Origin: Amphiscolops sp. MND2022 | Lineage: Eukaryota | Assembly (NCBI GenBank): GCA_964187785.1 | Contig: OZ076412.1 | Location: forward strand, 65,906,001 to 65,970,000 | Length of the DNA: 64,000 nt | Direction of reading: 5' to 3' | Shown here: positions 1 to 64,000 of the stretch, in pieces | Layout of the letters: each line of letters begins with the position of its first letter | Numbering within the stretch: the stretch's first letter is position 1 | Notes under the pieces: model-generated | The model's database searches: none | The model's input: the letters and a program-made list of their open reading frames with translations, nothing else | Told to the model about the DNA's origin: nothing | Translations under genes and position numbers: made by a program

Positions 1-2
1 CG

Positions 3-3000
3 GCAGAACAAAAAACGCGACCCACGCTGACGCTATCGCAACTAAAAGAGGAATTATGCAGAAACGTAAAATATACTATCGCAGCGCGACCGCTCCCACA
101 TTTCACGAGAGAAGACGAAACGAAGCTGGCCCCAATACAGAAAGTCAAAACCGTTTCTCCGGTGCCGGTAGCCATTAACGTAGACGGTGTAGATATGAAA
201 TTTGACGCTATCGTAGTCTTAGAAGGTCACTTCCCTCAGGGATTGTACTTGGGCCGCCAGGAGTTGCGATGTTATAACATCGGAGTGCAAGATGCCCAGG
301 GGGAGGCTCGCATTGACGAACGAGCATCCCTGGTGGTTGCCTTTGGCAACACGATCCAGGAACCAATACCCTTGTACGGGATGATTGACACCGGTTCCGG
401 TGTCTCCATTCTCTCCCTCAAGGCCTATCAAAAGATTGCATCACCCCACGCCTTGAGCCTCCTACCATATGACATCCAACTGTATGCCGCCAATGGTAAA
501 ACCATCAACACCATCGGAATTGCCGAAAATGTTAGCTTCCAGTTGGGCGGACATACCCTTCGAACCAATTTCATAGTCATTGCCGATCACCTAGGTGCCG
601 AGGACTTCTTACTTGGCAGGAACTTCTTGCGCACTTACAACGTTCTCATGGACCTGACGGCCATGAGGGTCACCATACGAGACCCCAAAGCGCCACGCCA
701 CTTCAAACCCGTCCATGAGGTAAGTGACCATGAGCCATCCCTAGTGATATCCACCGAAAGAGTAGTCCTAGGCCCTTATGAGCGCAAACTGGTGCGAGCC
801 CAAGTTATTTCTCAAAAGCACAACGAATACCTTTTCCGAAACGTAATGATTCGCCCCCAGGGGGTATATAAACGATCCCCCTTTGTTTCAGAAGATACAT
901 TGACGTCTGTTGGAGATGAAGGCATTGTCTTCATAGCCGTACGAAACACTACCCCCTCTGAAAACGTAACCATTCAAACCAAAACTGTCCTCGGTAAGGC
1001 AGAAACTACAAACTTTGTGTTGCAACCTGTGGCTGCCGATACGGCAACCGAAATTGATAAACCTTTGTTTGAACAAGTTAATAGAGTTTATACCGATGAG
1101 TGGTTAAACGAAACGAGTTCCGAATATAGTTCCTTTGCTCAAAATTTTTTGTCCTCTACTGAGATATCTGAAGAAGGATTGTCGGAAAGCGAGAGGCGTG
1201 CTCAGACTGACCCACAGTTACTGAAACCTATACCAGGTCCAGACCTCTCTTCTGTCCTTTCTTCATGGGGGGAGGGAGCGAGAGATCAACTAGCAAGCGT
1301 CCTGAGCGAGTACGATGATCTTTTTATGAAACATAAAGCTGACATAGGGAGATGCAAAATAGCCAAACATCGTATAGAACTAGAGCTGGAAGCTATCCCG
1401 CATAGAGAAGGCGCTCGGCGCATGTCCCCAGATAAGGCAGCAAAGGCTAATCAAGAGGTGCGGAATTTGCTGGCCCTTGGCCTAATTCAACCCTCCTATT
1501 CACCGTGGGCAAGCGGAATAGTCATGGTCAAAAAGAAAACAGGCGAACTTCGCTTCTGCTGTGACTTCCGACCGCTCAACGACGTAACGGTCAAGGACGC
1601 GTTCCCATTGCCCAGGATTGATGAAAGTCTATCCCGGATAGGCAATGCGAAAATTTTCACAAGTATTGACCTAGCGTGGGCCTTCTGGCAGATACCGCTA
1701 AAGAAGCGCGATAGAAGGAAAACAGCATTTGCCTGCGAACTGGGCTTGTTCGAATGGCGGCGCATGCCCTTTGGGCTATGCAATGCATCCGCCACATTTC
1801 AGCGCTCCATTACACGAGCCCTGCAACGGATCCAGCAACGACACGGGAGTGTCGTCATGGCTTACATTGACGACATAGTCATCGCCACGGAAACCATAGA
1901 AGACCACATCGTACGAATCAAGGAAGTATTCGAGTGTCTCCGAGAGGCTGGATTCAAAATGCGTGCCGAGAAATGTGATTTCATGCGCACGGAGACAAAG
2001 TACCTGGGGCGAGTGGTGTCCTCGGAAGGCATCAGACCAGACCCCGAAGCAATAGTCAAAATCCAAGAATGGATGCCCCCGAGAAACAGAGAGGAGCTTC
2101 AGAGCTTCCTAGGGTTCGCAAACTATTACCGGGACTTTGTACCGTTTCATGCAGCCAAGGTGCAACCCCTGCAGGAGTTACTCAAGAAGAGTCAGCATTT
2201 CCACTGGGAAATAAAACACCAAGAGGCCTTCGATGCAGTAAAGGAGGCACTAGCGAATGCGACCGCCTTGGCAGCCCCAAATGAAGACGGACGGTTCGTG
2301 CTCGATACCGATGCTAGTGCGGTAGCGATAGCTGGAATCCTGCACCAGGAACAAGAACACAATGGGAAAACTATTTTACGGCCAATAGTCTTCGGGAGCA
2401 AGTCCCTGACAAAAACGCAACTGAACTATGGAGCACCCAAGTTGGAAATGTACGCAGTATTTTACTTCATAGAGAAATTCCATTCGTATCTCGCAGGCCG
2501 AGAGTTCACGCTCCGCGTGGACAACCAGGCCCTGTCGTGGCTCAAAACGTACTCCATGGACCAAGCCATGATAGGTCGCTGGATAGCCCGTCTGGATCAA
2601 TATAACTTCAAAACGATCCACCGACCTCGCACACAGCATCGAAACGTGGACGGCCTCAGCAAACGGACCAACGACTATGTGCACCGAGAGAAAATCCTTG
2701 AGAAGTTACCGGAAGTGAGTGAAGGATTCAACTTCATGACCAAAGAAGACTATGAAGCACTTCCCACCGTGCCATACTTTGACAAACACGGACGCCCAAT
2801 ACCAAACCATCCAGAGCTCCCGCCGGAAGCTCGAGCCCAACTACCACTGCTGTATATCTTGGGAAAAAGGCCCAAAACGAGCTTGCAAGAACCCCCAGTG
2901 AATGATGCCCCGTGGTACCCCCAAATACAGTGGGAAGCGACACCCACCACAGATGAGGATCACCGACCGAGTCACATCCTCAGCATCACGACCGAAGTGC

Positions 3001-6000
3001 CACCGGCACGCCTAGACACTGGAGAACCTGATCCTGTGCTTGAAGGGATGCCACCCGAATGCCGAAGGCAAGCCCACGCCCTTAGAACAGTCGGAACAGA
3101 GCTGCACGAACACATTCTGACTATACGTGGCCTCAAGGACCTGCACCTAGCACAAAATAGGGACGTGCACCTCCTAGCGCTTAGGAAACTCATGAACGGC
3201 GAACCACTAGAAGACACAATGTTCCCCGAAGACGTGCAGGACTTCGCGCGACGCTACTTCCATCAAAAGAAAGACCTGCTCTTCCTGAACCCAGACGACA
3301 TCCTCTGCGTCAACTACGTTCCGCAACAACGTGCGCTGCACGTGCGACCGTGCATGATAGTCATGCCACAACTATACCAACACGAGATTCTGTATAGGGC
3401 ACACGACGAATCGGGACATCAGGGCGTAGGGAAGGTGCTAGCAAGAGTACAAGAGCGACACACCTGGCCGGGCATCAAGCGTGACATAGTCAATCACATC
3501 AAGCACTGCTTAACCTGCCAGCAGACTAAACACCCCGCCGGGAACCCCTGCTACCCCTTGCAGAACATTAACAGCAGCAATTTCAATGACCTAGTACAAT
3601 TCGACCACCTCAAACTATGCAAGACCGAATCGGGAAACACCGGTCTCTTGGTAATGATAGACCACTTCACGAAATTCGCCGAAGCTGTCCCGTGTGCCCA
3701 CGACGAAAATGATGCTCAAACCACAGCAAAGATCATCCTTAATAAATGGTTCGCCAGGCACAGCACTCCAGCACGCATGCAGTCCGACAATGCCACGAAT
3801 TTCACAGCTGAAATCGCACAAGAGCTAATGAAGGCTTCGCAAGTCACTAAAGTGACATCCACACCAGCGCATCCCCGAGGAAATGGACTCGTGGAAAGGC
3901 AGAACCGAACGTTACTCACACTGCTCAGAGTCTACACTTCGCGACGAATGCAGGATTGGGATGAGCACGTTGATGGAATCCTCGGTGCGTACAATTCAAC
4001 TAGACACGCAACCACGGGATTCTCTCCCTATATGCTCCAACATGGAGCCGAAAAATCCATTCCCTTGTCGTTCATCTACCCAGAATTTGTTGCGCGAGGA
4101 TTCGACTCCAAAGAGGAATTCGTAGAGCACCTTCTAGCCAGACAACAGGAAATCCATGAACTCGTCAGAAGAAATACACACCAAGCACAGCTACGGCAAA
4201 AGCTGAAGTTTGACCGCCACCTGAAGGCCAAAGCGCACGCCGTAGGCGATGCGGTGTGGGTATTCTGCCATATCATACCCAAAGGTGGCACCCGCAAGCT
4301 GATTCGCGCATGGCGTGGACCCCACAAGGTGACTGACGTGTTGCAGGGCGGACGATTATATGTGTTAGACACTGGCCAAAAGGTCCATTACGAAAGATTA
4401 AAAAAGCACGTGCCTGCCCCTTGGGACTGGGCCGCACACCAGCCCTTTGGGCCGGATCAAAACGTAGCCATCATTGCCGATCCGTACGTAGAAGAAAGCA
4501 ATGAGGAGATAGCGTCCGACATCTCTCAAGACTCTTTTCTACCGGAACAACTTCCGGAAGCATCGTTCGAAATGGAACCAACAGGATCGATTCCACCTCG
4601 TACCATTCAGACTCGTACCCAAACGGCACTCGAGCAAGGAATACCCCGAAGAAGATTCAGTCACTTCGGATACCCCTCTGACTCAGATTCCGAAAGAGAA
4701 GAAAATGAGCCGCCGATCCAGAGCCCACCACCGCCAGTAGTGTTCCCCGACTTGGACGACCTAGAACCACTGTACTCCGACCAGGAGGAAATTCAGCCAG
4801 CCGTACCTACAAGTCTGATACCATCACCCTCAGGGACCTCGGCCCCACTACTATCCAATCCGTCCCTGACGGATACCCTGAGTAACTTTCCCTTGTTTGG
4901 CCCCCAATTGGAGGACCCAATCGACCCGATAGAAATTAAACCAAAGTCAGGAACTGAAGACGAAGAAGAGATAACCTATCACAGTCCAAGCCATTGCTCA
5001 ACACAACCCGATACCACGAATCGCAGAGGACGGCCTCGAGGCCGACCACCAGGTCGAGGACGACCCCGCGCCATACCATCCAGTAGAACCACGACATCGT
5101 CGCGAACCCAAACCGCACGATCCAGAAGAGGCCCTAGGACAAGAATGAGCACTCGTGCACCCCCTCGAAGGCTAGACCGAGCAATGACTCTGCCAGAAAT
5201 ACCCGAAAGCCAACAACCACCGGAGGTCCAGAATTCAGAACCGAGACCATCATCGCAAACATCACGATATCAACTGCGAGCTAATAGAGCACCACGATAC
5301 AAGTGTGGAACCTGTGGTTCCCGCAACTGTAGTTGCGTCAAGCATCTGACTCGCGATTCACCGGACAACCGATTGGCCCGGGGAGCGGTAGTCCCTGCCA
5401 GGGATCTCCTGATAGCCAGGACACATTGTCACCCACAACATGAGATCTTAACCGTACAAGCCCAGCGAGAAAAAGTGGAGACACCCCCGCTAGTACACCA
5501 TTTGATCATCACGGTAGAAAAAACTTTCACTAGTGTGGAACGGGAAGTGATACCACCGCTGGAAGAAACACTCATAGCAATGCACGCGACATCTCCCTCC
5601 GACTGCCCAACTTACCGATTCAAGGAATGGACACCACCCCATCGAGGCGGTCTAGAATTCACCCTACATGCCATCATACCGCCCTTGCCACCCTCGATGA
5701 CGTTCGGCGAGCTAGCGAAAGAGGATAGTAGCACGGAGATGATTCGCTGTATCACTGCACACCAACTGTGGGAGAAATATCGCATTGCCTCCCCGCCGGG
5801 AGACATATACCAGCCCACCAATGGATGGTGGCTACTCGTCACCTCTCTAGACGCAACGACATTGGTATCCCCCACAACTCTATTAATGTGCTTAGAAAGC
5901 TTGCGTACTGTAACAGAACCCGAGAACACGCTCTGTTTCCACATGGCCGACATTTATCGTGGCAAGTTCCTAAGCCAACATTGGCTACAATTAATAGCGG

Positions 6001-6740
6001 TCATCTTCTGCCGACAGGCGAAGATACACTTCTTGGATCGACAATCTTATACACCGGAAAAACCCGTCACAGTTAGCGAAGCACTCTCGATAGTACACGA
6101 TTGGTCATCTACCAACATGGGAGATAGACCGCTACGCCGAACCGTCTGGGAAGACCGAAAAGCAATCTTGCAGCATTTAGCACCCCAACCCACTGATGAT
6201 CAGAGCAATACCACCGGCAAATGGCTCATAACCCAGCCCAAAACCAGACCGAATTACCTACCTTGGATAACTTATGACAATACAGATATCCTGCAGGCAC
6301 CTGGCACTGTGATACTATGCTGCCCTGCGGATTTGCTCTCTTACTCTGCCACGATCCGTTACGTTATTCGCGAATACGGTCAAGAAAACATATTTCGCCT
6401 AAGACCGTCAGTTGGCACCGCAATTCGCTTAGTCCGCTCGCCAACTGCACCCTGGAATAACGAAATCTTCCTTCTATGTACCAGAGCATCGAACAAGCAT
6501 CCACTCTTACATGAAGTACTCCATGCGTGTTTGACAAATTTGATAACCCAGCTCCATCGAAACCACATTACCAGAATCCACTTGCCCATCTATGATCCCG
6601 AGCGATCGATGAACCTCCTACCAGCCTGGTACGCCACGCTACGCGACCACTTTGCAGACCACAATATTGCAATAATTTTGCACGATCGCGTCTATGTCAC
6701 GATAGCATCGGTTACCTCAGCCAATTTTGGCGGTAGTTAA
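3..6740 (+). CDS. pol: Gypsy Pol polyprotein, 5'-partial (2245 aa visible), with long C-terminal extension
   Basis: The frame is open from nt 3, so the track's start at 162 is an internal GTG. Protease IDTG (D at 387), RT YIDD (1863-1874), RNase H LDTDAS...EMYAV...DNQAL, integrase HDESGH...CLTC, FDH/SDN/VER and WRGPH (GPY/F) motifs. No stops. Confidence 0.95.
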   Translation, partial: AEQKTRPTLTLSQLKEELCRNVKYTIAARPLPHFTREDETKLAPIQKVKTVSPVPVAINVDGVDMKFDAIVVLEGHFPQGLYLGRQELRCYNIGVQDAQGEARIDERASLVVAFGNTIQEPIPLYGMIDTGSGVSILSLKAYQKIASPHALSLLPYDIQLYAANGKTINTIGIAENVSFQLGGHTLRTNFIVIADHLGAEDFLLGRNFLRTYNVLMDLTAMRVTIRDPKAPRHFKPVHEVSDHEPSLVISTERVVLGPYERKLVRAQVISQKHNEYLFRNVMIRPQGVYKRSPFVSEDTLTSVGDEGIVFIAVRNTTPSENVTIQTKTVLGKAETTNFVLQPVAADTATEIDKPLFEQVNRVYTDEWLNETSSEYSSFAQNFLSSTEISEEGLSESERRAQTDPQLLKPIPGPDLSSVLSSWGEGARDQLASVLSEYDDLFMKHKADIGRCKIAKHRIELELEAIPHREGARRMSPDKAAKANQEVRNLLALGLIQPSYSPWASGIVMVKKKTGELRFCCDFRPLNDVTVKDAFPLPRIDESLSRIGNAKIFTSIDLAWAFWQIPLKKRDRRKTAFACELGLFEWRRMPFGLCNASATFQRSITRALQRIQQRHGSVVMAYIDDIVIATETIEDHIVRIKEVFECLREAGFKMRAEKCDFMRTETKYLGRVVSSEGIRPDPEAIVKIQEWMPPRNREELQSFLGFANYYRDFVPFHAAKVQPLQELLKKSQHFHWEIKHQEAFDAVKEALANATALAAPNEDGRFVLDTDASAVAIAGILHQEQEHNGKTILRPIVFGSKSLTKTQLNYGAPKLEMYAVFYFIEKFHSYLAGREFTLRVDNQALSWLKTYSMDQAMIGRWIARLDQYNFKTIHRPRTQHRNVDGLSKRTNDYVHREKILEKLPEVSEGFNFMTKEDYEALPTVPYFDKHGRPIPNHPELPPEARAQLPLLYILGKRPKTSLQEPPVNDAPWYPQIQWEATPTTDEDHRPSHILSITTEVPPARLDTGEPDPVLEGMPPECRRQAHALRTVGTELHEHILTIRGLKDLHLAQNRDVHLLALRKLMNGEPLEDTMFPEDVQDFARRYFHQKKDLLFLNPDDILCVNYVPQQRALHVRPCMIVMPQLYQHEILYRAHDESGHQGVGKVLARVQERHTWPGIKRDIVNHIKHCLTCQQTKHPAGNPCYPLQNINSSNFNDLVQFDHLKLCKTESGNTGLLVMIDHFTKFAEAVPCAHDENDAQTTAKIILNKWFARHSTPARMQSDNATNFTAEIAQELMKASQVTKVTSTPAHPRGNGLVERQNRTLLTLLRVYTSRRMQDWDEHVDGILGAYNSTRHATTGFSPYMLQHGAEKSIPLSFIYPEFVARGFDSKEEFVEHLLARQQEIHELVRRNTHQAQLRQKLKFDRHLKAKAHAVGDAVWVFCHIIPKGGTRKLIRAWRGPHKVTDVLQGGRLYVLDTGQKVHYERLKKHVPAPWDWAAHQPFGPDQNVAIIADPYVEESNEEIASDISQDSFLPEQLPEASFEMEPTGSIPPRTIQTRTQTALEQGIPRRRFSHFGYPSDSDSEREENEPPIQSPPPPVVFPDLDDLEPLYSDQEEIQPAVPTSLIPSPSGTSAPLLSNPSLTDTLSNFPLFGPQLEDPIDPIEIKPKSGTEDEEEITYHSPSHCSTQPDTTNRRGRPRGRPPGRGRPRAIPSSRTTTSSRTQTARSRRGPRTRMSTRAPPRRLDRAMTLPEIPESQQPPEVQNSEPRPSSQTSRYQLRANRAPRYKCGTCGSRNCSCVKHLTRDSPDNRLARGAVVPARDLLIARTHCHPQHEILTVQAQREKVETPPLVHHLIITVEKTFTSVEREVIPPLEETLIAMHATSPSDCPTYRFKEWTPPHRGGLEFTLHAIIPPLPPSMTFGELAKEDSSTEMIRCITAHQLWEKYRIASPPGDIYQPTNGWWLLVTSLDATTLVSPTTLLMCLESLRTVTEPENTLCFHMADIYRGKFLSQHWLQLIAVIFCRQAKIHFLDRQSYTPEKPVTVSEALSIVHDWSSTNMGDRPLRRTVWEDRKAILQHLAPQPTDDQSNTTGKWLITQPKTRPNYLPWITYDNTDILQAPGTVILCCPADLLSYSATIRYVIREYGQENIFRLRPSVGTAIRLVRSPTAPWNNEIFLLCTRASNKHPLLHEVLHACLTNLITQLHRNHITRIHLPIYDPERSMNLLPAWYATLRDHFADHNIAIILHDRVYVTIASVTSANFGGS

Positions 6741-7071
6741 GAACACGTCTCGCTCTCTTCTTGGCAGATCAGGCCACTGGCCTTTTGCATTGCCTTTCGT
6801 AATTTTGAAGCGCCTTAAAATTTTAACAAAGCCGCGCCGATAAGCGCAAATTTTAGTAATAATCACTAGAAACTTTTTAACCTCGTATTTGTGTGTTCGT
6901 CCTAAAAAGTTTGACTGCCCACCCGTTTATGTAATGTTTTATCTCCAACTGTGACTTGTTTTTCAGTTTTGTCCTGTTGCCTCGCCTCTGCGCGGCCCCC
7001 CTACTTATCACGCCAAATCAGTCTTGCCATCACAATCTTCGGTGCTAAATATTCCTTTATCATCGTTTCCA

Positions 7072-10000
7072 ATGGACCCATCTGCGCGACACCGCCTGCC
7101 TACACCCCAGAACGCTGCGCGTGCCCAACCATCCATAAGGAACGATCCACCTCCAATGATGAGCGAAATAGATGGTCGAGTCGACCAACTAGCTCTTGTC
7201 CAAGACACTCTACTAAACGGAGTGACACCCACAATGATCGCTGGCTTTGCCATGATCATCGCCCAAACCCAAGCCCAGGCAGAGTACCCTGATGTTAGCT
7301 TCACCATCACCAGCCGAGTCGGCCCGATAGAACGCTCTGCCACTTTTCGCGACGGTACCTGGCAAGGGTATGACTTGACCCACAGCCTCATAGATCCTCG
7401 CTCCCACTTAGTCTATGGAGAGCCTACTAGGCCTCCCATGGACCAAGAACGATCACTCCGCATTTCACAATCAGCACTACAGACGCAAACTACGACCCCG
7501 TTGCCCTCACCGCACCCGGTGCAATTCAGCTGCACACTGCCAATCATGCCACCCCCAGTGCTAACACCGCCCATGCCCCTGGCTTCGGAAGGCATTCGAT
7601 TACTCACCACCCCATCTTCTACCTTCATGCCTCCATCTACCTTTCAGGGGGGAGGGGTGCAAGTAGACAATACAACAAGTGCTGCCCTGAGCGAAGAACA
7701 GCCCAGGAGAACGGTGACGTTCAAGGACTCATATGAAGAATTAACTCAAACGTCCTCCAGAACCGAATCACAAGTCTCGGAACCTCTACAAGTCTCAGAA
7801 CCGGCCAGTCTAGTAGGCTTCCAAATGGACCCACAATTCCGAGAACGTCAGCGAGAACAACAAAAGGCTGAAAGTAAGGCGGCCAACACTGTGGTAGACC
7901 TCCGGGAGAAAATTAAAGCTGGAAAGCGAGCCAGAGAGGCAACCACGCAAAGTAGACAATCGAGCTCGACCAGTATCTCGCAACCCACGTCTACCTCACC
8001 CACACAACCAGAAATAAGGAGACCTAGAATAACGCACGAACTCCTAACACATACAGAAAAACGGCAGCTGGATATCACTGCACGCGACGCACTGCGTCTC
8101 CAGCGGGAAATACCAACCACAACGTCACCAGAAGACCCTCTACGACAGAAATTCGAGATCGCTACGGGAACTGGGGACCTCGCCACAAGGCAGAAAATAG
8201 AGAAAGCCACAGTGGGAGTACTCTACAATCGCCCCGTCAAGAAACCCGTGTTTACTCGAGACGGATGCCCCCCATGGTTTAACCGCATGCGAGCAGAACT
8301 GGAGAGAGTAAACTCATCATACATGCGTGTTCCTAACAACTTCCTCCGACAGCGCCCTGGCCGCTTCGACGAAGACCGCTTGCGAACTAAAAACTATGCG
8401 AGGGACCCCATTACAATCCTGCCCATGGGAAAGGACCTTTTACAGAAAACCAGAATAGCCTTCTTCGTCGACTCGACGATGAAGTCTTCATTCAACTCCC
8501 ACAATACCCTCATGGACGTCAGAATACTGAACATGCCCTGTACAACACTGAACGAAATGGCAGAGGTGACCGATAAAATATTCACCCAAGCGGGAACAGA
8601 GACTATCCCACTACCTCCGTTGTTGGTATATTCGAATGTGATAGACCACCTCGCTCTGCGAGGGACCCTGGAATTCTTCCGGCCAGACCATGAAAGGTTT
8701 ACCGAGGGGTTCATCACCGACGAAGTTACCAACTACGTGGAGACGATGGCGAATATTGCCCAAGCTATGCGCAGAAGGAAAGCTACCACTGGAACGGTAT
8801 TTATGTCACCTCCAGGCTACGTGCACCTTCCCCGGACCCTTCAGCAATTCTTGTACCTAATAATGGAGGCAGCGTACGCAAGGGATCTGGCTTTCTACAT
8901 TGTGGCCCCTAATTTACGCATCAGCAATAATAGCTGGCGCCCCTGTGAAGCCTCATACCCAGCCTTCATTGCTGAAGTCTCAAAGGCCCTTCAATCATAC
9001 GTCGGTTACCGCGGCAATTCCCAAATGGTGGCAGATGAAGCAACAGCATTCGATTATGGGATGGAAATGGCTCGTCGATCATTGAACGAGCGTGGAGACC
9101 GAATCGTGAATGATCCAAATGAAAGTGAACGCAATAACCTGGTGGATAACCTCTGGTTTGAACGCCGGGACGAATCGACTATAGACGAGAAAACGCATGA
9201 GCCCAAGTTCCACAAGGAACTCACGAGTCTGATGAAGGAAACCGAAACGATTCAAAGTGATAGAAAGAATTCCTCTATCTTCCCTATAGCACAAATATCA
9301 TTGGACGCGGAACCTGGGCAAAGATCACCCACATTAGCCATGTTGTTGATACTAGCTCAAGATATTGTACGAAGAAATATTCAAGAGCCGACACACACGT
9401 ACCAAACATGGCACGATCAACTACGAGAACCTCTGGGCCAAGTCGCGGACCGACTAGGCATAACATTTCCCGTATTTCTCCACAATATCTCTCCCTTCTG
9501 GCTTCCTTCCCTGGTACAGGCCGAGTACGGCCTGGATGAGCAGCGAATGCGACTATACATGGAGGCCATGGAAAGAGCGACCGTTAGTGAAGTGCTAGCG
9601 TATCTGATGGCCGTGGGGTTGACCATGATGTACCGAGGACCGTCAGCCCTCATACAAAAGTTCGTGCTCAACAAGGGAGGCTCAGCCCTGTTCAGCTATC
9701 TAGTCTTTTCGCAGAATCAAAGAAGTTGGATATCTGCGCTCATTGAAACTCTGGACCCAGCGGGTTCCTTAAAGTTAAAAGCGCAACTAAACTTAAACAT
9801 TCAAGCACTTCTAGTGTGGATTTACTCCACCTGGGTCAATGTCTCTGGCATTATGCATCCTCTGGATGAGTGCCCAGCTATTAACCGAGACCCCAATCAG
9901 CTTCCAGGGTTCCTGTTCCCTACACAAATTGCAACGTTGATGCTCGTGGAGACAGAGGACCTGATACCCCTCATTGCTCCTGTGATCTGGCCTATCTTCG

Positions 10001-10272
10001 GCGCAGTTATGGCCCTGCGCTATCCAACGCAGGCCCTGCGAGTGGCAGCGGTGAGCCCATCCCTCTCGATTCTACACTTCGTGACCTCTAATGGGCCCTT
10101 TCAGGGTCCCACCTATCAATCAGTGATACACAGCTTTGCCAACTTGCGACCTCCCATGGCATACACCGTAATCAAAGACCGCCAACAAGTGGAGCACAAC
10201 TATCTTACGTTGATCAAGGCGCGAGCACGCAGCTCGCTCCCTTTGCCAATGGAAATCCACCCGGTAGTTTAG
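7072..10272 (+). CDS. Retrotransposon accessory ORF2 (1066 aa from first ATG) with SGNH/GDSL-hydrolase-like domain
   Basis: Long stop-free ORF between pol and PPT. FFVDS (Ser at 8473), MPCTT, SNVIDH and SWRPCEASY resemble SGNH blocks I, II, III and V. Pro/Ser/Thr-rich N-terminus, no signal peptide. Confidence 0.75.
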   Translation: MDPSARHRLPTPQNAARAQPSIRNDPPPMMSEIDGRVDQLALVQDTLLNGVTPTMIAGFAMIIAQTQAQAEYPDVSFTITSRVGPIERSATFRDGTWQGYDLTHSLIDPRSHLVYGEPTRPPMDQERSLRISQSALQTQTTTPLPSPHPVQFSCTLPIMPPPVLTPPMPLASEGIRLLTTPSSTFMPPSTFQGGGVQVDNTTSAALSEEQPRRTVTFKDSYEELTQTSSRTESQVSEPLQVSEPASLVGFQMDPQFRERQREQQKAESKAANTVVDLREKIKAGKRAREATTQSRQSSSTSISQPTSTSPTQPEIRRPRITHELLTHTEKRQLDITARDALRLQREIPTTTSPEDPLRQKFEIATGTGDLATRQKIEKATVGVLYNRPVKKPVFTRDGCPPWFNRMRAELERVNSSYMRVPNNFLRQRPGRFDEDRLRTKNYARDPITILPMGKDLLQKTRIAFFVDSTMKSSFNSHNTLMDVRILNMPCTTLNEMAEVTDKIFTQAGTETIPLPPLLVYSNVIDHLALRGTLEFFRPDHERFTEGFITDEVTNYVETMANIAQAMRRRKATTGTVFMSPPGYVHLPRTLQQFLYLIMEAAYARDLAFYIVAPNLRISNNSWRPCEASYPAFIAEVSKALQSYVGYRGNSQMVADEATAFDYGMEMARRSLNERGDRIVNDPNESERNNLVDNLWFERRDESTIDEKTHEPKFHKELTSLMKETETIQSDRKNSSIFPIAQISLDAEPGQRSPTLAMLLILAQDIVRRNIQEPTHTYQTWHDQLREPLGQVADRLGITFPVFLHNISPFWLPSLVQAEYGLDEQRMRLYMEAMERATVSEVLAYLMAVGLTMMYRGPSALIQKFVLNKGGSALFSYLVFSQNQRSWISALIETLDPAGSLKLKAQLNLNIQALLVWIYSTWVNVSGIMHPLDECPAINRDPNQLPGFLFPTQIATLMLVETEDLIPLIAPVIWPIFGAVMALRYPTQALRVAAVSPSLSILHFVTSNGPFQGPTYQSVIHSFANLRPPMAYTVIKDRQQVEHNYLTLIKARARSSLPLPMEIHPVV

Positions 10273-11157
10273 CTACATACCCCCCTCAATCCAAATAATG
10301 GAGCAGTGGCGACGTTTGACGGGTGGGACGTGCCAATTGTCCTGCGTATCTTGAGAGCAATTATCCAAAGATTGGGTGGTCGTAGAAAAGGAGAAGAACC
10401 TACTAGGTTATTATATCCCTATGCGTGTGACACTTCCAGAGTATATTGTGCAAGAACAGAACCCCGTGAGCATACCGCCAGAATCTTAAATACCATTACG
10501 TGTTGGGCCCAGCCAGAACTCGTGGACCTCGCTATACACCAGACCTTCCAACAGCTGCCAACAACCATTCCAACAGTAGCAAAAGAACCAAGCAGGAAAG
10601 ATTTGCCCGTGAATACTGACGTTCCCAGCAACCCGCGTATGGCGCTAGAGATATTCGTACGTCTGCATGGTCTCCAGCGAGAACGCACTCGAGCTGTGGG
10701 CGAAGAATACGCTAGGGGAATACGAACGTTCAAACAACTATTCACCCAATATGGTCACCAAGAATTAGCGGACGGCCTGCCGAACTTGGAGTCAATCGAA
10801 GCCATCCCAGGGATCAGCGATTTGAGCGAAGCTGCCTCTGGCAGCTCTCGCACCGTCCTTCCCACACCCCACATCATTCAAGACACCGATGAATTATTGG
10901 TGGAAGGGGTACAAGATGATGTGCCAAGCGTCATGCCACCATCAGAGGAACCTATGACTGACAACAACTTCACGCTCTCTGATGCCACTACTCCTGTAAG
11001 AGACGAAGTGGAGACCAATATCTCGAACATGGAGGCAGCGGACATAGAGTCAGAGCTCAACAACTTACTGACCATAGATGAAGAATACCAAAATACGGTG
11101 AACGCCATGGGCAGCACCTCCATGCAAGAAGCCCCACAGAACCAGCTGTTGGAGTAA
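10273..11157 (+). CDS. ORF3, in frame with ORF2 beyond a single TAG (readthrough extension or nonsense-split C-terminus of ORF2)
   Basis: The same frame continues CTA CAT ACC... directly after TAG 10270-10272 with no stop until 11157. First in-frame ATG only at 10639. Confidence 0.65.
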   Translation, partial: LHTPLNPNNGAVATFDGWDVPIVLRILRAIIQRLGGRRKGEEPTRLLYPYACDTSRVYCARTEPREHTARILNTITCWAQPELVDLAIHQTFQQLPTTIPTVAKEPSRKDLPVNTDVPSNPRMALEIFVRLHGLQRERTRAVGEEYARGIRTFKQLFTQYGHQELADGLPNLESIEAIPGISDLSEAASGSSRTVLPTPHIIQDTDELLVEGVQDDVPSVMPPSEEPMTDNNFTLSDATTPVRDEVETNISNMEAADIESELNNLLTIDEEYQNTVNAMGSTSMQEAPQNQLLE

Positions 11158-11732
11158 GGGAGTCCTCTGGACCCCCAAGACTGTTAGAACACAATCGAGC
11201 ATAAAAGACCTTATCATCAAGGTACTGATGCCAACTCTTGATTTTAGTTGTGCTACACCATCTTACTGGTGCTGAAAACTTTCAGTGCAATAAACCTTGA
11301 TTTCTGAGTTTTGTTTGATGTATATTTTACTATGCTACCAATGCAACAATGCAATATAGCTACATCCTCTGGGCAGGTCCCGGTTCGGTGCCCTCCCGTT
11401 TTGATTTGAATTTAAAACTTCTACTAAGCCCAAAAGTTGTTGTTACTCACTTGGCCGCGCAGGGGCCCAATTTTAAAGAAAGAAATTTTAACTTGAACTG
11501 AGTGATTAGTGAAAAAACCTTTTTTTAAAAAAAAATCCGACTGTATAGTTTTTAACCTAAAAATCAGTGCTTTTTGAATTTGATGGCTTTGGAGTGCTAA
11601 ACATGCAGTAGCGAAACGAGAGGAATAGTAATGTGAAATCAACATAATCTTGATGTAAGACCTTTCCTGTAAATCTCAGAGTACCCTTTGGGTGCGAGCA
11701 TCCTCTCGTTTGCCGAGGACGACAAACTACGG

Positions 11733-11743
11733 CCCGGGGAGGA
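11733..11743 (+). promoter_or_regulatory. Polypurine tract (plus-strand primer)
   Basis: cccGGGGAGGA immediately 5' of the LTR start TGTAACG. Confidence 0.75.
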
Positions 11744-12461
11744 TGTAACGTCCACCAGTCAACACCAAATTTTCGATGAAAAATTCGATCAAGAACCAAA
11801 AAATGTGCGAATCAAAATGGCCGACCTGGCAGGTCCTTAAAGCCCATAAAATGAAAGAAGAGAGCACGTGAACAAGAGGAACGATAGGAGATAATGAAGA
11901 GAAGAGGCAAAACAACTGATGACATGAAGATCCACACGGGACAGAATACGACGAACGCTACCCGGTGCTATGTCATCCCTGAGAAAGCAGAACCATGCTA
12001 GAATGGCGTGACTGGATCCCCGAAAATCTACAAACAGTAACTGTGTTTTCACTTGGGGCTTATCCCCTTTTGTTTTGTTAATTTATTATAATGCATTTTG
12101 TTATTTTCCCCATGTCTGACCTTCTAGGTCGGCATTTCATGCCCATAACTGTCGAAATGACATTTTTCGAATAAACACTCTTTTGGACCTCGGAAGTATG
12201 TAGGAGATGGCAGGAATACACTAAAGACCTTAGGATACGTTTTTACAGGCTTGTGGGGCGTGTCCGGACTTTGAGAGTGCCGGCACGTCGCCTCGGAGCT
12301 CTAACTAGAGGAGCCTCCTTAGACGTTAGAAAAGTCCCCCATGGAGACCATTTTGGGATCAAAAACTAGTGTCTAGGTATGTAGTAAGACAACGGTCTCC
12401 TGTTTAAGCATCCTAGGCATTGTCCCTCTTCCTAGATGTGCGCCGCTAGCCGGACGTTACA
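11744..12461 (+). repeat. 3' long terminal repeat, 718 bp
   Basis: Starts TGTAACGTCC and ends GGACGTTACA (perfect 10-bp inverted termini); AATAAA at 12170-12175; follows the PPT. The second LTR is not in the window. Confidence 0.85.
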
Positions 12462-12908
12462 CAACTTAATGATTCAAATGGCAATATTCCAAACATGAAC
12501 TGAGCTGGACTCCTCTGGCACAATTGGCCAGTGGTTTTGGGGAAGTGACACATCGTTGCGGTATCTGCTAAATTTTGTAGTGAGAAATTTGGATCGTACA
12601 AACTAACCATACACACACGGCTTTTAGCATGTCCCATGTAAGTTCTCGAATCGATAGATATGATATCAGTCTAGGCAATGCGCAAACGCAAAATACTGCC
12701 GCCCTCCTTGTCGATGGCCTCTTTCTTGCTAGGGGGGAGGTCCTGAAGTCATGGTCACTACCCAGTGTTCGAAGCCATGGTATCGTTGCCAAGATCCATG
12801 GCAAAACCCCTGCTAGCCTTGCCAAGACCTTGCCATTATCTTCCAAAGGCTAAGGATGCCAAGATCAACTATGTTCTTGACAAGAGTTCTATGGTAGCAA
12901 ATCCGTTT

Positions 12909-12982
12909 TTTGGTGACTCCCAGTGTTCGAAGCCATGTTATCCTTAAGGATAGCATGGCTTCGAACATTGGGAGTTACCAAA
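12909..12982. repeat. 74-bp loopless palindrome
   Basis: Arms pair over 37 positions around CCTTAAGG with three G:T pairs; one arm segment recurs at ~12761-12784. Confidence 0.85.
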
Positions 12983-14469
12983 TTTTGGCAACTGTCAAGA
13001 TCCATGTTCCCGCTCGCCGCTTTAGACGTTATGCTCCCGTTTTGCAATTAGATATTATTCATCAGACGTTATTCCCGTTTTGCATTTAGATATTATTCCT
13101 TTAACGTTATTCCCGCCGCTCGCCGCTTTAGACGGTATTCCAGTTTTGCATTGAGATATTATTCCTTAGACGTTATTACCGGACCATGCTATTCCCGGCT
13201 TCCACACATAGACAGGCCTTCCAACTGAAGATGTGCTTGAACGAATTTTTAAAATTATTGTTTTGGTGTTGGACAATGCATCGTCCATTTTTGTGAGATG
13301 CAATATGTATTGTGCCAGGACGGTATTGTGCAATTGAGGCTACCAGAAATGGTTAGAAAAACACTGGGAGTTCCCAAGGCTAAGGCTTTAGCGAGTTGGA
13401 CCTGGGAGTATGTAACGTCTCCCTCTGGTATCCAACTCTCACAAAAATTGCAGAAATGGACTGCAATATCGAGCAATTTGCCATTCAACTATTACTATAG
13501 CGCTGTATGTTTCTAAGGTTGCAAACATTCTGCAGTGAAACATTTTTTGCTGACGTTTTTCTCTTTTCCAGGGTAAACGTTTCAGAGTAAACAAGTTCCT
13601 AAGTATATTTTAACAGCAATTTTTACAGCTGTTAGAGTAAATTTCAGTCCTGGCGTTGAATTTTTTCAGTTCTACCTGTCGACTAGGCACCGCTCACAGT
13701 GCTAAAAGAGAAGAAACAAGTTTGGTTATTCTATCGGTATCACTTTGTTGAGTTTGTTGTTTAATTCTATGAGAAAGGGTAGCAAGCCCTATTGTTCCAC
13801 ACCGGAACTTTCTCTTGTTCTACGTCGGAATTTTATACAATAATTCATCTTACAATTACAGAAATAGCGCAATTTTAGCGCCTTATGTTGGGACAAACAA
13901 ACCTCGGTCTTCTATCGTGCGGGAAAGCCTCTCGATTTGCTAGTTTCAGGCGTGAGTTCAGACTTTGGCCATGGACCCGCCGCCTCGACCTTGACGGTTC
14001 TTTTACCTTGATTTGGAGATTTTGCGTCACATCTGAGTGGACATGTGGCGTGCTTTAATATTCTTTGTCTTGTTATCCTGTAATGTTATCCCATTACAGT
14101 TATCCTGTAATGTCAATCCTGAGGCAATGGCTAGTGTAGGTACCCACCGTTACTTATCCAGTCTTTCAGGGAGAAACGCAGCCTCCACAAAAGCGCAGTG
14201 TTTAGCTTGAACAGATTCAATCACAATCACCAGTGGTCCAGCGGTGAACGTCTGCCGAACGATTGCCAGCATTATTGACAAAGCATGCTCAATCAAACAG
14301 TCAGCTCATCAAACGGCTACTTCTTGGGTTTCGTTGAGTTCAAACTCGCTCAGTATTACCGCGGGAGATCACTCTAAACCCGATGCTTGTCGCAATGTTT
14401 CCAGAACTACGCCTAGCTCGCAAGTAGATACCGTTTCCACGGCAACTAGACAGAAGTAAAGTGTACTGA

Positions 14470-15900
14470 ATTGATATCTATTTAGTGTGTCGGAATGACG
14501 ACTTTTCATCATTTTTAAACAATGCAAAAAGACGAATACCCGTGAAAAACTCCATTTTTTGCCAAACCCGAGATGTGTTTAATCCGTCTAGTGAAGAACC
14601 ATTTTCCCGGCAACTAGACAGAACAAAAAGTAACGCTACTTTCCTATTCGAGGTGCTGATTTTTCGGCGACATTTAAACATCACTAGATAACAGAAACTT
14701 CATCGGAACAAAACAATTAACCGTCATTTTTGCTCAACGCAAGGTCTACTGAATAATTAGCGTCTTCCCGGCAAATAGTGCGCTGGAAAAGTCCTGCTTG
14801 GAAAAAAAACACAAAGAGATTAGTTCTTTTGACTTAACAGAATGATGTGTTGAATTTTGATTGATGGGTAGAACAGTTGACAAAATAAAGTTTTCCCGGC
14901 AGCTGGAGACAAATATACCCCTACCGAATTTGAATGTCGGAAAACACATTCGTCCTCGAAAGTTCAACATCACAGAATAACAAATATCTCATCAAAAAGT
15001 TATCCTTCTTGGATAACGTATGGTCTATTGAAAGTAGATGAATAGGTTTTTTCCTCGGTAACTCGACAAACAAAGAGCGGCAAAATCTAATCGAAGTGTT
15101 GGAAAAGCTATTTTCCAGTTTTTCAAACATCGCAAAATCAGCCCGAAAGACTTCATCGAAAAAATAACGGAGCTTGTGTTGATGGTTTAACAAAGAATGA
15201 ATGACCTTTTGTACCAGCTGAGTAGATAACGTTTTTCTGCAAACGGACAGAAAAAGCGTGCTAAATTCTTTGGATTGTCGGAATGGCCACACGAGTCTAT
15301 TGCAATATTTGAATTAATAGTTTTTTATTAGCAAACAGACAGAATTAAAACGCAGGAAAGTCTGGTTTAAGGTCAAGGGAAAAGCGTTTCTTTTTCAAGG
15401 GAAAGCCTGAGCATGCTGTCAGCGATATTTCAACATCACAAAATGAGAAAGGCTTCATGAAAAAAGTAACCTGGCTAGTTCACTTGACTTAACAGGAAAT
15501 AGTCTATTGCATCTGTTGAGTAGATAACGTTTTCCCGGCAATCGAACAAAACTCAAGCCCGTTGTAGTCCGAATTAAAGTGCCAGAGGCGAAAGTTGCTG
15601 AAACTTCACCATCACGAAATGTCGAAGACTTCATCTATGAAAATTGCTGAGGGCAGATGTTCCCTGAAACCGAAAAACGTCCATTGTATAAATCGGATAA
15701 ATGGACAATTATAACGCGTGCTAGATAGAGTTCGACTATGTGTGTCGGAAAGGCGATTTGTGAGCGATATTTCAAAATCACAAGATGACAAAATCTTCTT
15801 CCGTAAAAATCATCGAGCTGTTTGCTAAACGCGATTATGATTGTCGCCAGGCTGCACTTGCGAGATGTCCGGTGAGCAGCAAAGGTGAACAGATCAACCC
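14470..15900. repeat. Highly degenerate tandem array, unit roughly 130-170 bp
   Basis: TTTTCCCGGCAA-like motif recurs near 14603, 14766, 14892, 15060, 15232 and 15531, with recurring TGTCGGAA and AACATCAC motifs. Confidence 0.4.
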
Positions 15901-16987
15901 TCTCTATCTGGTTCAGAGCGCCCAAAGACTTGATGAACCTGCCACCCATAATTGAACGTCATGACTAAATTTTTCCTTGAACTTAAACTTTGTTTTAAAT
16001 AGCTGTTCGGAATGATGGCATTTCCTTTGTTCTTGAATCAATAAAGATTTTGTTAATGTTGAATTGAAAGTGTTGATATAACCTTTGTTTTTGTTTTGAT
16101 AATTATTTTGTTAATGTTGAACTAAAAGAAAAAGAAAAGCGACTTGATCGAATAAATTGGTCAAAAGTGACAGTATCGTCACTTGACTCAAGCTAAAACT
16201 CTTTACCACCCAAATTCACGTAGTGAGATTGTATTCTACCTATTAATAATTTCCTCAAAGTAGCAAGATATTTGCAGCATAATTATTCAGAAACCATTTG
16301 AAAACAGCATGATGGATGATTCACCCAGACAGCAACATAATGAGTTCATAAGTATTTGTGCTTGTAATTTATACTGTAATATGCGGTTTGTATAAAACAG
16401 CATGTGCGGTATTGTTGATAAAAAAGTAGATGCAGTATTATGAATAAAACATTTCATGCAGGAATTTCACTGAAACAGATGGATGTTTAGACTATAAAAA
16501 GCATATTTTATTGAATATCTACGCGACAATGCTAGTAAAATATACTGCTATATGCGGTTTTCATAAAGCAGTATAAGAGGAATTACAATAACAAACAGCA
16601 TAAGTTACATATTACGCATTTATCCGCCGCTACCACGGCGCTGTTATGAGACTTTCTAGGGATGTGTGAGTAATGTGTGGTTCATTTTAAAAATTTGACC
16701 CTAGAAACATGACGTTTTGATGATTTGAGTAAAATTGACTGTCATGCTACCAAAAATAACATCCAATAAAATCAATTGGGAAGAGAGTTTTCAAATCAGT
16801 CTTCTCACACAATCTTTCAACAAAAAACACTCGTGGCAAAGTCACTCAAATTTTAGAACAATCCTGCAGTTTTCTTTGCTGAAACAATCCTAAGTTTCAC
16901 AATTTCTCTTTCTGTGAATCATCTCAAATTCATTTCTTCTAATTTTTTCGGAATTTAAAAATTTTCGCGTCCAACTTTGTATTCATT

Positions 16988-19900
16988 ATGGGAGGCAAAA
17001 GAAATAAACGTTCAAGGAGAGTGGAACCTCAGTCTTCAGACAGAGACGAAGACACCTCAGAAACAACATTCACACAAGGTAATGCGACTTTAGTTAATGT
17101 TTCTTAAATTGTTTCTGAAAAAATTTCTTGACAGGAACTTAGGCAGCGAACTAACAGAGACTTCACAAATTGTGAAATCTGAGCAAATAGAAACAACAAC
17201 TTAAGCACTGATGAAGAGGATGCTGAGAAGAACAGGCCTGGTCCTTCTGACCCAGAAAACAATTTCTCAGGATAAAACACGCATCAATATTGAAACAGAC
17301 AAAGAAAAAAGTCAAGCTAATCCCTTCAATTGTTCAGATACGAATGAACTAAGACAGCCTTCAACTCCTCTGGGAGTTGTAAAAGAGTCGTTAGACGATA
17401 CTATCATAATTCTTGGAGATTTACCGGAAGCCGGAAATCACATGGTGACAGTACCTATCAAGAACATGCTGAGACAAAGTTGTGGCAATTCAAACACTAC
17501 AAAGACACAGGGACCACAAGCAGAACACCTTTTTCTCGTGCATCCTCAACCAACAGACCCCGTCAGCCACATTGCTCAAGCAATCCAGATGCTAGCAAGA
17601 AAAAACCAAGATAATCAATTTTCCACACACAAAGTACACTCACTTTCAACCGAAAACTGGAGCAAAACGAGAAATTTGAGTATTTCGAAGACCTTCTTCC
17701 CAGAACACTGAAAATTCAACCACATCTCACTGAAAAGATAAAAATCAACCATGTTCACACCCAAAGCAATGAATTAGCGTTGAAAACTTCAAGAACATCC
17801 AATCAACTGCAACTACTCTTGACGACATCTTAGTAGTCTTCCGCAGAAAGTATGTCAAACGTGAGCATTCAGCCTTCAGCAAAACATAGATTCAACAGGC
17901 TTTTGTTCTAACCAGAAAATCAGAAACTACATTCATGAAGATCTCTAAAAAGCGCCGAAAAAAGTTTGAAGCAGCACCACAGTTGATTGAAAGTCTTTTA
18001 GATGGAAAAATGCCCCCTCATTTGGAGAAATATACTAACCAAGTGTACCTTGAAAATGGTACAAACAACTAAATTGTACGACTTCTAGAAATTAAAATGA
18101 AGCTCAATAGAAAAGAGTTCCCAAAACTTGCAAAACGACAAAAATGTATAAAAACCCAGATGTACCACGATGTTCTCATTGTAACAATCCCCGTCACGAA
18201 AAACACAATTGTTACTTTGGAGCAAACATGAAAAATTGCCCGCTCAAGTGGACACTCACCAAAACTCAACAAACATTCGATTGGGAGTACCAAAAACAGC
18301 AAAACCATTAACCCACGAAACCCGAAACTTTTGACATCGAAGGATTTAAACAAATGAAGCCACGCCTTCAAACAAAATCGCCACAAAAACAAAACTCAGA
18401 CTACTGGCAGCATCGTCTGAGCCCAAAACCCATAAAAACCACTGTACTGTAAAACGACTAAATGACTACAAAATCACGACTTTCAACACCTGACACCATG
18501 CTGAGGGCCTGTACTAAATATTCAACGATGTCCCAGATATTTACAAACTACAAAATTCTGAACGCGATATTGAACAAGAAACACAAAACCAACACTGTAC
18601 AACTTCACAACCTCAAGAAACACAAACTGACCACCTGAATCAACATTCTACATCAACAGCCCAAACTGACAAAGAATTTCTCGAAAATGGTTTTCAATCA
18701 TCTCACATGAAGGCAATAACATCATGTATTTCAACCTTTCTACACATCTTACCATCAAAAAGAAACCCAGCGTGTTCTATTTCCCCATGGATTTCAAAAA
18801 ACTCACTCTGAATGGACTCATTGACACAGACGCCCCAACCAGCGTCATTTCTGAAGCAGACCTCAACGAGACTAACCTTCTATCAAACGAAGCAAGAAAA
18901 GGTACTGGCACCGAATTATCAAGTCATGGTAACAAATGGTCAATTTGAACGGCCCATTGGAACTGAGCGCCACCCTTGCTGACAAAAACTACCTCACCCT
19001 TCAACCTGAAGAAATTCTCGCAATCTCTAGCAAAATGCCACACTTGAGACCACAATGCAACTAGAATTGTCACACTGTATTCACATATGGCGGAACATGA
19101 AAGCAGTTTTATTACTTTTTCGTCGAGTACGGTCAATAACAACGCAGTGGACTACCAAGTGATCAATATCACTGACAGGCCTTACTTACCCATATGGCCG
19201 AGTCCTAACTCCAGAGCAAATCAAGCATCAAACACGTCCATCAACTCTCACCTTTATAATGCACCAACACTTGGAAACACTGATCTGTATCTCAACCAAC
19301 TGATGAAAGTTACTCAACCACAAGATGAACATGAATCATACTGGTTCCCAACACAATATCTAGGACGAACTTCTGGAACTCAAACAACTTGAGCAACTAA
19401 ACCCAATTGACAATGAAGAATCATGAAAGAAAATCCTCGGCAACTTCGACTGGACGGACACCACTCTTAGCCCGCTCAAAAAACAACACATTGAAAACAT
19501 CCTGGTACAAAATCGTGAAATCTTCTCAAGACATCGGTTTGATTTCGGTACCAACAGGCAATTTGAGGTTTAACTGACTCCAAATGATGATGGACCAGCC
19601 TACAGCCAAAGCCTTCTCACTTCGATAAACCTCAAGGACGACATAACTGTTGAACTGTCCTTTCTTCATAGTTACGGAATCATCAGGACATATACTACAG
19701 GACATAAATATACAAGCCCTATTTTTGCACAGAAAAAACTGAAGTGACGTCTTCGTCTCTTGATGGATCTGCGCAAATTCAACAATCTTATCACACGAGA
19801 CTACGAGAACAACAACCACTTAATTAGACCGTTGTCGGATGCGTCACAGCTAATGGCCGAGAAGCTCTTCTGTGAACTTGATTGCTCCCAGGTATACGAT

Positions 19901-22900
19901 TGTTTACTAATTACGGACTACAAGTCATTACATAAGCTGGCCTTCAATTTCGCAAGCCAAACGTTTGCTTATCGACGTTTTGCTCAAGGACTCATCGATC
20001 ATTGCCAGCTTTCTCATCATTAATGAGAGAGTATTTGGACAAGGCAATCAAAGCTGACCAGCGTGCTTAATACGTTGATGCTATTGGTAGCCTTTTTGTT
20101 TGCCTTTTTGTAATTGAGGCGAAACTTTTTCTGAGGTGATGGTTCGTCCCGAGTCGACTTGTTTGACCTAAAAATGACATTTAGCCATCGTGAGTTTGAG
20201 GCCTGCTAGTCTGGCGCATTCAAAAATTGTTTTAATGTTGATGCAGAATTGGAGGGAATCGTTTGCTACTATACTAACGCCATCGTATTGAGCACAGTCG
20301 TCAGCTTTGATTTCCTTGCCCAAATACTCTCTCATAAATGATGAGAAAGCTGACAATGATCGATTGAGTCCTTGAGCAAAACGTGGATATGCAAATGTTT
20401 GGCTAGCGAAATTGAAGGCCACCTTTTGTATTGACTGGTAATTCGCCATTTGTAAACAATCGTATGCTTGGGAGCAATCAAGTTTACAGAAGAGCGTATC
20501 AAGTTGAGAAGACCCGGGGGTCTACCGAAACTACATCCTCGTTGTATGAAAAGCTACCGCCTTTCGTCAAACTATTCAACGAAACATCAAAACTGCATAC
20601 CGAACACGGTTCTGGACACGTTCATTGAATTGAACCAACAATTGGAAAAACCATGCAATCTCGCCCTTAAACAACGGATAGAGAGAAACAACTCATCTTG
20701 ATGATTGATGCCAGTTTTACAACAATTGGATGAGTCATCGTGGTCGAAAATGATTCAAACCAAAAGCTCCAATCCAGAAGGAATACCAAAACCCCGATTG
20801 CTTTTGGGTCCTAAACAAATTTTCCAACATAACTCAAAATGTCAATATACGCAGAAAGAGATCTTAGCAGTTTCTTTTGCGTTTTTTGAAATAGGGCACC
20901 TAACGTGGGGAAGTGGTTTTCCTGTTATAGTTTTTGAGGATAACCATTCGGTAACACGCTCCTTCGAAACTAAGATATTACCACCACCCTGTGGAACGCC
21001 TGTGACTATGTACTACAGTATAACTTCATGATAACACATGTTGCCGAAGCCCTGAAAACTGCTGCTGACTTTCTATCAAGAGCAGAGGTTAACCCAAACG
21101 AAAAACTTTAAAAGAACATACCAAACGACGTTACAACCAAAACAATCGAAGTAAACATACAGTCCACAGGAGTTGCTGAGGAAGAACACTTCTACTTACC
21201 CCCTAGGAAGTCAACCCCCCCCGCTGAAGTCAACCCCCTCGGAACAATAACTGTGGGACGGAAACGAAACATTACGCTAAACAGCAAAAATGGAAATCCA
21301 CAATGACCCAGAAAAAAGTGTCAAAATAATCGACTATAGAGAAAGTCACTTCAAAGTCAGCGCAAAATTCCGCTTAGAACAGAACGATGACCAAGTTCTA
21401 CGCAATCGTCGAGCCAAAATCGAAGGTGAACCCTACGATGAAACTGAATTCACTCAATATTACCGATACGAGCACTACCTGCAAAATGTAACCCGCAAAG
21501 AAATGTAACCCGCAAAAGGTATTCTAGCAATGAGATACCACAACAACACGGATGTGATCTCACTTTATCAAATTCTCTCCCCCAAACAACTCCTAGATGA
21601 ACTCCTACATACTCTTCACGGGCATAACGCAAACCATCAAGGAATCATTAAGATGATCCAAGAAGCAAGACTGAAATACTACTACCTATGCATTGCCAGA
21701 GACATTCGAACATGGGTCACAAAATGTCAAAAGTGCGTTCCAAAACAACCGCATCAATAATGACCTCCTGAAAACAGAACTACTTAATTGTCCTGAATGG
21801 GACCTGGGTCCAGAGGATATCTTGCAAATGGATATTCTTCCAAGTCTTCCCGCAAGCGGTGGGTATGACATCATCACAGCAAAAGACGTGTTTTCACGCT
21901 ACTTGTTTGCATACCAGGTCACAAAAATCACTGCCCCAGCGGTGGCAAGGATTATCATGGACACTTTGAGTAAACACACATATTTGCCCACGACAATCAT
22001 TACCGATATGTGGACTAATTCAACTCACAGGTTACCAAGAAAGAAGACGCAGTCCTAAACACAGAACTCAAACATGCCACCACAAAACATGCAAGAACAA
22101 TCAGATTGTTAGAACCTAAACATGCGACAGTCAAAGCATACCTAAAAGCCGCCACTGGAGAAATCAGAAATAACTGGCACAAATTTCAGCCATTGGCAGT
22201 TTTAAATCACAATACAAAGTACCATGCAACACTCGGATGTGAACCGACATTAGTCTTCCATGGAAAAATTCCACATAATATTTTGGATCTCAAGCTTGGA
22301 TACAACCCAAATCCTCATTACCAACCCCAAACTGAGGTAGCAGAAGAAGTCCAAAGACGAATTGCATTATTTCATAATCAGACGAAGAAAAACAATGCAA
22401 TCTCTTGAATATAAAGCATACTATGACAGAGAAGCAGACGACTGTTGCTTTATCTTGAACCCGAAAGCTGACACACAAGCAACAAAGGTACTCTTTTGTG
22501 AATTTCGATGAGTCGGTTTTTTTAAAGTCGAAAAAGTCTTACCAAACAACAACTATACTGTTAGCAGACGTGGCACAAACAAGACGCAACTCCTTCGTAT
22601 TAGATTAGGGAAAAACATCCCGCAAGTTCCTTTTGCGGATAACTTTGCCAGGGAAGCTGATTGGCAAAAAGAAGATACATTTACCACTCAAGATGGCCTA
22701 TATGCCCACACTTGGGACACTAATTCTGAATGTAGTCCATTTGATACCGAAATGGAAAACTGAGACCAACAAGATGACAGTTGAATATAAACGTACTTCT
22801 CAACCCGAAATGTACCGCTTGCCCACCCGCGGTAAGTTTCAAAACAGTGGGAGGATCCCCGCAGAACGACCTGCTGTGAATGACAAGAAACTCAGATAGT

Positions 22901-23300
22901 CGAAAAAACCCTTGCAAAAATGAAAACTTTGGGCCTCACCAGAAACTTCAAGAATGAGAAAACTGTCAAATAAACCCTACCCAAAATTTTCTCAAAACTG
23001 CCGAAAACAACCCAGAAATCGATGCACAAGAAGCAGAAATTGTTTTTTCAAGAAGTGAAAGTACAAGTTACGCCCAAACCCTAACTACTCAGACTCATGC
23101 AGATATTGAAAAGACCAATCAAGAGATTCGAAAATTTTAACTAAATACAACAATCTTGCTCGTTTCTTTTTTATCATTTGTTTCCGAGTCTCAACCACAG
23201 TTGGAAGCCATTTCTTGCCAAGTATTTTCTCAATGGAACTCAAACAATAGAATGCAAAACAAAACAAACAAAGTAAATAATAAATACAGCAAAATTAAAG
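16988..23300 (+). mobile_element. Decayed Ty3/Gypsy retrotransposon (different family from the first); ends approximate
   Basis: Frameshifted gag-like start (ATG 16988), protease LIDTDAPTSVI (~18823), RT LLMDLRKFNNL, RNase H KEILAV, integrase LHGHNANHQG and LQMDILP...DVFSRY. Many stops; no LTR recognised. Confidence 0.85.
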
Positions 23301-24570
23301 CAGTCAACTCAGAACGAAAGCAGTAAAGTATTTCATTTTTCTCCAGAATTCTTCATAATGACCCACTTTGTAGAAGCTGGCTTAGTAGAAAGCAAAAACG
23401 GCACACTGAAAATCACGGAAAAAGGCCATATTAATCCAAAAACCACTAGCGTCACGTAAAATTTTCTGGTCCGATCACCCGAATTACGCCAAATCACTGG
23501 GACAAAAACACTGAAGAACATGAACCATCTTGATGTCTGACTTGAAATGAAAATCTACACCACAGACTGACTTTCAATGCAAACAAAAGCAATAATCAAT
23601 TTTCGCTGATTCTTCTGAAAAACGATTGGACCATGTGTCCAATTCCCCTCAACACGAAAGCACATTTTGTTCTTGAATAAAAATATTTCTGTAATTAGAG
23701 AATATTATATGAATATAAATACTTAGAGGATTGTCTCTACAACTGTTTGTACACTTCAGGCAAAAATTACCCTAATGTCCAAAATAGCAAAAATTCACGC
23801 ATGGAACAAGATAAAATAGTATAAAAAGGCCCCTATTTCACCGCAAATTTTTTCCGTGATAAAATCTAATGAGCAACTTTCAACTGACAGTCAATGTAAT
23901 GGATAGTATTAGGTCGAGATCAATTATTTTATTGGACCAAAATTTCAACGCAAGCGATGTCGACATATTGGTATTTGAACCTTGTATCTTTTCCCCCTCT
24001 GTCGCTGCTTGGGGGGGGGGGGGGTGGATTGTTATTGAACACATGGTCCAAACGATTTTTCTTAGGGGCGATTGTTTTAAAATAATTTCACACTAAATAT
24101 GGAAATCACAGAAACTAACTCTTCTTCTAACGCTGTGATGTCTGGCTCTCATTCCACAGCAGGTTTTCTTTAACAATGATTTTCGTTTATCGACTTTAAT
24201 TAGCTAGTTGAGAAAAAATGAACGGCATCAACAAGTAGTCAATTCGAATTGACACTTTGATTTCTAACAGTATGTCGTTTACATAAAAGACGTAACATAA
24301 TAACATAACAAATTTTTCGCAATAAATAAAACAAATTGTCAACAACAAACAAAATTAATGAATTCGGCCAATTCGGAATCAACGCTATCGGTGAGATCAA
24401 TTTCCTCATCGCATACAAGAACATATAATTATCAATAAAACATGAAACCCTTTTACGATTTACCTTGAGGCATTGTGATACTGCACAAGAGAAAGACCTA
24501 ATGATGCTCATAAAAGATAATAATGTTTGAGTATTTCATAATTGCTTGAGGATAAGTATATGTGAAGTTT

Positions 24571-27500
24571 CTACAGATAGAACAGTGTATCGGCCAGGCC
24601 GATATTTGGTTCTGTATTTGCCAGATTGTCTCCAGCCAGAGCAGCCAGCTTGTGTGCATACTGGCACACGGAGGGCACTCGAATAGCTCCGGTCCAGTTA
24701 AAGTACATATGACATAGGTGGAACGCCAATTCCATCAGACGACCGTTGTCTTTGCGGAAGGGGGTCTCGTCGAACAGCACGTTGAAGTGAGTGGGTGTCA
24801 CAGTTCCCTGTCTGGACGAAACAGGCGACAGGAAGAAGTCGTACCTATTCGCCTTGGTCAGCGTGTCGTACACCACAGTACCTAGAAAAAGATGAGAATT
24901 GAGACATTGAACGTGAAATATGTGGAAATATATGAGTTGAATGTGAGTAACTGTAAAACTGATACGTGAAAGTGCACTACTATGTATGACGTTGTGAAAA
25001 TTTTACATGCGGCATCGGAAGCGAAATCATTTTAAGTGGAATTTAATCAATTTTGCACGTTTAAAGACATGTCTGTGGAATCTAAGGGGTTACACGCACA
25101 GAATTGTGTTTGTAGAAATTTAGCTTGTCTATGCACTGTAATGATGAACTAGTTTCCAAACCATAATGTTTTGAACATCTTTTGAAAAAAGTTCTTCGAG
25201 TTAGTCGAACATCTTTTGAAAAAAGCATATCTAGCTTATATTTCAGAAAAATCGATAAAACTTGCTGCATGTTAAGGACAAGTCACTCCGCTTCGCTTTT
25301 GCGTTAACCCTAAATGGACGATTGGGACTATTTCGTGCCAATGAGTTTGCGCAAACTTCTAAAGGCACTGGCTGAACGTATGGTAAAGAAAACTCTTGAA
25401 TATGATTTTCAGACGATATTACATATTGCACGCATCTTCAATAATTATTGATTTGATGTCTCTGAAATGGAGACCGAGACCTTATATGAGCAGACTCGTA
25501 GCCGATTTTGTGATCTGAAGATAGCAATACCAAATGACTAAACAAGTACCAACCAGGCATGGGATTTTGGAGACCGTCGCGGCCTCGCGAGAAGAAGCGC
25601 TGGGATATTCGCTTGGTCACGATGACGTAACAGAGCTTGGCAGGGCAGCCCATTTCCGACAACACCTGTCGGGTGGCCTCCACTTCAGTGTTTTGCACGC
25701 GCTGCAGTTGGCCCTCGCCCACTCCGTCCCGGAACATGACGATGTACTGTGGGAAGACCTTGTTGTATTGCTGGTACTTCGTGAGCGCCGAGGTGACTGC
25801 AGTTTTCAACACATGGACCTCCTCTTCATTGTTAGTGAATGCCCGAGAGTGGTATCGGGACAGAGTTTCATTCACAGAGCTGACGAAGCCCACTGCGGAC
25901 CTGCGGCGACTGTTCATACCAGCGTGGTACACATCCATGCCAAAAACTTGCAGTCCCGGGAGTTTGAAGTCGGTGATCCAGGGTTCGCCACCCAGCTTCG
26001 CATTGATCTGCATGACCAATTTGCTGACCACGCTCATGAGTCCTAAAGAGAAGAATCTCGATAATTAATAAGATTGTCAATTTCTGATCAATTCAAATTA
26101 TTTATCAATCATTCGGAACAAATCCGGGAATAACATTTCACCATTTTCCAAAGAGATATTCTAATTATTAAGGTCACAATTGATAATTTACATAAAACAC
26201 GGAGACAGATTAAAATTACGCCTCGTATTGGTCGAAACATGAAAAAAGAGGTATGGCATCTTTCATAAGAATCGAACTGTCTTTTCATCAGAGATAAAAC
26301 CGAAATTGAATTAACCTGCTGGCTTGGACAACGTCTTATTCAGGACACACTGACTCGGCACAGGGTTTTCGATGTAGCACACTTTCTTTATTGCGTTGTA
26401 GCTAAAACCAATTAACTCTCATTAGATGAAGTTATGTCCAATTTGACCAATGACTTAACCATCCGTTAAAAAACGGTTGAAAAGTTCAGATTATCAATCC
26501 ATCGGTTACACCTTTTCGGTAGAAATATACTTAAAGTCAAGGCGATAATACAGTGCTTATAAACAAGTTTTTTCAACTTATCACTGATAATCGGTAGCCA
26601 ATGTTACCTACAAAAGCTTTTGCATTATACTTTTGTACAAGATTTCATGATAAACAATGTTAAGTGAAAACACGATCAAAGTGTCACAATTCAGTATTGC
26701 TTATTTCTGTGATGAGTTTCGAAGGGAAAATTGCATAATACTTTCGTCACTAATTATTTGGTTGAACAAATCAATCCAATGATGAATCCGTTATTTAGGA
26801 CTGCGCTAATGTTGAAAACAGAGACAAGATTGAGATATCGGGTTTTTTCATTGAGGCTGAAACTACAATCGGAAAATTGGTACATTGCGATGAGTAATAA
26901 ACGAATCAAAATAAAAGTGGGCCGAATCGCTTCGATGTAACTTACCGATCGGCCCGGTTGTCCGGTAAGACGAAGACGCAGAGTTTCAAAGGCATTCCCC
27001 TGGTAACTGCGGCCGTCATCTCCCTCTTTATGGCAGCGGTCCATTCGTCGGACCGAGGAGAGTTGATGAGCACCGCTTGGCAGCTGGAGAACTCCACTCC
27101 GAAGCCTCGCCCCGCTTGAATCATCTTGTCGTTCAGGGTGCCAGCAATTTGTTCATTCTGTCGAACGTAGAACACGGCGTAACTGCTCACGGCGATTGGA
27201 CACCTGAACCTGCAGTTCTTCAGAACTTGACCAAAGTCAGCCGCATTTTTATTGTAATCCACAGGTTCACGGAATACAATGTTGGGTGCGTTCAATCTGC
27301 GTCCTAAAAAGTCCAGCTTGAATTGAAAAGATGACCGAAAGTGCTAATACTTTTCCCATTCAGCACATTTGTGTTCCATTTAGCATTCCAAACATTGTAG
27401 ATGGCACCCAATATTCTGTGTGGCTTGAAAATAGCTCTCCGTTTTTCTGTGTCTTAACCTATTTTCAACAGATCAATAGGAGCTTCAATTTCCGGTCGAA

Positions 27501-30186
27501 CTCATAACTGATGTTTCATTGAAAAAACTTGTATATGCGTTTTCAATGGTGGCCTACTGTGTTACTAGAGTGGGACAGTAACTTAGCAAACAGTTGCTCA
27601 GTTATTGAGAAAAGGCCAATTTTTTGAAATAAAATTTTTTGCAAATTTCTACTCTTTTCCAGTTACTTTGTTGCCGGTGGCTCGGAAAAAACTATATTGA
27701 CATAAATAACAATTCACCCCAGATAGTCCAATAGATCGTCGATAAGAAAGACAAATTTTCGTTTTTCTATGCTTTTTGCGTTTCGTAATTTTTCATTGAT
27801 TGCGAAAAAATTGCTGTCCTCATTTGAGGACGAAATCACTGTCGAGGTTATATCCGTCTCACAAGTTCAACACGTCGCATCATAACTCCTACATTTCACT
27901 GAATTTGAGAGCCAACAAGGATTTTGAGAATGCTAGTTTTTTTGATAATTGAAAAACCCGTTTTCCAAAATCGTGAGTTCAATTAAAGCTATTGTTAGTC
28001 TAACTTCAATGACAGGTATTCAATGAAAATCAAGTATTTGCAATAGAAAACTTGATACTTTTCCAAGTTTTCGAAGCTTGATTGGAAAGTTTTGTAGTCG
28101 AAACCAATTTTGTAACTGCGCATATACACACGAAATCCCAGGTTCGAGAATTTTATTTATTGCTGCTTAACTAAAGCGCTAATGAAATATTGTGGAACAA
28201 TTCAACACAGCCGCTAACAGGGTCAACTAACCATGGAATGCAACCAGCTCGGGGTTAAACCTCATTTTCCAGAATTGGAAGTTGGCTTTAATCTCTGGGT
28301 TACTGTTGAACCTGTTGGTCAGCTCACGCAGATTCTTTGCCCGCGTTTCTGGCGGGTGTTTGGTGAACTCTCCCATGGCTTTGGTGAAGCGGAAGTCGGC
28401 TCGTTGTTCGTCCGAGATTCCAGTGACGTGGCACAGTTCAGGAATGAGCAGGATAGGTTGTTCCATGCCTCGGCGACGGTCGCGTTCCTTGGGCTGTGAG
28501 ATGAGCAATGGCTGCTGGTTATCTCTGATCTCGATACCGTACATCTCCTGGTAGTACCTGAAAGAGAGGGCAATCAAGTAACGCACAAAAGGGTCAAAAC
28601 TGACCTATATGTTTCTCACCTTTTTAAAAGGACAGTAACTTCAAATTCAGTTTATTCATAACATTCAAGTTTTTAAAACTTATTACAGAGGTGCATTTTC
28701 AAATATTCGACATTAGAATAGGCACATATGGCGCAAAAGACGTCGCATGCACTTTTCGACGGATCCGTAAGTTACCTCGTCAATTCGTGGAGAATTTCGC
28801 ATCGAAAATGAAAAAAAAACCTCGGGAATCGAAAAAACTTACTCGAAAAATACTTCAAAAATTCGATCTTGGTCCATACTCTTGAGAAATCGTTGAAATG
28901 AATAGAAACGAATATTTTGTCACTTACGTCTTGAATGAGATCTTCTGACCCTTCTTTTCGAACTCGTCCAGAGGATTGCCACTGAAATTTATATCGTCAA
29001 CTCGATGACGCTTTTGATTGTACGGCGTGAAGACAATACGGCCGACAATTTTGTCTATTGCCGCTTTTTGAAAATGCTCGGGATTTCCTTGCGATTGTTG
29101 GTGAATCTCCAGCAATTCCTGGTAAACTGTTCGCTTGGCAGCCAACTTGAACTGGTTATCAGCAACTAACATAAGTCCACCTTCGTACACATTGACAGAA
29201 GTTGAGTACCCAGGCCACAACTCAAACCCGTTGTTCAAGTTTATTTTGGAATTTTCGTTCGTATCAAACATATGACGGCCAAACTGGATGTAATTCAACT
29301 TCTCCATGCCCTTCTTCATCAACACTCCTGCAATTCTCAGATTCTCGTTCGAATTGGCGTAGATATTAGCCCTGTGAGTACAGGTGACATGAATGGTTTC
29401 ACCTCTGGGGGTAGTGTGGTCGAATTCCACCTTGCCGTTTTCCTCGGAAATCAGATTACCAGTGAAGAGGGTAGTGCCGTCAAACAATACGTGTTTGCCT
29501 CCCAAATGCCGTTCGGCGTTATTCATGATAATAGCATGACGAATTTTTCGACCATCCAAATGAGGATTGAACTCACAATGGTATTGGAACCCCGTAGGCG
29601 TGCCCATGTCCGCCTGAGGATACAGAGAAATAGCGTTGGCCACCAACTCTACGTTTTGTCCGCGAATGCTCTGTACATTGATTCTGAAGTCGTCAAAATG
29701 ACCAGACGACAAATTCTCTTCCTCGTATCTGTTGCGTCTCTGTCTCGGCCCATCACCTCTTTCGTCAACGCGCATTGAGCCCAATCTATCAGATAAGCCA
29801 CTTGCGTCGCCGTTATTCCCATTTCTACCCGTTCCGGTACTGACTGCAGCAGCGCCTCTGTTTCTAGCGCTGACGTCAGCAGTTGCCCCGCCTTCAGGCT
29901 GTGGAACCATCCCACGACCACGGCCCCGACCTGCGCTGTTGTCAAACTGTCCGTTGGAGGCTCCATTTCCCACAGCAGGTGCCTGTTGTTCCACAGAGGG
30001 TTGAGCGACAGCAGCAGGTCCCGCAGACTGACCTCGACCTCTTCCGCGACCTCTGGCTGGTCCTGCTGATGGAGGTGCTGCTTGGACGGGGACAGGAGCA
30101 GGTGCTGCCACCGCTTGGGTAGGATCTTCGGGAGCTGGCACTGAAGCTCCTCTTCCGCGTCCTCTTCCTCTTGCTCGTCCTGTCAT
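24571..30186 (-). CDS. piwi: PIWI-clade Argonaute, 942 aa; exons 28928-30186, 28232-28557, 26946-27303, 26316-26401, 25554-26042, 24571-24881
   Basis: All junctions GT-AG and phase-consistent (2829 nt). N-terminal RG repeats, PAZ (YYQEMYGIEI...LLIPELC), MID YNAIKK...PSQCV, GMDVYH, RDGV, CQYAHKLA, C-terminal LFYL. Confidence 0.95.
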
Positions 30187-31012
30187 TGTCCAACAGAATG
30201 TTACTCAATCTACTTTTTGAAACAATTGATCTGAAAATAGGTCAACGGTCATCAAAAAACTTACAGGTAATAAAAGATAGGATGTTCTTTCATTCGATAT
30301 GAACTATTTACAAAAAAAAAGGTTAAGGCTGTATAAGCGATATTGCAACATTTTAAGCCAAATTTCCCCTCTGAACTACGCTACAAAATAGCAATAAATA
30401 AGTCCTCACAGCAATCAATAAACGACTTCGTTTGCTCTGATTAAAACCTGTTACACCGAAACAAGTCGGTAACGGCATAAGTCGACGCCCGGTTAAGGCT
30501 CAAAAAACGCAAAGTACTTCAAATAAGGGAATCTCATTGGGCTAGGAAAAGCTTCTTTCTAACTTCAGAAATGCTAAATGGTTATTTTAATGAAGTCTCA
30601 GAGGGCTTTGTGTTTGAAAGTCTTTTCCTTTCAATGAAGGAGTCAGAAACAGTTTGGTGAAATGAAGAATTTTTGAAAGGTCACACAGAACCGAAGATCA
30701 ACCCACATATTGCTTGAAACCCAAAAAGGTATCTTGAAACATGAAAGCGAGGACACAAAATGAATGGGAGAACCCTTGAATAACTTTCGCATTTGACACG
30801 TTTATTCTCACCTCGACCGAATTTTAAAAAAAAACAATAATTTTTAAAAAGCAGGGTTATCCAAGAAAAATGTCGAAATTGCCCTGAGACCCAAGAACGA
30901 AATACAAGTGCGTTAGTTCATAACTAGCATTCAGAGCCTAGTAAAAAATCAGAATTTCTTCACATGTTAAAAGAATCTAGATTAAGGGGAAAACAAGGGG
31001 AAAAGAAGTTGA

Positions 31013-34000
31013 TCACGTGTTTCCAGCGCTACCGTCCATTTCTTCAAGTTTTGATTGAATTTCAGTTGGAACAGTGAGATTTTGGAGATTATCACATTCG
31101 GGATCATCGTCTCCAATCAAAATTTGGATCACACTATGAATTTCATGAGTCAATTGTTCATTCCCGTTCTTTTCGATGGTGGCTTTGTCCAGTTCCCTGA
31201 GTATTAAATAAACGTTGAATTGTCGCAATGAGTTCCTTCCGTTCTGAGTAGCGCATAGTTTGTGCAGAGACTGAATTAAAGGTATTCGAATATCATTGGA
31301 TAACTCTCGCACTTTGTCACCGCCAAGGTACTGAAGGTCAATGGGCAACGTTTCATTTTCCTCTTCCGTGAATTCCTCTGGTCCAGCTAAAATTTAAACA
31401 TCAAATCATCATTCAATGAAATATTCAGTGCCTCATGTATATCAGGTATGAGGAAAAGGCTGATTAAATGCAAAATTTAATTTTTACAGTGCCTCACAAA
31501 TTGTAACAAACCGAAAACGGCAAACAATTGTGAAAATATCACTTTGCTAGAATATTTTTAAATTAATATTAAGCTTAATTTATCAACCAGGTTTACACTG
31601 TCTTATTCGAAATTAGTTTGTTGCCGATCGTCAAACCGAAAGTAAAACTAGCAGCAGAATATTGATCACACCTATTGTTACAAATTCGTGTGCAACTTTT
31701 CTGATAACATTTTTCAAGTTTTGAGTTGCAAATAACAATCAAGAGCGATTTATCAACTCAGTTTTTGAAAGAAAACATCAATTTTCCCGTTTACATGAAA
31801 ACAAACCCAAAATAGGTCAAAATCTCAAGGTCAAAATAATGGATTATCTAAAACAGGTTACTCCTCAGGAAACATTGCAGATAAAGTGGTATCGGTTAGT
31901 CCCATGATAATCACAAGGCTTCGAAAACAGGCTGCATTGGACGTCCCGCTTCCAAAACCAAGACGTCCTTTAATTTTGACGGACACTGACGAGAGGAAAA
32001 GGTTTAGACTGTCCAGGTTTAGACTGTCTTATTCGAAATTAGTTTGTTGCCGATCGTCAAACCGGAAGTAAAACTAGCAGCAGAATATTGATCACACCTA
32101 TTGTTACAAATTCGTGTGCAACTTTTCTGATAACATTTTTCAAGTTTTGAGTTGCAAATAACAATCAAGAGCGATTTATCAACTCAGTTTCTGAAAGAAA
32201 ACATCAATTGTCCCGTTTACATGAAAACAAACCCAAAATAGGTCAAAATCTAAAGGTCAAAATAATGGATTATCTAAAACAGGTTACTCCTCAGGAAACA
32301 TTGCAGATAAAGTGGTATCGGTTAGTCCCATGATAATCACAAGGCTTCGAAAACAGGCTGCATTGGACGTCCCGTTTCCAAAACCAAGACGTCCTTTAAT
32401 TTTGACGGACACTGACGAGAGGAAAATAGTGCGGGGTATTCACTCAGGAAAAAATATACAGCGACGAGCGCCGGGAAACAGTTAACTGAAACCATTCAAA
32501 AGATGATGTCATCCGCAGAGTTCTGCGCAAAGCTGGTTCAAAGTCAAAAAGAAAAAATCCTCCTCTCCTTGAAACACCGTAAGTTCAGATTGGATTTTGC
32601 TCGAAAATATGAAAGTTGGACGGTCGAAGAATTCAAAAGAGTAGTTTGGTCAGATGAGACAAAAATAGGCCGAATGGACTCTGATGATATGCAATGGACA
32701 TGGGGACGGCCGAAGACAGGCATACAGGATCATCGTGTCCAGGGCACTTGCAAGTATTGTGGAGGGAATCGCATGCTGTGGGGCTGCATGACTTGGCTTG
32801 GAGTTGGTCAGTCCTGTAAAATAGGTGGTAATGTTGCCAGTGCCCTATACTTTGAAATTCCGGAGGACAACTCATTGGGGACAATCGAGCATTACGGATT
32901 GGATCATTCCATTTTTTAACATGATAACGACACAAAACATAGTTCAGGATTGGCACGGGAATGGTTTGCGAGAAATCAAGTTCAACCAATGGAGTGGCCC
33001 CCGCATTCGCCGATTATAAATCCGTTCGACAACCTCTGGTATGCTCTCAAGCAAGCCCTTCAAGCATATTCGGAAGCTCTCAATAGCATTTTCGATCTTT
33101 CGGAAAGCTCACGATGAATGGTTGAATTTGTCCATTGAGACGTGTCAAAACTTATTTTCAAGTATGTCACAGAATTCAAGCAGTTCTCAGAGCAAAGGGT
33201 GGTTGCACGAAGTATTGAGATTCTCTGAAAATAACTCTTCTAGTTGGGTTACTTTTTATTGACTATTTGCCTAAATTAGTTTTTCTACTAACGAATTTGT
33301 AACAATACAATTTGTCATAAAAACTTGCTTTTCACGAATGAATGCCTCTTTTTTGCATATGAGCTCAAAATTGAGTATGCGGTTCTTCAGTTGTTACAAT
33401 AAGAATTTTGTTTTGCGAATCTATTGTTACAATTTCGTGAGGCACTGTTGTCACAAAAAATGAATAGAAGTAAAACAAAATCATAATTACACACAATTCA
33501 GTTCTGGAAATCTGGGATTTATATAAAAATCCGCAAGCTTGTGAAAATTCACTTGAAATCTTTTCCTTGGGAATTCAAAGTTACCACTTCGAGGGAATGA
33601 GACTTCGGTAACAAAAAACCCCATCATGTGCGTTGGAAAGAAACGAAATTGCAGAATTCACGCACCTAGAGGTAGCAATATGGAAGATACTACTGTGTCA
33701 TCCTTCAGAATCCAGTCGTGAAACTCAGTCTCAAAACAGCAATTTTTGATCATGTTCGCGATCCCCTGTCGGCATATTGCGCTCTCATGCCCAATAAAAG
33801 GTAAAAGTTTATCAAAAATCAGTCCATTGTTGGCAGTAAACAACTTCCTCACTTCGGATATTTGGCGTAAGTTTCCGAACAAATGACTCAAATGATGGTA
33901 AAAGCATTTATTCGATGTGAATAAAGTTACAAGTTTGTTCAAAAGATTATTCGTTTCAATGAACTTGAAAATATGCAATGCCCCAAGCTTCTCACGAGTG

Positions 34001-34356
34001 ATGTTTTCCAGGATAGAGCAAACGTGATGAACATTTGTTTCACTCTCGATGTCAAAGTTAGTCATGAATTTCTCGGTGAATTCGTGATTTTTATCAAGCG
34101 TGATAAATAACTGGACAGCTGATGGAACTTGTAAACAGTTAGTGACGGTTTTCAAAGCATTTTGTTTCACTTCGTGATCTTCATGGCCACAAAACTTGAG
34201 TAAGGCCCTATAGAGACCGTCATTGTTAAGAATGACGGATAAACCGTCTTGGGAACCTGACAGTCCGCAAAAGTATTCGCAGGTGTGTTTGATAATTCTG
34301 ACGTCATCGCTTTTCAGCAGGTCTATCAATTCTTCAAGTTCCGGCGATGTCGACAT
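31013..34356 (-). CDS. HGH1: HGH1 (FAM203) homolog, eEF2 chaperone, 354 aa; exons 33666-34356 and 31013-31386
   Basis: NCCFETEFHDWIL...LLPL|AGPEEF...LPIDLQYL...YLILREL...LIGDD motifs; GT-AG junction in phase 1; 1065 nt total. Confidence 0.9.
31487..33447 (+). mobile_element. Tc1-family DNA transposon relic in the HGH1 intron
   Basis: ~24-bp TIRs CAGTGCCTCAC(G)AAATTGTAACAA with TA on the left. Transposase fragments WSDETK, HDNDTKH and WPPHSPIINPFDNLW with stops and frameshifts. Internal 414-bp direct duplication. Confidence 0.9.
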
Positions 34357-34666
34357 ACAAATATCTGTAATTCATAACAAAAAATTTTACATTACAAAAG
34401 GTAAAAGCAGTTAGGGGTTCATGTGGTTAAAAATATGCTTAATAGATGATGGTTCAAATAAACTTTTGAATTTAATCAAATGAACACTTTGAATTTAATA
34501 AAACCAAAGGGAAAAGCTAATAAACACGGAAATTATTATTATTTACAACGAGCACAAAGTGAGTGGTTTTTGAGGATTATGCTGTATTAATTTGAAGGAG
34601 ATACATTTTTATAAATGCAAAGAGAAACTATTGTCAAAATTATATCACATTTACTGAGCTAAAAAA

Positions 34667-36930
34667 TACCCGAAGGGATACCATAAGACTCAAAAACCAG
34701 TTTTCGGTTTTTTCCTTTTGGAAATATCAGACAATTTTTTGAAAAATTATTTCTTCGGAAAAAGTCTCATATTGGCGAAAAAATCGTAGGTTTTTCACAG
34801 GTATTGAGAAAACTCTCATCAGTCCTACAACAAATATCCGAAGATGTCACCCTTTAAGGCTTGGAAAAAAATTTCCCTATCTTCCTCAAAAATATCTTCC
34901 CAAGTCGCATAATGCCAAAAAATTCCAAGAAGCCCTCTATGCTCGCAAAACGCTCTTTCTGCTAAAAATTGAAGAACAACTCAGTTGTTTCAAAAAATTT
35001 CAGAAAAGTCGCATAGTACCGAAAAAATTGAAGAGGGGACCCTTTGGTCTTTCCTCAACCTTTGCAATCAAAAATTTTAAAAAATTGAAAAGTCTCAAGG
35101 TAACGGAAGACGCAAACGAAGGGACCCTCTGGGCATTTTTATCATCCAGTTTGTTGCAGAAGATCTAAATAACCAAAGAGAGGACGCTTTGAAGACATCG
35201 AGAAATTTGGAAACAAAGTCTCGTAATGCCGAAAAACAAGACGAAAAAGTCTAAAGTCGGCGCTATATCTGAGGCTCAAAAAGCGCAAAACATTCAAACA
35301 AACATTTAAAAAATTTAGGGAAAAAGTCGCATAGTGCCGAAAAAATCGAAAGGGGGACTCTTTTAGTCCCGTCCGGTTTTGTAGGTTACCTGGAAAAAGT
35401 AAAAAATGAAAGGGGAGAACCTTTGGACTAAGTTTGCCTTGGCCGGACTTGGCCTTAGGTGGTTTCAGGATTGTTTCTAAAAAGTGGACCGATCAGTGTG
35501 AGAATTGTAGTCTGAAGAAAAGAAAGGTCACTGCTATAGTCGGGCATTTTTCCTTAAAAGGATGAAGCGCCGACTAAAAAGGTCACTGTTATCGTCGGGC
35601 ATTTTTCCTTAGAAGGAAAACGCGCCGACTAAAAAAAAAAGGTCAGTTATAGTCGGACATTTTTCCTTAAAAGGAAAACGCGCCGACTAAAAACAAGTGA
35701 AAACAAACGTTCTGAGTTGTCTGGTAACACCAAATGCTTGAAAAACTATGATAGCCAAAAGTGGTACCCTTTGCGAGCACCCGAGATTCTTTTCTTAGCA
35801 AGGAAGGAAGGTCTGAAGAAATTCTGTAAAAAAAGTGGACGTTTCAGTGTGAGGCCTGTGGTCTGGAGACAACAAAAGGTCACTGAAATAATCAGGTATT
35901 TATTGTTTCACAAAAACCGCCGACTAAAAAAATAGAATATCTTTAGATACGTAAATTGTAAACTGCTGTTGTTTTTACATGAAACTGCCAGTGTGTAATC
36001 GTGTTTCGTACTTTAAAGTTCACATTTTCATGGTTTGAGCACAGAGGCGAAGCTCGTGAAAAACTCGTGAAGAAAGTGGGGGTCTTTTGAAGAAAAACCA
36101 AATAAGCAATATCGTACGGAGAACCAAGGGTTAAGGAGTCGACCACTTTCCATACTACTTTCCAAAAAGACACAATTGTTAAAATTTCATCAATTTTACA
36201 GCGCAAACAATACCCGAAGGGATACGCTTAGGACTCGAAAACCACTTTTCCCCAACTGGAAACAGTGAAAAAACACATCTTTCTTAACTGAAAACCTTTA
36301 AAAATACGAAAAATTGAGGAAACAATTTTTTGAAACTTTCGAAAAAAATTTTTACGAAGGTCTCCAGTAAGTCGCAGTGCCGAAAACCCTAAGTAGTCAT
36401 TTATGCCCACAAAAAGTTTCGCTTCAAGTAAAAATTGAGGGGTCTACTTGGATGAAAACAAATTAGAAAAAAGTCGCATAGGAAAAACGCCGGTCTTTAA
36501 AAAAACAAAATGCGGATATAGCGTGCTGGGCCGAGAAAACCTAATTTTAAAACGAAAAATATTATTTTGAAAAATCTCACAATGCGGAAAACTGTGAAAG
36601 GGTGGACCCCTTGAAATTTTTCAACATCCATTCTTCGGAAAAATATCAAAAAATTGAAGGGGACGGGACCTTTTGGAGACTTTTCGGAAAAACGAAAAAT
36701 GAGAATTTTGAACTGACTTATAGCGCCGAAAAATCAGAAAGAGGGGACCCTTGTGAATTTTTAACATCCATTTTGTTGCAAAGTATCAAAAAATTGAAGG
36801 GGGACCCTTTTCGGGCATTTAAAAATTTTCGAAAAAGTTCACAAAGCCGAAAATGGGGGGAGGCGTCTCATAGTGCCGAAAAAAGTTGAAAGGTGGACCC
36901 TTCTGCTTTGGAGTGCTTGTAAAAAAATTA
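34667..36930. repeat. Cluster of modular dispersed repeats (GGGGACCCTTT / CGCATAGTGCCGAAAA modules)
   Basis: TACCCGAAGGGATAC at 34667 and 36211; the same modules recur at 45.7-46.4 kb and 48.0-49.1 kb. Confidence 0.8.
35235..35697. mobile_element. Non-autonomous Helentron/HINE-like element with triplicated hairpin end
   Basis: Ends AACAAG..AAAGTCGGCGCTATATC and GCGCCGACTAAAAACAAG; three ~57-bp hairpin units at 35523-35695. Superfamily assignment is inference. Confidence 0.5.
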
Positions 36931-37003
36931 GCACATACGCAACAGTTCGAACACCAAACCTCTGGGTTGAAAAACAAGCATCTTACCACTAGACCACGAA
37001 CGC
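36931..37003 (-). other. tRNA-Glu(TTC)-derived pseudogene or SINE head
   Basis: A-box TGGTCTAGTGG, B-box GTTCGAAC, TTC-centred loop; stems are mispaired, so not a functional tRNA. Confidence 0.55.
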
Positions 37004-37430
37004 CTGAATTGTGCGACTTGCCGGCTATCGAAATTGTTGAAATTAAAAATCAAATTCAAAGTAACAAGTAAAAGATTAAAGGTGATCATATTACGTATTA
37101 AATTGTTTCCTAGAAACTTCGAACTGCTTCAGAATTTTGTCTAGTCTCAAGTAAAATGTTATGATTGCGTTCTAGAACGACAATGGGAATAGGTTCAACA
37201 AGAGCACGATATCAAGATTTGAGGAACAAACTGGCGAATTCAAAAATTATTTGAAACTTTTCCATTTTATTCTTGAAAAAAAAACGTTTCGCTCTTCAAG
37301 ACATCCGCTAATTTGCACAACCTTTTCTCAACGAATTCCGAGAAAGCAAGGAGTATATAAGAGAATGAGGTTGCAAAATGTGAATTGATCAACAACCAAA
37401 TGTCATGAACAACGACGACCAGTGATCAAA

Positions 37431-38155
37431 CTAGTTTTGCCTCTGTTGTTGTTGCTGCTGCTGACCTTGGGGCCTGTTTCCTCCGCCGGGGAACCGGACA
37501 GGCGGGGTTCGGATCTTCCTGTCTTCGCGACTTCTATTTCTCACCACTTTTGAGTGGATGGCGCACGACACACAGTAACATAACTTGAAATACAATTTGG
37601 GCAGAGCGTAACTCTGATACACAGAAGCATCGCTGATGTCTCGAATGGAAGCAGCTTCGACGATATTACGGATCACGAACCTCTTGATTGCCTAAAAGCA
37701 TAATTCTTCAATGATTTTTCTTCAAAAATTTTCGACTATACATAAATACGTACTGTCAAGAATTTGATGAAACGTTCAAGGGTTCTCCTAGAGCTATCTA
37801 AATGCGTATTTGTGCAATTGAAAAGCCATTATTGGTTATGTTCGTCAAGCTGTTGTCAAAAGGGCTTGAACCAGAGATTATGGTTACGAGAGCAACACAG
37901 TAACTAAAAGGGTATAAGCTCATTCAACTACGACCTTATATGGAAGCTGTATGTTATTGACAGCTCGGGTGACAAGACAAAATACCTTGGTTTACAAATG
38001 CTTCAAATATTGAAGACACATGAGAAAGAAAAAATAAAATATCTGTGGTTCACCTTATCTTTGGGCACACATCGAGCGCAGTTGGTACATCGCACAGGCT
38101 TGACCTTGCCTCGGCCGTGCTTGCTTCGTCCTCCGTTTCTTCGCTTGACAGTCAT
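37431..38155 (-). CDS. RPS26: 40S ribosomal protein eS26, 120 aa; exons 38054-38155 and 37431-37691
   Basis: [16 protein letters not shown]...[12 protein letters not shown]|[15 protein letters not shown]...[16 protein letters not shown]; phase-0 GT-AG intron. Confidence 0.97.
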
Positions 38156-39694
38156 GCTTACGATCTGAAGTCAACAACAAAATTGTTCAATTCAAAACAG
38201 ACCTGAGCAAAATATATTGAACATATGAGTTTTTAAAAAATAACTGGTCAAAAATCTTGAAATACGATATTCTTAAAAAGATATATTTCGAGTTAAATTC
38301 AGAAGATTCCGTTTCCATTCTCGTTAAAATTGAGAAGCAATAACAATCATCGTACGACTCCCAAAATATTGACGAATCAAAAACTAAAAAGCAGAGAGCT
38401 GAAAAAAAACGATCTGTCAACTGAAGATTGAATTGATCAAGACACTGTAAATTGAATAATTTATCGACTATTTTGTAAGAATTCCAGCGACAACGTTCAA
38501 TCGCAAATTGGAAATGAGAGTTGGGCCGGTAAAACAGACATTTGGCGACAGCATTTCTTTTTTCCAGTAATAATCTTCCAACTCGTCGTTTACTGCAGGG
38601 CGAAGTCGCAAAACGTTCAAAGCTGATGCATGTTCGCTGCCTCAGTGACCTTTATGTCCTTTACGTCATGAATCCAAATTCATTAGTTTTTCCCGAAAAT
38701 GAAACAAATTTGAAAAAAAAGCCTTGAAGAAAAACCAATCTCCAGATTTTAGTGGAAACTGGGAAACAAAAGAGCTAATTTAGTTATGGTTCAGTTAAAT
38801 ATTTAGAAAACCTTTTGAAAATTTGAACAAACTGAGACACTAGGCCTGAAACTACGACAAGAGCATATGGGAAAACTGGAAGCAAATCAAGATTCTAAAA
38901 CCGAATGCATCGCAAATCAGCAACAGATGCCCCAGCTCCAAAATTAGTCACGAAGCATCACAGGAAGGGAGGATAAATGAAATGTGTGAAAAAATAGCAC
39001 AAGGTTCGCTATTTTGCGCAACGCAGCGATGAACAGTCCGTCACAGAGAAAAAAGGTGAACTGGAATCGATTGTATTTCCACACACTTCAAAAATATTCC
39101 AAAACGCAAGTGTATTGATACAAAAAGCTGAAAAATACATGACAAATGACAGAGAAAAGTTTCCAAGCGTTTCAACTTGAGTCCTTACATTCTTGTACTT
39201 TCAACCCTTTCAACCTCAGCCTCAAAACTTTCATACTTTTTGTGGTGATCATCACTGGTTGAAAAGAATAAAATACACATCAAGGGTACACTGAGAGTGG
39301 TAATTCATACAAGCGTTCTGGCTAAAATAGTACAAGGACAACAGTTTGAGTCTGTCGTCGTCTGCTTTCACTGTCGTCAAGGAATGAACGGTAGTCGGAG
39401 GAGGCCAAATGGGGAAGGGGTAAAGGGCTGCAGATGAGGTCAAACTGAAGGGTAATTGGTATATGATACGATGAATTCTCATTAGTGATATTTATTTTAT
39501 ATATATAGCTTTTACATAAAAACAGGTAAACTTGAAAACAGATTCATATGTGTAATCAAGATGGATGTATTGTATTATTGTTCTATAAACTGACGACGCA
39601 ACATATTGGCTAGGGTCAGGTCAATCAGTCAGCTCAAGTCCATGATGTCACTAATCCCGCCTTCTTATCTTCCTTAGAACTGATGCTTCATCAT

Positions 39695-42600
39695 TCATCC
39701 TCCAAGAAGTCGATTCACAGCAGCGTTCACATCGCCCCCCGTCGCAACCAGCGCTGCAAATGAGTTGAAAGTACAATAGTGTAAGAAATGAACTGAACCT
39801 TTATTTGTAAAAAAAGAATTGGACCAAAACAAAACTAGCTCTGATTTCTGCTATCATCCAAGTTATTTAAAAATCAAACTTCTTAAGTTTTGTTGGACGC
39901 TTGAAATGTTGGACACTTTGTCTTTCCAGCCCCTTATATTTATGAGTGAAATACAGATTGAAAGAAATCGCCATGTAAAATCCAAGCTTTGTTTACATGC
40001 AGTCCAAATTATTTCTTACAAATAAGGGTTCACATTTCTTACACCATTGTACAGTACTGTGATTAAGAAAACGTCCCCCTATGCGATGAGCGTCGTTATC
40101 AACCAATCAAAATTGCTTATTGCTCCTAATTTCAATTTTGATTGGCGCATCAACTGAAATGCGAAAATTTTAAATTATCGGATTCTACAGATAGTCTACA
40201 ATACAATGATATGTTTTGTTTCAATTTTTTGTTTCAAAACCATTCTAAATGAAAAACTAATCTCATTTTTTCACCGCGAAACGTTAATTTGCTATCCTAA
40301 TACATGTAAATCGACGAAATATTACCTCGTGAGCATGATATTTCGAAAACGGCTGATCATTTTTGAAATCAAAATATATCCATAGATTCAATAGAAATGT
40401 GGACGTTAATTGGACAAAACACTTGCCAAAAATCTTTGGATAAAACAGTCAAAAATTGGGAAAACGGCAAAAGTCCAAATTTAGCTCAAAATCAGCTATT
40501 TGTAACTTTCTATACTTTAGTCCGAGAAAATTTTAGAGTTATACAGAGAGGCGAAGCGGTGCTTCGCAACACATGACGAAGACATCGGTTATTTTAATAT
40601 GCGCATATATTATTTTAATCGCATGCGTATATATTCAACAGTTCAACTTTCTTCAATAACGTCCCTATGGCACAGTGGTCAACACTTATGCCGTGCAATC
40701 GGGAGGCTGCAGGTTCGAATCTCTCTGGGGTTTTGGCTTTTATCTAAAAGGCGCTCATTATGAAGTTGGCTATTGTGGAAAAAAAACTTAGTTAGCTGGA
40801 CTGCAATGCACATTGACTTCGTCATGTGCAATAAAGTAGATGAAATTATAAACTTTAATCTCTGATGCTTCTCAAAATTCTCGACCGATTTTGAGAAAAT
40901 CGAGCCTAAAATCGCCGAGGGACGTTTTTTTCAATCACAGTACTGCATGCTTACGAAATTAGCAAAGCTTCTAGCTGTATGCATTATATTAAATTATTAT
41001 TATATTAATAATTATATTAAAATCGTTTTGCGGGCATGTTTATAGCACCGGTTCTGAGACATGTTTATCAAATTTTGTTGTTAAGAGTTCAGACAGCTGT
41101 TTCTCGATGGTTAAGTGGCGCCTTAGGTTGGTGTTTATTTTCAGCTGTTATTTTCGTTTCTAAAGACAGGACTCACTTCAGTGAATTCCATGTTTTTCCA
41201 AATCGAATTTTTCAGTAAGATTCATCGTCCACAGTTGGAATTTCCTTGCGAAACCACTCAGCTAGCCGAAACTATGTAGTCGTTTCAACGACAAAACTTT
41301 AGATTTTCGACTTCAAAGTATTTGAAGCCGGTTTTCAGTTTCTTTTGCAACTCACAATGGCAAAAAATTTACTTTCAAATTGACTTTGGTTGGAAATTGC
41401 ACTTTGGCAGCGGTAAAAACGGAACTCTATATTATTGATCGACACTCAATTTTGGAAAAAGAATTCCCTCAACGCAAAGAAGGTGTTCATTCGGCATCTC
41501 AATGATTGTATAAAGGTTACTGTTTTGATAATTGAAAAACTTACACATAGGTGAAAATTTTCTTTTCGGAAGTACTAATGTAATAATAAATGCCTGGAAG
41601 AGTCGTGCACGTTTTCAAATAGTGGCCATTGAAAAAACCAATTGCTACTGGCCAAAAATTTAGTCCTTAATAGCTTTTGAGGCCCAGTGGAGCATCTGTC
41701 TCTTTAAAGAAAATCTATTATAAATGATGAAACAATTTAATACATACTATGGTTCAGTCAAAATGTTCTGAACATTTTGACTGAACCGAGTCGAAGATAT
41801 TCCATGCTTCAGCTGACCTTGAATGTTGGCTTCTCTGTTGATAAAACCCATTGCTTGTAGCTGCTCCAGCTGTAATCTGTATCTGTCCTCAGGCGGCTAA
41901 AACCAAATTCAGGAATTTTAGAAAAAATCGTACCAAGATGATCCGCAATACCAATGTTTTGTCGTGTACCACCATATTCATGAACTCTGTTTTCGTGTAT
42001 TGCAAACTAATGTGAGGCTAACCGTTTGGTTCTGAGCAGCGAGAGCTTGAGCAAACTGTTGGGCGAAGGAAGAGTATACGTCATTCTGGGTGGCGGTGGG
42101 GGGAGCACGAGGAGGAGCGGTGCCGCCTGCACTGCCGTCGTTGGTGGATGGGTCTGCAGTGGATGTATTGTTGGTGTTACCAGCAGCAGCAGCTGTAGAG
42201 GAATCGTTGCTGTTTACTGAACTAGTGTTGTTAGCACCTGCAGCAGTCGCAGACCCCATCATTCCAGGACTGAAACACCACAACACATCAAGTCAGAATT
42301 TCCGAAACTTTTTTAATGAGCGCTTAAAGGAAATATAAAACCTGACATCATAGGTTGTTCAGTATGGTCTTCTAATTTATGGTGGCACTGCGTATTCTAG
42401 TTTCAACGATAATTCGAGAGACCAAAAACGTATTGTACGCTCTATTTGTTTCCTTCCTAAATCAGCTACTGTCACTGAATACATAATGGAAAACGAACTA
42501 CCCACAATATGCGAGCTTCATGCTTTTCAAGTTTGTTTTGTACTGTATTCGTGAAGAACATCAGGATTCGCTGAATAGAATGTTAATCGCGCCGAATATC

Positions 42601-45600
42601 CACTACCTTTTACGCTCTGTAGATCGACTAGTCTTCTGTTCCTTTCGGGAACACGAAGTTCAGCCATTCTTAAGCGAAACGTGTACCAGAACGGTACATT
42701 AAATTGATGAAAACTGGTGTTTTACACGATCAGATGAAACAATATCGTCATATTTTCGAAACTTTCATTATAGGCAATCGCGAACTCATTAACTTCGTGT
42801 TTGGGATCTAAAAATGACTAGTTCTCATCAGTTATATTACAATTCGTTTTGTTCAGTATGGACGATGGAAGGGAAATTTTAGTTCTCTCCATCACCCTGC
42901 AAAACGACATTGCTTCCACACCTGATGCAATTTATCCCGCATTAGTGTTCCTTTGAGCTCTGTTCTATGGTCCTCGTGATCATTGTGCGCTCTTGGGCCA
43001 GTAAAGTCGGGCATCAGGTGTGCGCAAGCGGCTTGAACTTCGAGATATTCAATGAACACGAGTTCCGATTTTTTCACGATTTGCGATTTTGTTTTCCCTC
43101 CCTTTCTCGTATTTCACATTGTTGAGGTTGCTTTTGTATGAAAATAAATATGAAGATAACGTTACACCACGTCATTTCAAGTGGACTCGTGTACTACTTT
43201 TCTAATACGAAAATTCACATTATCAGCAAAAATTTTTACAGTCCACGTGAAAATTCTTATTTCGGTTTCTTTCCCTTAACCTACTCAAAAGTGTTTGCTT
43301 GCCACAAACTACGTTGGTACTAGATGATGTTTGAGTTATAGGAACAACGGCTGTCTTATTGAATTTAGCCCCGTTGTTTTCAGGAAATGACTTTTCTTTC
43401 GTGACCTTACTGTTTCAGGAAAATAGGAATAGGAATTTTAAAAATTTCAAAAAATCTTTCAGACACTAGTCATTTTCTATTTGATTGTTTTGAGACTTCC
43501 ATTAAATGCGCTTTTGCCGCTGTAAGTCCCTTCTGCTGAATTTGTTTGCTTTAAGTAGTTCGTTGTTTTGTTTGTAACATTCAACAGATAAATTTCATTA
43601 TTATTATCAGGGAAAACCTGATATCACTTTGGAAGTTGTCTTTTAATCCCCTCATAGTGGCCAAAATGAAGCATGCCGTACAAACGTCTTCCTTTATGCC
43701 TAGGATGTAAGAGCGTGTAAATCGCCTGCTTGTATTTTCAGGAATTTGATCAGGAAGGCCTTTTTCGAGCCCAAAAGGTTCCCCTTAAGATAAATTTCGG
43801 CACAGATTCTTAACACCAATTAACCTACCGATGCCTTAAAGTAGCTTACTTTGAATGCAACTTCTGAACAGTTGTGCCAGTAGCTCATATTTTAGCACAA
43901 TTTTTATTTCACATTCTGCTGGTACCTTGTTTGGTTTAAACGGCTGAAGTTGTTATAAAAATGGATTTTTTGTTGGCGTTGTGAAAGTTTAGTTTTCTTA
44001 AAAGAAAAATGGTTACATTTTCCCAAAACTCCTTATTTTAGCAAACGCCATTTTTTCGACACCCTTTGCGCATGAAAAACTGCCACCCCATTGCCCTTAT
44101 ACAGCAATGCCTTATGCAACAAAACCAAATACGCTGTGGTTACTACAAGCCCCCACGAAGTACGGAATGGTCACAAAGCGGTGTTACCGAAAACAAAAAT
44201 TCTGAATAGGGCGCGCGGCATCAGGGGACTAGACTATTAAACCATTTCTCTGGTATATGCGTAGTTAAGGAGATATCGACCATTTCAAGTTTCAAATCAA
44301 ACTTCTCGAAATTTTGCAAAAGCGCACATATCCACTGGGATTAAAGATATCCTGAAAGAAGCTTGAGCATATTCATTAAGTGAATTTGCTCATACGAAGA
44401 TCTCAGCGAGGCACCAACTTATGCAATCCCCAGCTTGTTATAACTAAGTTCCGATCTCCACTGGACAAAACTAACGATTGAGCCTTCAATTTTTACACCC
44501 GGTTCCAATTTTTCCCTTTCCTTGTGATGCGACTCAAATGTATAGGACACAAGTGAAGTGCCACTCATTGAAGGATAGGGCACTCACTTTGGGAAAAGAT
44601 GCGGTGCTCTGGCCGACAACCTCTGCACTGTCTGTTGTAATCTCATCAGGTCTTCCAAAGCTTCTGGGTCTGACATCAAATTCATGAATTCTGGGTTTTG
44701 CATCTAAAGAAACAAAAGCAACATTTAAGGTCATGAACTAGAGCAGAGATTTTATACTTCTAAACTATCATGCCCTCGTTACAGCGTATTCGGTGGTATT
44801 GATCGAGGTCAAGTTCGTCTTTTTCGGAAACGCGATCATCTGTTGATCAATGGCGCCGAAAGCAATGAAATGTGCAATTGCCATATTGTTCACCAATGAT
44901 TAAATTCTATCAAGGTATAATTACCACCCACCTGAGTAGTTAAAGCAGGTAGAGCTGCTCTCATTTGAGGGTTATCTCTGAACATGGGATTGGTGTTGAG
45001 AATCTGTTGAAACAACTCGGGGTTCGAAGCCATCTGTTGCATCATGTGCTGAGTCATGGGAGAGTTCAGCATCTGTCGCATCATGTCCGGATTCGACTGA
45101 AGCTGCTGCGATAAACTCTGCATGCCGGGAGAACTCGTGAAGTCAGGTCCACCGAGAAAACTTCCCAAACCACCAGTCCTAACACCAAATAAAAAGTATT
45201 GACAAAAGGGAAATAGCTTCCAAAAAAACTTCGTATTAAAGCAAGGGGTTTCGCTTTCTGCTGTTATGGAACTGTCAGTATAATGGGATTCGGATTGAGT
45301 GTAGTTTGTACATAAGACTGGTTTTTACCTGGCTGAACTTGAATCAGTGTTGGTTGTAGCACCAGTACCCCCTGTGGAGTTGGCACCACCGGCACTACCC
45401 CCTCTGGAACCAACAACTCCGGCTGCTGGGTTCCAGGGGTTGGGTAAGGGGTCATTGTTTTCACGTCCTTGCTGCTGTTGTATAGAATTGGAATGAGAAG
45501 CGTTGTTTGCCAAAGCAGCAAAGGGATTTCCACCTCCAAACTGCTCTTGCGCTGCGTTCAACATGGGCTCCTGTATGGGAACAATGAGTAACTTTGTCAT

Positions 45601-48600
45601 CTGATCAAACTTTCATTGTTTGTACCATTTGGTCAAAAAGATTCTCCAGCTCAAATAAAAAATAACTTGAGCTGTTTCTTTTTAGTCGGCGCGATTTCCT
45701 TTTAAGATACGGCGCGACTATAACAGTGACCTTTTTTTCAGACTACAATCCTCACATTGATCGGTCCACTTTTTAGAAACAATCCTGAAACCACATAAGG
45801 CAAAGGCAAACTTAGTCCAAATGGTCCCCTTTCATTTTTTACTTTCTCAAGGAAACCTACAAAGCCGGACGTGCCTAAAGGGTCCGCTTTGGATTTTTTT
45901 CGCAAATTTTTTACCGTCCCCTACGAGTTTTTTGATATTTTGCAACAGAATGTATGTTAATAAATCCCAAAGGATCCCCCTTTTACATTTTTCGGCATTA
46001 TGCGACATTTTTCGAAAGAAAAAACTCAAAAATTTCAAGTTTTTTTCCAAAAAAACTTGCGCTTTTTGAGTCTTAGATATAGCGCCGACTTTAGACGTTC
46101 TCGTCTTGTTCTCTTCAGACCACAGACATCACACTGATCGGCCCACTTTTTACAGAAACTACTAAAACTACTCAGGCCAATGCAAACTTAATGCAAAGGG
46201 TCCCCCTTTCATTTTTTACTTTTTTAAGGTAACCTACAAAACCGGACGAGACTAAAGGGTAAAAAGATTTTTTTTCGGCACTGAACAACTTTTTCCGATT
46301 TTTTTAATGTCTCAAAAGGGTCCCCCTTCGAGTTTTTTGATATTTTGCAACAGAATGTAATTAATAATTTGAATTTATCTGCTATTAAATGACAAGAAAC
46401 ACAAAGCTAATACAAATCATATGTCATCAAATAACAGAACAGACTTCCAAAGGCATATGCCCGATTAACGGAAGCCTGATAACAGTAATTCATAACATCA
46501 AAACAGAAATATGAGGAATGTCAAATTTTTTAAAGATTTTTTTGAATTAAAAAGAAGTAGGTAAGGAACCGTTTGATATTTTGCATTCAGAGGTATTTCT
46601 TTAACAAGGGGGATACAGATGCCGTGTGTGGTGAACCTGGTGTCTACTGGGAACTCCCACAGAGAACCATGCAACCCAAGCGTGAAGAGTGCATACAGTA
46701 CCTGCTTCGCGTATGGTTCATAACAAGGGAGAATCCAGCAGACACCGCATAGTGCAGGCCGGGTTAGACCCGTCTTACCCAATGCGATGACTACTTTCAG
46801 GTATAGCATTGTATTGCTTCGTTTAAAGTCAATTTTTTCACCGAACACAAAATCAACAAGATCTCTTACAAAGGATGAAGTTTCTCAGAAAGTTATGACG
46901 GAAATGCTTTACCACTTCATCACTCATAGATCTTATCAAGGTTAGGTAACAGTCAGGTAACATGGAAACTTTTACCAGCTTGTTATAAAGTTCAGGTACA
47001 CGTTTGCATAATGAAAGATTGAGTTTTTTAGATTCCGAAGGGAACAAATACTTCCCTCCTAGTGACTGATCTAAGGCTAATACCAACATCACTAAATTGG
47101 AGGTAGCAGTCTTTTTCATCATGGACATGTTCAGATCTCACGCATCCTATTATAGTTTTTAGCAGCTCATATACATGCAATTCATAAACAGTTGGTAATT
47201 CATTCTCAACCATAAATTGATGGACACTGGCATATTTAGGAAGAAAACATCGATCTGACTATTCGTTTTTGGATCTTCAGAACGGGATCAAGATTCGAAT
47301 ATGACGTACATCCATATATAAGGACGCCGTATTGTACAATTGGGTTTACGTGTGTTTTATAATAGGACAACAATTGAGATCTTGTTAGGAAATTTCTCGC
47401 TCTCAGAACAGTGTAATTGCAAAACGACAATTTGTTTTTAACTCTAGCACAATGATCACTGAATGTCAACTTCTCATCGATAATAGTACCCAAATACTTG
47501 AGTTGCGGTTTGATCAGAATTTTATGGACTTCAAAATTCAATTCAGAGGGCACGTTATTACCAAATACTACTGCCTTAGATTTATCCACAGTACATTTAA
47601 GTTTATTCTCTTTCATCCATCAATCAATTTTCTCTATAGATCCATTCAATCTAGTAGGATCAAATGATGGAATTTTCTCTAATATAGTTGTGTCGTCAGC
47701 GAACAGGGTAAAATTTGAATCCGCACACAAAAGTAAATCGTTCACGTATGAGATAAAGAACAATGTCCCTAGAACAGACCCTTGGGGAACACCAGACTCA
47801 GTGTCAAGTGTAGCTGACTTTTGTGTGCCGACTTGTACATATTGAGTTCGACTGCTGAGATAGGACTTGAGTAAATCCTTAATAGGTCCTCTGAAGCCAT
47901 TATTATCCAATTTATTAAGTAATATTGAATGATTTATTGTATCAAATGCTTTCTTGTGATCAAAGAATACGCAACACGAAGGTGTTTTTAGTCGGCGCAT
48001 TTTAGTAGAAAATGTGCCCGACTCTTACAGTGGGTAGTTTTTTTTAAACACAAAAGTTCCACTTTTCTTTCTGTGTCTTTTCTTTTTGTTCTTTGTTCAG
48101 TTCAATTCTTCAACAACTTGGCGAACCTAAGAAGCGCGTCTAAAACGAAAAAGAAAACAAAACAAACAGAACCTCGACAACACACTAACGATCTCCCCTA
48201 AGCCTCCCCCCTCACTTTTTTCGGCACTATGCGACTTTTTTTGAAACTTTTTGGATTGCACCAAAGGGTCCCCCCTTTATTTGTTTCGATATTTTAAAAC
48301 ACAATGGATGTCAGAAAATTCCAAAGGGTCCCCCCTTCTACATTTTTCGGCACTGTGACACTGTTCAAAAATCACATTTTAAAATTTTTTTGGGCAATTT
48401 TTTTCAGTCCTTAAAGGGTCCCCCCTTCAATTTTTTTCATATTTTGCAACCTGCTGGAGTTTCACAAAGCCCAAAGGGTCCCCCCTTTTACATTTTTCGA
48501 CAATGTGACACTGTTCAATTCATTTTTTTTTCATATTTTGCCACCAGCTGGAGTTTCACAAAACCCAAAGAGTCCCCCCTTTTACAATTTTGAGCCTTAG

Positions 48601-51036
48601 ATATAGCGCCGAATTTGGCCGTTCTCGGCTTGTTCCAGACAGGATCTTATTTCTTCGATAACCGAAGCAATCGCATCCACTGTCTTGTGTTTCTGACGAA
48701 ATCCAAATTGTTTGGCATTTATCAAATTGTATTTCCGTATGTAATTCATCATCTTTTCATACAAAAGGCGTTCAAAGACTTTAGCAATTGGTGGCAGAAG
48801 AGAAATTGTTTTCAAATTCATTACTTGCTCCTTCTTTATAAATAGGTATCACTTTGGCGACTTTGATGCTCATAAACCCCAAAGGGTTCCCCCTTTTACA
48901 TTTTTCGGCACTGTGCTTTTTCTGAAAGAAAAATGCAAAGTTTTTCTTCAAAATGTTTTTTTGTTCCCAGTTGAGGAAAAAGTGGGATACGTCCTGGGCA
49001 TATCATAAAAACGTTGCGCTTTTTGAGCCTTGGATATAGCGCCGACTTCAGACGTTCTAGTCTTATTTTTCAAAACGCGGTTCATCTCACTGAACAAGTA
49101 TACTTGTTCGCGTGAAGGAATTTCAACCTTCAGAAAGGAATAGTTATTTTCAAAACAAGCGAAATGATATCTCACCTGCACATCATTGAACAATCTTGAA
49201 AGAGCGTCGAATCCTCCGGGTATGTTTTCCAAATTGGAGATTGCTCTGTCCTGGTGTCTCATCATTTCTTCTCTCATGGCAGGGTTCCTAGCTATCTCCA
49301 TTGTTTGGCGCATCAAGTTAGGATTGCTCAGCAAGTGATTGATTTCGGGGTTTTGCTGAAAAACTCAGAATCAAGAGAAGTATTATAAATGGTTTCCAGC
49401 CAGGGTATTTGTGGAAAGCACAAACCTGCATTATTTGCTGCATCTGTGGGTTACTCATCATCAAATTTCGCATAAGTTCAGGATTGCTCATCATACTCTG
49501 GACTAACGGGTCATCCATGAGCTGTTGAAGCAACTGTGGATTATCTACAAACGTTCATGACTTAATTTAATGCAAAAGGCATAATTTTAGGCTTGAAAAT
49601 AGATTCAACTGTTTTCATTTCTCACTTCCGACAACCTAAAAAATCCGACAAAGCGAAAAGTTCTATTTTTCTGGCATTCATTCAGCCATAGAACTTTAGA
49701 TTAATAATAGAGCTTTCACCGAGCGAGACTTTATTTGAAGTCAACAAAAGAACATACTACTACTGAAGCACCAAGATTCCTAAAAACTATCTAACCTCGG
49801 AGTTGTTGTTGCATCTGACTTTGCATCTGCGAAAAATTGGCAGCACCCCCGAATCCTCCGCCAGCAGCTAGACCCCCAAATAAACTGAAGGGATCTCCAG
49901 TATTTGTGGTATTTGAATTTGTATTACTGGAAGGAGGGTCTCCGGCAGAATTACCACCACTGTTAACTCCATTAGTAGTTGATGTGTTTTCTCCTTGAGA
50001 AGGCGTACTTTGTGATCCCTTGAAAAACATTCATTTCGCAAAAATGGGTTTTTCTGACTCCATAGGAAATACTCGCGGTTCTCAAGTGAATGATGAAGAT
50101 ACAACATCTTAAGACACTTTCAAGTCTATTCTCATTGACCATTCGAAAGTCAATTATGAAAATGCTATTACAAAAAGCCTAATTCAAACAGTTACATTGA
50201 CGGGAACATCATGTTAAAAATGTACAATAAGTTCTCACCGAGTTGCGAATCACCATATGCACAGCGCTTCCATCTTTGATGCCTGGAAAATGTACGATGA
50301 CAAGATTTTAAACGGGTACTCCCCAAACACCTGACTCCTCAGAAACGACTGAGGTATAGCAGCCTCTGATTACTAGAGCCGACTTTGCGATAATGCACAA
50401 GCATATGGAGCGGTGCTAACATTCTGAAAACCCATTCCTAGTTAGTTCATTTTAGATAATTCCAATAGCTCATGACTTCAAAAACGTTTAACCTAAGCCA
50501 ACAAACACTAACGTCAGCACCAGATAAGTATCACCGAACACATCCTAATGATGCAGGTACAAAGCGAAACATAGGATACACCGGTTTCAAATGTGATCAG
50601 CAATGCAGTACTGATCTTCTATCGGATTTTGGAACCATGAGACCACAAATTCTACGGAGCAATCACTTCCTCCTCCCTTCATTCATAACGATTCCCAGAC
50701 CCACTCAGTTCGGTTAAAGACATTTTACAGGAACAGCTCACCTAAATCTGTCAGCTTTTCATGATCTTTCAATATTTTTCCAGCGAATATCAGAAGAATT
50801 GTTTTCCCCACGGCATCATGTTTCTTGGCGACAACTTCTTTCAGCTGGAATAAATAGATATTTGACACTGAGAACGATAAGATTCTGCCATGGATGGCAA
50901 TATAATCTCAGCGTTGACTTACATTAGCGATCGTCTCTGTCGAAGAAACTTCAACGGAAAGGCGATCCTTCGTTTCATCTGTCAACTTGTCACTTGGTGT
51001 TTTGATGAAAATTTTTATCAAAGACTCTTCCGTCAT
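39695..51036 (-). CDS. UBQLN: Ubiquilin (UBL-STI1-UBA), 590 aa; exons 50923-51036, 50742-50844, 50239-50282, 49796-50018, 49426-49544, 49176-49355, 45329-45570, 44932-45178, 44588-44703, 42023-42269, 41818-41896, 39695-39753
   Basis: [13 protein letters not shown]; STI1 repeats ([27 protein letters not shown]); [13 protein letters not shown]...[16 protein letters not shown]. All 11 introns GT-AG, total 1773 nt in frame. Confidence 0.93.
39774..40049. mobile_element. Tc1/mariner-type MITE, 276 bp
   Basis: Imperfect ~35-bp TIRs CAATAGTGTAAGAAATG...CATTTCTTACACCATTG flanked by TA on both sides. Confidence 0.75.
40661..40731 (+). other. tRNA-like Pol III box pair (pseudo-tRNA or SINE head)
   Basis: A-box TGGCACAGTGG and B-box GGTTCGAATC at tRNA spacing; cloverleaf stems degenerate. 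Confidence 0.45.
41751..41787. repeat. Perfect 37-bp palindrome in ubiquilin intron 11
   Basis: GGTTCAGTCAAAATGTTC-T-GAACATTTTGACTGAACC; the 18-bp arms are exact reverse complements. Confidence 0.95.
42340..42850 (+). mobile_element. LINE 3' fragment, same family as 46850-48870 but opposite orientation
   Basis: Similar by eye to the minus-strand segment at ~47350-46850 (e.g. GAAAACGAACTACCCACA vs GAGAATGAATTACCAACT). Confidence 0.6.
45674..46110. mobile_element. Helentron/HINE-like element copy (inverted relative to the 35235 copy)
   Basis: TTTAGTCGGCGCG...GCGCCGACTTTAGACGTTCTCGTCTTGTT ends; internal GGGTCCCC modules. Confidence 0.5.
46850..48870 (-). mobile_element. CR1/L2-like LINE RT relic in ubiquilin intron 6, split by an insertion
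   Basis: [45 protein letters not shown]. The RT reads continuously once ~47984-48634 is removed. Confidence 0.88.
47984..48634. mobile_element. Helentron/HINE-like element inserted in the LINE RT
   Basis: Same termini as the other copies; tandem AAAGGGTCCCCCCTT modules; interrupts [14 protein letters not shown]. Confidence 0.6.
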
Positions 51037-51379
51037 TCAGGAGTCTGAAAACAATTACTATCAAGACAGTAAACAAAATTCTATTCGAGGAAACACATGC
51101 CATGAAAATGATTAATTAAACCTTGCAATAGGATGAAGAATTCAATTGGCTTTTACAATATGTCAGTAAAAATACACTTGTTCACAATTTAAATGCAATG
51201 CACATTGACTTCGTCATTTGCAAAAACCCATGAAAAGATTTAATACAACTACTAGAAGACTTGGTTTTGGCTAGAAACAACCAATATTGATTTTTCCAAA
51301 GTTATAAATGCTAACAACAACATTTAAAAACTTGCACATGTATCTCTACAAAACATTAAATTTTACATATCATAGTTTT

Positions 51380-51550
51380 GCCAATAGCGAGCAGCTGAAA
51401 AACAGCCTTTTCAAGAGAGTAGTACCTTTGTGGAACGCGTTGCCTGAAAAACTGAAATTGGGAAATCAGACGTATGAAAATGTAAAGAAGAGGTTGAAAA
51501 CGTTTTTTAATGAGAAATTTGTTAATGACATCGATAATTGTTAATGACCT
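51380..51550 (+). mobile_element. Short CR1-like LINE 3' fragment
   Basis: SLFKRVVPLWNALP...KKRLK resembles the CR1 ORF2 C-terminus. Confidence 0.45.
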
Positions 51551-52099
51551 CAGTATAGTCAGAAATGTTGGAGTGAATATCGTTTCAAGTAGTCAAATTT
51601 TGATGCTCAATATTTGTTTTTATACAATTTTTGTAATGTCCATTTTTTAGTAAAACGGTTTTACACTGCCCTCCATATATTTGTTTACATTTTAGATATT
51701 TTATATGAAGGAATACAGTGTTTTTTAGTACGTATTTTTGAAATCTTGCCAGAATACTTTTCGGATTTTGGTCGAAAGTTTCCTTCTCTGTGAAGTAGAT
51801 TCCGTAGTGAGGCACAAGATTTTTGATCACTCAAGGAAAGGGGTATCACACGTTTTCAAACAGTTTGTCTTCAATTAAATTTGATTTCACTACTACTTCT
51901 AACTTCTGGAATAAATAATTATAAAAGATTAAGTTGTTGCGTTTGTAGATGATATCAGCAAGGGTGTTAAATATTGTATTGCAATATAATATTTGTTCTA
52001 AAATAAATAATTGCTATTGCTCAGAAAAAAACAATAATTTATCAAAACATACAACTATTGTAGTTGCTGAACATATATTTCAAAACAATTTCCGCGACC

Positions 52100-52640
52100 G
52101 TTTTCACGTCCCAAAATTTTTTTCCTTGAGGTATATCTGCCCCCTCGAAATTCATTGGTAAGAGTTTTTTCCGTTAGTCATTGAAATCATGCCTAACTGT
52201 GCTAAACAGCCTTTCTGCAATAATTGATGTGGGACATATCCAGTTCGAATTGACATCTGCTTCCTCTTTGTTTTTTCTTCTCTGCAAATGACCCTCTCTG
52301 CAAATGACCACGCATCATTAGCTCTTGCAGGTATTTCACAAAGGTTTGACGGCAGATTTTATCCAGTTTCGAATATTTTCTTGTGAGTTCATCGTCAACG
52401 GAAGAAAACGGCAACCCTGATAAAATGTACCACTCCATCCACGAAAAATGTTTTTCGATTTCTAGTCAGTAAAATAGCTTCCAATTCCCGGGGTTTTCAT
52501 ATCTTTCAAATAATTCTTATGAGCTGCATTTATGTGCGTGGGAAAATTTTGGTAACTAGAGTTTTTCTTGATCTTCCGCACATTTCCGCATTTGCATTTG
52601 TAAAAATTGTCTCCGGTCGATTTAAATTAGAAATCAACAA
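52100..52640 (-). pseudogene. Internally deleted hAT transposase relic
   Basis: BED-like YKCKCG...THINAAH; WMEWYILSGLPFSSVDDELTRKY; hAT C-terminal PTSIIAERLFS...LLPMNFE; stops and frameshifts, catalytic core missing. Confidence 0.7.
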
Positions 52641-53036
52641 TTTGTTTATTAGTAAAAAGGAGCCATTAGTATTAGTTATTAGTTTTTAACAGCCTAATTG
52701 TTGTGATAAACTTATTAATTAGATGAGATATGGTGGTGTGCCGATAAGAAGCCCTAGTGGATTTCAGAAATCGGCCGAAGATGACGGGGGAATCACAATG
52801 CAGAATGTACAACAAATCACGAAGCATCGCAAAGCATTTGCAAGAAATGTGATGTGGAGGTCCTAAATGGTCAATTAGCAATAATGTGACATGTGCTCTA
52901 TATGGTTTCATGAAGAATGTTCGGGTTTGTCCAAGAAGGGCAGAAATAGGTCGAAGGAACGGGATCGAAAATCAGAGTTAGTCCTCAGGTCGACATACCA
53001 AATTTTTGAATGAGATCGAAACAACTCGGATCGAAA

Positions 53037-53182
53037 TTTTTATAACGTAGTCAGATATGTTCACATACCCCTAGGGCCCTGAATGCAGGAGCGAAGCGAA
53101 GCGGAGCGACGTGCCATATGGCCATGCCTCAATGTTGCTACTTGGCGAAGGGAGCGAAGCGACCGGGCCATACAACAAATAC
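53037..53182. repeat. GCGAAGCG-motif dispersed repeat (copies also at 53626-53770, ~58555-58920, ~59225-59580)
   Basis: ATGTTCACATACCC...GGAGCGAAGCGAAGCGG...GCGAAGGGAGCGAAGCGACCG present four times. Confidence 0.85.
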
Positions 53183-53389
53183 GATGAAATTCGACCGCAT
53201 TCCATTCGATCCCTGCAATTCGATCAAAAGGTTCGACCTCTGTCCTTTCGACCAGAAAAATTCGACCTATTTACAGCCACCCTCCAAGAAGCAATTAAAT
53301 GGATGCCACGAAACAGGTCGGAAAAATTCTGATTGAAAAAAATTGAAAAATCCTGCGAAGCGTTTAAAATATTTTAGGTACTTTTGTCC

Positions 53390-56300
53390 ACCCAATATGG
53401 GGTCATATACGGTGTATGCACGCTCGCCCTCACCGTCGCAAAGACCAGCTCCCACTACGATCGCTTCGCGATCTCCGTTCCCGCTAGGTCTTTGCTCGTG
53501 TTCGACCTCGCTTAGCAAAATGGGAGGGGCAGGGACGTTTCGTCACGAGCCATTTGGGCGACAAAATTTCAGCCCATTTCGGCGACAATAATGTCGCCCA
53601 AATGTCCTGTAGACTAAATGGCCATATATGTTCACATACCCTTAGGGCCCTAAATGCAGGAGCGAAGCGAAGCGGAGCGACGTGCCTTTTGGCCATGCCT
53701 CAATGTTGCTACTTGGCTAAGGGAGCGAAGCGACCGAGCCATATAACAAATATGCTAACCTCTTCAAATATATCAGTTATTTGATCAATTTGATCATCCC
53801 ATTTGGTCGACACTTTTGTCGCCCATGTGACCGAGACCATATTGTCGCCCAAATGGCTGGTAACGAAATGTCCCTGGCCCAGATGAGAACATGAGCGGCC
53901 CCAAAGGGCCGCGGGGCACTCGAGGAAATGGCGGCATAACCGACGGCCAAAAACATTATTTGAAAACGCTAGGTGTTTAAAAACATTGATTCGATCTCAT
54001 TTTCGTTGACGAATTTACTTCGAAGATTCCTTCGACCGCAGTTTTGTCGATCGTTTTCGACCTGTTTCAGGTCACCTCAATTAAATGCCATCAGAGAGAT
54101 CGACGCCTGCAAGTGGTTCTGTGGTTGGTGTCTGGACAATGTGAATGATCGTCTCAAGTGTGTGTATAACAATTTAGAAATGAAGAAGGATATCGGAGAT
54201 ATAAAAAAATTAGTAACCTCGTATAATACCAATAAACCCCATTATAAATCCAAAGTTTCGGAAAAACCTCTCACTAATGTAAATGAAACTTGCACTGATA
54301 ATCGTAAATATCCCGATGAACAAATATTATACATTTTTGGCACAATATATGATGATATTCTTTCTTCTAGTATATTACAAAAACGGAGGCTGTATACTTG
54401 TTTCCCCGGTATTATCAAACTGGATTTCACTTTTACCAACAAGCTTGAGAAGATTGTACTATTGTTTTACAAAAAAAAGGCTTTTGCACTAGAGTGAAAA
54501 ACAAGTGGTGTTCGGATCTTCTCGGGACAAATACTAGAGTTTTTTCGTAGAATGAAAGCAGATTACATAGGGGTATAATCTGAGATGTGCCGGTTGGAAA
54601 TTCCAATGATGACATCAGGAATATTTTAGCTGGCGAAAAAGAAGAAAAAGTTCAAGTGATCCGATATATCAAAGGCGGAAAGGCCAAACCTTTAGTGGAA
54701 CTAGTTTTCCAGAAAGAATGCACGTTTAACAAAAATCATCAAAATGGAATTACGCTAGAGTATATGTACTTCAAGATGGACCCAAAACGTACCACCAAAC
54801 GGATTATTCAATGTTTCAACTGTCAACAATGGGGTAGCCATGTATCCAAAATTTGTAAAAACTAATCGTGGTGTGCCATTTGTGGCTACGAGCACCCATC
54901 AAACCGTCATGTAGAATATGTATGCCAGGAAAAACATGAACATGCAAAAGATTGTATCCCACCAAATGAAATCTACTGTGTGAATTGCGACAAGTATCAA
55001 ACAGCATTTGATAAAAACTGCGAAATGTACGAGGAAATATGGAAACTCGTGAACAGAGTCATCTCGTGATGAAACAATTTCGCTTAGGTTTGACTATAAA
55101 TATTGCTGGTCTCTCCGCTCACTAGTGTATTGCTATGGATGAATATATAAACTACAACAACAAAAAAGTTATTTCGGTCTCTCAAAGTCATGGAAAATTT
55201 CAGGGTTTTGGTAACTACGATATCTACCGCGCCCATTCAAACAAACATGGTTGCTCCTTGCTCATACACAAACAATTAAATTCCTATGAAGTGAAAATAA
55301 CACCCAGAGAAGACGTTGATTGCTGTTTTGCAGCAATCTCTGTTGAAAAGAGAAAATTGTTGCTGGGATCAAAATACGTACATTTGGGAAACACTGAAAA
55401 CATCGAAAGCGCCACGGATGTTCTTGCTGAAGCGTATACAATATGCAAAAACGAAAATGAAACCGGACCAATTATCTTCGGAGAATGGAATTTGAGGCAT
55501 CTGCTATGGGGTGATAAATTAGAAAATAAATATGGCAAACTACTCGCCAACTACGGTGCCAACAATAGTTTTTCTATAATAAGCCCTCACCAGCTCATTT
55601 TTGTCTCAACAAGCAGGAAAGGTAGCAGCAAAATCGATTTTTGCATCACTGAACAAAATTGCTCTGATCTTATATGCAATGCACGAGTGAAGGAAGATAT
55701 CGATTTCTTCTCTGGTGTTCCAGAGCAAGGTCATTGGCATGTTCTATTTGATATAGATTTTCCTGTGAAAAATGATAATCCAAAACGGTGTGTGCTAAAC
55801 TACAAAATGGCAAATTGGGAAGAAATAAGTATACAACTGAAAAATATTATGGTGGAAAACATGCATAGCATGAAAACGGAAGCACCTACCAAAGCACTCC
55901 TAACATTTATGGGCCTAGTGAGAGGAGTTTGTGAACTTTAGATTCCACGGAAAACACTTTGTGAATATTCCGAACCATACTGGAGCTATAAACCGACTCA
56001 CTTATCAAAAAATTGAAAGAAGCACGCAAAAAATATAGACTCCAATGTAACCCGAAAAGCAAAAACAAGGTTGAAATGGCTAAAATCGAATCAAATAGGA
56101 AATGAAAAAGAATAAGACCCGTTGGACGGAAAACGGCATCATACAAATGAATGAAGGAAACTCAAAAATAATTTTCAATAATATACGCAAATTCAATGGT
56201 GAAATGGACTTTAATAAGATAGGAGTACTTCGTCACAAGGGTAAGACCCTGGAAAAAAATTCCCATAAAGCTGCGCTCTTTCAACGTATTTTCTTCGATG

Positions 56301-58090
56301 GCGCAAACCTTACTGTTAACTATTTGACGACGCTTTTTAGGAAAAAACTAAAGTAGAATTGAAAAGGAAGTTGGCTCACAACGTTGGGAATTTTACAATT
56401 AGGAGGCCAAGAATGGTCTGAAGATGCGTATTACAAAGAATGAACTTAAACAAGCCAAAAAGAAAATGAAGACAAACACCAAGGGCGTGGATCCTTATGA
56501 CCTTCACCCTAAACTATTAAAGAAATTCAAATTTGACAACATTGGCATATGTTTGCACTTGATAAACAGTGCATTTTTCTTGGGGAATTGGCCATTTGAT
56601 AAAACCATAGTCAAATTCTTGAGAAAATCTGGCAAAACTAATTATTCTAATCCAACTTCATGGAGACCTCTTTCACTTACATCCCATTTAGGAAAAGTAG
56701 TTAAACCAGTGATAGATAGAAGATTAAGATCATCAGATATCCTCGACATTGATAAACAACAATTTGGTTTTCAGCCAGGCAAGTCAACTTTGCACTACTT
56801 ATACAAATTATATCATGATATCTTAGCAGAGAAAAATTTTCCATTAGCAACAGTATATGATCTAGAGAAAGCTTTTGATTATGTAGATCAAACTTTATTG
56901 CTAAGCAAGCTAATAAACAGTGGTTTGAATGGTCCAATGTTAGCTACCATAAAAAACTTTTCATCGAATGGTAAAGTCAGTAATCAAGTTAATGACTATA
57001 TCGACATGTCATTTTTCCCTCCTGATGGTTTACCTCAGGGGGCTGTACTATTACCACTTTTGTTTATATTCTATATGAAGAGGGCTTCCTCCAAGATGCG
57101 GACTTAACATATAAGTATGCAGATGACAGTACTTCTTTTTCAAGCAAAGAAAACCTAAGCATATCTTAAGAAAAGGCGGAAAACTACACATACAAATGGA
57201 GGCAGGTGCTGAATAAAGACAAAACTGAACATAAAAATTTCTCAAAAGGAGTATTTCAGTCCGATTATAAATATGTTGAGAGAAACAAAATTCTTTGCCT
57301 ATAGTTTGAACGAGATTTGATTTTCAAGACACATGCTGTCTTTATCTCTGCCTCAATGGGTAATTTCCGGAAAGAAACTAGTATACTTATAACGCAAGGA
57401 ATGAATCCATTTTACGCTGTACGTCGCTATGATTCATATGTGAAACCACGTGTCACGTACTGTATGACTATTTCGTTCCATCAAAAAATGACATCTCTGG
57501 ACAAGATGTGGTGGAGTGTTCATAAATCTATCTTTGGGATAAGAAACTACCAAGTACTGAAACATGTAGTTAGTGTTTTAAGTAATATTTGTCTTCCTTC
57601 TCTGCTCTACACTAATCAAGTTTTAATGTTTCTACATTCAACTGCTAGAAGTGCAGATATTCTAAACCCAGATAATTTAGCAATCATACCCAAACATATT
57701 ATTATGGTGAGAATATTTTTGGTACACAAACTTTTAATTGTAAATCGTGATCCTGATGAAATTAAGGCAACATACATACAATATGCTAGACAATCCTCAG
57801 TCAGTACTTTTAAGAAGGAGGCGGATGAGCATTGCAAACGCTTATGGCAACGAGAAATAAAGCGAGTTCTTATGTACTCAAATTACTCAGGGCGCAAAGT
57901 AAGAAACAGCATCATGAAAATCCTAGCTAGGAAACTTTCTGTCCAAACGCTACGTGTGCTAATGAATGATTTTGAAGTACGCGAAGTAATATTCAGAAAG
58001 TAATAAGAGCAAAACCGATATTTGTCCCTTTTGTAGAGTTGTCGATGATACTGCACATTTCTTATTTTCCTGTGTCTCAAACCAAGAGCA
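53390..58090 (+). mobile_element. Decayed non-LTR retrotransposon (putative 5' UTR, PHD/CCHC ORF1, APE-RT ORF2); ends approximate
   Basis: KWFCGWC; CFNCQQWGSH...C and two more knuckles (54812-55025); APE GEWNLRH...IDFCIT; RT WRPLSLTS, QFGFQPGKST, DLEKAFD, GLPQG, frameshifted YADD at 57116. Confidence 0.88.
53527..53880. mobile_element. Mutator-type MITE with 9-bp TSD
   Basis: ~38-bp TIRs GGGC(C)AGGGAC.TTTCGT.AC.AGCCATTTGGGCGACAA; flanks AAATGGGAG / AGATGAGAA; empty site AGATGGGAA at ~60354. Confidence 0.75.
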
Positions 58091-60099
58091 CAGAAGGAGT
58101 TTCTTTAGGGAGCTTGAAAATCAAAAAAAACGGAACGCTGGTTAGTTAGCTAAATTGCGAAAACAAGCATGTTATAAGCGCGTTGGCTGGCTTTATTGCA
58201 AGCCTCGATTAATTCTTATAACCCTGCAATCATTACCTGCCTTCCTTCTGTGTCAATTCTCTTATACTATTTTCTTTCTTCTGGAATCAATGATAGAAAG
58301 TCATTTGTACTACCACATCCCGAAGAATAATTGATCTCTTTTTCTTCTTCTTCTTAGTTTGTGCAAAATTTAAACTAGCTCAATGAGCAAACGGCTACAC
58401 ACACAAAGTATTCTTACAAAGTAAACAGAAACACAAAACGCGAAGCTGTTGCTTCGCTGCATGCAGTGCTGTTATTGGCTCGTATGCGTTCGCTTCAATT
58501 CAATTTCCACAAGTCATCGGTTCCTGGATTACCGCTCCCACGGACGGATTGCGTCTAACAAGTAGGCCGGTCAAATAGCATACAAGTAAGATTCGTGCTG
58601 ATGAGCAGACTCGATTCCTATTGGTTGAAACTTCAGATTACAACTACTAAGTGCGTCAGACTAGCAGTCAATAAAATTATTTTTATAACGTAGTCATTTA
58701 TGTTCACATACCCCTAGTAATCTAAATGCAGGAGCGAAGCGAAGCGGTACGACTTGCCATAAAGCCATGCTTCATTGTTGCTACTTGGCGAAGGGAGCGA
58801 AGCGACCGAGTCATACAAAAAATATGCTAACCTCTTCCAATAAATCAAGTTCCATTTATATTGGCTGTATCAGCAATCAATGCATTAATTTGTGATTCTT
58901 ACTTCTGATCGGCCAAACAATTACCGCTTGAATAAATTTTCTGCTTTTTGAGTATTTTGCTTTTTAGACGGTCTGCTTCTTAGACTACTTCCCCATTAAC
59001 ATGCGTCTCAATGCTTTTCTTTTTTATTGCAATTAATTATTTTGATCTAAAAACAGATAATAGTTGCTACCTCCTTATAATAAATAATTGTATTTATTTT
59101 ATTGCCAATTATTTTCCAAACAAAATCTTTTCAACACCCTTGGATATTAGAAATCATGTATCTTCGTCATCGTCATCAATCAAGTTCCATGTGTTATGTT
59201 GGGGGAGAAGACACACCTGAAGTGCGTCGAACAAGCAGGCCGGTCAAATAGGAAAAAAGTGTTATTTGTGTTAATGAGCAGTCTCGATTCCTATTGGATG
59301 AAATTTCACATTAGAACTAAAGAATTGTGTCAGATTAACAGTCAAAAAAAATATTATCATAACGTAGTCAGCTATGTTCACATACCCTAGTGCCCTAAAT
59401 GCAGGAGCGAAGCATCGTGCCATATAGCCATGCCTCAATGTTGCTGCTTGGCGAACGGAGCGAAGCAACCGAGCCTTTCAACAAATATCAACTTATTCAA
59501 TTAAATCAAGTTCCATACATTTTGGCTGTAGCAGCACCCACTTCATTGATTGTGATTCAAAATTCATAATAGTCAAACAAAAAAAACCCATACCAGACAA
59601 TATCCCAGTAGACCAGTAGCAACAAAAAATTATTAGACGAGTGTTTGGTTTCATTTCTAGTTGGATTATGATGGAAAAGGGCAAGTGTGTTCGATATGAA
59701 ATGAATATTATTAGTAAAATTTTTACCGGCTCAGTTCCGATGAAGGAAGTACATCAATCAATGAAAAACACTGTACAAAAGAAAAGAGGACTGGCTGAGC
59801 AACGAAAATTAGTACAGTAACATGTCAGATAAAATGCGCAAGTCTTATTTGGGTCAAGGAATCAATTTGGGTTGCAAAAAGGCATTCAGCCATTCATGAA
59901 GGCAGATAGGGGGATACCAAACTGAACCACTTCCAATTTTTGCAGAACTTTCGCAGCACGTTGAGCACAGACAAAAAAGCTGTTCTGAGCGGAACTTTCT
60001 ATTTCTCTGGTGATCAAAGAGTTGAAGTTTCGATGAGCGAGTCGATTAGTTGACAAAAGAGGTTTCAATTTCACATTCGTATTTGCTCTTTAGGATTCT

Positions 60100-60190
60100 G
60101 GACGTTTCGGTGACAGACGTTTCGGTGACAGACGATTCCGCGACAATATGGCGGCGGACTTTTCGGCGACCAAGTGACGCCGAAACGTCC
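60100..60190. repeat. Small foldback element related to the Mutator-type MITE (another at ~60527-60629)
   Basis: GGACGTTTCGG...CCGAAACGTCC inverted ends with internal GACAGACGTTTCGGT repeats. Confidence 0.6.
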
Positions 60191-60239
60191 TCTAGAAAAC
60201 TAAAAACGTTCATTCTGGAAGCGAAAAAATTATGTGGGA

Positions 60240-60420
60240 CATATGTTGTGTATGCACGCTCGCCCTTACCGTCGCAAAGACCAGCTCCCACTACGATCGC
60301 GTCGCGATCTCCGTTCCCGCTAGGTTTTTGGTCCTGTTCGACCTCGCTTAGCAAGATGGGAACATAAGCGGCCCCAAAGGGCCGCGGAGCAATAGAGGAA
60401 TTGGGGACATATCTGAGGCA
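60240..60420 (+). repeat. Second, uninterrupted copy of the GC-rich segment at 53400-53930 (putative LINE 5' end)
   Basis: TGTATGCACGCTCGCCC...GCGGCCCCAAAGGGCCGCGG shared with 53410-53526 plus 53881-53915. Confidence 0.75.
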
Positions 60421-60439
60421 CGTTTAATACTTTTTAAAT

Positions 60440-63400
60440 GATATCTTCTATATGATGTATACAAAACCAAGTCTCCTGATAATGTATGTTGTAATATTCA
60501 GATATATAACTCCTCCCATCCTATGAAGAGACGTTTTGGCGACAGTTTTCCTCCCACCCTGTTAAGAGACGTTTCGGCGACATTTTGTCGCCGAAACATC
60601 CAATGACACGTCTGTCGCCGAAACGTCTTAGTCCCGCTCTTTACCATCTTCCAGAGCAGACTCATGTCCGCGTGAAATACCTGGAAACATACTGGCAGCA
60701 GTTTCAATAATTTTGAAGATGAAACGTAATCATATTCGATTAAAAAACTGTTTCTCAAAGTCCACCGAACACACAAGCGCTGCAACCTTTCAAGTCTTTT
60801 CAAACCCACAATGCCAGGCACATGAGGCATGTAGTGATATCGGTACAATTGAACTGCAGTATAACATTAGCTTCCAATTAACCGGTATTGCAAAGGGCAC
60901 GTTGCGGTTGAAAGAATTTGATATTTTTGTGCATGTTGAAACCTGGTAGTCAATATGGTTGTTCCAGGTGAGAATAGAACTGATGTGAATGTTCAAATCA
61001 TTTATTTCAGAAACAACCTCGGGCTCCGTCTCGTTTACCATCGTAGGATTGCAATTTGCATATCCAAACGACATAATTTTGCACTTCGAAAGATGAAAAT
61101 ATTGATTATTTCTCCTTGACCAGTCAACGAATCTATATCTGCCTGAATGTATTGTATAGACGCAGTTGACAATAGCTTCAAATCATCACGATAGAGGTAA
61201 TATAGGGAATTCCAAACAGAGTGCGTTTAGAAGGTCATTAATGAACAGGAAGAGAAGAAACGGGCCCAAAATTTGGTGCATTTTGTTATTTTGTGCTTTT
61301 TGCAATCTTGTAGTCGATATGAGTGTACTTTGATTCAGACTTAGCAAAAGTTATGAAGGTGAATGAAGTTTCCAGAACCTTATATTGGAATAGTAGTACA
61401 AAGACTCATTTCCAAATACGGAAATTATCAAACAATAGGAATAAATATAACGAAGGAAAATCAAGCAGCTAAAATTACACATACAGCAGGTGCTTATACA
61501 TTTGAGGTAAAAGCACCAAGAATTCTCCATATTGAAATTCATTATCAGCGTCCTAAATAACAGTAAACAAAAAACTTCAAGGGTGACAGGATATGGTTAA
61601 AGAAATTCTATTTTGCCTCAAAATAAAGTCAGCAGTTCGTGTAGCTTGTTGTAAAAAGTTTGCATTAGGGCCATATTTTGTATATGGGGCATTGAATAGA
61701 TTGGTCAAAGATACGCGTGTACATGAGGCGACATTCACAATCGGCATCTCTATTGTACAATTTCCAGAGTAGAATGAGGTCAGCTTTGATCAATTGAAAA
61801 CAGATTGGAAGAAACTGTTGCTGGAGATGACTTGAAACATAGTCAACTGAGGAAGTAATCCACATCAGAACCTTTTATTGGAATTTTTCAAATCTTTCTA
61901 TACAAGTGGAAGAGGTAGACCACACAGGGCAGCCGTAGAGAAAAAGAGACAGAACGAGACTTTGCTAATGCAGCTTTTTGTTTTGAAAAAAAAACACTTA
62001 AATAATTCTTTCGTGGAAGAAACTCGAAAACTCTTCGACCAGTGGCTCATTTGTGATCAATGTGACTGTTCCAGCTGAGATTGTCAGTAATCATGAAGAC
62101 CGCGTCTTTTCTGTTGTCAACTACAGAAAGATCACTGTCACCAAGGACGATTGAGTTGTCGGAAGATGCGGTACCAAAGGGTATATTTTAAACATACAAG
62201 CATGAACGATATGCTCGTTGGCAATACTCCAAAGATATATAAAATCTATGTAACTTTGAAATTGGGACGGATCAACTTCATACAACACCTTTTTACCATA
62301 GGCGAACATGAGGGAAGTATAAAAAAGCATTCATTTTGGCATATCGTTTAGATACAGTATAAACAGTCATTAACCGAGTACACTGCCTTGCGGTGCACCA
62401 GACGAAACGGTAATTTTACTCGTGTTGGTCATATTCAGTTTCACACACTGAGGGCCTTCATCTAGACAGGAAGAACAGGAAGAAAACCAGCGAATGAAGT
62501 CTGTACCAACACCAAAATTCCCGAAATTCAGATGGTGCAAGTGACGGGGCACTGACACTAATGCTTTTCTGACGTCAAATTATGCCGGTAATGAGGATAC
62601 GTTGGAATTATTGTTACAATTGACTTGTCAAGCTCTAATATCGTTTGGGGACAGTACTTCGTTTTGTCATGAAACCGTGCTGATTGTCGGTAATCAGACT
62701 TTGCATCGTGAACAGGAGTATTATACGACAGCTTCCACACAGTAGGCCAAGTTTTGTTTTGTAAAACCCAAATGAAGAGTGCAGAAACTATACGAGTGAG
62801 GATCTGAGTATCGATATCAAATGAAGGAGGGAATAAGATGTGGACCAATGGATGAGGAATCATTGCATTGAGAAAGCATGAAAGGAACAGTTTCTGCCCG
62901 AATGAAAAATCATCATAGGGGCAAATTTCTAGATGCGATGAGAGCAGAAGAGCCGGTGAATTGACGGTTGTAGGACCAATTACTGAATCGAAGTAGTTTT
63001 TAAATTAGGTTGCCTACTCACTTTCAGTATGTAAAACTCGATTGCCAAAATATATAACACAGGTATATGATTGACTAAAACCTAGAAAACAGGGGAGTTT
63101 GAAAATGTCTGTTGGTGACTTCAGGCTGAATTGCTCAAAGTAGAAGCGTTGTCAAAATCAATAGCTTCAGAAAGGGCACAACTGAAAACACATGATCGAA
63201 TTCTGAAACATCCAAACTTGGTTCAATTTTGTTTGTTTAGTTTTAACACGATTGAGATTTTGGAACGTTTGGGAGGAATAGAAAGCTAGGAAATGAAGTG
63301 TCCTTATACGTTTGAACTGCAATTTGCTTCCAATAGACTGAGTTAAACGTTAATACCATCGTATGGTTATCAGGGTTGAACTTGTTATCAAAAGTTATGG

Positions 63401-63800
63401 AGGTGACTAATGTTCCAAGATAACTGTTGAGGAGAAGTGATGAACCAATATTTTGCAAAATGATTCACTACACACTGGTTTCGACAGGCCACGAGAGTTT
63501 GGAATATAATTGGAATTTGATCAGAAAACAACTGCTTTTGAAAATTGCAGAAACTAGTGTCCTCGTTTGTTAGAATCGGATAAAGAATGTTTCCCAACTC
63601 AGCACTAGGGATGTCAATCGTTTGCCAAACTGCTAACAGACCACACGTTTCAATGAACTTTTGCTGCTTGGGGTTTGAAGTTGTTTGAGTAGACCAGTCA
63701 ATTCCAGGAAAGTTAAAATCGTTTGAAGCACCGACCAGAATACGGCTAAGGGAACCAAAAGAACGGCCAGATCGAGTGCAAGAATTGCCCAAAAACCGCA
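60440..63800 (-). mobile_element. Several decayed CR1-like LINE fragments
   Basis: DFNFPGIDW (APE), WPTVWKLS, SSGAPQGSVLG, LTWNNHI and LLPVCFQ...ADM.LLWK fragments across frames. Confidence 0.7.
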
Positions 63801-64000
63801 AAAACCTTTACTTCATTTGAAAGCTACGTTTCCGTTAAAACGCAAACGAAACAGCGTAAGCAGTACATAACTTGTTCGAATATTCCCTTTTTCAATGCTA
63901 CAGATTGACTAAAATTTCTTCAAAAGACAATTCAGGCAGTCCGTTGGAGCTTCAATTGGTTCCCCGTTGTTGAAACACTGCAAGCTTTTGATGCGGAAGT

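Follow-up and report, generated by a model that had tools for sequence, protein, structure and literature searches.

A young, high-copy clade of 19-kb Ty3/Gypsy-type retrotransposons with 3-bp target-site duplications and two accessory modules under purifying selection

Introduction

A 2025 paper describes target-site duplications (TSDs) of 3 bp as the mark of a separate superfamily, Troyka, other LTR elements producing 4–6 bp (PMC12440569). Troyka elements have CG...CG ends, LTRs of 100–400 bp and interiors that do not exceed 7.7 kb; they carry a CX2CX8-10HX4C finger and have neither a GPF/Y motif nor env (PMC12440569; PMC11673190). Troyka is the only 3-bp LTR group that we found in print.

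Accessory cargo has been described in several other systems. ORF3 of the bdelloid Vesta elements is a GDSL/SGNH frame of about 1.3 kb with intact S-G-N-H residues, and Vesta pol has a dUTPase (PMC5408684). Burro/GYPSM1 and Ogre carry MATH, BIR, ankyrin, BCL2-like and env cargo (PMC6431247; the words "macro" and "SGNH" are absent from this review). Fish epsilon-like endogenous retroviruses carry macro ORFs, according to the passage in PMC4977317 that cites Basta 2009. The OSK domain of the host germ-plasm protein Oskar has an SGNH fold without catalytic residues and binds RNA (PMC5785220).

The element analyzed here, from Amphiscolops sp., shares with Vesta a predicted SGNH-fold ORF in env position, so that this part of the layout, proposed in the initial annotation, has a precedent. 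In contrast to Vesta, its ORF2 spans 4.1 kb, includes a large helical domain and has Arg in place of His; its pol carries predicted macro folds. With Burro/GYPSM1 and Ogre it has giant size, high copy number and accessory polyprotein domains in common, but the review of their cargo mentions neither macro nor SGNH. The fish elements, as far as the cited passage describes them, are likewise LTR elements with a macro domain, but of retroviral lineage, whereas here a degenerate TARG1-type tandem would lie at the Pol C-terminus. No described family with the combination of macro, AT-hook and SGNH parts was found in the literature, in line with what had been suspected from the sequence, and single parts do have precedents.

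Results

The element is 19,089 bp long, and its 3'-terminal 12.5 kb lie in the window, i.e., the whole 64,000-nucleotide stretch of DNA analyzed. Its interior of 17.6 kb includes a 3-kb leader and, beyond the integrase, a tail of about 770 residues. Gag-pol is one continuous frame of 3,222 amino acids counted from its Met. As the initial annotation had stated, it is free of stops over positions 3–6740 (2,245 codons up to the window edge, where the frame is still open), ORF2 is so over 7072–10272 (1,066 amino acids), the polypurine tract abuts a cleanly ended LTR, and the catalytic motifs of reverse transcriptase (YIDD), RNase H (DAS) and integrase (HHCC, D-D35-E) are present. The protease motif DTGS is there too, in 5/5 families. 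RNase H directly follows the reverse transcriptase with no tether domain between them. The 5' LTR was retrieved upstream (G000:C4:65899373-65900090); it has no mismatch to the 3' LTR over 716 compared bases, and the TSD is the expected CAAC. "Apparently intact" hence holds for gag-pol, LTRs and polypurine tract, but not for ORF2, which is broken by a TAG at 10270–10272.

Table 1 Features of the element in the window (positions of the whole stretch).
Feature	Position	Strand	Remarks
gag-pol, 3' part	1..6740	+	Met 2.9 kb upstream of window
Aspartic protease (DTGS)	378..626	+	Pfam Asp_protease_2, E 0.0023, under curated cut-off
Reverse transcriptase (YIDD) + RNase H	1527..2603	+	Pfam E 4e-36 and 4e-26
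Integrase: HHCC, D-D35-E core, GPY/F-like WxGPH module	3366..4405	+	Pfam and motifs
AT-hook-type RGRP repeats in acidic/Pro-rich disordered linker	5025..5070	+	Families A, B, D, E
Basic RYxLR...CGTCGxRxCxC motif, possible Zn cluster	5265..5336	+	Four Cys invariant in 5/5 families
Probable first macro-fold domain	5691..6035	+	Secondary-structure order like that of the second domain
TARG1/DarG-like macro-fold domain (predicted)	6246..6695	+	Foldseek and VIA
Pyrimidine tract + AG, candidate splice acceptor of ORF2 mRNA	6955..6966	+	Similar tracts in D and E
ORF2 frame, broken by TAG at 10270–10272	7072..11157	+	About 1,361 aa in sister copies
SGNH-fold domain (predicted)	8347..9018	+	Block I Asp-Ser kept, Ser 8473; Arg 8938 at catalytic-His position
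Single conserved hydrophobic segment of ORF2	9961..10017	+	Kyte-Doolittle 1.6–2.3, 6/6 long homologues
Polypurine tract	11731..11743	+	Adjoins LTR
3' LTR, 718 bp, TG...CA	11744..12461	+	Identical with 5' LTR
TSD CAAC, 4 bp	12462..12465	+	Family norm 3 bp

The genome holds at least 150 near-identical copies plus four sister families; we compared five families, A–E, including the window element's own. All 150 scored ORF2-core matches had 95–100% identity, and 97 of them lay in frames of 1,390–1,415 codons. Of 16 copies with paired LTRs, 15 showed 0–3 differing sites between the two and one showed 24. The clade is therefore a young, high-copy group of 19-kb LTR retrotransposons, and identical LTRs and near-identical copies bear out the proposal of a giant, very young Gypsy-type element. 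Across families, LTRs measure 712–734 bp and interiors 13.6–17.8 kb; gag-pol identity to the sister families is 45–75%, and the cargo recurs there. A decayed element in another sequence record (L158; RT identity 42%) has the same macro and ORF2 layout. Metagenomes scanned with the ORF2 alignment yielded no locus, and the distant ORF2 homologues P0212, P0160 and P0229 were not found in the assembly (G000) at strict E-values.

The Pol order PR-RT-RH-IN between LTRs is that of Ty3/Gypsy (Metaviridae), and the best PDB sequence match of RT/RH was Ty3 Gag-Pol (E 6e-103), ahead of caulimovirus, foamy virus and MLV chains. Further likenesses are the polypurine tract, TG...CA LTR termini in all five families, CX2CX4HX4C Gag knuckles (A, B, C and E) and the GPY/F variant WxGPH (A, B, D and E; the tested C frame stops short of the motif). 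Our tree, by a quick method with SH-aLRT support, comprised unnamed relatives only; from domain order, motifs and PDB match we place the clade as a variant of Ty3/Gypsy. It differs from typical members in its tail with predicted macro folds, the long leader, an ORF2 of 1,360–1,490 amino acids, a displaced primer binding site (PBS) and TSDs outside 4–6 bp, a range that is typical rather than part of a formal definition.

We examined 70 insertions, of which 67 had both ends found. TSDs of 3 bp flanked 58, one each had 4 and 5 bp, and seven had none; mismatched end pairs as a control gave 2.2%. The sole insertion bias observed is a weak one towards A/T three bases outside the TSD (54/58 left, 51/58 right), which can stem from the integrase core. 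A conserved PBS-like block lies 15–16 nt beyond the LTR end and is missing at 3' junctions. The spacer was 16 nt in all 56 5' ends where it was visible (64 examined) and 15 nt in both copies of family C. A search for the primer tRNA of this block identified none. If a tRNA primes 16 nt off the LTR, the cDNA would be extended considerably at its right end, and this extension would have to be trimmed back to CA ahead of joining. The most unusual features of the clade had been passed over in the initial annotation: TSDs of 3 bp, the displacement of the PBS and a sister family devoid of ORF2.

Purifying selection acts on both accessory modules. From shared variants, dN/dS was 0.17 for ORF2, 0.12 and 0.06 for the first and second macro regions and 0.08 for gag-pol; the counts of nonsynonymous to synonymous variants were 57:107 (ORF2), 9:24 and 2:12 (macro regions), each below neutral (P<1e-5). 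With values of 0.06–0.17 and recurrence in sister families, the cargo is maintained, as had been proposed.

The SGNH domain of ORF2 was recognized by structure prediction (mean pLDDT about 71, as for the macro models). The model aligned 183 residues to PAF-AH (Z 13.0, rmsd 3.5), and its 50 top structures were mostly SGNH/GDSL-type entries; the best Foldseek E-value was only 8e-3, and SGNH-type rows in a viral structure library had 7e-3 or worse. Oskar OSK also matched the fold (Z 9.2, level with many other entries), an analogy at fold level only. Pfam gave no SGNH match for 100 ORF2 homologues, and the helical half (model residues 333–549) and tail gave no structural match and were not folded alone. 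Arg is invariant in 11/11 homologues at the position before the last SGNH helix, where motif order, rather than superposed coordinates, puts the catalytic His. The SGNH fold is hence predicted, the catalytic combination of Ser and His (block V DxxH) was not found, and the domain is likely a pseudo-esterase because its His position holds Arg. Of the SGNH ORF proposed at the outset, the fold thus stands as a prediction, and esterase catalysis is doubtful.

In the Pol tail, the AT-hook-type motifs noted before are present, and family C has a similar GRGRPP. The model of the second macro domain matched TARG1, DarG and viral macrodomains best (Foldseek 4j5q, E 2.9e-7; VIA Z 16.5, rmsd 2.7, 139 aligned). 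The first resembles it in secondary structure and profile (score 29; 30 shuffles gave at most 19.9); PARP14 tandem macro aligned to model residues 115–450 with rmsd 19. We regard the second macro fold as supported and the first as probable. Pfam gave no Macro or SGNH match in the window pieces or in five L158 frames, and no Macro match in 66/66 tail homologues; PDB sequence and profile searches with the cargo gave chance matches only, and ESM Atlas leads all stayed below 0.9 (Macro 0.87, NXPE4_C 0.87, PC-Esterase 0.86). DPER occupies the loop after the last-but-one strand of the second domain in 5/5 families, where TARG1 carries a Gly-rich loop. Both phosphate-binding loops, Gly-rich in TARG1, appear bulky or acidic in 5/5 families; this pocket mapping follows motif order rather than superposed coordinates. 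ADP-ribose chemistry is doubtful because key residues look replaced; of the macrodomain claim, the predicted fold remains.

Family D has no ORF2 in 19/19 copies; its LTRs are identical, and many gag-pol frames have 3,111–3,116 codons. The loss of ORF2 has not kept this sister family from spreading. Dispensability is not thereby proven, because D may obtain ORF2 in trans. From D1 and D2, D had seemed to lack both Gag knuckles; this was discarded, as the first is intact in 13 of 17 more copies.

Discussion

On balance, we lean towards a clade of Ty3/Gypsy order with 3-bp TSDs whose two selected modules are likely non-catalytic adaptors, the Pol tail as a tether and ORF2 in routing. The tail of AT-hooks, Cys motif and tandem macro folds would remain on the integrase and likely tether it to chromatin, in a role like that of the chromodomain in chromoviruses. 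ORF2, presumably made from spliced RNA like env, likely binds RNA or lipid and routes the particle; without hydrolysis (His replaced by Arg), it may work like the OSK domain or a non-LTR ORF1 esterase and improve the fitness of the element although not required in cis. Retention of the block I Ser by 9/10 homologues speaks against an adaptor, as an inert scaffold would not need it, and the weakness of the insertion bias and the modest scores of the models also count against this reading.

Tentatively, the clade may also be an old, undescribed Gypsy-type lineage whose integrase trims a 16-nt extension off one cDNA end and cuts with a 3-bp stagger, guided by two dead-enzyme modules, a tail of tandem pseudo-macrodomains and an env-replacing pseudo-esterase that ORF2-less families could share in trans. 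Such integrase geometry has possibly not been reported for TG...CA elements.

We think it unlikely, if worth weighing, that ORF2 is a membrane-active env substitute which moves particles between cells, with or without unusual Ser catalysis. It has an env-like position, the retained Ser, one conserved hydrophobic segment and a candidate splice acceptor; its loss in D resembles env loss, and the idea has been proposed for GDSL ORF3s (PMC5408684). Similar acceptor tracts occur in families D and E and, in B, right before the likely ATG; in C the tract is not clear-cut. Against this role, Arg replaces His, and a hydropathy scan did not find the env-type combination of signal peptide and C-terminal membrane anchor. 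An N-terminal hydrophobic segment is absent in five of six long homologues (A, C, E, P0281 and P0270), and in B the N-terminus that resembles a signal peptide precedes what is likely the true start. The conserved segment contains three prolines and may be buried.

That ORF2 is a trans-acting silencing suppressor or germ-granule RNA binder from which D profits is improbable. The OSK match would fit, and 8 of 17 D copies carry an R-U5 97–98.5% identical to that of ORF2-bearing E, as co-packaging and recombination would yield. Moreover, none of 17 D copies has more than one complete Gag knuckle, versus two in A (15/15) and E (2/2). However, selection could hardly maintain a product that acts purely in trans across four families, the R-U5 may reflect common ancestry, and most D copies retain the first knuckle.

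It is more doubtful still that the macro folds act against ADP-ribosylation defences of the host, in the manner of alphavirus and coronavirus macrodomains. The bulky or acidic loops and the missing Pfam Macro matches argue against this, whereas the best structural matches and an Asp after the first strand, kept in 5/5 families and L158, argue for it. The fish macro ORFs, as cited in PMC4977317, would be a precedent.

A Troyka element is very improbable: 3-bp TSDs with a rare 4-bp exception and a single gag-pol are shared with Troyka/Kuafuorterviruses, but TG...CA ends, 712–734-bp LTRs, the 17.6-kb interior, CX2CX4HX4C knuckles and GPY/F-like motif differ, the long finger is absent in 5/5 frames, and we conclude that the element is not Troyka. 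Neutral captured DNA as the cargo's origin, equally improbable, was rejected at dN/dS far under 1. Programmed readthrough in ORF2, raised initially as a possibility and compatible with the 294 codons that stay open beyond the TAG, is refuted, as the position is a sense codon in 14/14 sister copies and the window copy's length occurs in 1/150 scored frames; the TAG, peculiar to the window copy, breaks its ORF2, so that the element is not fully intact.

The clade would represent a second, independent origin of 3-bp TSDs, here with ordinary TG...CA ends, and a natural case for asking what determines stagger length in an intasome and to what extent cDNA ends can be trimmed. Annotation tools that demand 4–6-bp TSDs or an LTR-adjacent PBS likely miss such abundant elements, and their cargo is invisible to Pfam. 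Sister families with and without ORF2, in hundreds of young copies, offer a comparison for the function of non-env accessory ORFs, a question standing since the Vesta GDSL ORFs.

Architecture and surroundings of the element

The window starts within a stop-free frame that ends at 6740. Upstream sequence of the same assembly completes it to a single gag-pol frame of 3,222 amino acids with two CCHC knuckles, preceded by a 3-kb leader, which bears out the stop-free pol of the initial annotation. The 5′ LTR, also upstream of the window, showed 0 mismatches to the 3′ LTR over the 716 bases compared, and the whole element spans 19,089 bp with TG...CA termini and, as expected, a CAAC duplication. Pfam profiles matched RT, RNase H and integrase and, below cut-off, also PR; the four domains follow the Gypsy order. 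Ty3 was the top PDB sequence match. Judged from its sequence, the element behaves as Ty3/Gypsy and is likely a member, with a target-site duplication (TSD) that departs from the rule. A gene of the Argonaute/Piwi family lies about 13 kb past the 3′ LTR, and we take the DUF383 exon to be HGH1-like.

Features of the window outside gag-pol
Feature	Position	Strand	Remarks
ORF2, 3′ of gag-pol	ATG 7072, TAG 10270-72		same frame open past TAG to 11157
3′ LTR	11744-12461		preceded by polypurine tract
Hairpin	12909-12982		37 nt, loopless
MITE-like element	19859-20500		long inverted arms
Argonaute/Piwi-family gene	25441-30204	-	exons; RG-repeat N-terminus, ArgoL1, PAZ (E 3.5e-7), Piwi (E 1.2e-34)
Tc1-type transposase piece	32416-32916	+
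Exon with DUF383	33661-34371	-	E 3.4e-27
LINE	55126-57104	+	endonuclease and RT in separate frames

A break in ORF2 private to the window copy

Searching the genome with the ORF2 core scored at least 150 places, such copy counts being lower bounds; 150 of 150 were 95–100% identical, and 97 lay within frames of 1,390–1,415 codons. In the 16 paired copies fetched, LTRs differed at 0–3 sites in 15 and at 24 sites in one, L008-L009, which has no TSD and is likely a recombinant of two insertions. Copies L018-L019 and L030-L031, 46 kb apart on C6, have identical flanks and breaks; they are a segmental duplication or an assembly duplicate of one insertion, and one of them was excluded from the counts.

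Readthrough of the ORF2 stop had initially been considered. The TAG position is a sense codon in 14/14 sister copies (excluding one duplicate and two stretches that were unpaired), and the region past it (7 nonsynonymous : 17 synonymous) is under selection like the remainder of ORF2. Readthrough was therefore rejected. The break is private to the window copy, which is thus intact in its LTRs and gag-pol frame but not in ORF2.

We estimated dN/dS from distinct codon variants against the commonest codon per column in 15 copies of family A, the family of the window element. These are counts of variants and not of independent events, because the copies are related. For gag-pol the ratio was 0.08 from variants common to at least two copies and 0.26 from singletons; for whole ORF2 it was 0.17 and 0.34, respectively. 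The shared variants gave 0.12 and 0.06 in the two macro regions and 0.14 in the SGNH region. All regions tested of the cargo, i.e., the macro tail of Pol and ORF2, were below neutral (P<1e-5). With 0.06–0.17 for shared variants, the proposed maintenance of the cargo was supported, and we regard the element and its maintained cargo as real with near certainty.

Predicted folds of the cargo

Following the GPY/F-like module, Pol contains an acidic linker, AT-hook-type RGRP repeats (AT-hooks were already annotated), a basic motif and a folded region; four Cys of the basic motif are invariant across 5/5 families. In a tail model built from 66 sequences (pLDDT 71), the predicted second macro domain (model residues 303-452) resembled TARG1 (Foldseek E 2.9e-7; Z 16.5, rmsd 2.7, 139 aligned), with DarG next (15.4). 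The preceding domain has the same strand/helix order and matched the second by profile (score 29 versus ≤19.9 in 30 column shuffles); on this basis it is probably its duplicate. As we map the TARG1 motifs onto the second domain, the first-strand Asp is presumably kept and both Gly-rich phosphate loops replaced; one presumed phosphate-loop position reads DPER in 5/5 families. We infer that these are pseudo-macrodomains: the annotated macro fold is retained as a prediction, but ADP-ribose chemistry is doubtful, as the phosphate loops appear replaced.

The ORF2 core was modeled from 100 sequences (pLDDT 72). Its residues 50-273 resembled SGNH proteins, with Z 13.0 to both PAF-AH and GDSL lipase; the best Foldseek E was 8e-3, and the matches listed included the ZfL2-1 esterase. 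Eleven homologues were compared, the most distant of them about 25% identical. The block I Asp-Ser was kept in 9 of the 10 covering it, and Arg stood at the catalytic-His place, as inferred from motif order and the last helix of the model, in 11/11. The SGNH assignment thus holds for the predicted fold, whereas the Arg argues against ester chemistry. Upstream of the SGNH domain, the N-terminal third is disordered; on the C-terminal side of the SGNH domain lie a helical domain and a single hydrophobic segment that is conserved. ORF2 has no signal-peptide-like start. In families A, D and E, and probably in B, a pyrimidine tract with AG lies ahead of the ATG; C shows no clear tract.

Sister families and age of the layout

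Homologue queries found four sister families in the same assembly: B (19.2 kb; identity about 45% in gag-pol and 32% in ORF2), C (18.9 kb; 30% in ORF2), E (19.1 kb; 69% in gag-pol and 49.5% in ORF2) and D (15.1 kb; 75% in pol). ORF2 was present in 3/3 family E copies. No ORF2 match was found in 19/19 copies of family D, where the 3′ LTR starts about 1.25 kb past the pol stop and the complete macro tail is retained. A quick RT-RH tree (68 rows, SH-aLRT support only, midpoint root) placed A, D and E in one group and B and C in another, each with support of 100; loss of ORF2 in D is therefore the simplest reading. Given this ORF2-less family, ORF2 is not required in cis; it may be supplied to family D in trans.

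Among 17 family D copies, 13 had one complete Gag knuckle and 4 none, never more than one; their R-U5 was E-like (97–98.5% identical) in 8, of D1 type in 7, divergent in 1 and without match in 1. In both family C copies (L042-L047), antisense frames 200–282 codons long lie across the LTR/leader and across the gap between pol and ORF2.

ORF2 homologues at about 27–30% identity exist in other assemblies. An RT scan of metagenome contigs yielded 11 loci, mostly short. One decayed element, L158 (JAAUXW010161668.1; RT-RH 42% identical), has a macro-like frame directly 3′ of integrase (L158:4958-5425, E 7e-7). Among 77 frames, downstream ones matched ORF2 in its SGNH start (E 1.8e-6) and in its helical part (E 4e-4), with 18.6 and 10.8 bits versus ≤3.4 for shuffled frames in 50 runs. 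This shared layout argues that the macro-plus-ORF2 arrangement is old. Because a single macro-like domain is seen in L158, the tandem pair may have arisen later, as may the AT-hooks and the Cys motif.

Integration signature and primer binding

With LTR ends fixed at TG and CA, both ends were located in 67 of 70 insertions. TSDs were 3 bp in 58/67 (A 27/33, B 12/12, C 2/2, D 14/17, E 3/3), 4 bp in one (the window copy), 5 bp in one, in a T-run, and absent in 7; mismatched-pair controls agreed over 3 bp in 2.2%.

A block resembling a primer-binding site (PBS) begins with TGG and, unlike the remainder of the leader, is conserved across A, B and C. It lies 16 nt beyond the LTR end in 56/56 5′ ends showing it (64 examined) and 15 nt beyond in both family C copies. 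The standard reverse-transcription scheme puts such a spacer on the right cDNA end, yet 3′ junctions terminate at CA; the spacer would thus likely be cut off prior to joining. Over 2 kb of the non-coding leader (3 kb, L001:1292-4272), families A, D and E resemble one another at 76–80%; likeness to B and C is limited to the 23-nt PBS block. In D and E (L048:1992-2025; L054) the PBS, likewise offset by 16 nt, differs from that of the other three families, which suggests a switch of primer tRNA.

Comparison with known systems

Kojima 2025 (PMC12440569) defines Troyka as small elements that have 3-bp TSDs, CG...CG ends and a long zinc finger but lack a GPF/Y motif, and gives 4–6 bp for other LTR elements. 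The TSD alone is common to Troyka and families A–E, which lack its other defining traits given there. Further sources describe bdelloid Vesta elements whose GDSL/SGNH ORF3s have intact catalytic residues (Rodriguez 2017, PMC5408684), cite macro ORFs in fish endogenous retroviruses (PMC4977317), and describe Burro and Ogre (PMC6431247) and the non-catalytic SGNH fold of Oskar (PMC5785220). In agreement with the initial annotation, the open literature searched on macro, SGNH, Troyka, 3-bp TSDs and giant elements yielded no Gypsy family with this cargo combination. It also yielded none that joins 3-bp TSDs to TG...CA ends; such a family may be described in Repbase, GyDB, Dfam, subscription journals or the Troyka supplement. 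For the mechanism as a whole, we lean with modest confidence towards a cargo that is best read as two non-catalytic adaptors.

What the first reader, a model, noticed from the sequence alone, without database searches (positions are those of the whole stretch)
5700..6683. Tandem degenerate TARG1/Poa1p-like macrodomains at the Pol C-terminus
Seen: two segments (5700-6040 and 6264-6683). Compared from memory with TARG1/OARD1 (GDLF..LAHCISED..MGAGIA..FKKKFG..GEVA..IYYLITK..KPTY..L..SL..L.MPRIGCGLD..W..V..I..F..I.V), they align in order: TDILQAPG.VILCCPADL...IREYG...VGTAI...IFLLCTRA..KHP...CL...IHLP...W...F...IAI. The Gly-rich ligand loops are lost and the TK lysine is R in copy 2 and S in copy 1. 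Established: macrodomains bind or remove ADP-ribose, and viral ones counter host PARPs. Inference: a pseudo-enzyme pair acting as a decoy, chromatin or damage reader, or anti-defence module.
Basis: partly seen in the sequence, partly recalled or inferred. Interest (0 to 1): 0.8.

Follow-up and report, generated by a model that had tools for sequence, protein, structure and literature searches.

The report
Retrotransposon carries twin disarmed macrodomains
A jumping gene ends its integrase-bearing protein with two copies of a captured ADP-ribose-removing enzyme fold whose active sites are rebuilt in the same way in its relatives, so the pair probably works as a binding module rather than as an enzyme.

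Summary
The finding is the C-terminus of an intact Ty3/gypsy Pol ORF (3-6740, +). Both segments model confidently, and TARG1 is the best structural match: copy 2 has Foldseek E 1.5e-7 and Z 16.0; copy 1, folded alone, has E 5e-6 and Z 12.1. The copies are homologous (HHalign 84%, shuffles ≤1.6%). Pfam misses both. Neither is a TARG1 member: the TKx(30,35)Px[IL]GxGxD signature occurs in 0 of 375 proteins held. The loss is conserved, not decay. In 14 tails 25-84% identical, copy 2 keeps the adenine Asp (14/14) but has Arg for Lys84 (13/14) and Asp/Glu for Gly121/Gly123; G123E abolishes ADP-ribose binding in TARG1. Copy 1 lacks the glycine loop. Both copies share Asp/Glu121 and Arg124, so rewiring probably preceded duplication. 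The pair follows the integrase GPY/F motif, AT-hook-like repeats and a Cys cluster, where chromoviruses carry a chromodomain. Best reading: a non-catalytic chromatin or protein-binding tether (0.45). ADP-ribose eraser, decoy and damage-reader readings are disfavoured. Macro ORFs in fish retroviruses and ADP-ribose-blind tandem macrodomains (SARS SUD) are known; eight literature searches did not find this arrangement. Function is untested.

The parts
3..6740 (+). Ty3/gypsy Pol part of a single Gag-Pol ORF, 5'-open, 2245 aa, no internal stop; gag lies upstream of the window
   Evidence: aligns from residue 848 of the 3091-aa relative P0011 at 77% identity
378..626 (+). Aspartic protease (DTGS)
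   Evidence: PF13650 E 0.0023, below its curated cut-off; motif at aa 129
1527..2603 (+). Reverse transcriptase (YIDD) and RNase H
   Evidence: PF00078 E 4e-36; PF17919 and PF17917
3366..4406 (+). Integrase: H2C2 zinc domain, DDE core, C-terminal part with GPY/F-like motif at 4311-4331 (motif name recalled)
   Evidence: PF17921 E 2e-16, PF00665 E 5e-8; motif positions
4428..4982 (+). Acidic Pro-rich linker (36 D/E against 8 K/R in 185 aa)
5022..5072 (+). Three GRP cores, AT-hook-like (label recalled; no Pfam hit), in a basic region (23 K/R against 6 D/E)
   Evidence: RGRPRGRPP in 63 of 70 long proteins held; 2-4 GRP cores in each of 5 lineages checked, including P0412 at 30% tail identity
5295..5336 (+). 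Four-Cys cluster CxxCxxxxCxC, putative metal site
   Evidence: 70 of 70 long proteins held; a different Cys spacing at the same place in P0412
5478..5687 (+). Conserved N-terminal subdomain (strand-helix-strand-strand; FxEWT and GLEF motifs); fold not identified
   Evidence: pLDDT 85-94; invariant residues; not spanned by the domain-level fold hits
5685..6041 (+). Macrodomain copy 1, TARG1/ALC1 class, shortened: no GDLF Asp, loop 1 deleted, Ser/Ala at Lys84, DxYRG in place of GxGLD
6048..6257 (+). Two-helix connector and pre-strand between the copies
   Evidence: secondary structure; invariant W, G and P
6258..6692 (+). Macrodomain copy 2, TARG1/ALC1 class, full length: Asp20, Thr83 and Pro118 equivalents largely kept; Pro at Ser35, Ala at Gly43, Arg at Lys84, D-x-E-R in place of GxGLD
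6678..6707 (+). Conserved terminal strand LHDRVYVxIA extending past the TARG1 fold
   Evidence: 11-12 of 12 divergent tails that reach it
6955..11157 (+). Second ORF of the element (first ATG 7075), with one in-frame TAG at 10270-10272; no family hit
11744..12461 (+). Putative 3' LTR, 718 bp, TGTAAC...GTTACA, preceded by a purine tract
   Evidence: single copy in the window, so the 5' LTR and target duplication could not be checked

Best explanation
An ancestor of this gypsy lineage captured a TARG1-class macrodomain at the end of Pol, rewired its pocket and then duplicated it. The pair no longer removes or reads ADP-ribose in the canonical way. It folds, with a small N-terminal subdomain and a terminal strand, into one accessory module that hangs on the integrase through a long linker carrying AT-hook-like DNA-binding repeats and a Cys cluster. 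It most likely binds a host chromatin or nuclear protein (or nucleic acid) and so tethers the integration complex, as the chromodomain does in chromoviruses. Shown: the fold, the duplication, the loss of the TARG1 catalytic and phosphate-loop residues, conservation of the replacements, and position. Inferred: order of events, loss of ADP-ribose binding, retention on mature integrase, and tethering.
For: Fold of both copies. Mutual homology. TARG1 signature in 0 of 375 proteins (pattern from PMC6397177). Copy 2 has E at Gly123 in 174/188, D at Gly121 in 182/188, R at Lys84 in 205/214 and P at Ser35 in 222/239; copy 1 has S or A at Lys84 in 240/251. G123E blocks ADP-ribose binding and catalysis but not RNA binding in TARG1 (PMC5928194). 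Both copies have D/E at 121 and R at 124 in 14 of 14 divergent tails. The module is kept in open frames: 55 of 59 long hits cover >=94% of the tail. It is conserved above the spacer in front of it: against P0058, macro1 46%, macro2 46%, spacer 13%, RT 83%. The order linker, GRP repeats, Cys cluster, tandem macro persists in P0412 at 30% identity. TE fusions with chromatin readers, and MAGGY chromodomain targeting, are described in bioRxiv 2021.11.30.470311 (passages).
Against: No ligand, partner or insertion-site data exist. Residue equivalences come from HMMER and HHalign alignments, not from a superposition, and loop registers can slip. The adenine Asp is invariant in copy 2 (14/14), so some nucleotide binding may remain. 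The macrodomains are not basic (10 K/R against 12 D/E; 13 against 12). They evolve much faster than RT and IN and no slower than the acidic linker (66-73% against 71% versus P0011; 46% against 42% versus P0058), so constraint is moderate. The viral protease could cut the 350-aa linker and free the module from integrase. The homologue searches used the tail as bait, so they cannot show that every relative has it. dN/dS could not be computed because no homologous DNA was available.
Confidence: 0.45

Rival explanations
1. The tail is cut off by the element's protease and acts as a separate nuclear accessory protein (AT-hooks plus pseudo-macrodomains) that activates the LTR or counters host silencing by binding a protein, possibly by mimicking a host macrodomain surface.
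For: Long, poorly conserved linker between integrase and module. Fast evolution, as expected at a host interface. ADP-ribosylation takes part in L1 silencing in mammals (PMC4695847, passages).
Against: No cleavage site was tested. Single Gag-Pol ORFs give the tail the same stoichiometry as integrase. No host partner is known.
Confidence: 0.2
2. The pair is a nucleic-acid-binding module like the SARS-unique domain, gripping element RNA, cDNA ends or G-quadruplexes during particle assembly or reverse transcription.
For: SUD is a tandem of macrodomains that fails to bind ADP-ribose and binds G-quadruplexes (PMC2674928, abstract). TARG1 binds RNA outside its pocket. Copy 2 has five conserved Arg (2119, 2123, 2161, 2201, 2229).
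Against: Net charge is near zero, and the Arg are matched by conserved Asp/Glu that may be internal salt bridges. SUD scores only Z 7.1-7.7 against 12-16 for TARG1, so it is an analogue, not a relative.
Confidence: 0.15
3. Copy 2 is a rewired enzyme or reader that still takes an adenine nucleotide (ADP-ribose on an unusual acceptor, a capped RNA end, Appr>p from tRNA splicing), with the new Arg, Asp and Glu replacing Lys84 and Asp125; copy 1 is a structural partner. This includes the first reader's anti-PARP and damage-reader ideas.
For: Asp20, Thr83 and Pro118 equivalents are kept (14/14, 11/14, 11/14), and new invariant polar residues line the old pocket. One divergent tail, P0273, has Lys at position 84. 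The ALC1 class includes DarG and Poa1p with other substrates (PMC6397177).
Against: Acidic side chains stand where the diphosphate-binding glycines were. The G123E and G43E precedents are inactive. The Asp20 equivalent may only cap the short helix after it. Asp125 is absent in all 14.
Confidence: 0.13
4. The module is a relic of an once-active macrodomain, carried along without function.
For: Lower identity than the enzymes, similar to the acidic linker. Four stored proteins end out of frame at the same place in copy 1.
Against: About 60 positions are invariant or nearly so across tails down to 25% identity. Confident fold. 55 of 59 long ORFs keep it in frame. The shared early ends follow a C-run in the window sequence and may be sequencing slips (inference).
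Confidence: 0.05

Closest known systems
TARG1/OARD1 (C6orf130) and the ALC1 class of macrodomains (Poa1p, DarG, SCO6735)
   Same: Same compact macro fold; best hit for both copies by Foldseek and VIA, and for copy 2 by profile search. Asp20, Thr83 and Pro118 equivalents are kept in copy 2.
   Different: Lys84, Asp125, Ser35, the GxG phosphate loop and the loop-1 glycines are replaced or deleted. Tandem, with extra subdomain and terminal strand. Fused to a retrotransposon Pol. 12-18% identity.
SARS-unique domain (Mac2-Mac3 of coronavirus nsp3)
   Same: Two tandem macrodomains in a viral-type polyprotein that have lost ADP-ribose binding (PMC2674928, abstract).
   Different: Different macro class (Z 7-8 against 12-16); RNA virus, cytoplasmic; Lys-based G4 binding is shown there and untested here.
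Chromodomain-, PHD- or MBD-bearing retrotransposon integrases (chromoviruses such as MAGGY)
   Same: Host-derived binding domain appended after the integrase of a gypsy element (bioRxiv 2021.11.30.470311, passages).
   Different: The appended module is a macrodomain pair, about 430 aa behind the integrase and preceded by AT-hook-like repeats; no Chromo or PHD hit.
Macro-domain ORFs of fish epsilon-like endogenous retroviruses (Basta et al. 2009, as cited in PMC4977317)
   Same: A retroelement that has captured a macrodomain.
   Different: Those are described as additional ORFs of retroviruses; here the domain is duplicated, in Pol, and disarmed. The primary paper was not available, so class and activity could not be compared. 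I recall database entries of gypsy Pol proteins annotated with an OARD1-like domain in other animals; this is recalled and untested.

Membership tests
Macrodomain superfamily | Mixed beta-sheet sandwiched by helices with macro topology | tested here: met
   Both copies: Foldseek probability 1.00; VIA Z 16.0 and 12.1; the top rows are macro folds
ALC1/TARG1/Poa1p structural class | Closer to TARG1, DarG and Poa1p than to MacroD, macroH2A, viral Mac1 or PARG | tested here: met
   Copy 2: Z 16.0, 14.9, 11.6 against MacroD1 9.9 and macroH2A 9.9. Copy 1: 12.1, 10.9, 10.6 against <=8.0 for the other classes. No tree was built.
TARG1 enzymes | Signature TKx(30,35)Px[IL]GxGxD (PMC6397177) | tested here: not met
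   0 of 375 stored proteins
TARG1 enzymes | Catalytic Lys84 | tested here: not met
   Copy 2: R in 13 of 14, K in 1. Copy 1: S or A in 14 of 14
TARG1 enzymes | Catalytic Asp125 and GxG phosphate loop | tested here: not met
   Copy 2 D-x-E-R-S/P/G; copy 1 D/E-x-Y/F/H-R-G; register from sequence-profile alignments
TARG1 enzymes | Adenine-binding Asp20 | tested here: inconclusive
   Kept in copy 2 (14 of 14; 221 of 232), not evident in copy 1; may be structural
TARG1 enzymes | ADP-ribose binding and de-MARylation activity | not testable with these tools
   Needs biochemistry
Pfam Macro (PF01661) | Score above the family cut-off | tested here: not met
   No hit at E<=10 for the window segments or 4 aligned tails; Atlas lists Macro clusters only as leads at 0.89-0.90
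Ty3/gypsy LTR retrotransposon | PR-RT-RH-IN order with catalytic motifs | tested here: met
Ty3/gypsy LTR retrotransposon | Two LTRs with target-site duplication | tested here: inconclusive
   Only a putative 3' LTR with purine tract is in the window
Chromovirus | Chromodomain at the integrase C-terminus | tested here: not met
   No Chromo hit at E<=10; the tail folds as macrodomains
SARS-unique-domain-like module | G-quadruplex binding without ADP-ribose binding | not testable with these tools
   Structural similarity is only generic (Z 7.1-7.7)

The most novel reading that the evidence does not exclude
This is an integration-targeting module built from a host ADP-ribose eraser. The rebuilt pocket of copy 2 (kept adenine Asp, new Arg, Asp and Glu) reads a chromatin or nucleic-acid mark that no known macrodomain reads, and with the AT-hook-like repeats steers a very successful gypsy family to chosen chromatin. 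That would be a new class of retroelement targeting domain and a new macrodomain ligand.
Probability: 0.2. Interest if true: 0.85.

Novelty: new variant of a known kind. Interest (0 to 1): 0.55.

Why it matters
It adds a domain type, invisible to Pfam, to the short list of host-derived modules on gypsy integrases, and it gives a natural family of TARG1-class pseudo-enzymes with a conserved rebuilt pocket. The natural Glu at the Gly123 position matches the laboratory mutation used to blind TARG1, so the family is a direct test of what a macrodomain does without ADP-ribose binding. If it tethers integration, it is a new targeting mechanism. If it counters silencing, it links retrotransposon control in this host to macrodomain-based signalling. 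The claim is limited by the lack of functional data and by the unknown host range.

Tried and rejected
Family HMMs: Pfam, NCBIfam and PHROGs give nothing meaningful for the tail. Single-sequence and 4-sequence searches of PDB sequences give 0 hits at E<=10; only the 99- and 87-sequence profiles reach TARG1, and only through copy 2. BLAST of copy 1 against copy 2 is not significant (E 0.25). tblastn against 50,697 phage records finds no match. Atlas top hits for both copies are unnamed, mostly phage, clusters at 0.90-0.91, a lead only. BFVD fold hits include insect RNA viruses and an entomopoxvirus protein; a shared fold does not name a donor. The search for an intact ancestor failed: the longer-protein search with the two most divergent tails returned 1 of 4110 candidates, P0412, also disarmed. 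In the representative search only the best 150 of 362 hits were shown, all fragments of this family, so the 212 weakest, where distant relatives would sit, were not seen. All homologues listed are unnamed ENA proteins apart from one JGI/IMG 'hypothetical protein'; host and host range stayed undetermined. The prokaryotic genome collection was not scanned, as the element is eukaryotic. The N-terminal subdomain was not folded alone (both prediction jobs used). No complex prediction was run, because no specific partner is claimed. The SGNH-like look of ORF2 was not confirmed: the PDB search gave only sub-threshold repeats of designed PPR proteins, rejected as artefact. The last print line had an index error and was redone. 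Literature: eight searches for macrodomains in retroelements (seen as listings) returned no description of a macrodomain pair on a gypsy Pol. The library lacks most subscription papers and Repbase-type records, Basta 2009 was not held, and no supplements were read; the bioRxiv TE-fusion tables may bear on novelty.


Full report
Context. The window opens inside a Ty3/gypsy LTR retrotransposon. One frame, 3-6740 (+), encodes 2245 aa without a stop, with protease, reverse transcriptase, RNase H and integrase in gypsy order and catalytic motifs present. Relatives are single Gag-Pol ORFs of about 3000 aa; the window starts at residue 848 of one of them. A second ORF (6955-11157, one in-frame TAG) and a putative 718-bp 3' LTR with a purine tract (11744-12461) follow. 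The rest of the window is AT-rich eukaryotic DNA with Argonaute/Piwi and DUF383/384 exons and LINE pieces. The host was not determined.

Observation. Library HMMs miss the tail altogether, as do single-sequence PDB searches. I therefore collected relatives: 59 long proteins among 2377 candidates, 148 shorter ones among 4948 (120 listed), and 362 cluster representatives (150 listed). A profile of 99 of them finds five PDB sequences at E<=10, all TARG1, over the whole of copy 2 (best E 5.7e-4). AlphaFold models the 420-aa tail at pLDDT 89, pTM 0.62. Foldseek ranks TARG1 first to eighth (E 1.5e-7, TM 0.84, rmsd 2.4), and VIA against 48,161 chains gives TARG1 Z 16.0, DarG 14.9 and Poa1p 11.6 for copy 2. 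Copy 1, folded alone (pLDDT 85), again ranks TARG1 first to eighth (E 5.1e-6), with Z 12.1, tied with 2afc at 11.8. The copies are homologous: HHalign probability 83.9, E 7.7e-6, against at most 1.56 in 30 column shuffles.

Active site. TARG1 uses Asp20 for adenine, a GxG loop for the diphosphate, Ser35, Thr83 and Asp125 for the distal ribose and Lys84 as nucleophile; its signature is TKx(30,35)Px[IL]GxGxD (PMC6397177, passages). The signature occurs in 0 of 375 proteins then held. Mapping through the HMMER alignment and HHalign onto 14 tails chosen for diversity (25-84% pairwise identity), copy 2 keeps Asp20 (14/14), Thr83 (11/14) and Pro118 (11/14), but has Pro at Ser35 (14/14), Ala at Gly43 (14/14), Arg at Lys84 (13/14; Lys in P0273), Asp at Gly121 (14/14), Glu at Gly123 (13/14), Arg at Leu124 (14/14) and never Asp at 125. 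Over all 256 BLAST-aligned proteins the same holds, for example Glu at 123 in 174 of 188 that reach it; these counts are dominated by close relatives and include broken copies. Copy 1 is about 25 residues shorter, lacks the loop-1 glycine segment and a clear Asp20, and has Ser or Ala at Lys84 and D/E-x-aromatic/His-R-G in loop 3. In TARG1, G123E abolishes ADP-ribose binding, catalysis and recruitment to damage, but leaves RNA binding and nucleolar localisation (PMC5928194, passages). Canonical binding and hydrolysis are therefore unlikely. The shared acidic residue at 121 and Arg at 124 in both copies suggest that loop 3 was rewired before the duplication.

Selection. The tail is in frame in 55 of 59 long hits (biased, as the tail was the bait). 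Against P0058 the macrodomains are 46% identical, the spacer before them 13%, the acidic linker 42% and RT 83%; against P0011 the figures are 66-73%, 40%, 71% and 96%. The constraint is real but much weaker than on the enzymes and no stronger than on the acidic linker. About 60 positions are invariant or nearly so down to 25% identity. Four stored proteins end out of frame at one place in copy 1. dN/dS could not be computed.

Anatomy. After the integrase come an acidic linker, a basic region with GRP cores of AT-hook type (label recalled; RGRPRGRPP in 63 of 70 long proteins), a four-Cys cluster (70 of 70), a 70-aa folded subdomain, macro 1, two helices, macro 2 and a conserved terminal strand. 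The most divergent long relative, P0412 (30% tail identity, 1 hit among 4110 candidates), has the same order. The macrodomains themselves are charge-neutral.

Mechanism. The best reading (0.45) is a non-catalytic binding module that tethers the integration complex to host chromatin or a nuclear partner, with the GRP repeats contacting DNA. It sits where other gypsy elements carry chromatin readers such as the MAGGY chromodomain (bioRxiv 2021.11.30.470311, passages). None was tested functionally.

Comparison and novelty. By fold it belongs to the ALC1/TARG1 class; by defining residues it is not a TARG1. Macro ORFs are known in fish endogenous retroviruses (PMC4977317, passages; the primary paper was not held). 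ADP-ribose-blind tandem macrodomains are known from SARS SUD, and captured accessory enzymes in LTR elements from rotifers (PMC5408684, passages). I also recall database annotations of OARD1-like domains in gypsy Pol proteins of other animals; that is recalled and untested, and would lower novelty. Eight searches of the held library showed no report of a duplicated, disarmed TARG1-class module on a gypsy Pol; subscription papers, TE databases and supplements were not seen. Verdict: a real, well-supported, probably undescribed variant of a known theme, with function open. Interest 0.55.

Noticed in passing
window 6955-11157 (+): Second ORF downstream of pol, with one in-frame TAG at 10270-10272 and no family hit. 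The stretch near 8450-9050 looks by eye like a non-catalytic SGNH/GDSL fold (recalled resemblance; not confirmed). GDSL ORF3s are known in rotifer LTR elements (PMC5408684). If real, the element would carry two kinds of pseudo-enzyme.
   Followed up: partly
window 11744-12461: Putative 3' LTR (TGTAAC...GTTACA) after a purine tract; a second purine tract plus TGTAACG start at 13411 may be another element's LTR.
   Followed up: partly
window 24574-30204 (-): Exons of an Argonaute/Piwi gene (ArgoL1, PAZ, Piwi), about 12 kb from the element's end.
   Followed up: no
window 31016-34371 (-): DUF383 and DUF384 exons (HGH1-like, name recalled), with a 300-bp 98% direct repeat (31587-32312) and a Tc3-like transposase piece (32416-32919, +) between them.
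   Followed up: no
window 55126-57107 (+), 47620-48024 (-), 21675-22058 (+): LINE endonuclease and RT fragments, another RT fragment, and an integrase fragment.
   Followed up: no
window 34992-36902 and 45731-49071: A dispersed repeat family in direct and inverted orientation about 10 kb apart, and a long inverted repeat at 19859-20500, MITE-like.
   Followed up: no
window about 2700-3120 (+): An insertion of about 250 aa between RNase H and the integrase zinc domain with no Pfam hit (aa 868-1121).
   Followed up: no
proteins P0059, P0060, P0068, P0113: Four long relatives leave the frame at the same point in copy 1; either a shared lesion or a homopolymer sequencing slip.
   Followed up: partly

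Follow-up and report, generated by a model that had tools for sequence, protein, structure and literature searches.

SGNH esterases have been captured repeatedly by unrelated retroelements. In Gypsy elements of bdelloid rotifers, GDSL/SGNH ORF3s with intact catalytic residues occupy the env position, and membrane penetration is proposed for them in PMC5408684, an idea repeated in PMC6431247. The ZfL2-1 esterase is described as active, with a pI of 10.8, and as binding liposomes mainly through surface charge; the same account counts Oskar and the PAF-AH homologs of insects among SGNH proteins that are inactive (PMC3905857), and OSK is treated elsewhere as a captured GDSL-like domain (PMC7250577). 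PMC4977317 makes mention of macro ORFs in endogenous retroviruses of fish. The rotifer ORF3s are the closest precedent for the locus considered below, a precedent overlooked by an earlier reading of this DNA from its letters alone (hereafter the sequence-only reading).

Bases 1-12461 of the window (the whole stretch of DNA analysed, 64,000 nt) constitute the 3′ portion of a Ty3/Gypsy LTR retrotransposon, with domains in the order PR-RT-RNase H-IN, a polypurine tract and a TG...CA LTR (Table 1). The 5′ end of the pol ORF lies upstream of the window, and gag and the 5′ LTR precede base 1; within the 64,000 nt a second LTR copy is absent. Pol matches RVT_1, RT_RNaseH, Integrase_H2C2, rve and Asp_protease_2 in Pfam, and its top PDB match is Ty3 Gag-Pol (E=1.8e-103). 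The accessory ORF is located between pol and the polypurine tract, which is the env position. Several other segments of pol deserve mention. Upstream of the true protease (nt ~366-695), a protease-like stretch lacking DTG (150-330) gave no match in a PDB search; we take its resemblance to suggest a tandem protease fold. The region separating protease from RT includes a beta-rich segment (~730-1030), likewise with no match in a PDB search, which is in our view reminiscent of the degenerate dUTPase-like domain found in certain Gypsy elements. The pol linker ends in a YQLR..R.PRYKCGTCG..C.C motif (5280-5340), retained in the relatives P0368 and P0392 at 39% identity, which is possibly a small zinc-binding motif or a cleavage landmark.

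Table 1. Features of the element, in window coordinates
Feature	Position	Strand	Basis or property
pol ORF: protease, RT, RNase H, integrase, disordered linker, accessory tail	3..6740	+	2245 aa open
First macro-like repeat of the pol tail, candidate, degenerate	5673..6020	+	profile-profile match to second repeat
TARG1/OARD1-like macrodomain at end of pol, candidate, glycine-rich loop replaced	6213..6725	+	profile A3 match
Candidate splice acceptor TTTTTCAG, 105 nt upstream of the ATG of the ORF and matching its phase	6959..6966	+	inferred
Env-position accessory gene, about 1361 codons, one in-frame stop in this copy	7072..11157	+	
Small conserved N-terminal module, aa 31-125	7162..7446	+	identity 33% to P0026, 44-45% to P0010/P0011
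P/S/T/Q-rich linker including a charged segment, aa 126-320	7447..8031	+	47% P/S/T/Q, poorly conserved
SGNH-fold pseudo-hydrolase domain, aa 451-670	8422..9081	+	fold, register, conservation
All-helical domain, aa ~754-913	9331..9810	+	block pLDDT 78-96
Most conserved block, aa 916-1065	9817..10266	+	43% identity to P0026; model pLDDT <50
Premature in-frame stop in this copy	10270..10272	+	28/39 relatives align across
Acidic C-terminal tail, poorly conserved, aa 1241-1361	10792..11154	+	25 D/E vs 2 K/R
Polypurine tract	11736..11743	+	purine run abutting LTR
3′ LTR, 718 bp, TG...CA, 10-bp terminal inverted repeat, AATAAA at 12170	11744..12461	+	

The surrounding DNA holds further genes and mobile elements. 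About 13 kb from the element, pieces of a Piwi-family gene (RG-rich N-terminus, PAZ and Piwi) occupy 25438-30204 on the minus strand and indicate an animal-type context. A DUF383 (HGH1-like) coding segment (33658-34371, minus strand), a Tc1-like transposase fragment (32416-32919, plus strand) and a broken non-LTR element with endonuclease and RT (55126-58003, plus strand) are also present. Families of dispersed direct and inverted repeats at 35000-36900, 45700-49070 and 53000-60400 are probably non-autonomous DNA transposons.

The final ~430 residues of pol (5451-6737) form a conserved module with 138 relatives, many of them predicted from their own Met with lengths of 430-445 aa; in P0279, P0368 and P0392 the module is in frame with the linker or the integrase end. 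The two halves of the tail are alike: their profile-profile score is 37.9, whereas 30 column shuffles reached no more than 15.0. For the second half, profile A3 weakly matched OARD1/C6orf130 chains only (5/5, E=0.003-0.004) and the ESM Atlas gave a Macro lead at 0.88; Pfam gave no match, and the first repeat had no direct match in the databases. The glycine-rich loop is important for TARG1 catalysis, and the TARG1/OARD1-like repeat is probably degenerate. A tail made of tandem degenerate macrodomains is thus a lead. Of the 116 contigs (told apart by size) in the match list of the accessory ORF, 29 recur among the 119 of the tail list, and the identities of ORF and tail matches on shared contigs are correlated (Spearman 0.54), both figures being given with no formal null; they are consistent with joint travel of the accessory gene and the pol tail.

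The accessory gene is longer than was first supposed. The sequence-only reading delimited it as the ORF 7072-10272 (1066 aa), of which the start is kept. Beyond the stop the same frame continues for 294 further codons, and relatives are longer: P0003 has 1364 aa (94% identity), P0004 1363, P0008 1277, P0010 1429, P0011 1407 and P0026 1541 (31% identity). The segment around the stop matches 39 relatives; 28 align through it, 6 end near it and 5 end earlier. Five of the 6 alignments ending near the stop leave 19-330 residues remaining, and P0006 itself ends there. Since relatives are longer and most alignments cross the stop, the gene extends to 11157, and the stop at the original end marks this copy as broken. 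ORFs of full length (1277-1541 aa) are present in subfamilies at 28-58% identity, and the family is large, with relatives on at least 116 distinct contigs and clusters of up to 342 members (P0003). The domains are more conserved than the linkers, and the whole ORF has been retained over the long term together with the element. In P0005, the C-terminal ~700 residues are duplicated in tandem in a single frame. Upstream of the ATG, TTTTTCAG is the sole acceptor-like site within 6741-7080, and an in-frame FQF(C/N/S)PV peptide spanning it recurs in P0027, P0236 and P0010. The gene would be expressed from its own spliced RNA.

Outside the SGNH part, conservation is uneven. The N-terminal module is more conserved than the adjoining linker, which is probably disordered, and the C-terminal tail is only 21-26% identical to distant relatives. 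The helical domain, searched as part of a 550-residue model, gave no fold match, and the model of aa 694-1243, half of it at low confidence, matched nothing in the PDB. Toward P0026, the block at aa 916-1065 reaches 43% identity versus 27% for the SGNH domain, and many of its sites are invariant among distant relatives; it may carry the real function of the protein. The accessory protein also contains a strongly conserved region of ~310 residues without a detected fold match. The C-terminal third had been described as hydrophobic and helical. The helical domain is indeed modelled, but the gene runs to 11157, so that the hydrophobic block is internal. Only one segment is clearly hydrophobic (aa 964-982, nt 9961-10017, KD 2.2); it lies in the most conserved block and is possibly membrane-spanning.

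Several hallmarks of Env are missing from this anatomy. By hydropathy there is no N-terminal signal peptide from the ATG at 7072, although a leader might yet be supplied by an upstream exon beyond the window; the Rx[KR]R furin site is absent from all four full-length proteins, and the acidic C-terminus has no TM anchor. These results agree with the sequence-only reading, which had seen neither a signal peptide nor a furin site with TM anchor. Within the SGNH part, the fold is not that of a viral fusion protein. This calls for caution in naming any post-pol ORF env.

In the predicted model of aa 451-670, a five-stranded parallel alpha/beta core superposes on structures of the SGNH/GDSL superfamily, among them the ZfL2-1 esterase (4c1b; Foldseek rank 7, E=2.9e-3). 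The sequence blocks were compared with Table 2 of PMC10792757, and the register was projected from the end-points of structural alignments with 12 references, assuming that these are gapless near their ends. The key sites are Asp467-Ser468, Cys490 at the Gly site, Asn522-x-x-Asp525-His526 and Arg623 at the His site. Block I, VDSTM, resembles GDSTM of rhamnogalacturonan acetylesterase. Its Ser468, which the sequence-only reading had correctly singled out in RIAFFVDS (nt 8473), aligns exactly with the nucleophile in 7 of the 12 references and lies 1-4 residues off in 3, the other 2 being uninformative owing to extra N-terminal domains. Block II, MPCTTL, resembles MPGDTT of 1YZF, with Cys in place of the oxyanion Gly (register by motif). 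Arg623 coincides with the catalytic base in 6 of the 12 references and stops 1-4 residues short of it in the remainder.

Conservation was counted over 194 relatives matched by the domain, using in each column only the rows that bear a residue. Gly is found at the block II oxyanion site in 1 of 138 rows, Asp at the catalytic acid site in 2 of 106 and His at the base site in 2 of 107, the last being occupied by Arg in 98 of 107 rows and in all 13 below 40% identity. Ser468 is kept in 110/116 rows and in 6/9 below 40% identity, Asp525 in 129/140 and His526 in 127/139. No further His is shared by a majority of the distant relatives, either in the SGNH domain or downstream. The block III oxyanion position is Ile524 or Asp525, the register being ambiguous by one residue, and Asn occurs there in 0/140 and 2/140 rows, respectively. 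Ile524 is favoured, because Asp525 then equals the structural Asp retained even in Oskar; the conserved Asn522 would most likely stand at the Gly position. Three parts of the active site, the block II oxyanion Gly together with the catalytic Asp and His, have been lost, and the His-to-Arg change is fixed across subfamilies. The absence of the catalytic His and the block V Asp, already noted from the letters, thus extends in these alignments to an old, family-wide loss, deeper than first seen, in which the replacing Arg is itself constrained. Fold, register and conservation across subfamilies to about 27% identity support both earlier contentions, that the protein is not Env and that it is an SGNH pseudo-esterase. 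A non-catalytic SGNH domain is well supported by these comparisons, and since the catalytic His is swapped for a conserved Arg, the domain probably binds rather than cuts. The kept fold, with a new residue fixed at the catalytic site in such divergent subfamilies, argues for selection for binding, not hydrolysis, and the small, well-folded domain can be used for testing the two.

It is tempting to propose an ancient capture of an SGNH hydrolase by a Ty3/Gypsy lineage, which would have turned it into the non-catalytic binding module of a large cytoplasmic accessory protein. The residues of the former active site (Asp467, Ser468, Asn522, Asp525, His526, Arg616 and Arg623) would line a rebuilt pocket that receives a single anionic ligand, for instance an acyl carboxylate, the head of a phospholipid or a phosphate of a nucleotide or RNA. 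The helical and conserved C-terminal blocks would act as a scaffold linking this pocket with either a host factor or the particle of the element. Its role would most likely be intracellular, either in placing or protecting the RNP of the element in the germ line or in blunting a defence of the host, with the degenerate macrodomains of pol acting beside it. The chances of this reading, a cytoplasmic binder of an anionic ligand, are put at about even. Against it, the conserved His526, Asp525 and Ser468 could form another catalytic arrangement, with Ser468 as nucleophile, His526 as base and Arg623 stabilizing an anionic substrate or intermediate in an unusual hydrolase or transferase. The counts for these three residues favour such an enzyme, as does the variation of catalytic sets in some SGNH members (e.g. 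His at the block III oxyanion site of 4H08). It is nevertheless improbable: bulky residues fill the Gly site, 3 of 9 distant rows replace Ser468 (by Thr in the 749-aa P0267), Asp525 corresponds to the structural Asp of block III, and Asp-Ser also has a structural role, as the Asx motif described in PMC10792757. An Oskar-like protein that binds the RNA of the element or RNA of the host germ plasm, and directs the element to germ granules or keeps it clear of piRNA silencing, would account for a pattern of losses that is the same as in OSK, for the conservation of Arg461, Arg616 and Arg623, and for the basic segments upstream of the SGNH domain (25 K+R in aa 321-450). The domain itself has a net charge of zero (18 K+R versus 18 D+E), so that the case for broad RNA binding is no stronger than that for binding to membranes, and we regard this possibility as doubtful.

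The same neutrality, set against the basic LINE esterase, leaves the route to membranes or cell-to-cell spread suggested by the sequence-only reading unsupported. As a substitute for Env, the pseudo-esterase would bind lipid and, with aa 964-982, bring particles to membranes for exit or passage between cells. The env position, the candidate splice acceptor and the one conserved hydrophobic segment speak for this, as do the liposome binding of ZfL2-1, reported to be independent of the active site (PMC3905857), and the similar idea raised for the rotifer proteins (PMC5408684, PMC6431247). Yet a signal peptide is missing, only 8 Cys occur in 1361 aa, the hydrophobic segment is proline-rich and followed by about 380 residues, and the env-independent spread described in bioRxiv 2025.03.14.642691 relies on short transmembrane proteins; an Env substitute is therefore unlikely. 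Comparably speculative is an accessory kit of two captured enzyme folds turned binders, the tandem TARG1-like macrodomains on Pol and the Arg-pocket SGNH domain with its conserved block of undescribed fold, which together would replace Env. They would either recognize lipid or ADP-ribose marks of the host, so that particles pass from cell to cell or reach the germ line, or jam a host defence. If true, LTR elements would have a means of spreading not described so far. That the gene is a passively carried, decaying fragment of a host gene is largely refuted and highly improbable. The premature stop and the many fragmentary relatives in the databases would fit decay, but the full-length ORFs in divergent subfamilies and the conservation of domains above linkers do not; as to capture of a host fragment, no named or Pfam-labelled cellular protein is among the matches listed (26 and 120 rows). 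Collectively, the feature of the sequence-only reading is partly confirmed: it is real, partly mis-delimited and overstated in function.

Among known systems, the locus is most like Vesta, as described in PMC5408684 (Rodriguez et al. 2017), a Gypsy-type element in which an SGNH gene downstream of pol replaces env. The Vesta ORF3s are given there as about 1.3 kb long, with S, G, N and H intact and no TM or coiled-coil, whereas the present gene spans 4.1 kb, encodes several domains and no longer keeps G, D or H (nor N by the favoured register). The GDSL derivatives of Athena-L Penelope-like elements, also treated in that paper, are likewise retroelement-borne SGNH proteins without catalytic residues, but they belong to a different retroelement class; Vesta and Athena-L sequences are not, by name, among the matches listed for the accessory protein. 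ZfL2-1 ORF1p and its CR1/RTEX/L2 relatives share the SGNH fold in a retroelement accessory protein; ZfL2-1 is, in contrast, a non-LTR element with its esterase upstream of pol, active, strongly basic and liposome-binding. Oskar OSK (5a4a), a host germ-plasm protein, no longer has the Ser and carries Phe in place of the catalytic His; the element domain keeps Ser and has Arg at the His position. A non-env accessory ORF after pol also occurs as the sORF2/FAST-like proteins of MDG1-group elements, described in bioRxiv 2025.03.14.642691 as short transmembrane fusogens with demonstrated cell-to-cell transfer, and dissimilar in size and anatomy. No title or abstract found in the literature describes this family, and supplements, figures or Repbase could hold related entries. 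Position and fold therefore have precedent, and dead SGNH domains are known from Oskar and Athena-L; what appears to be undescribed is a His-to-Arg pocket present throughout the family, an architecture of 1,360 residues that includes the unmatched conserved region, and the adjoining macro-like tandem.
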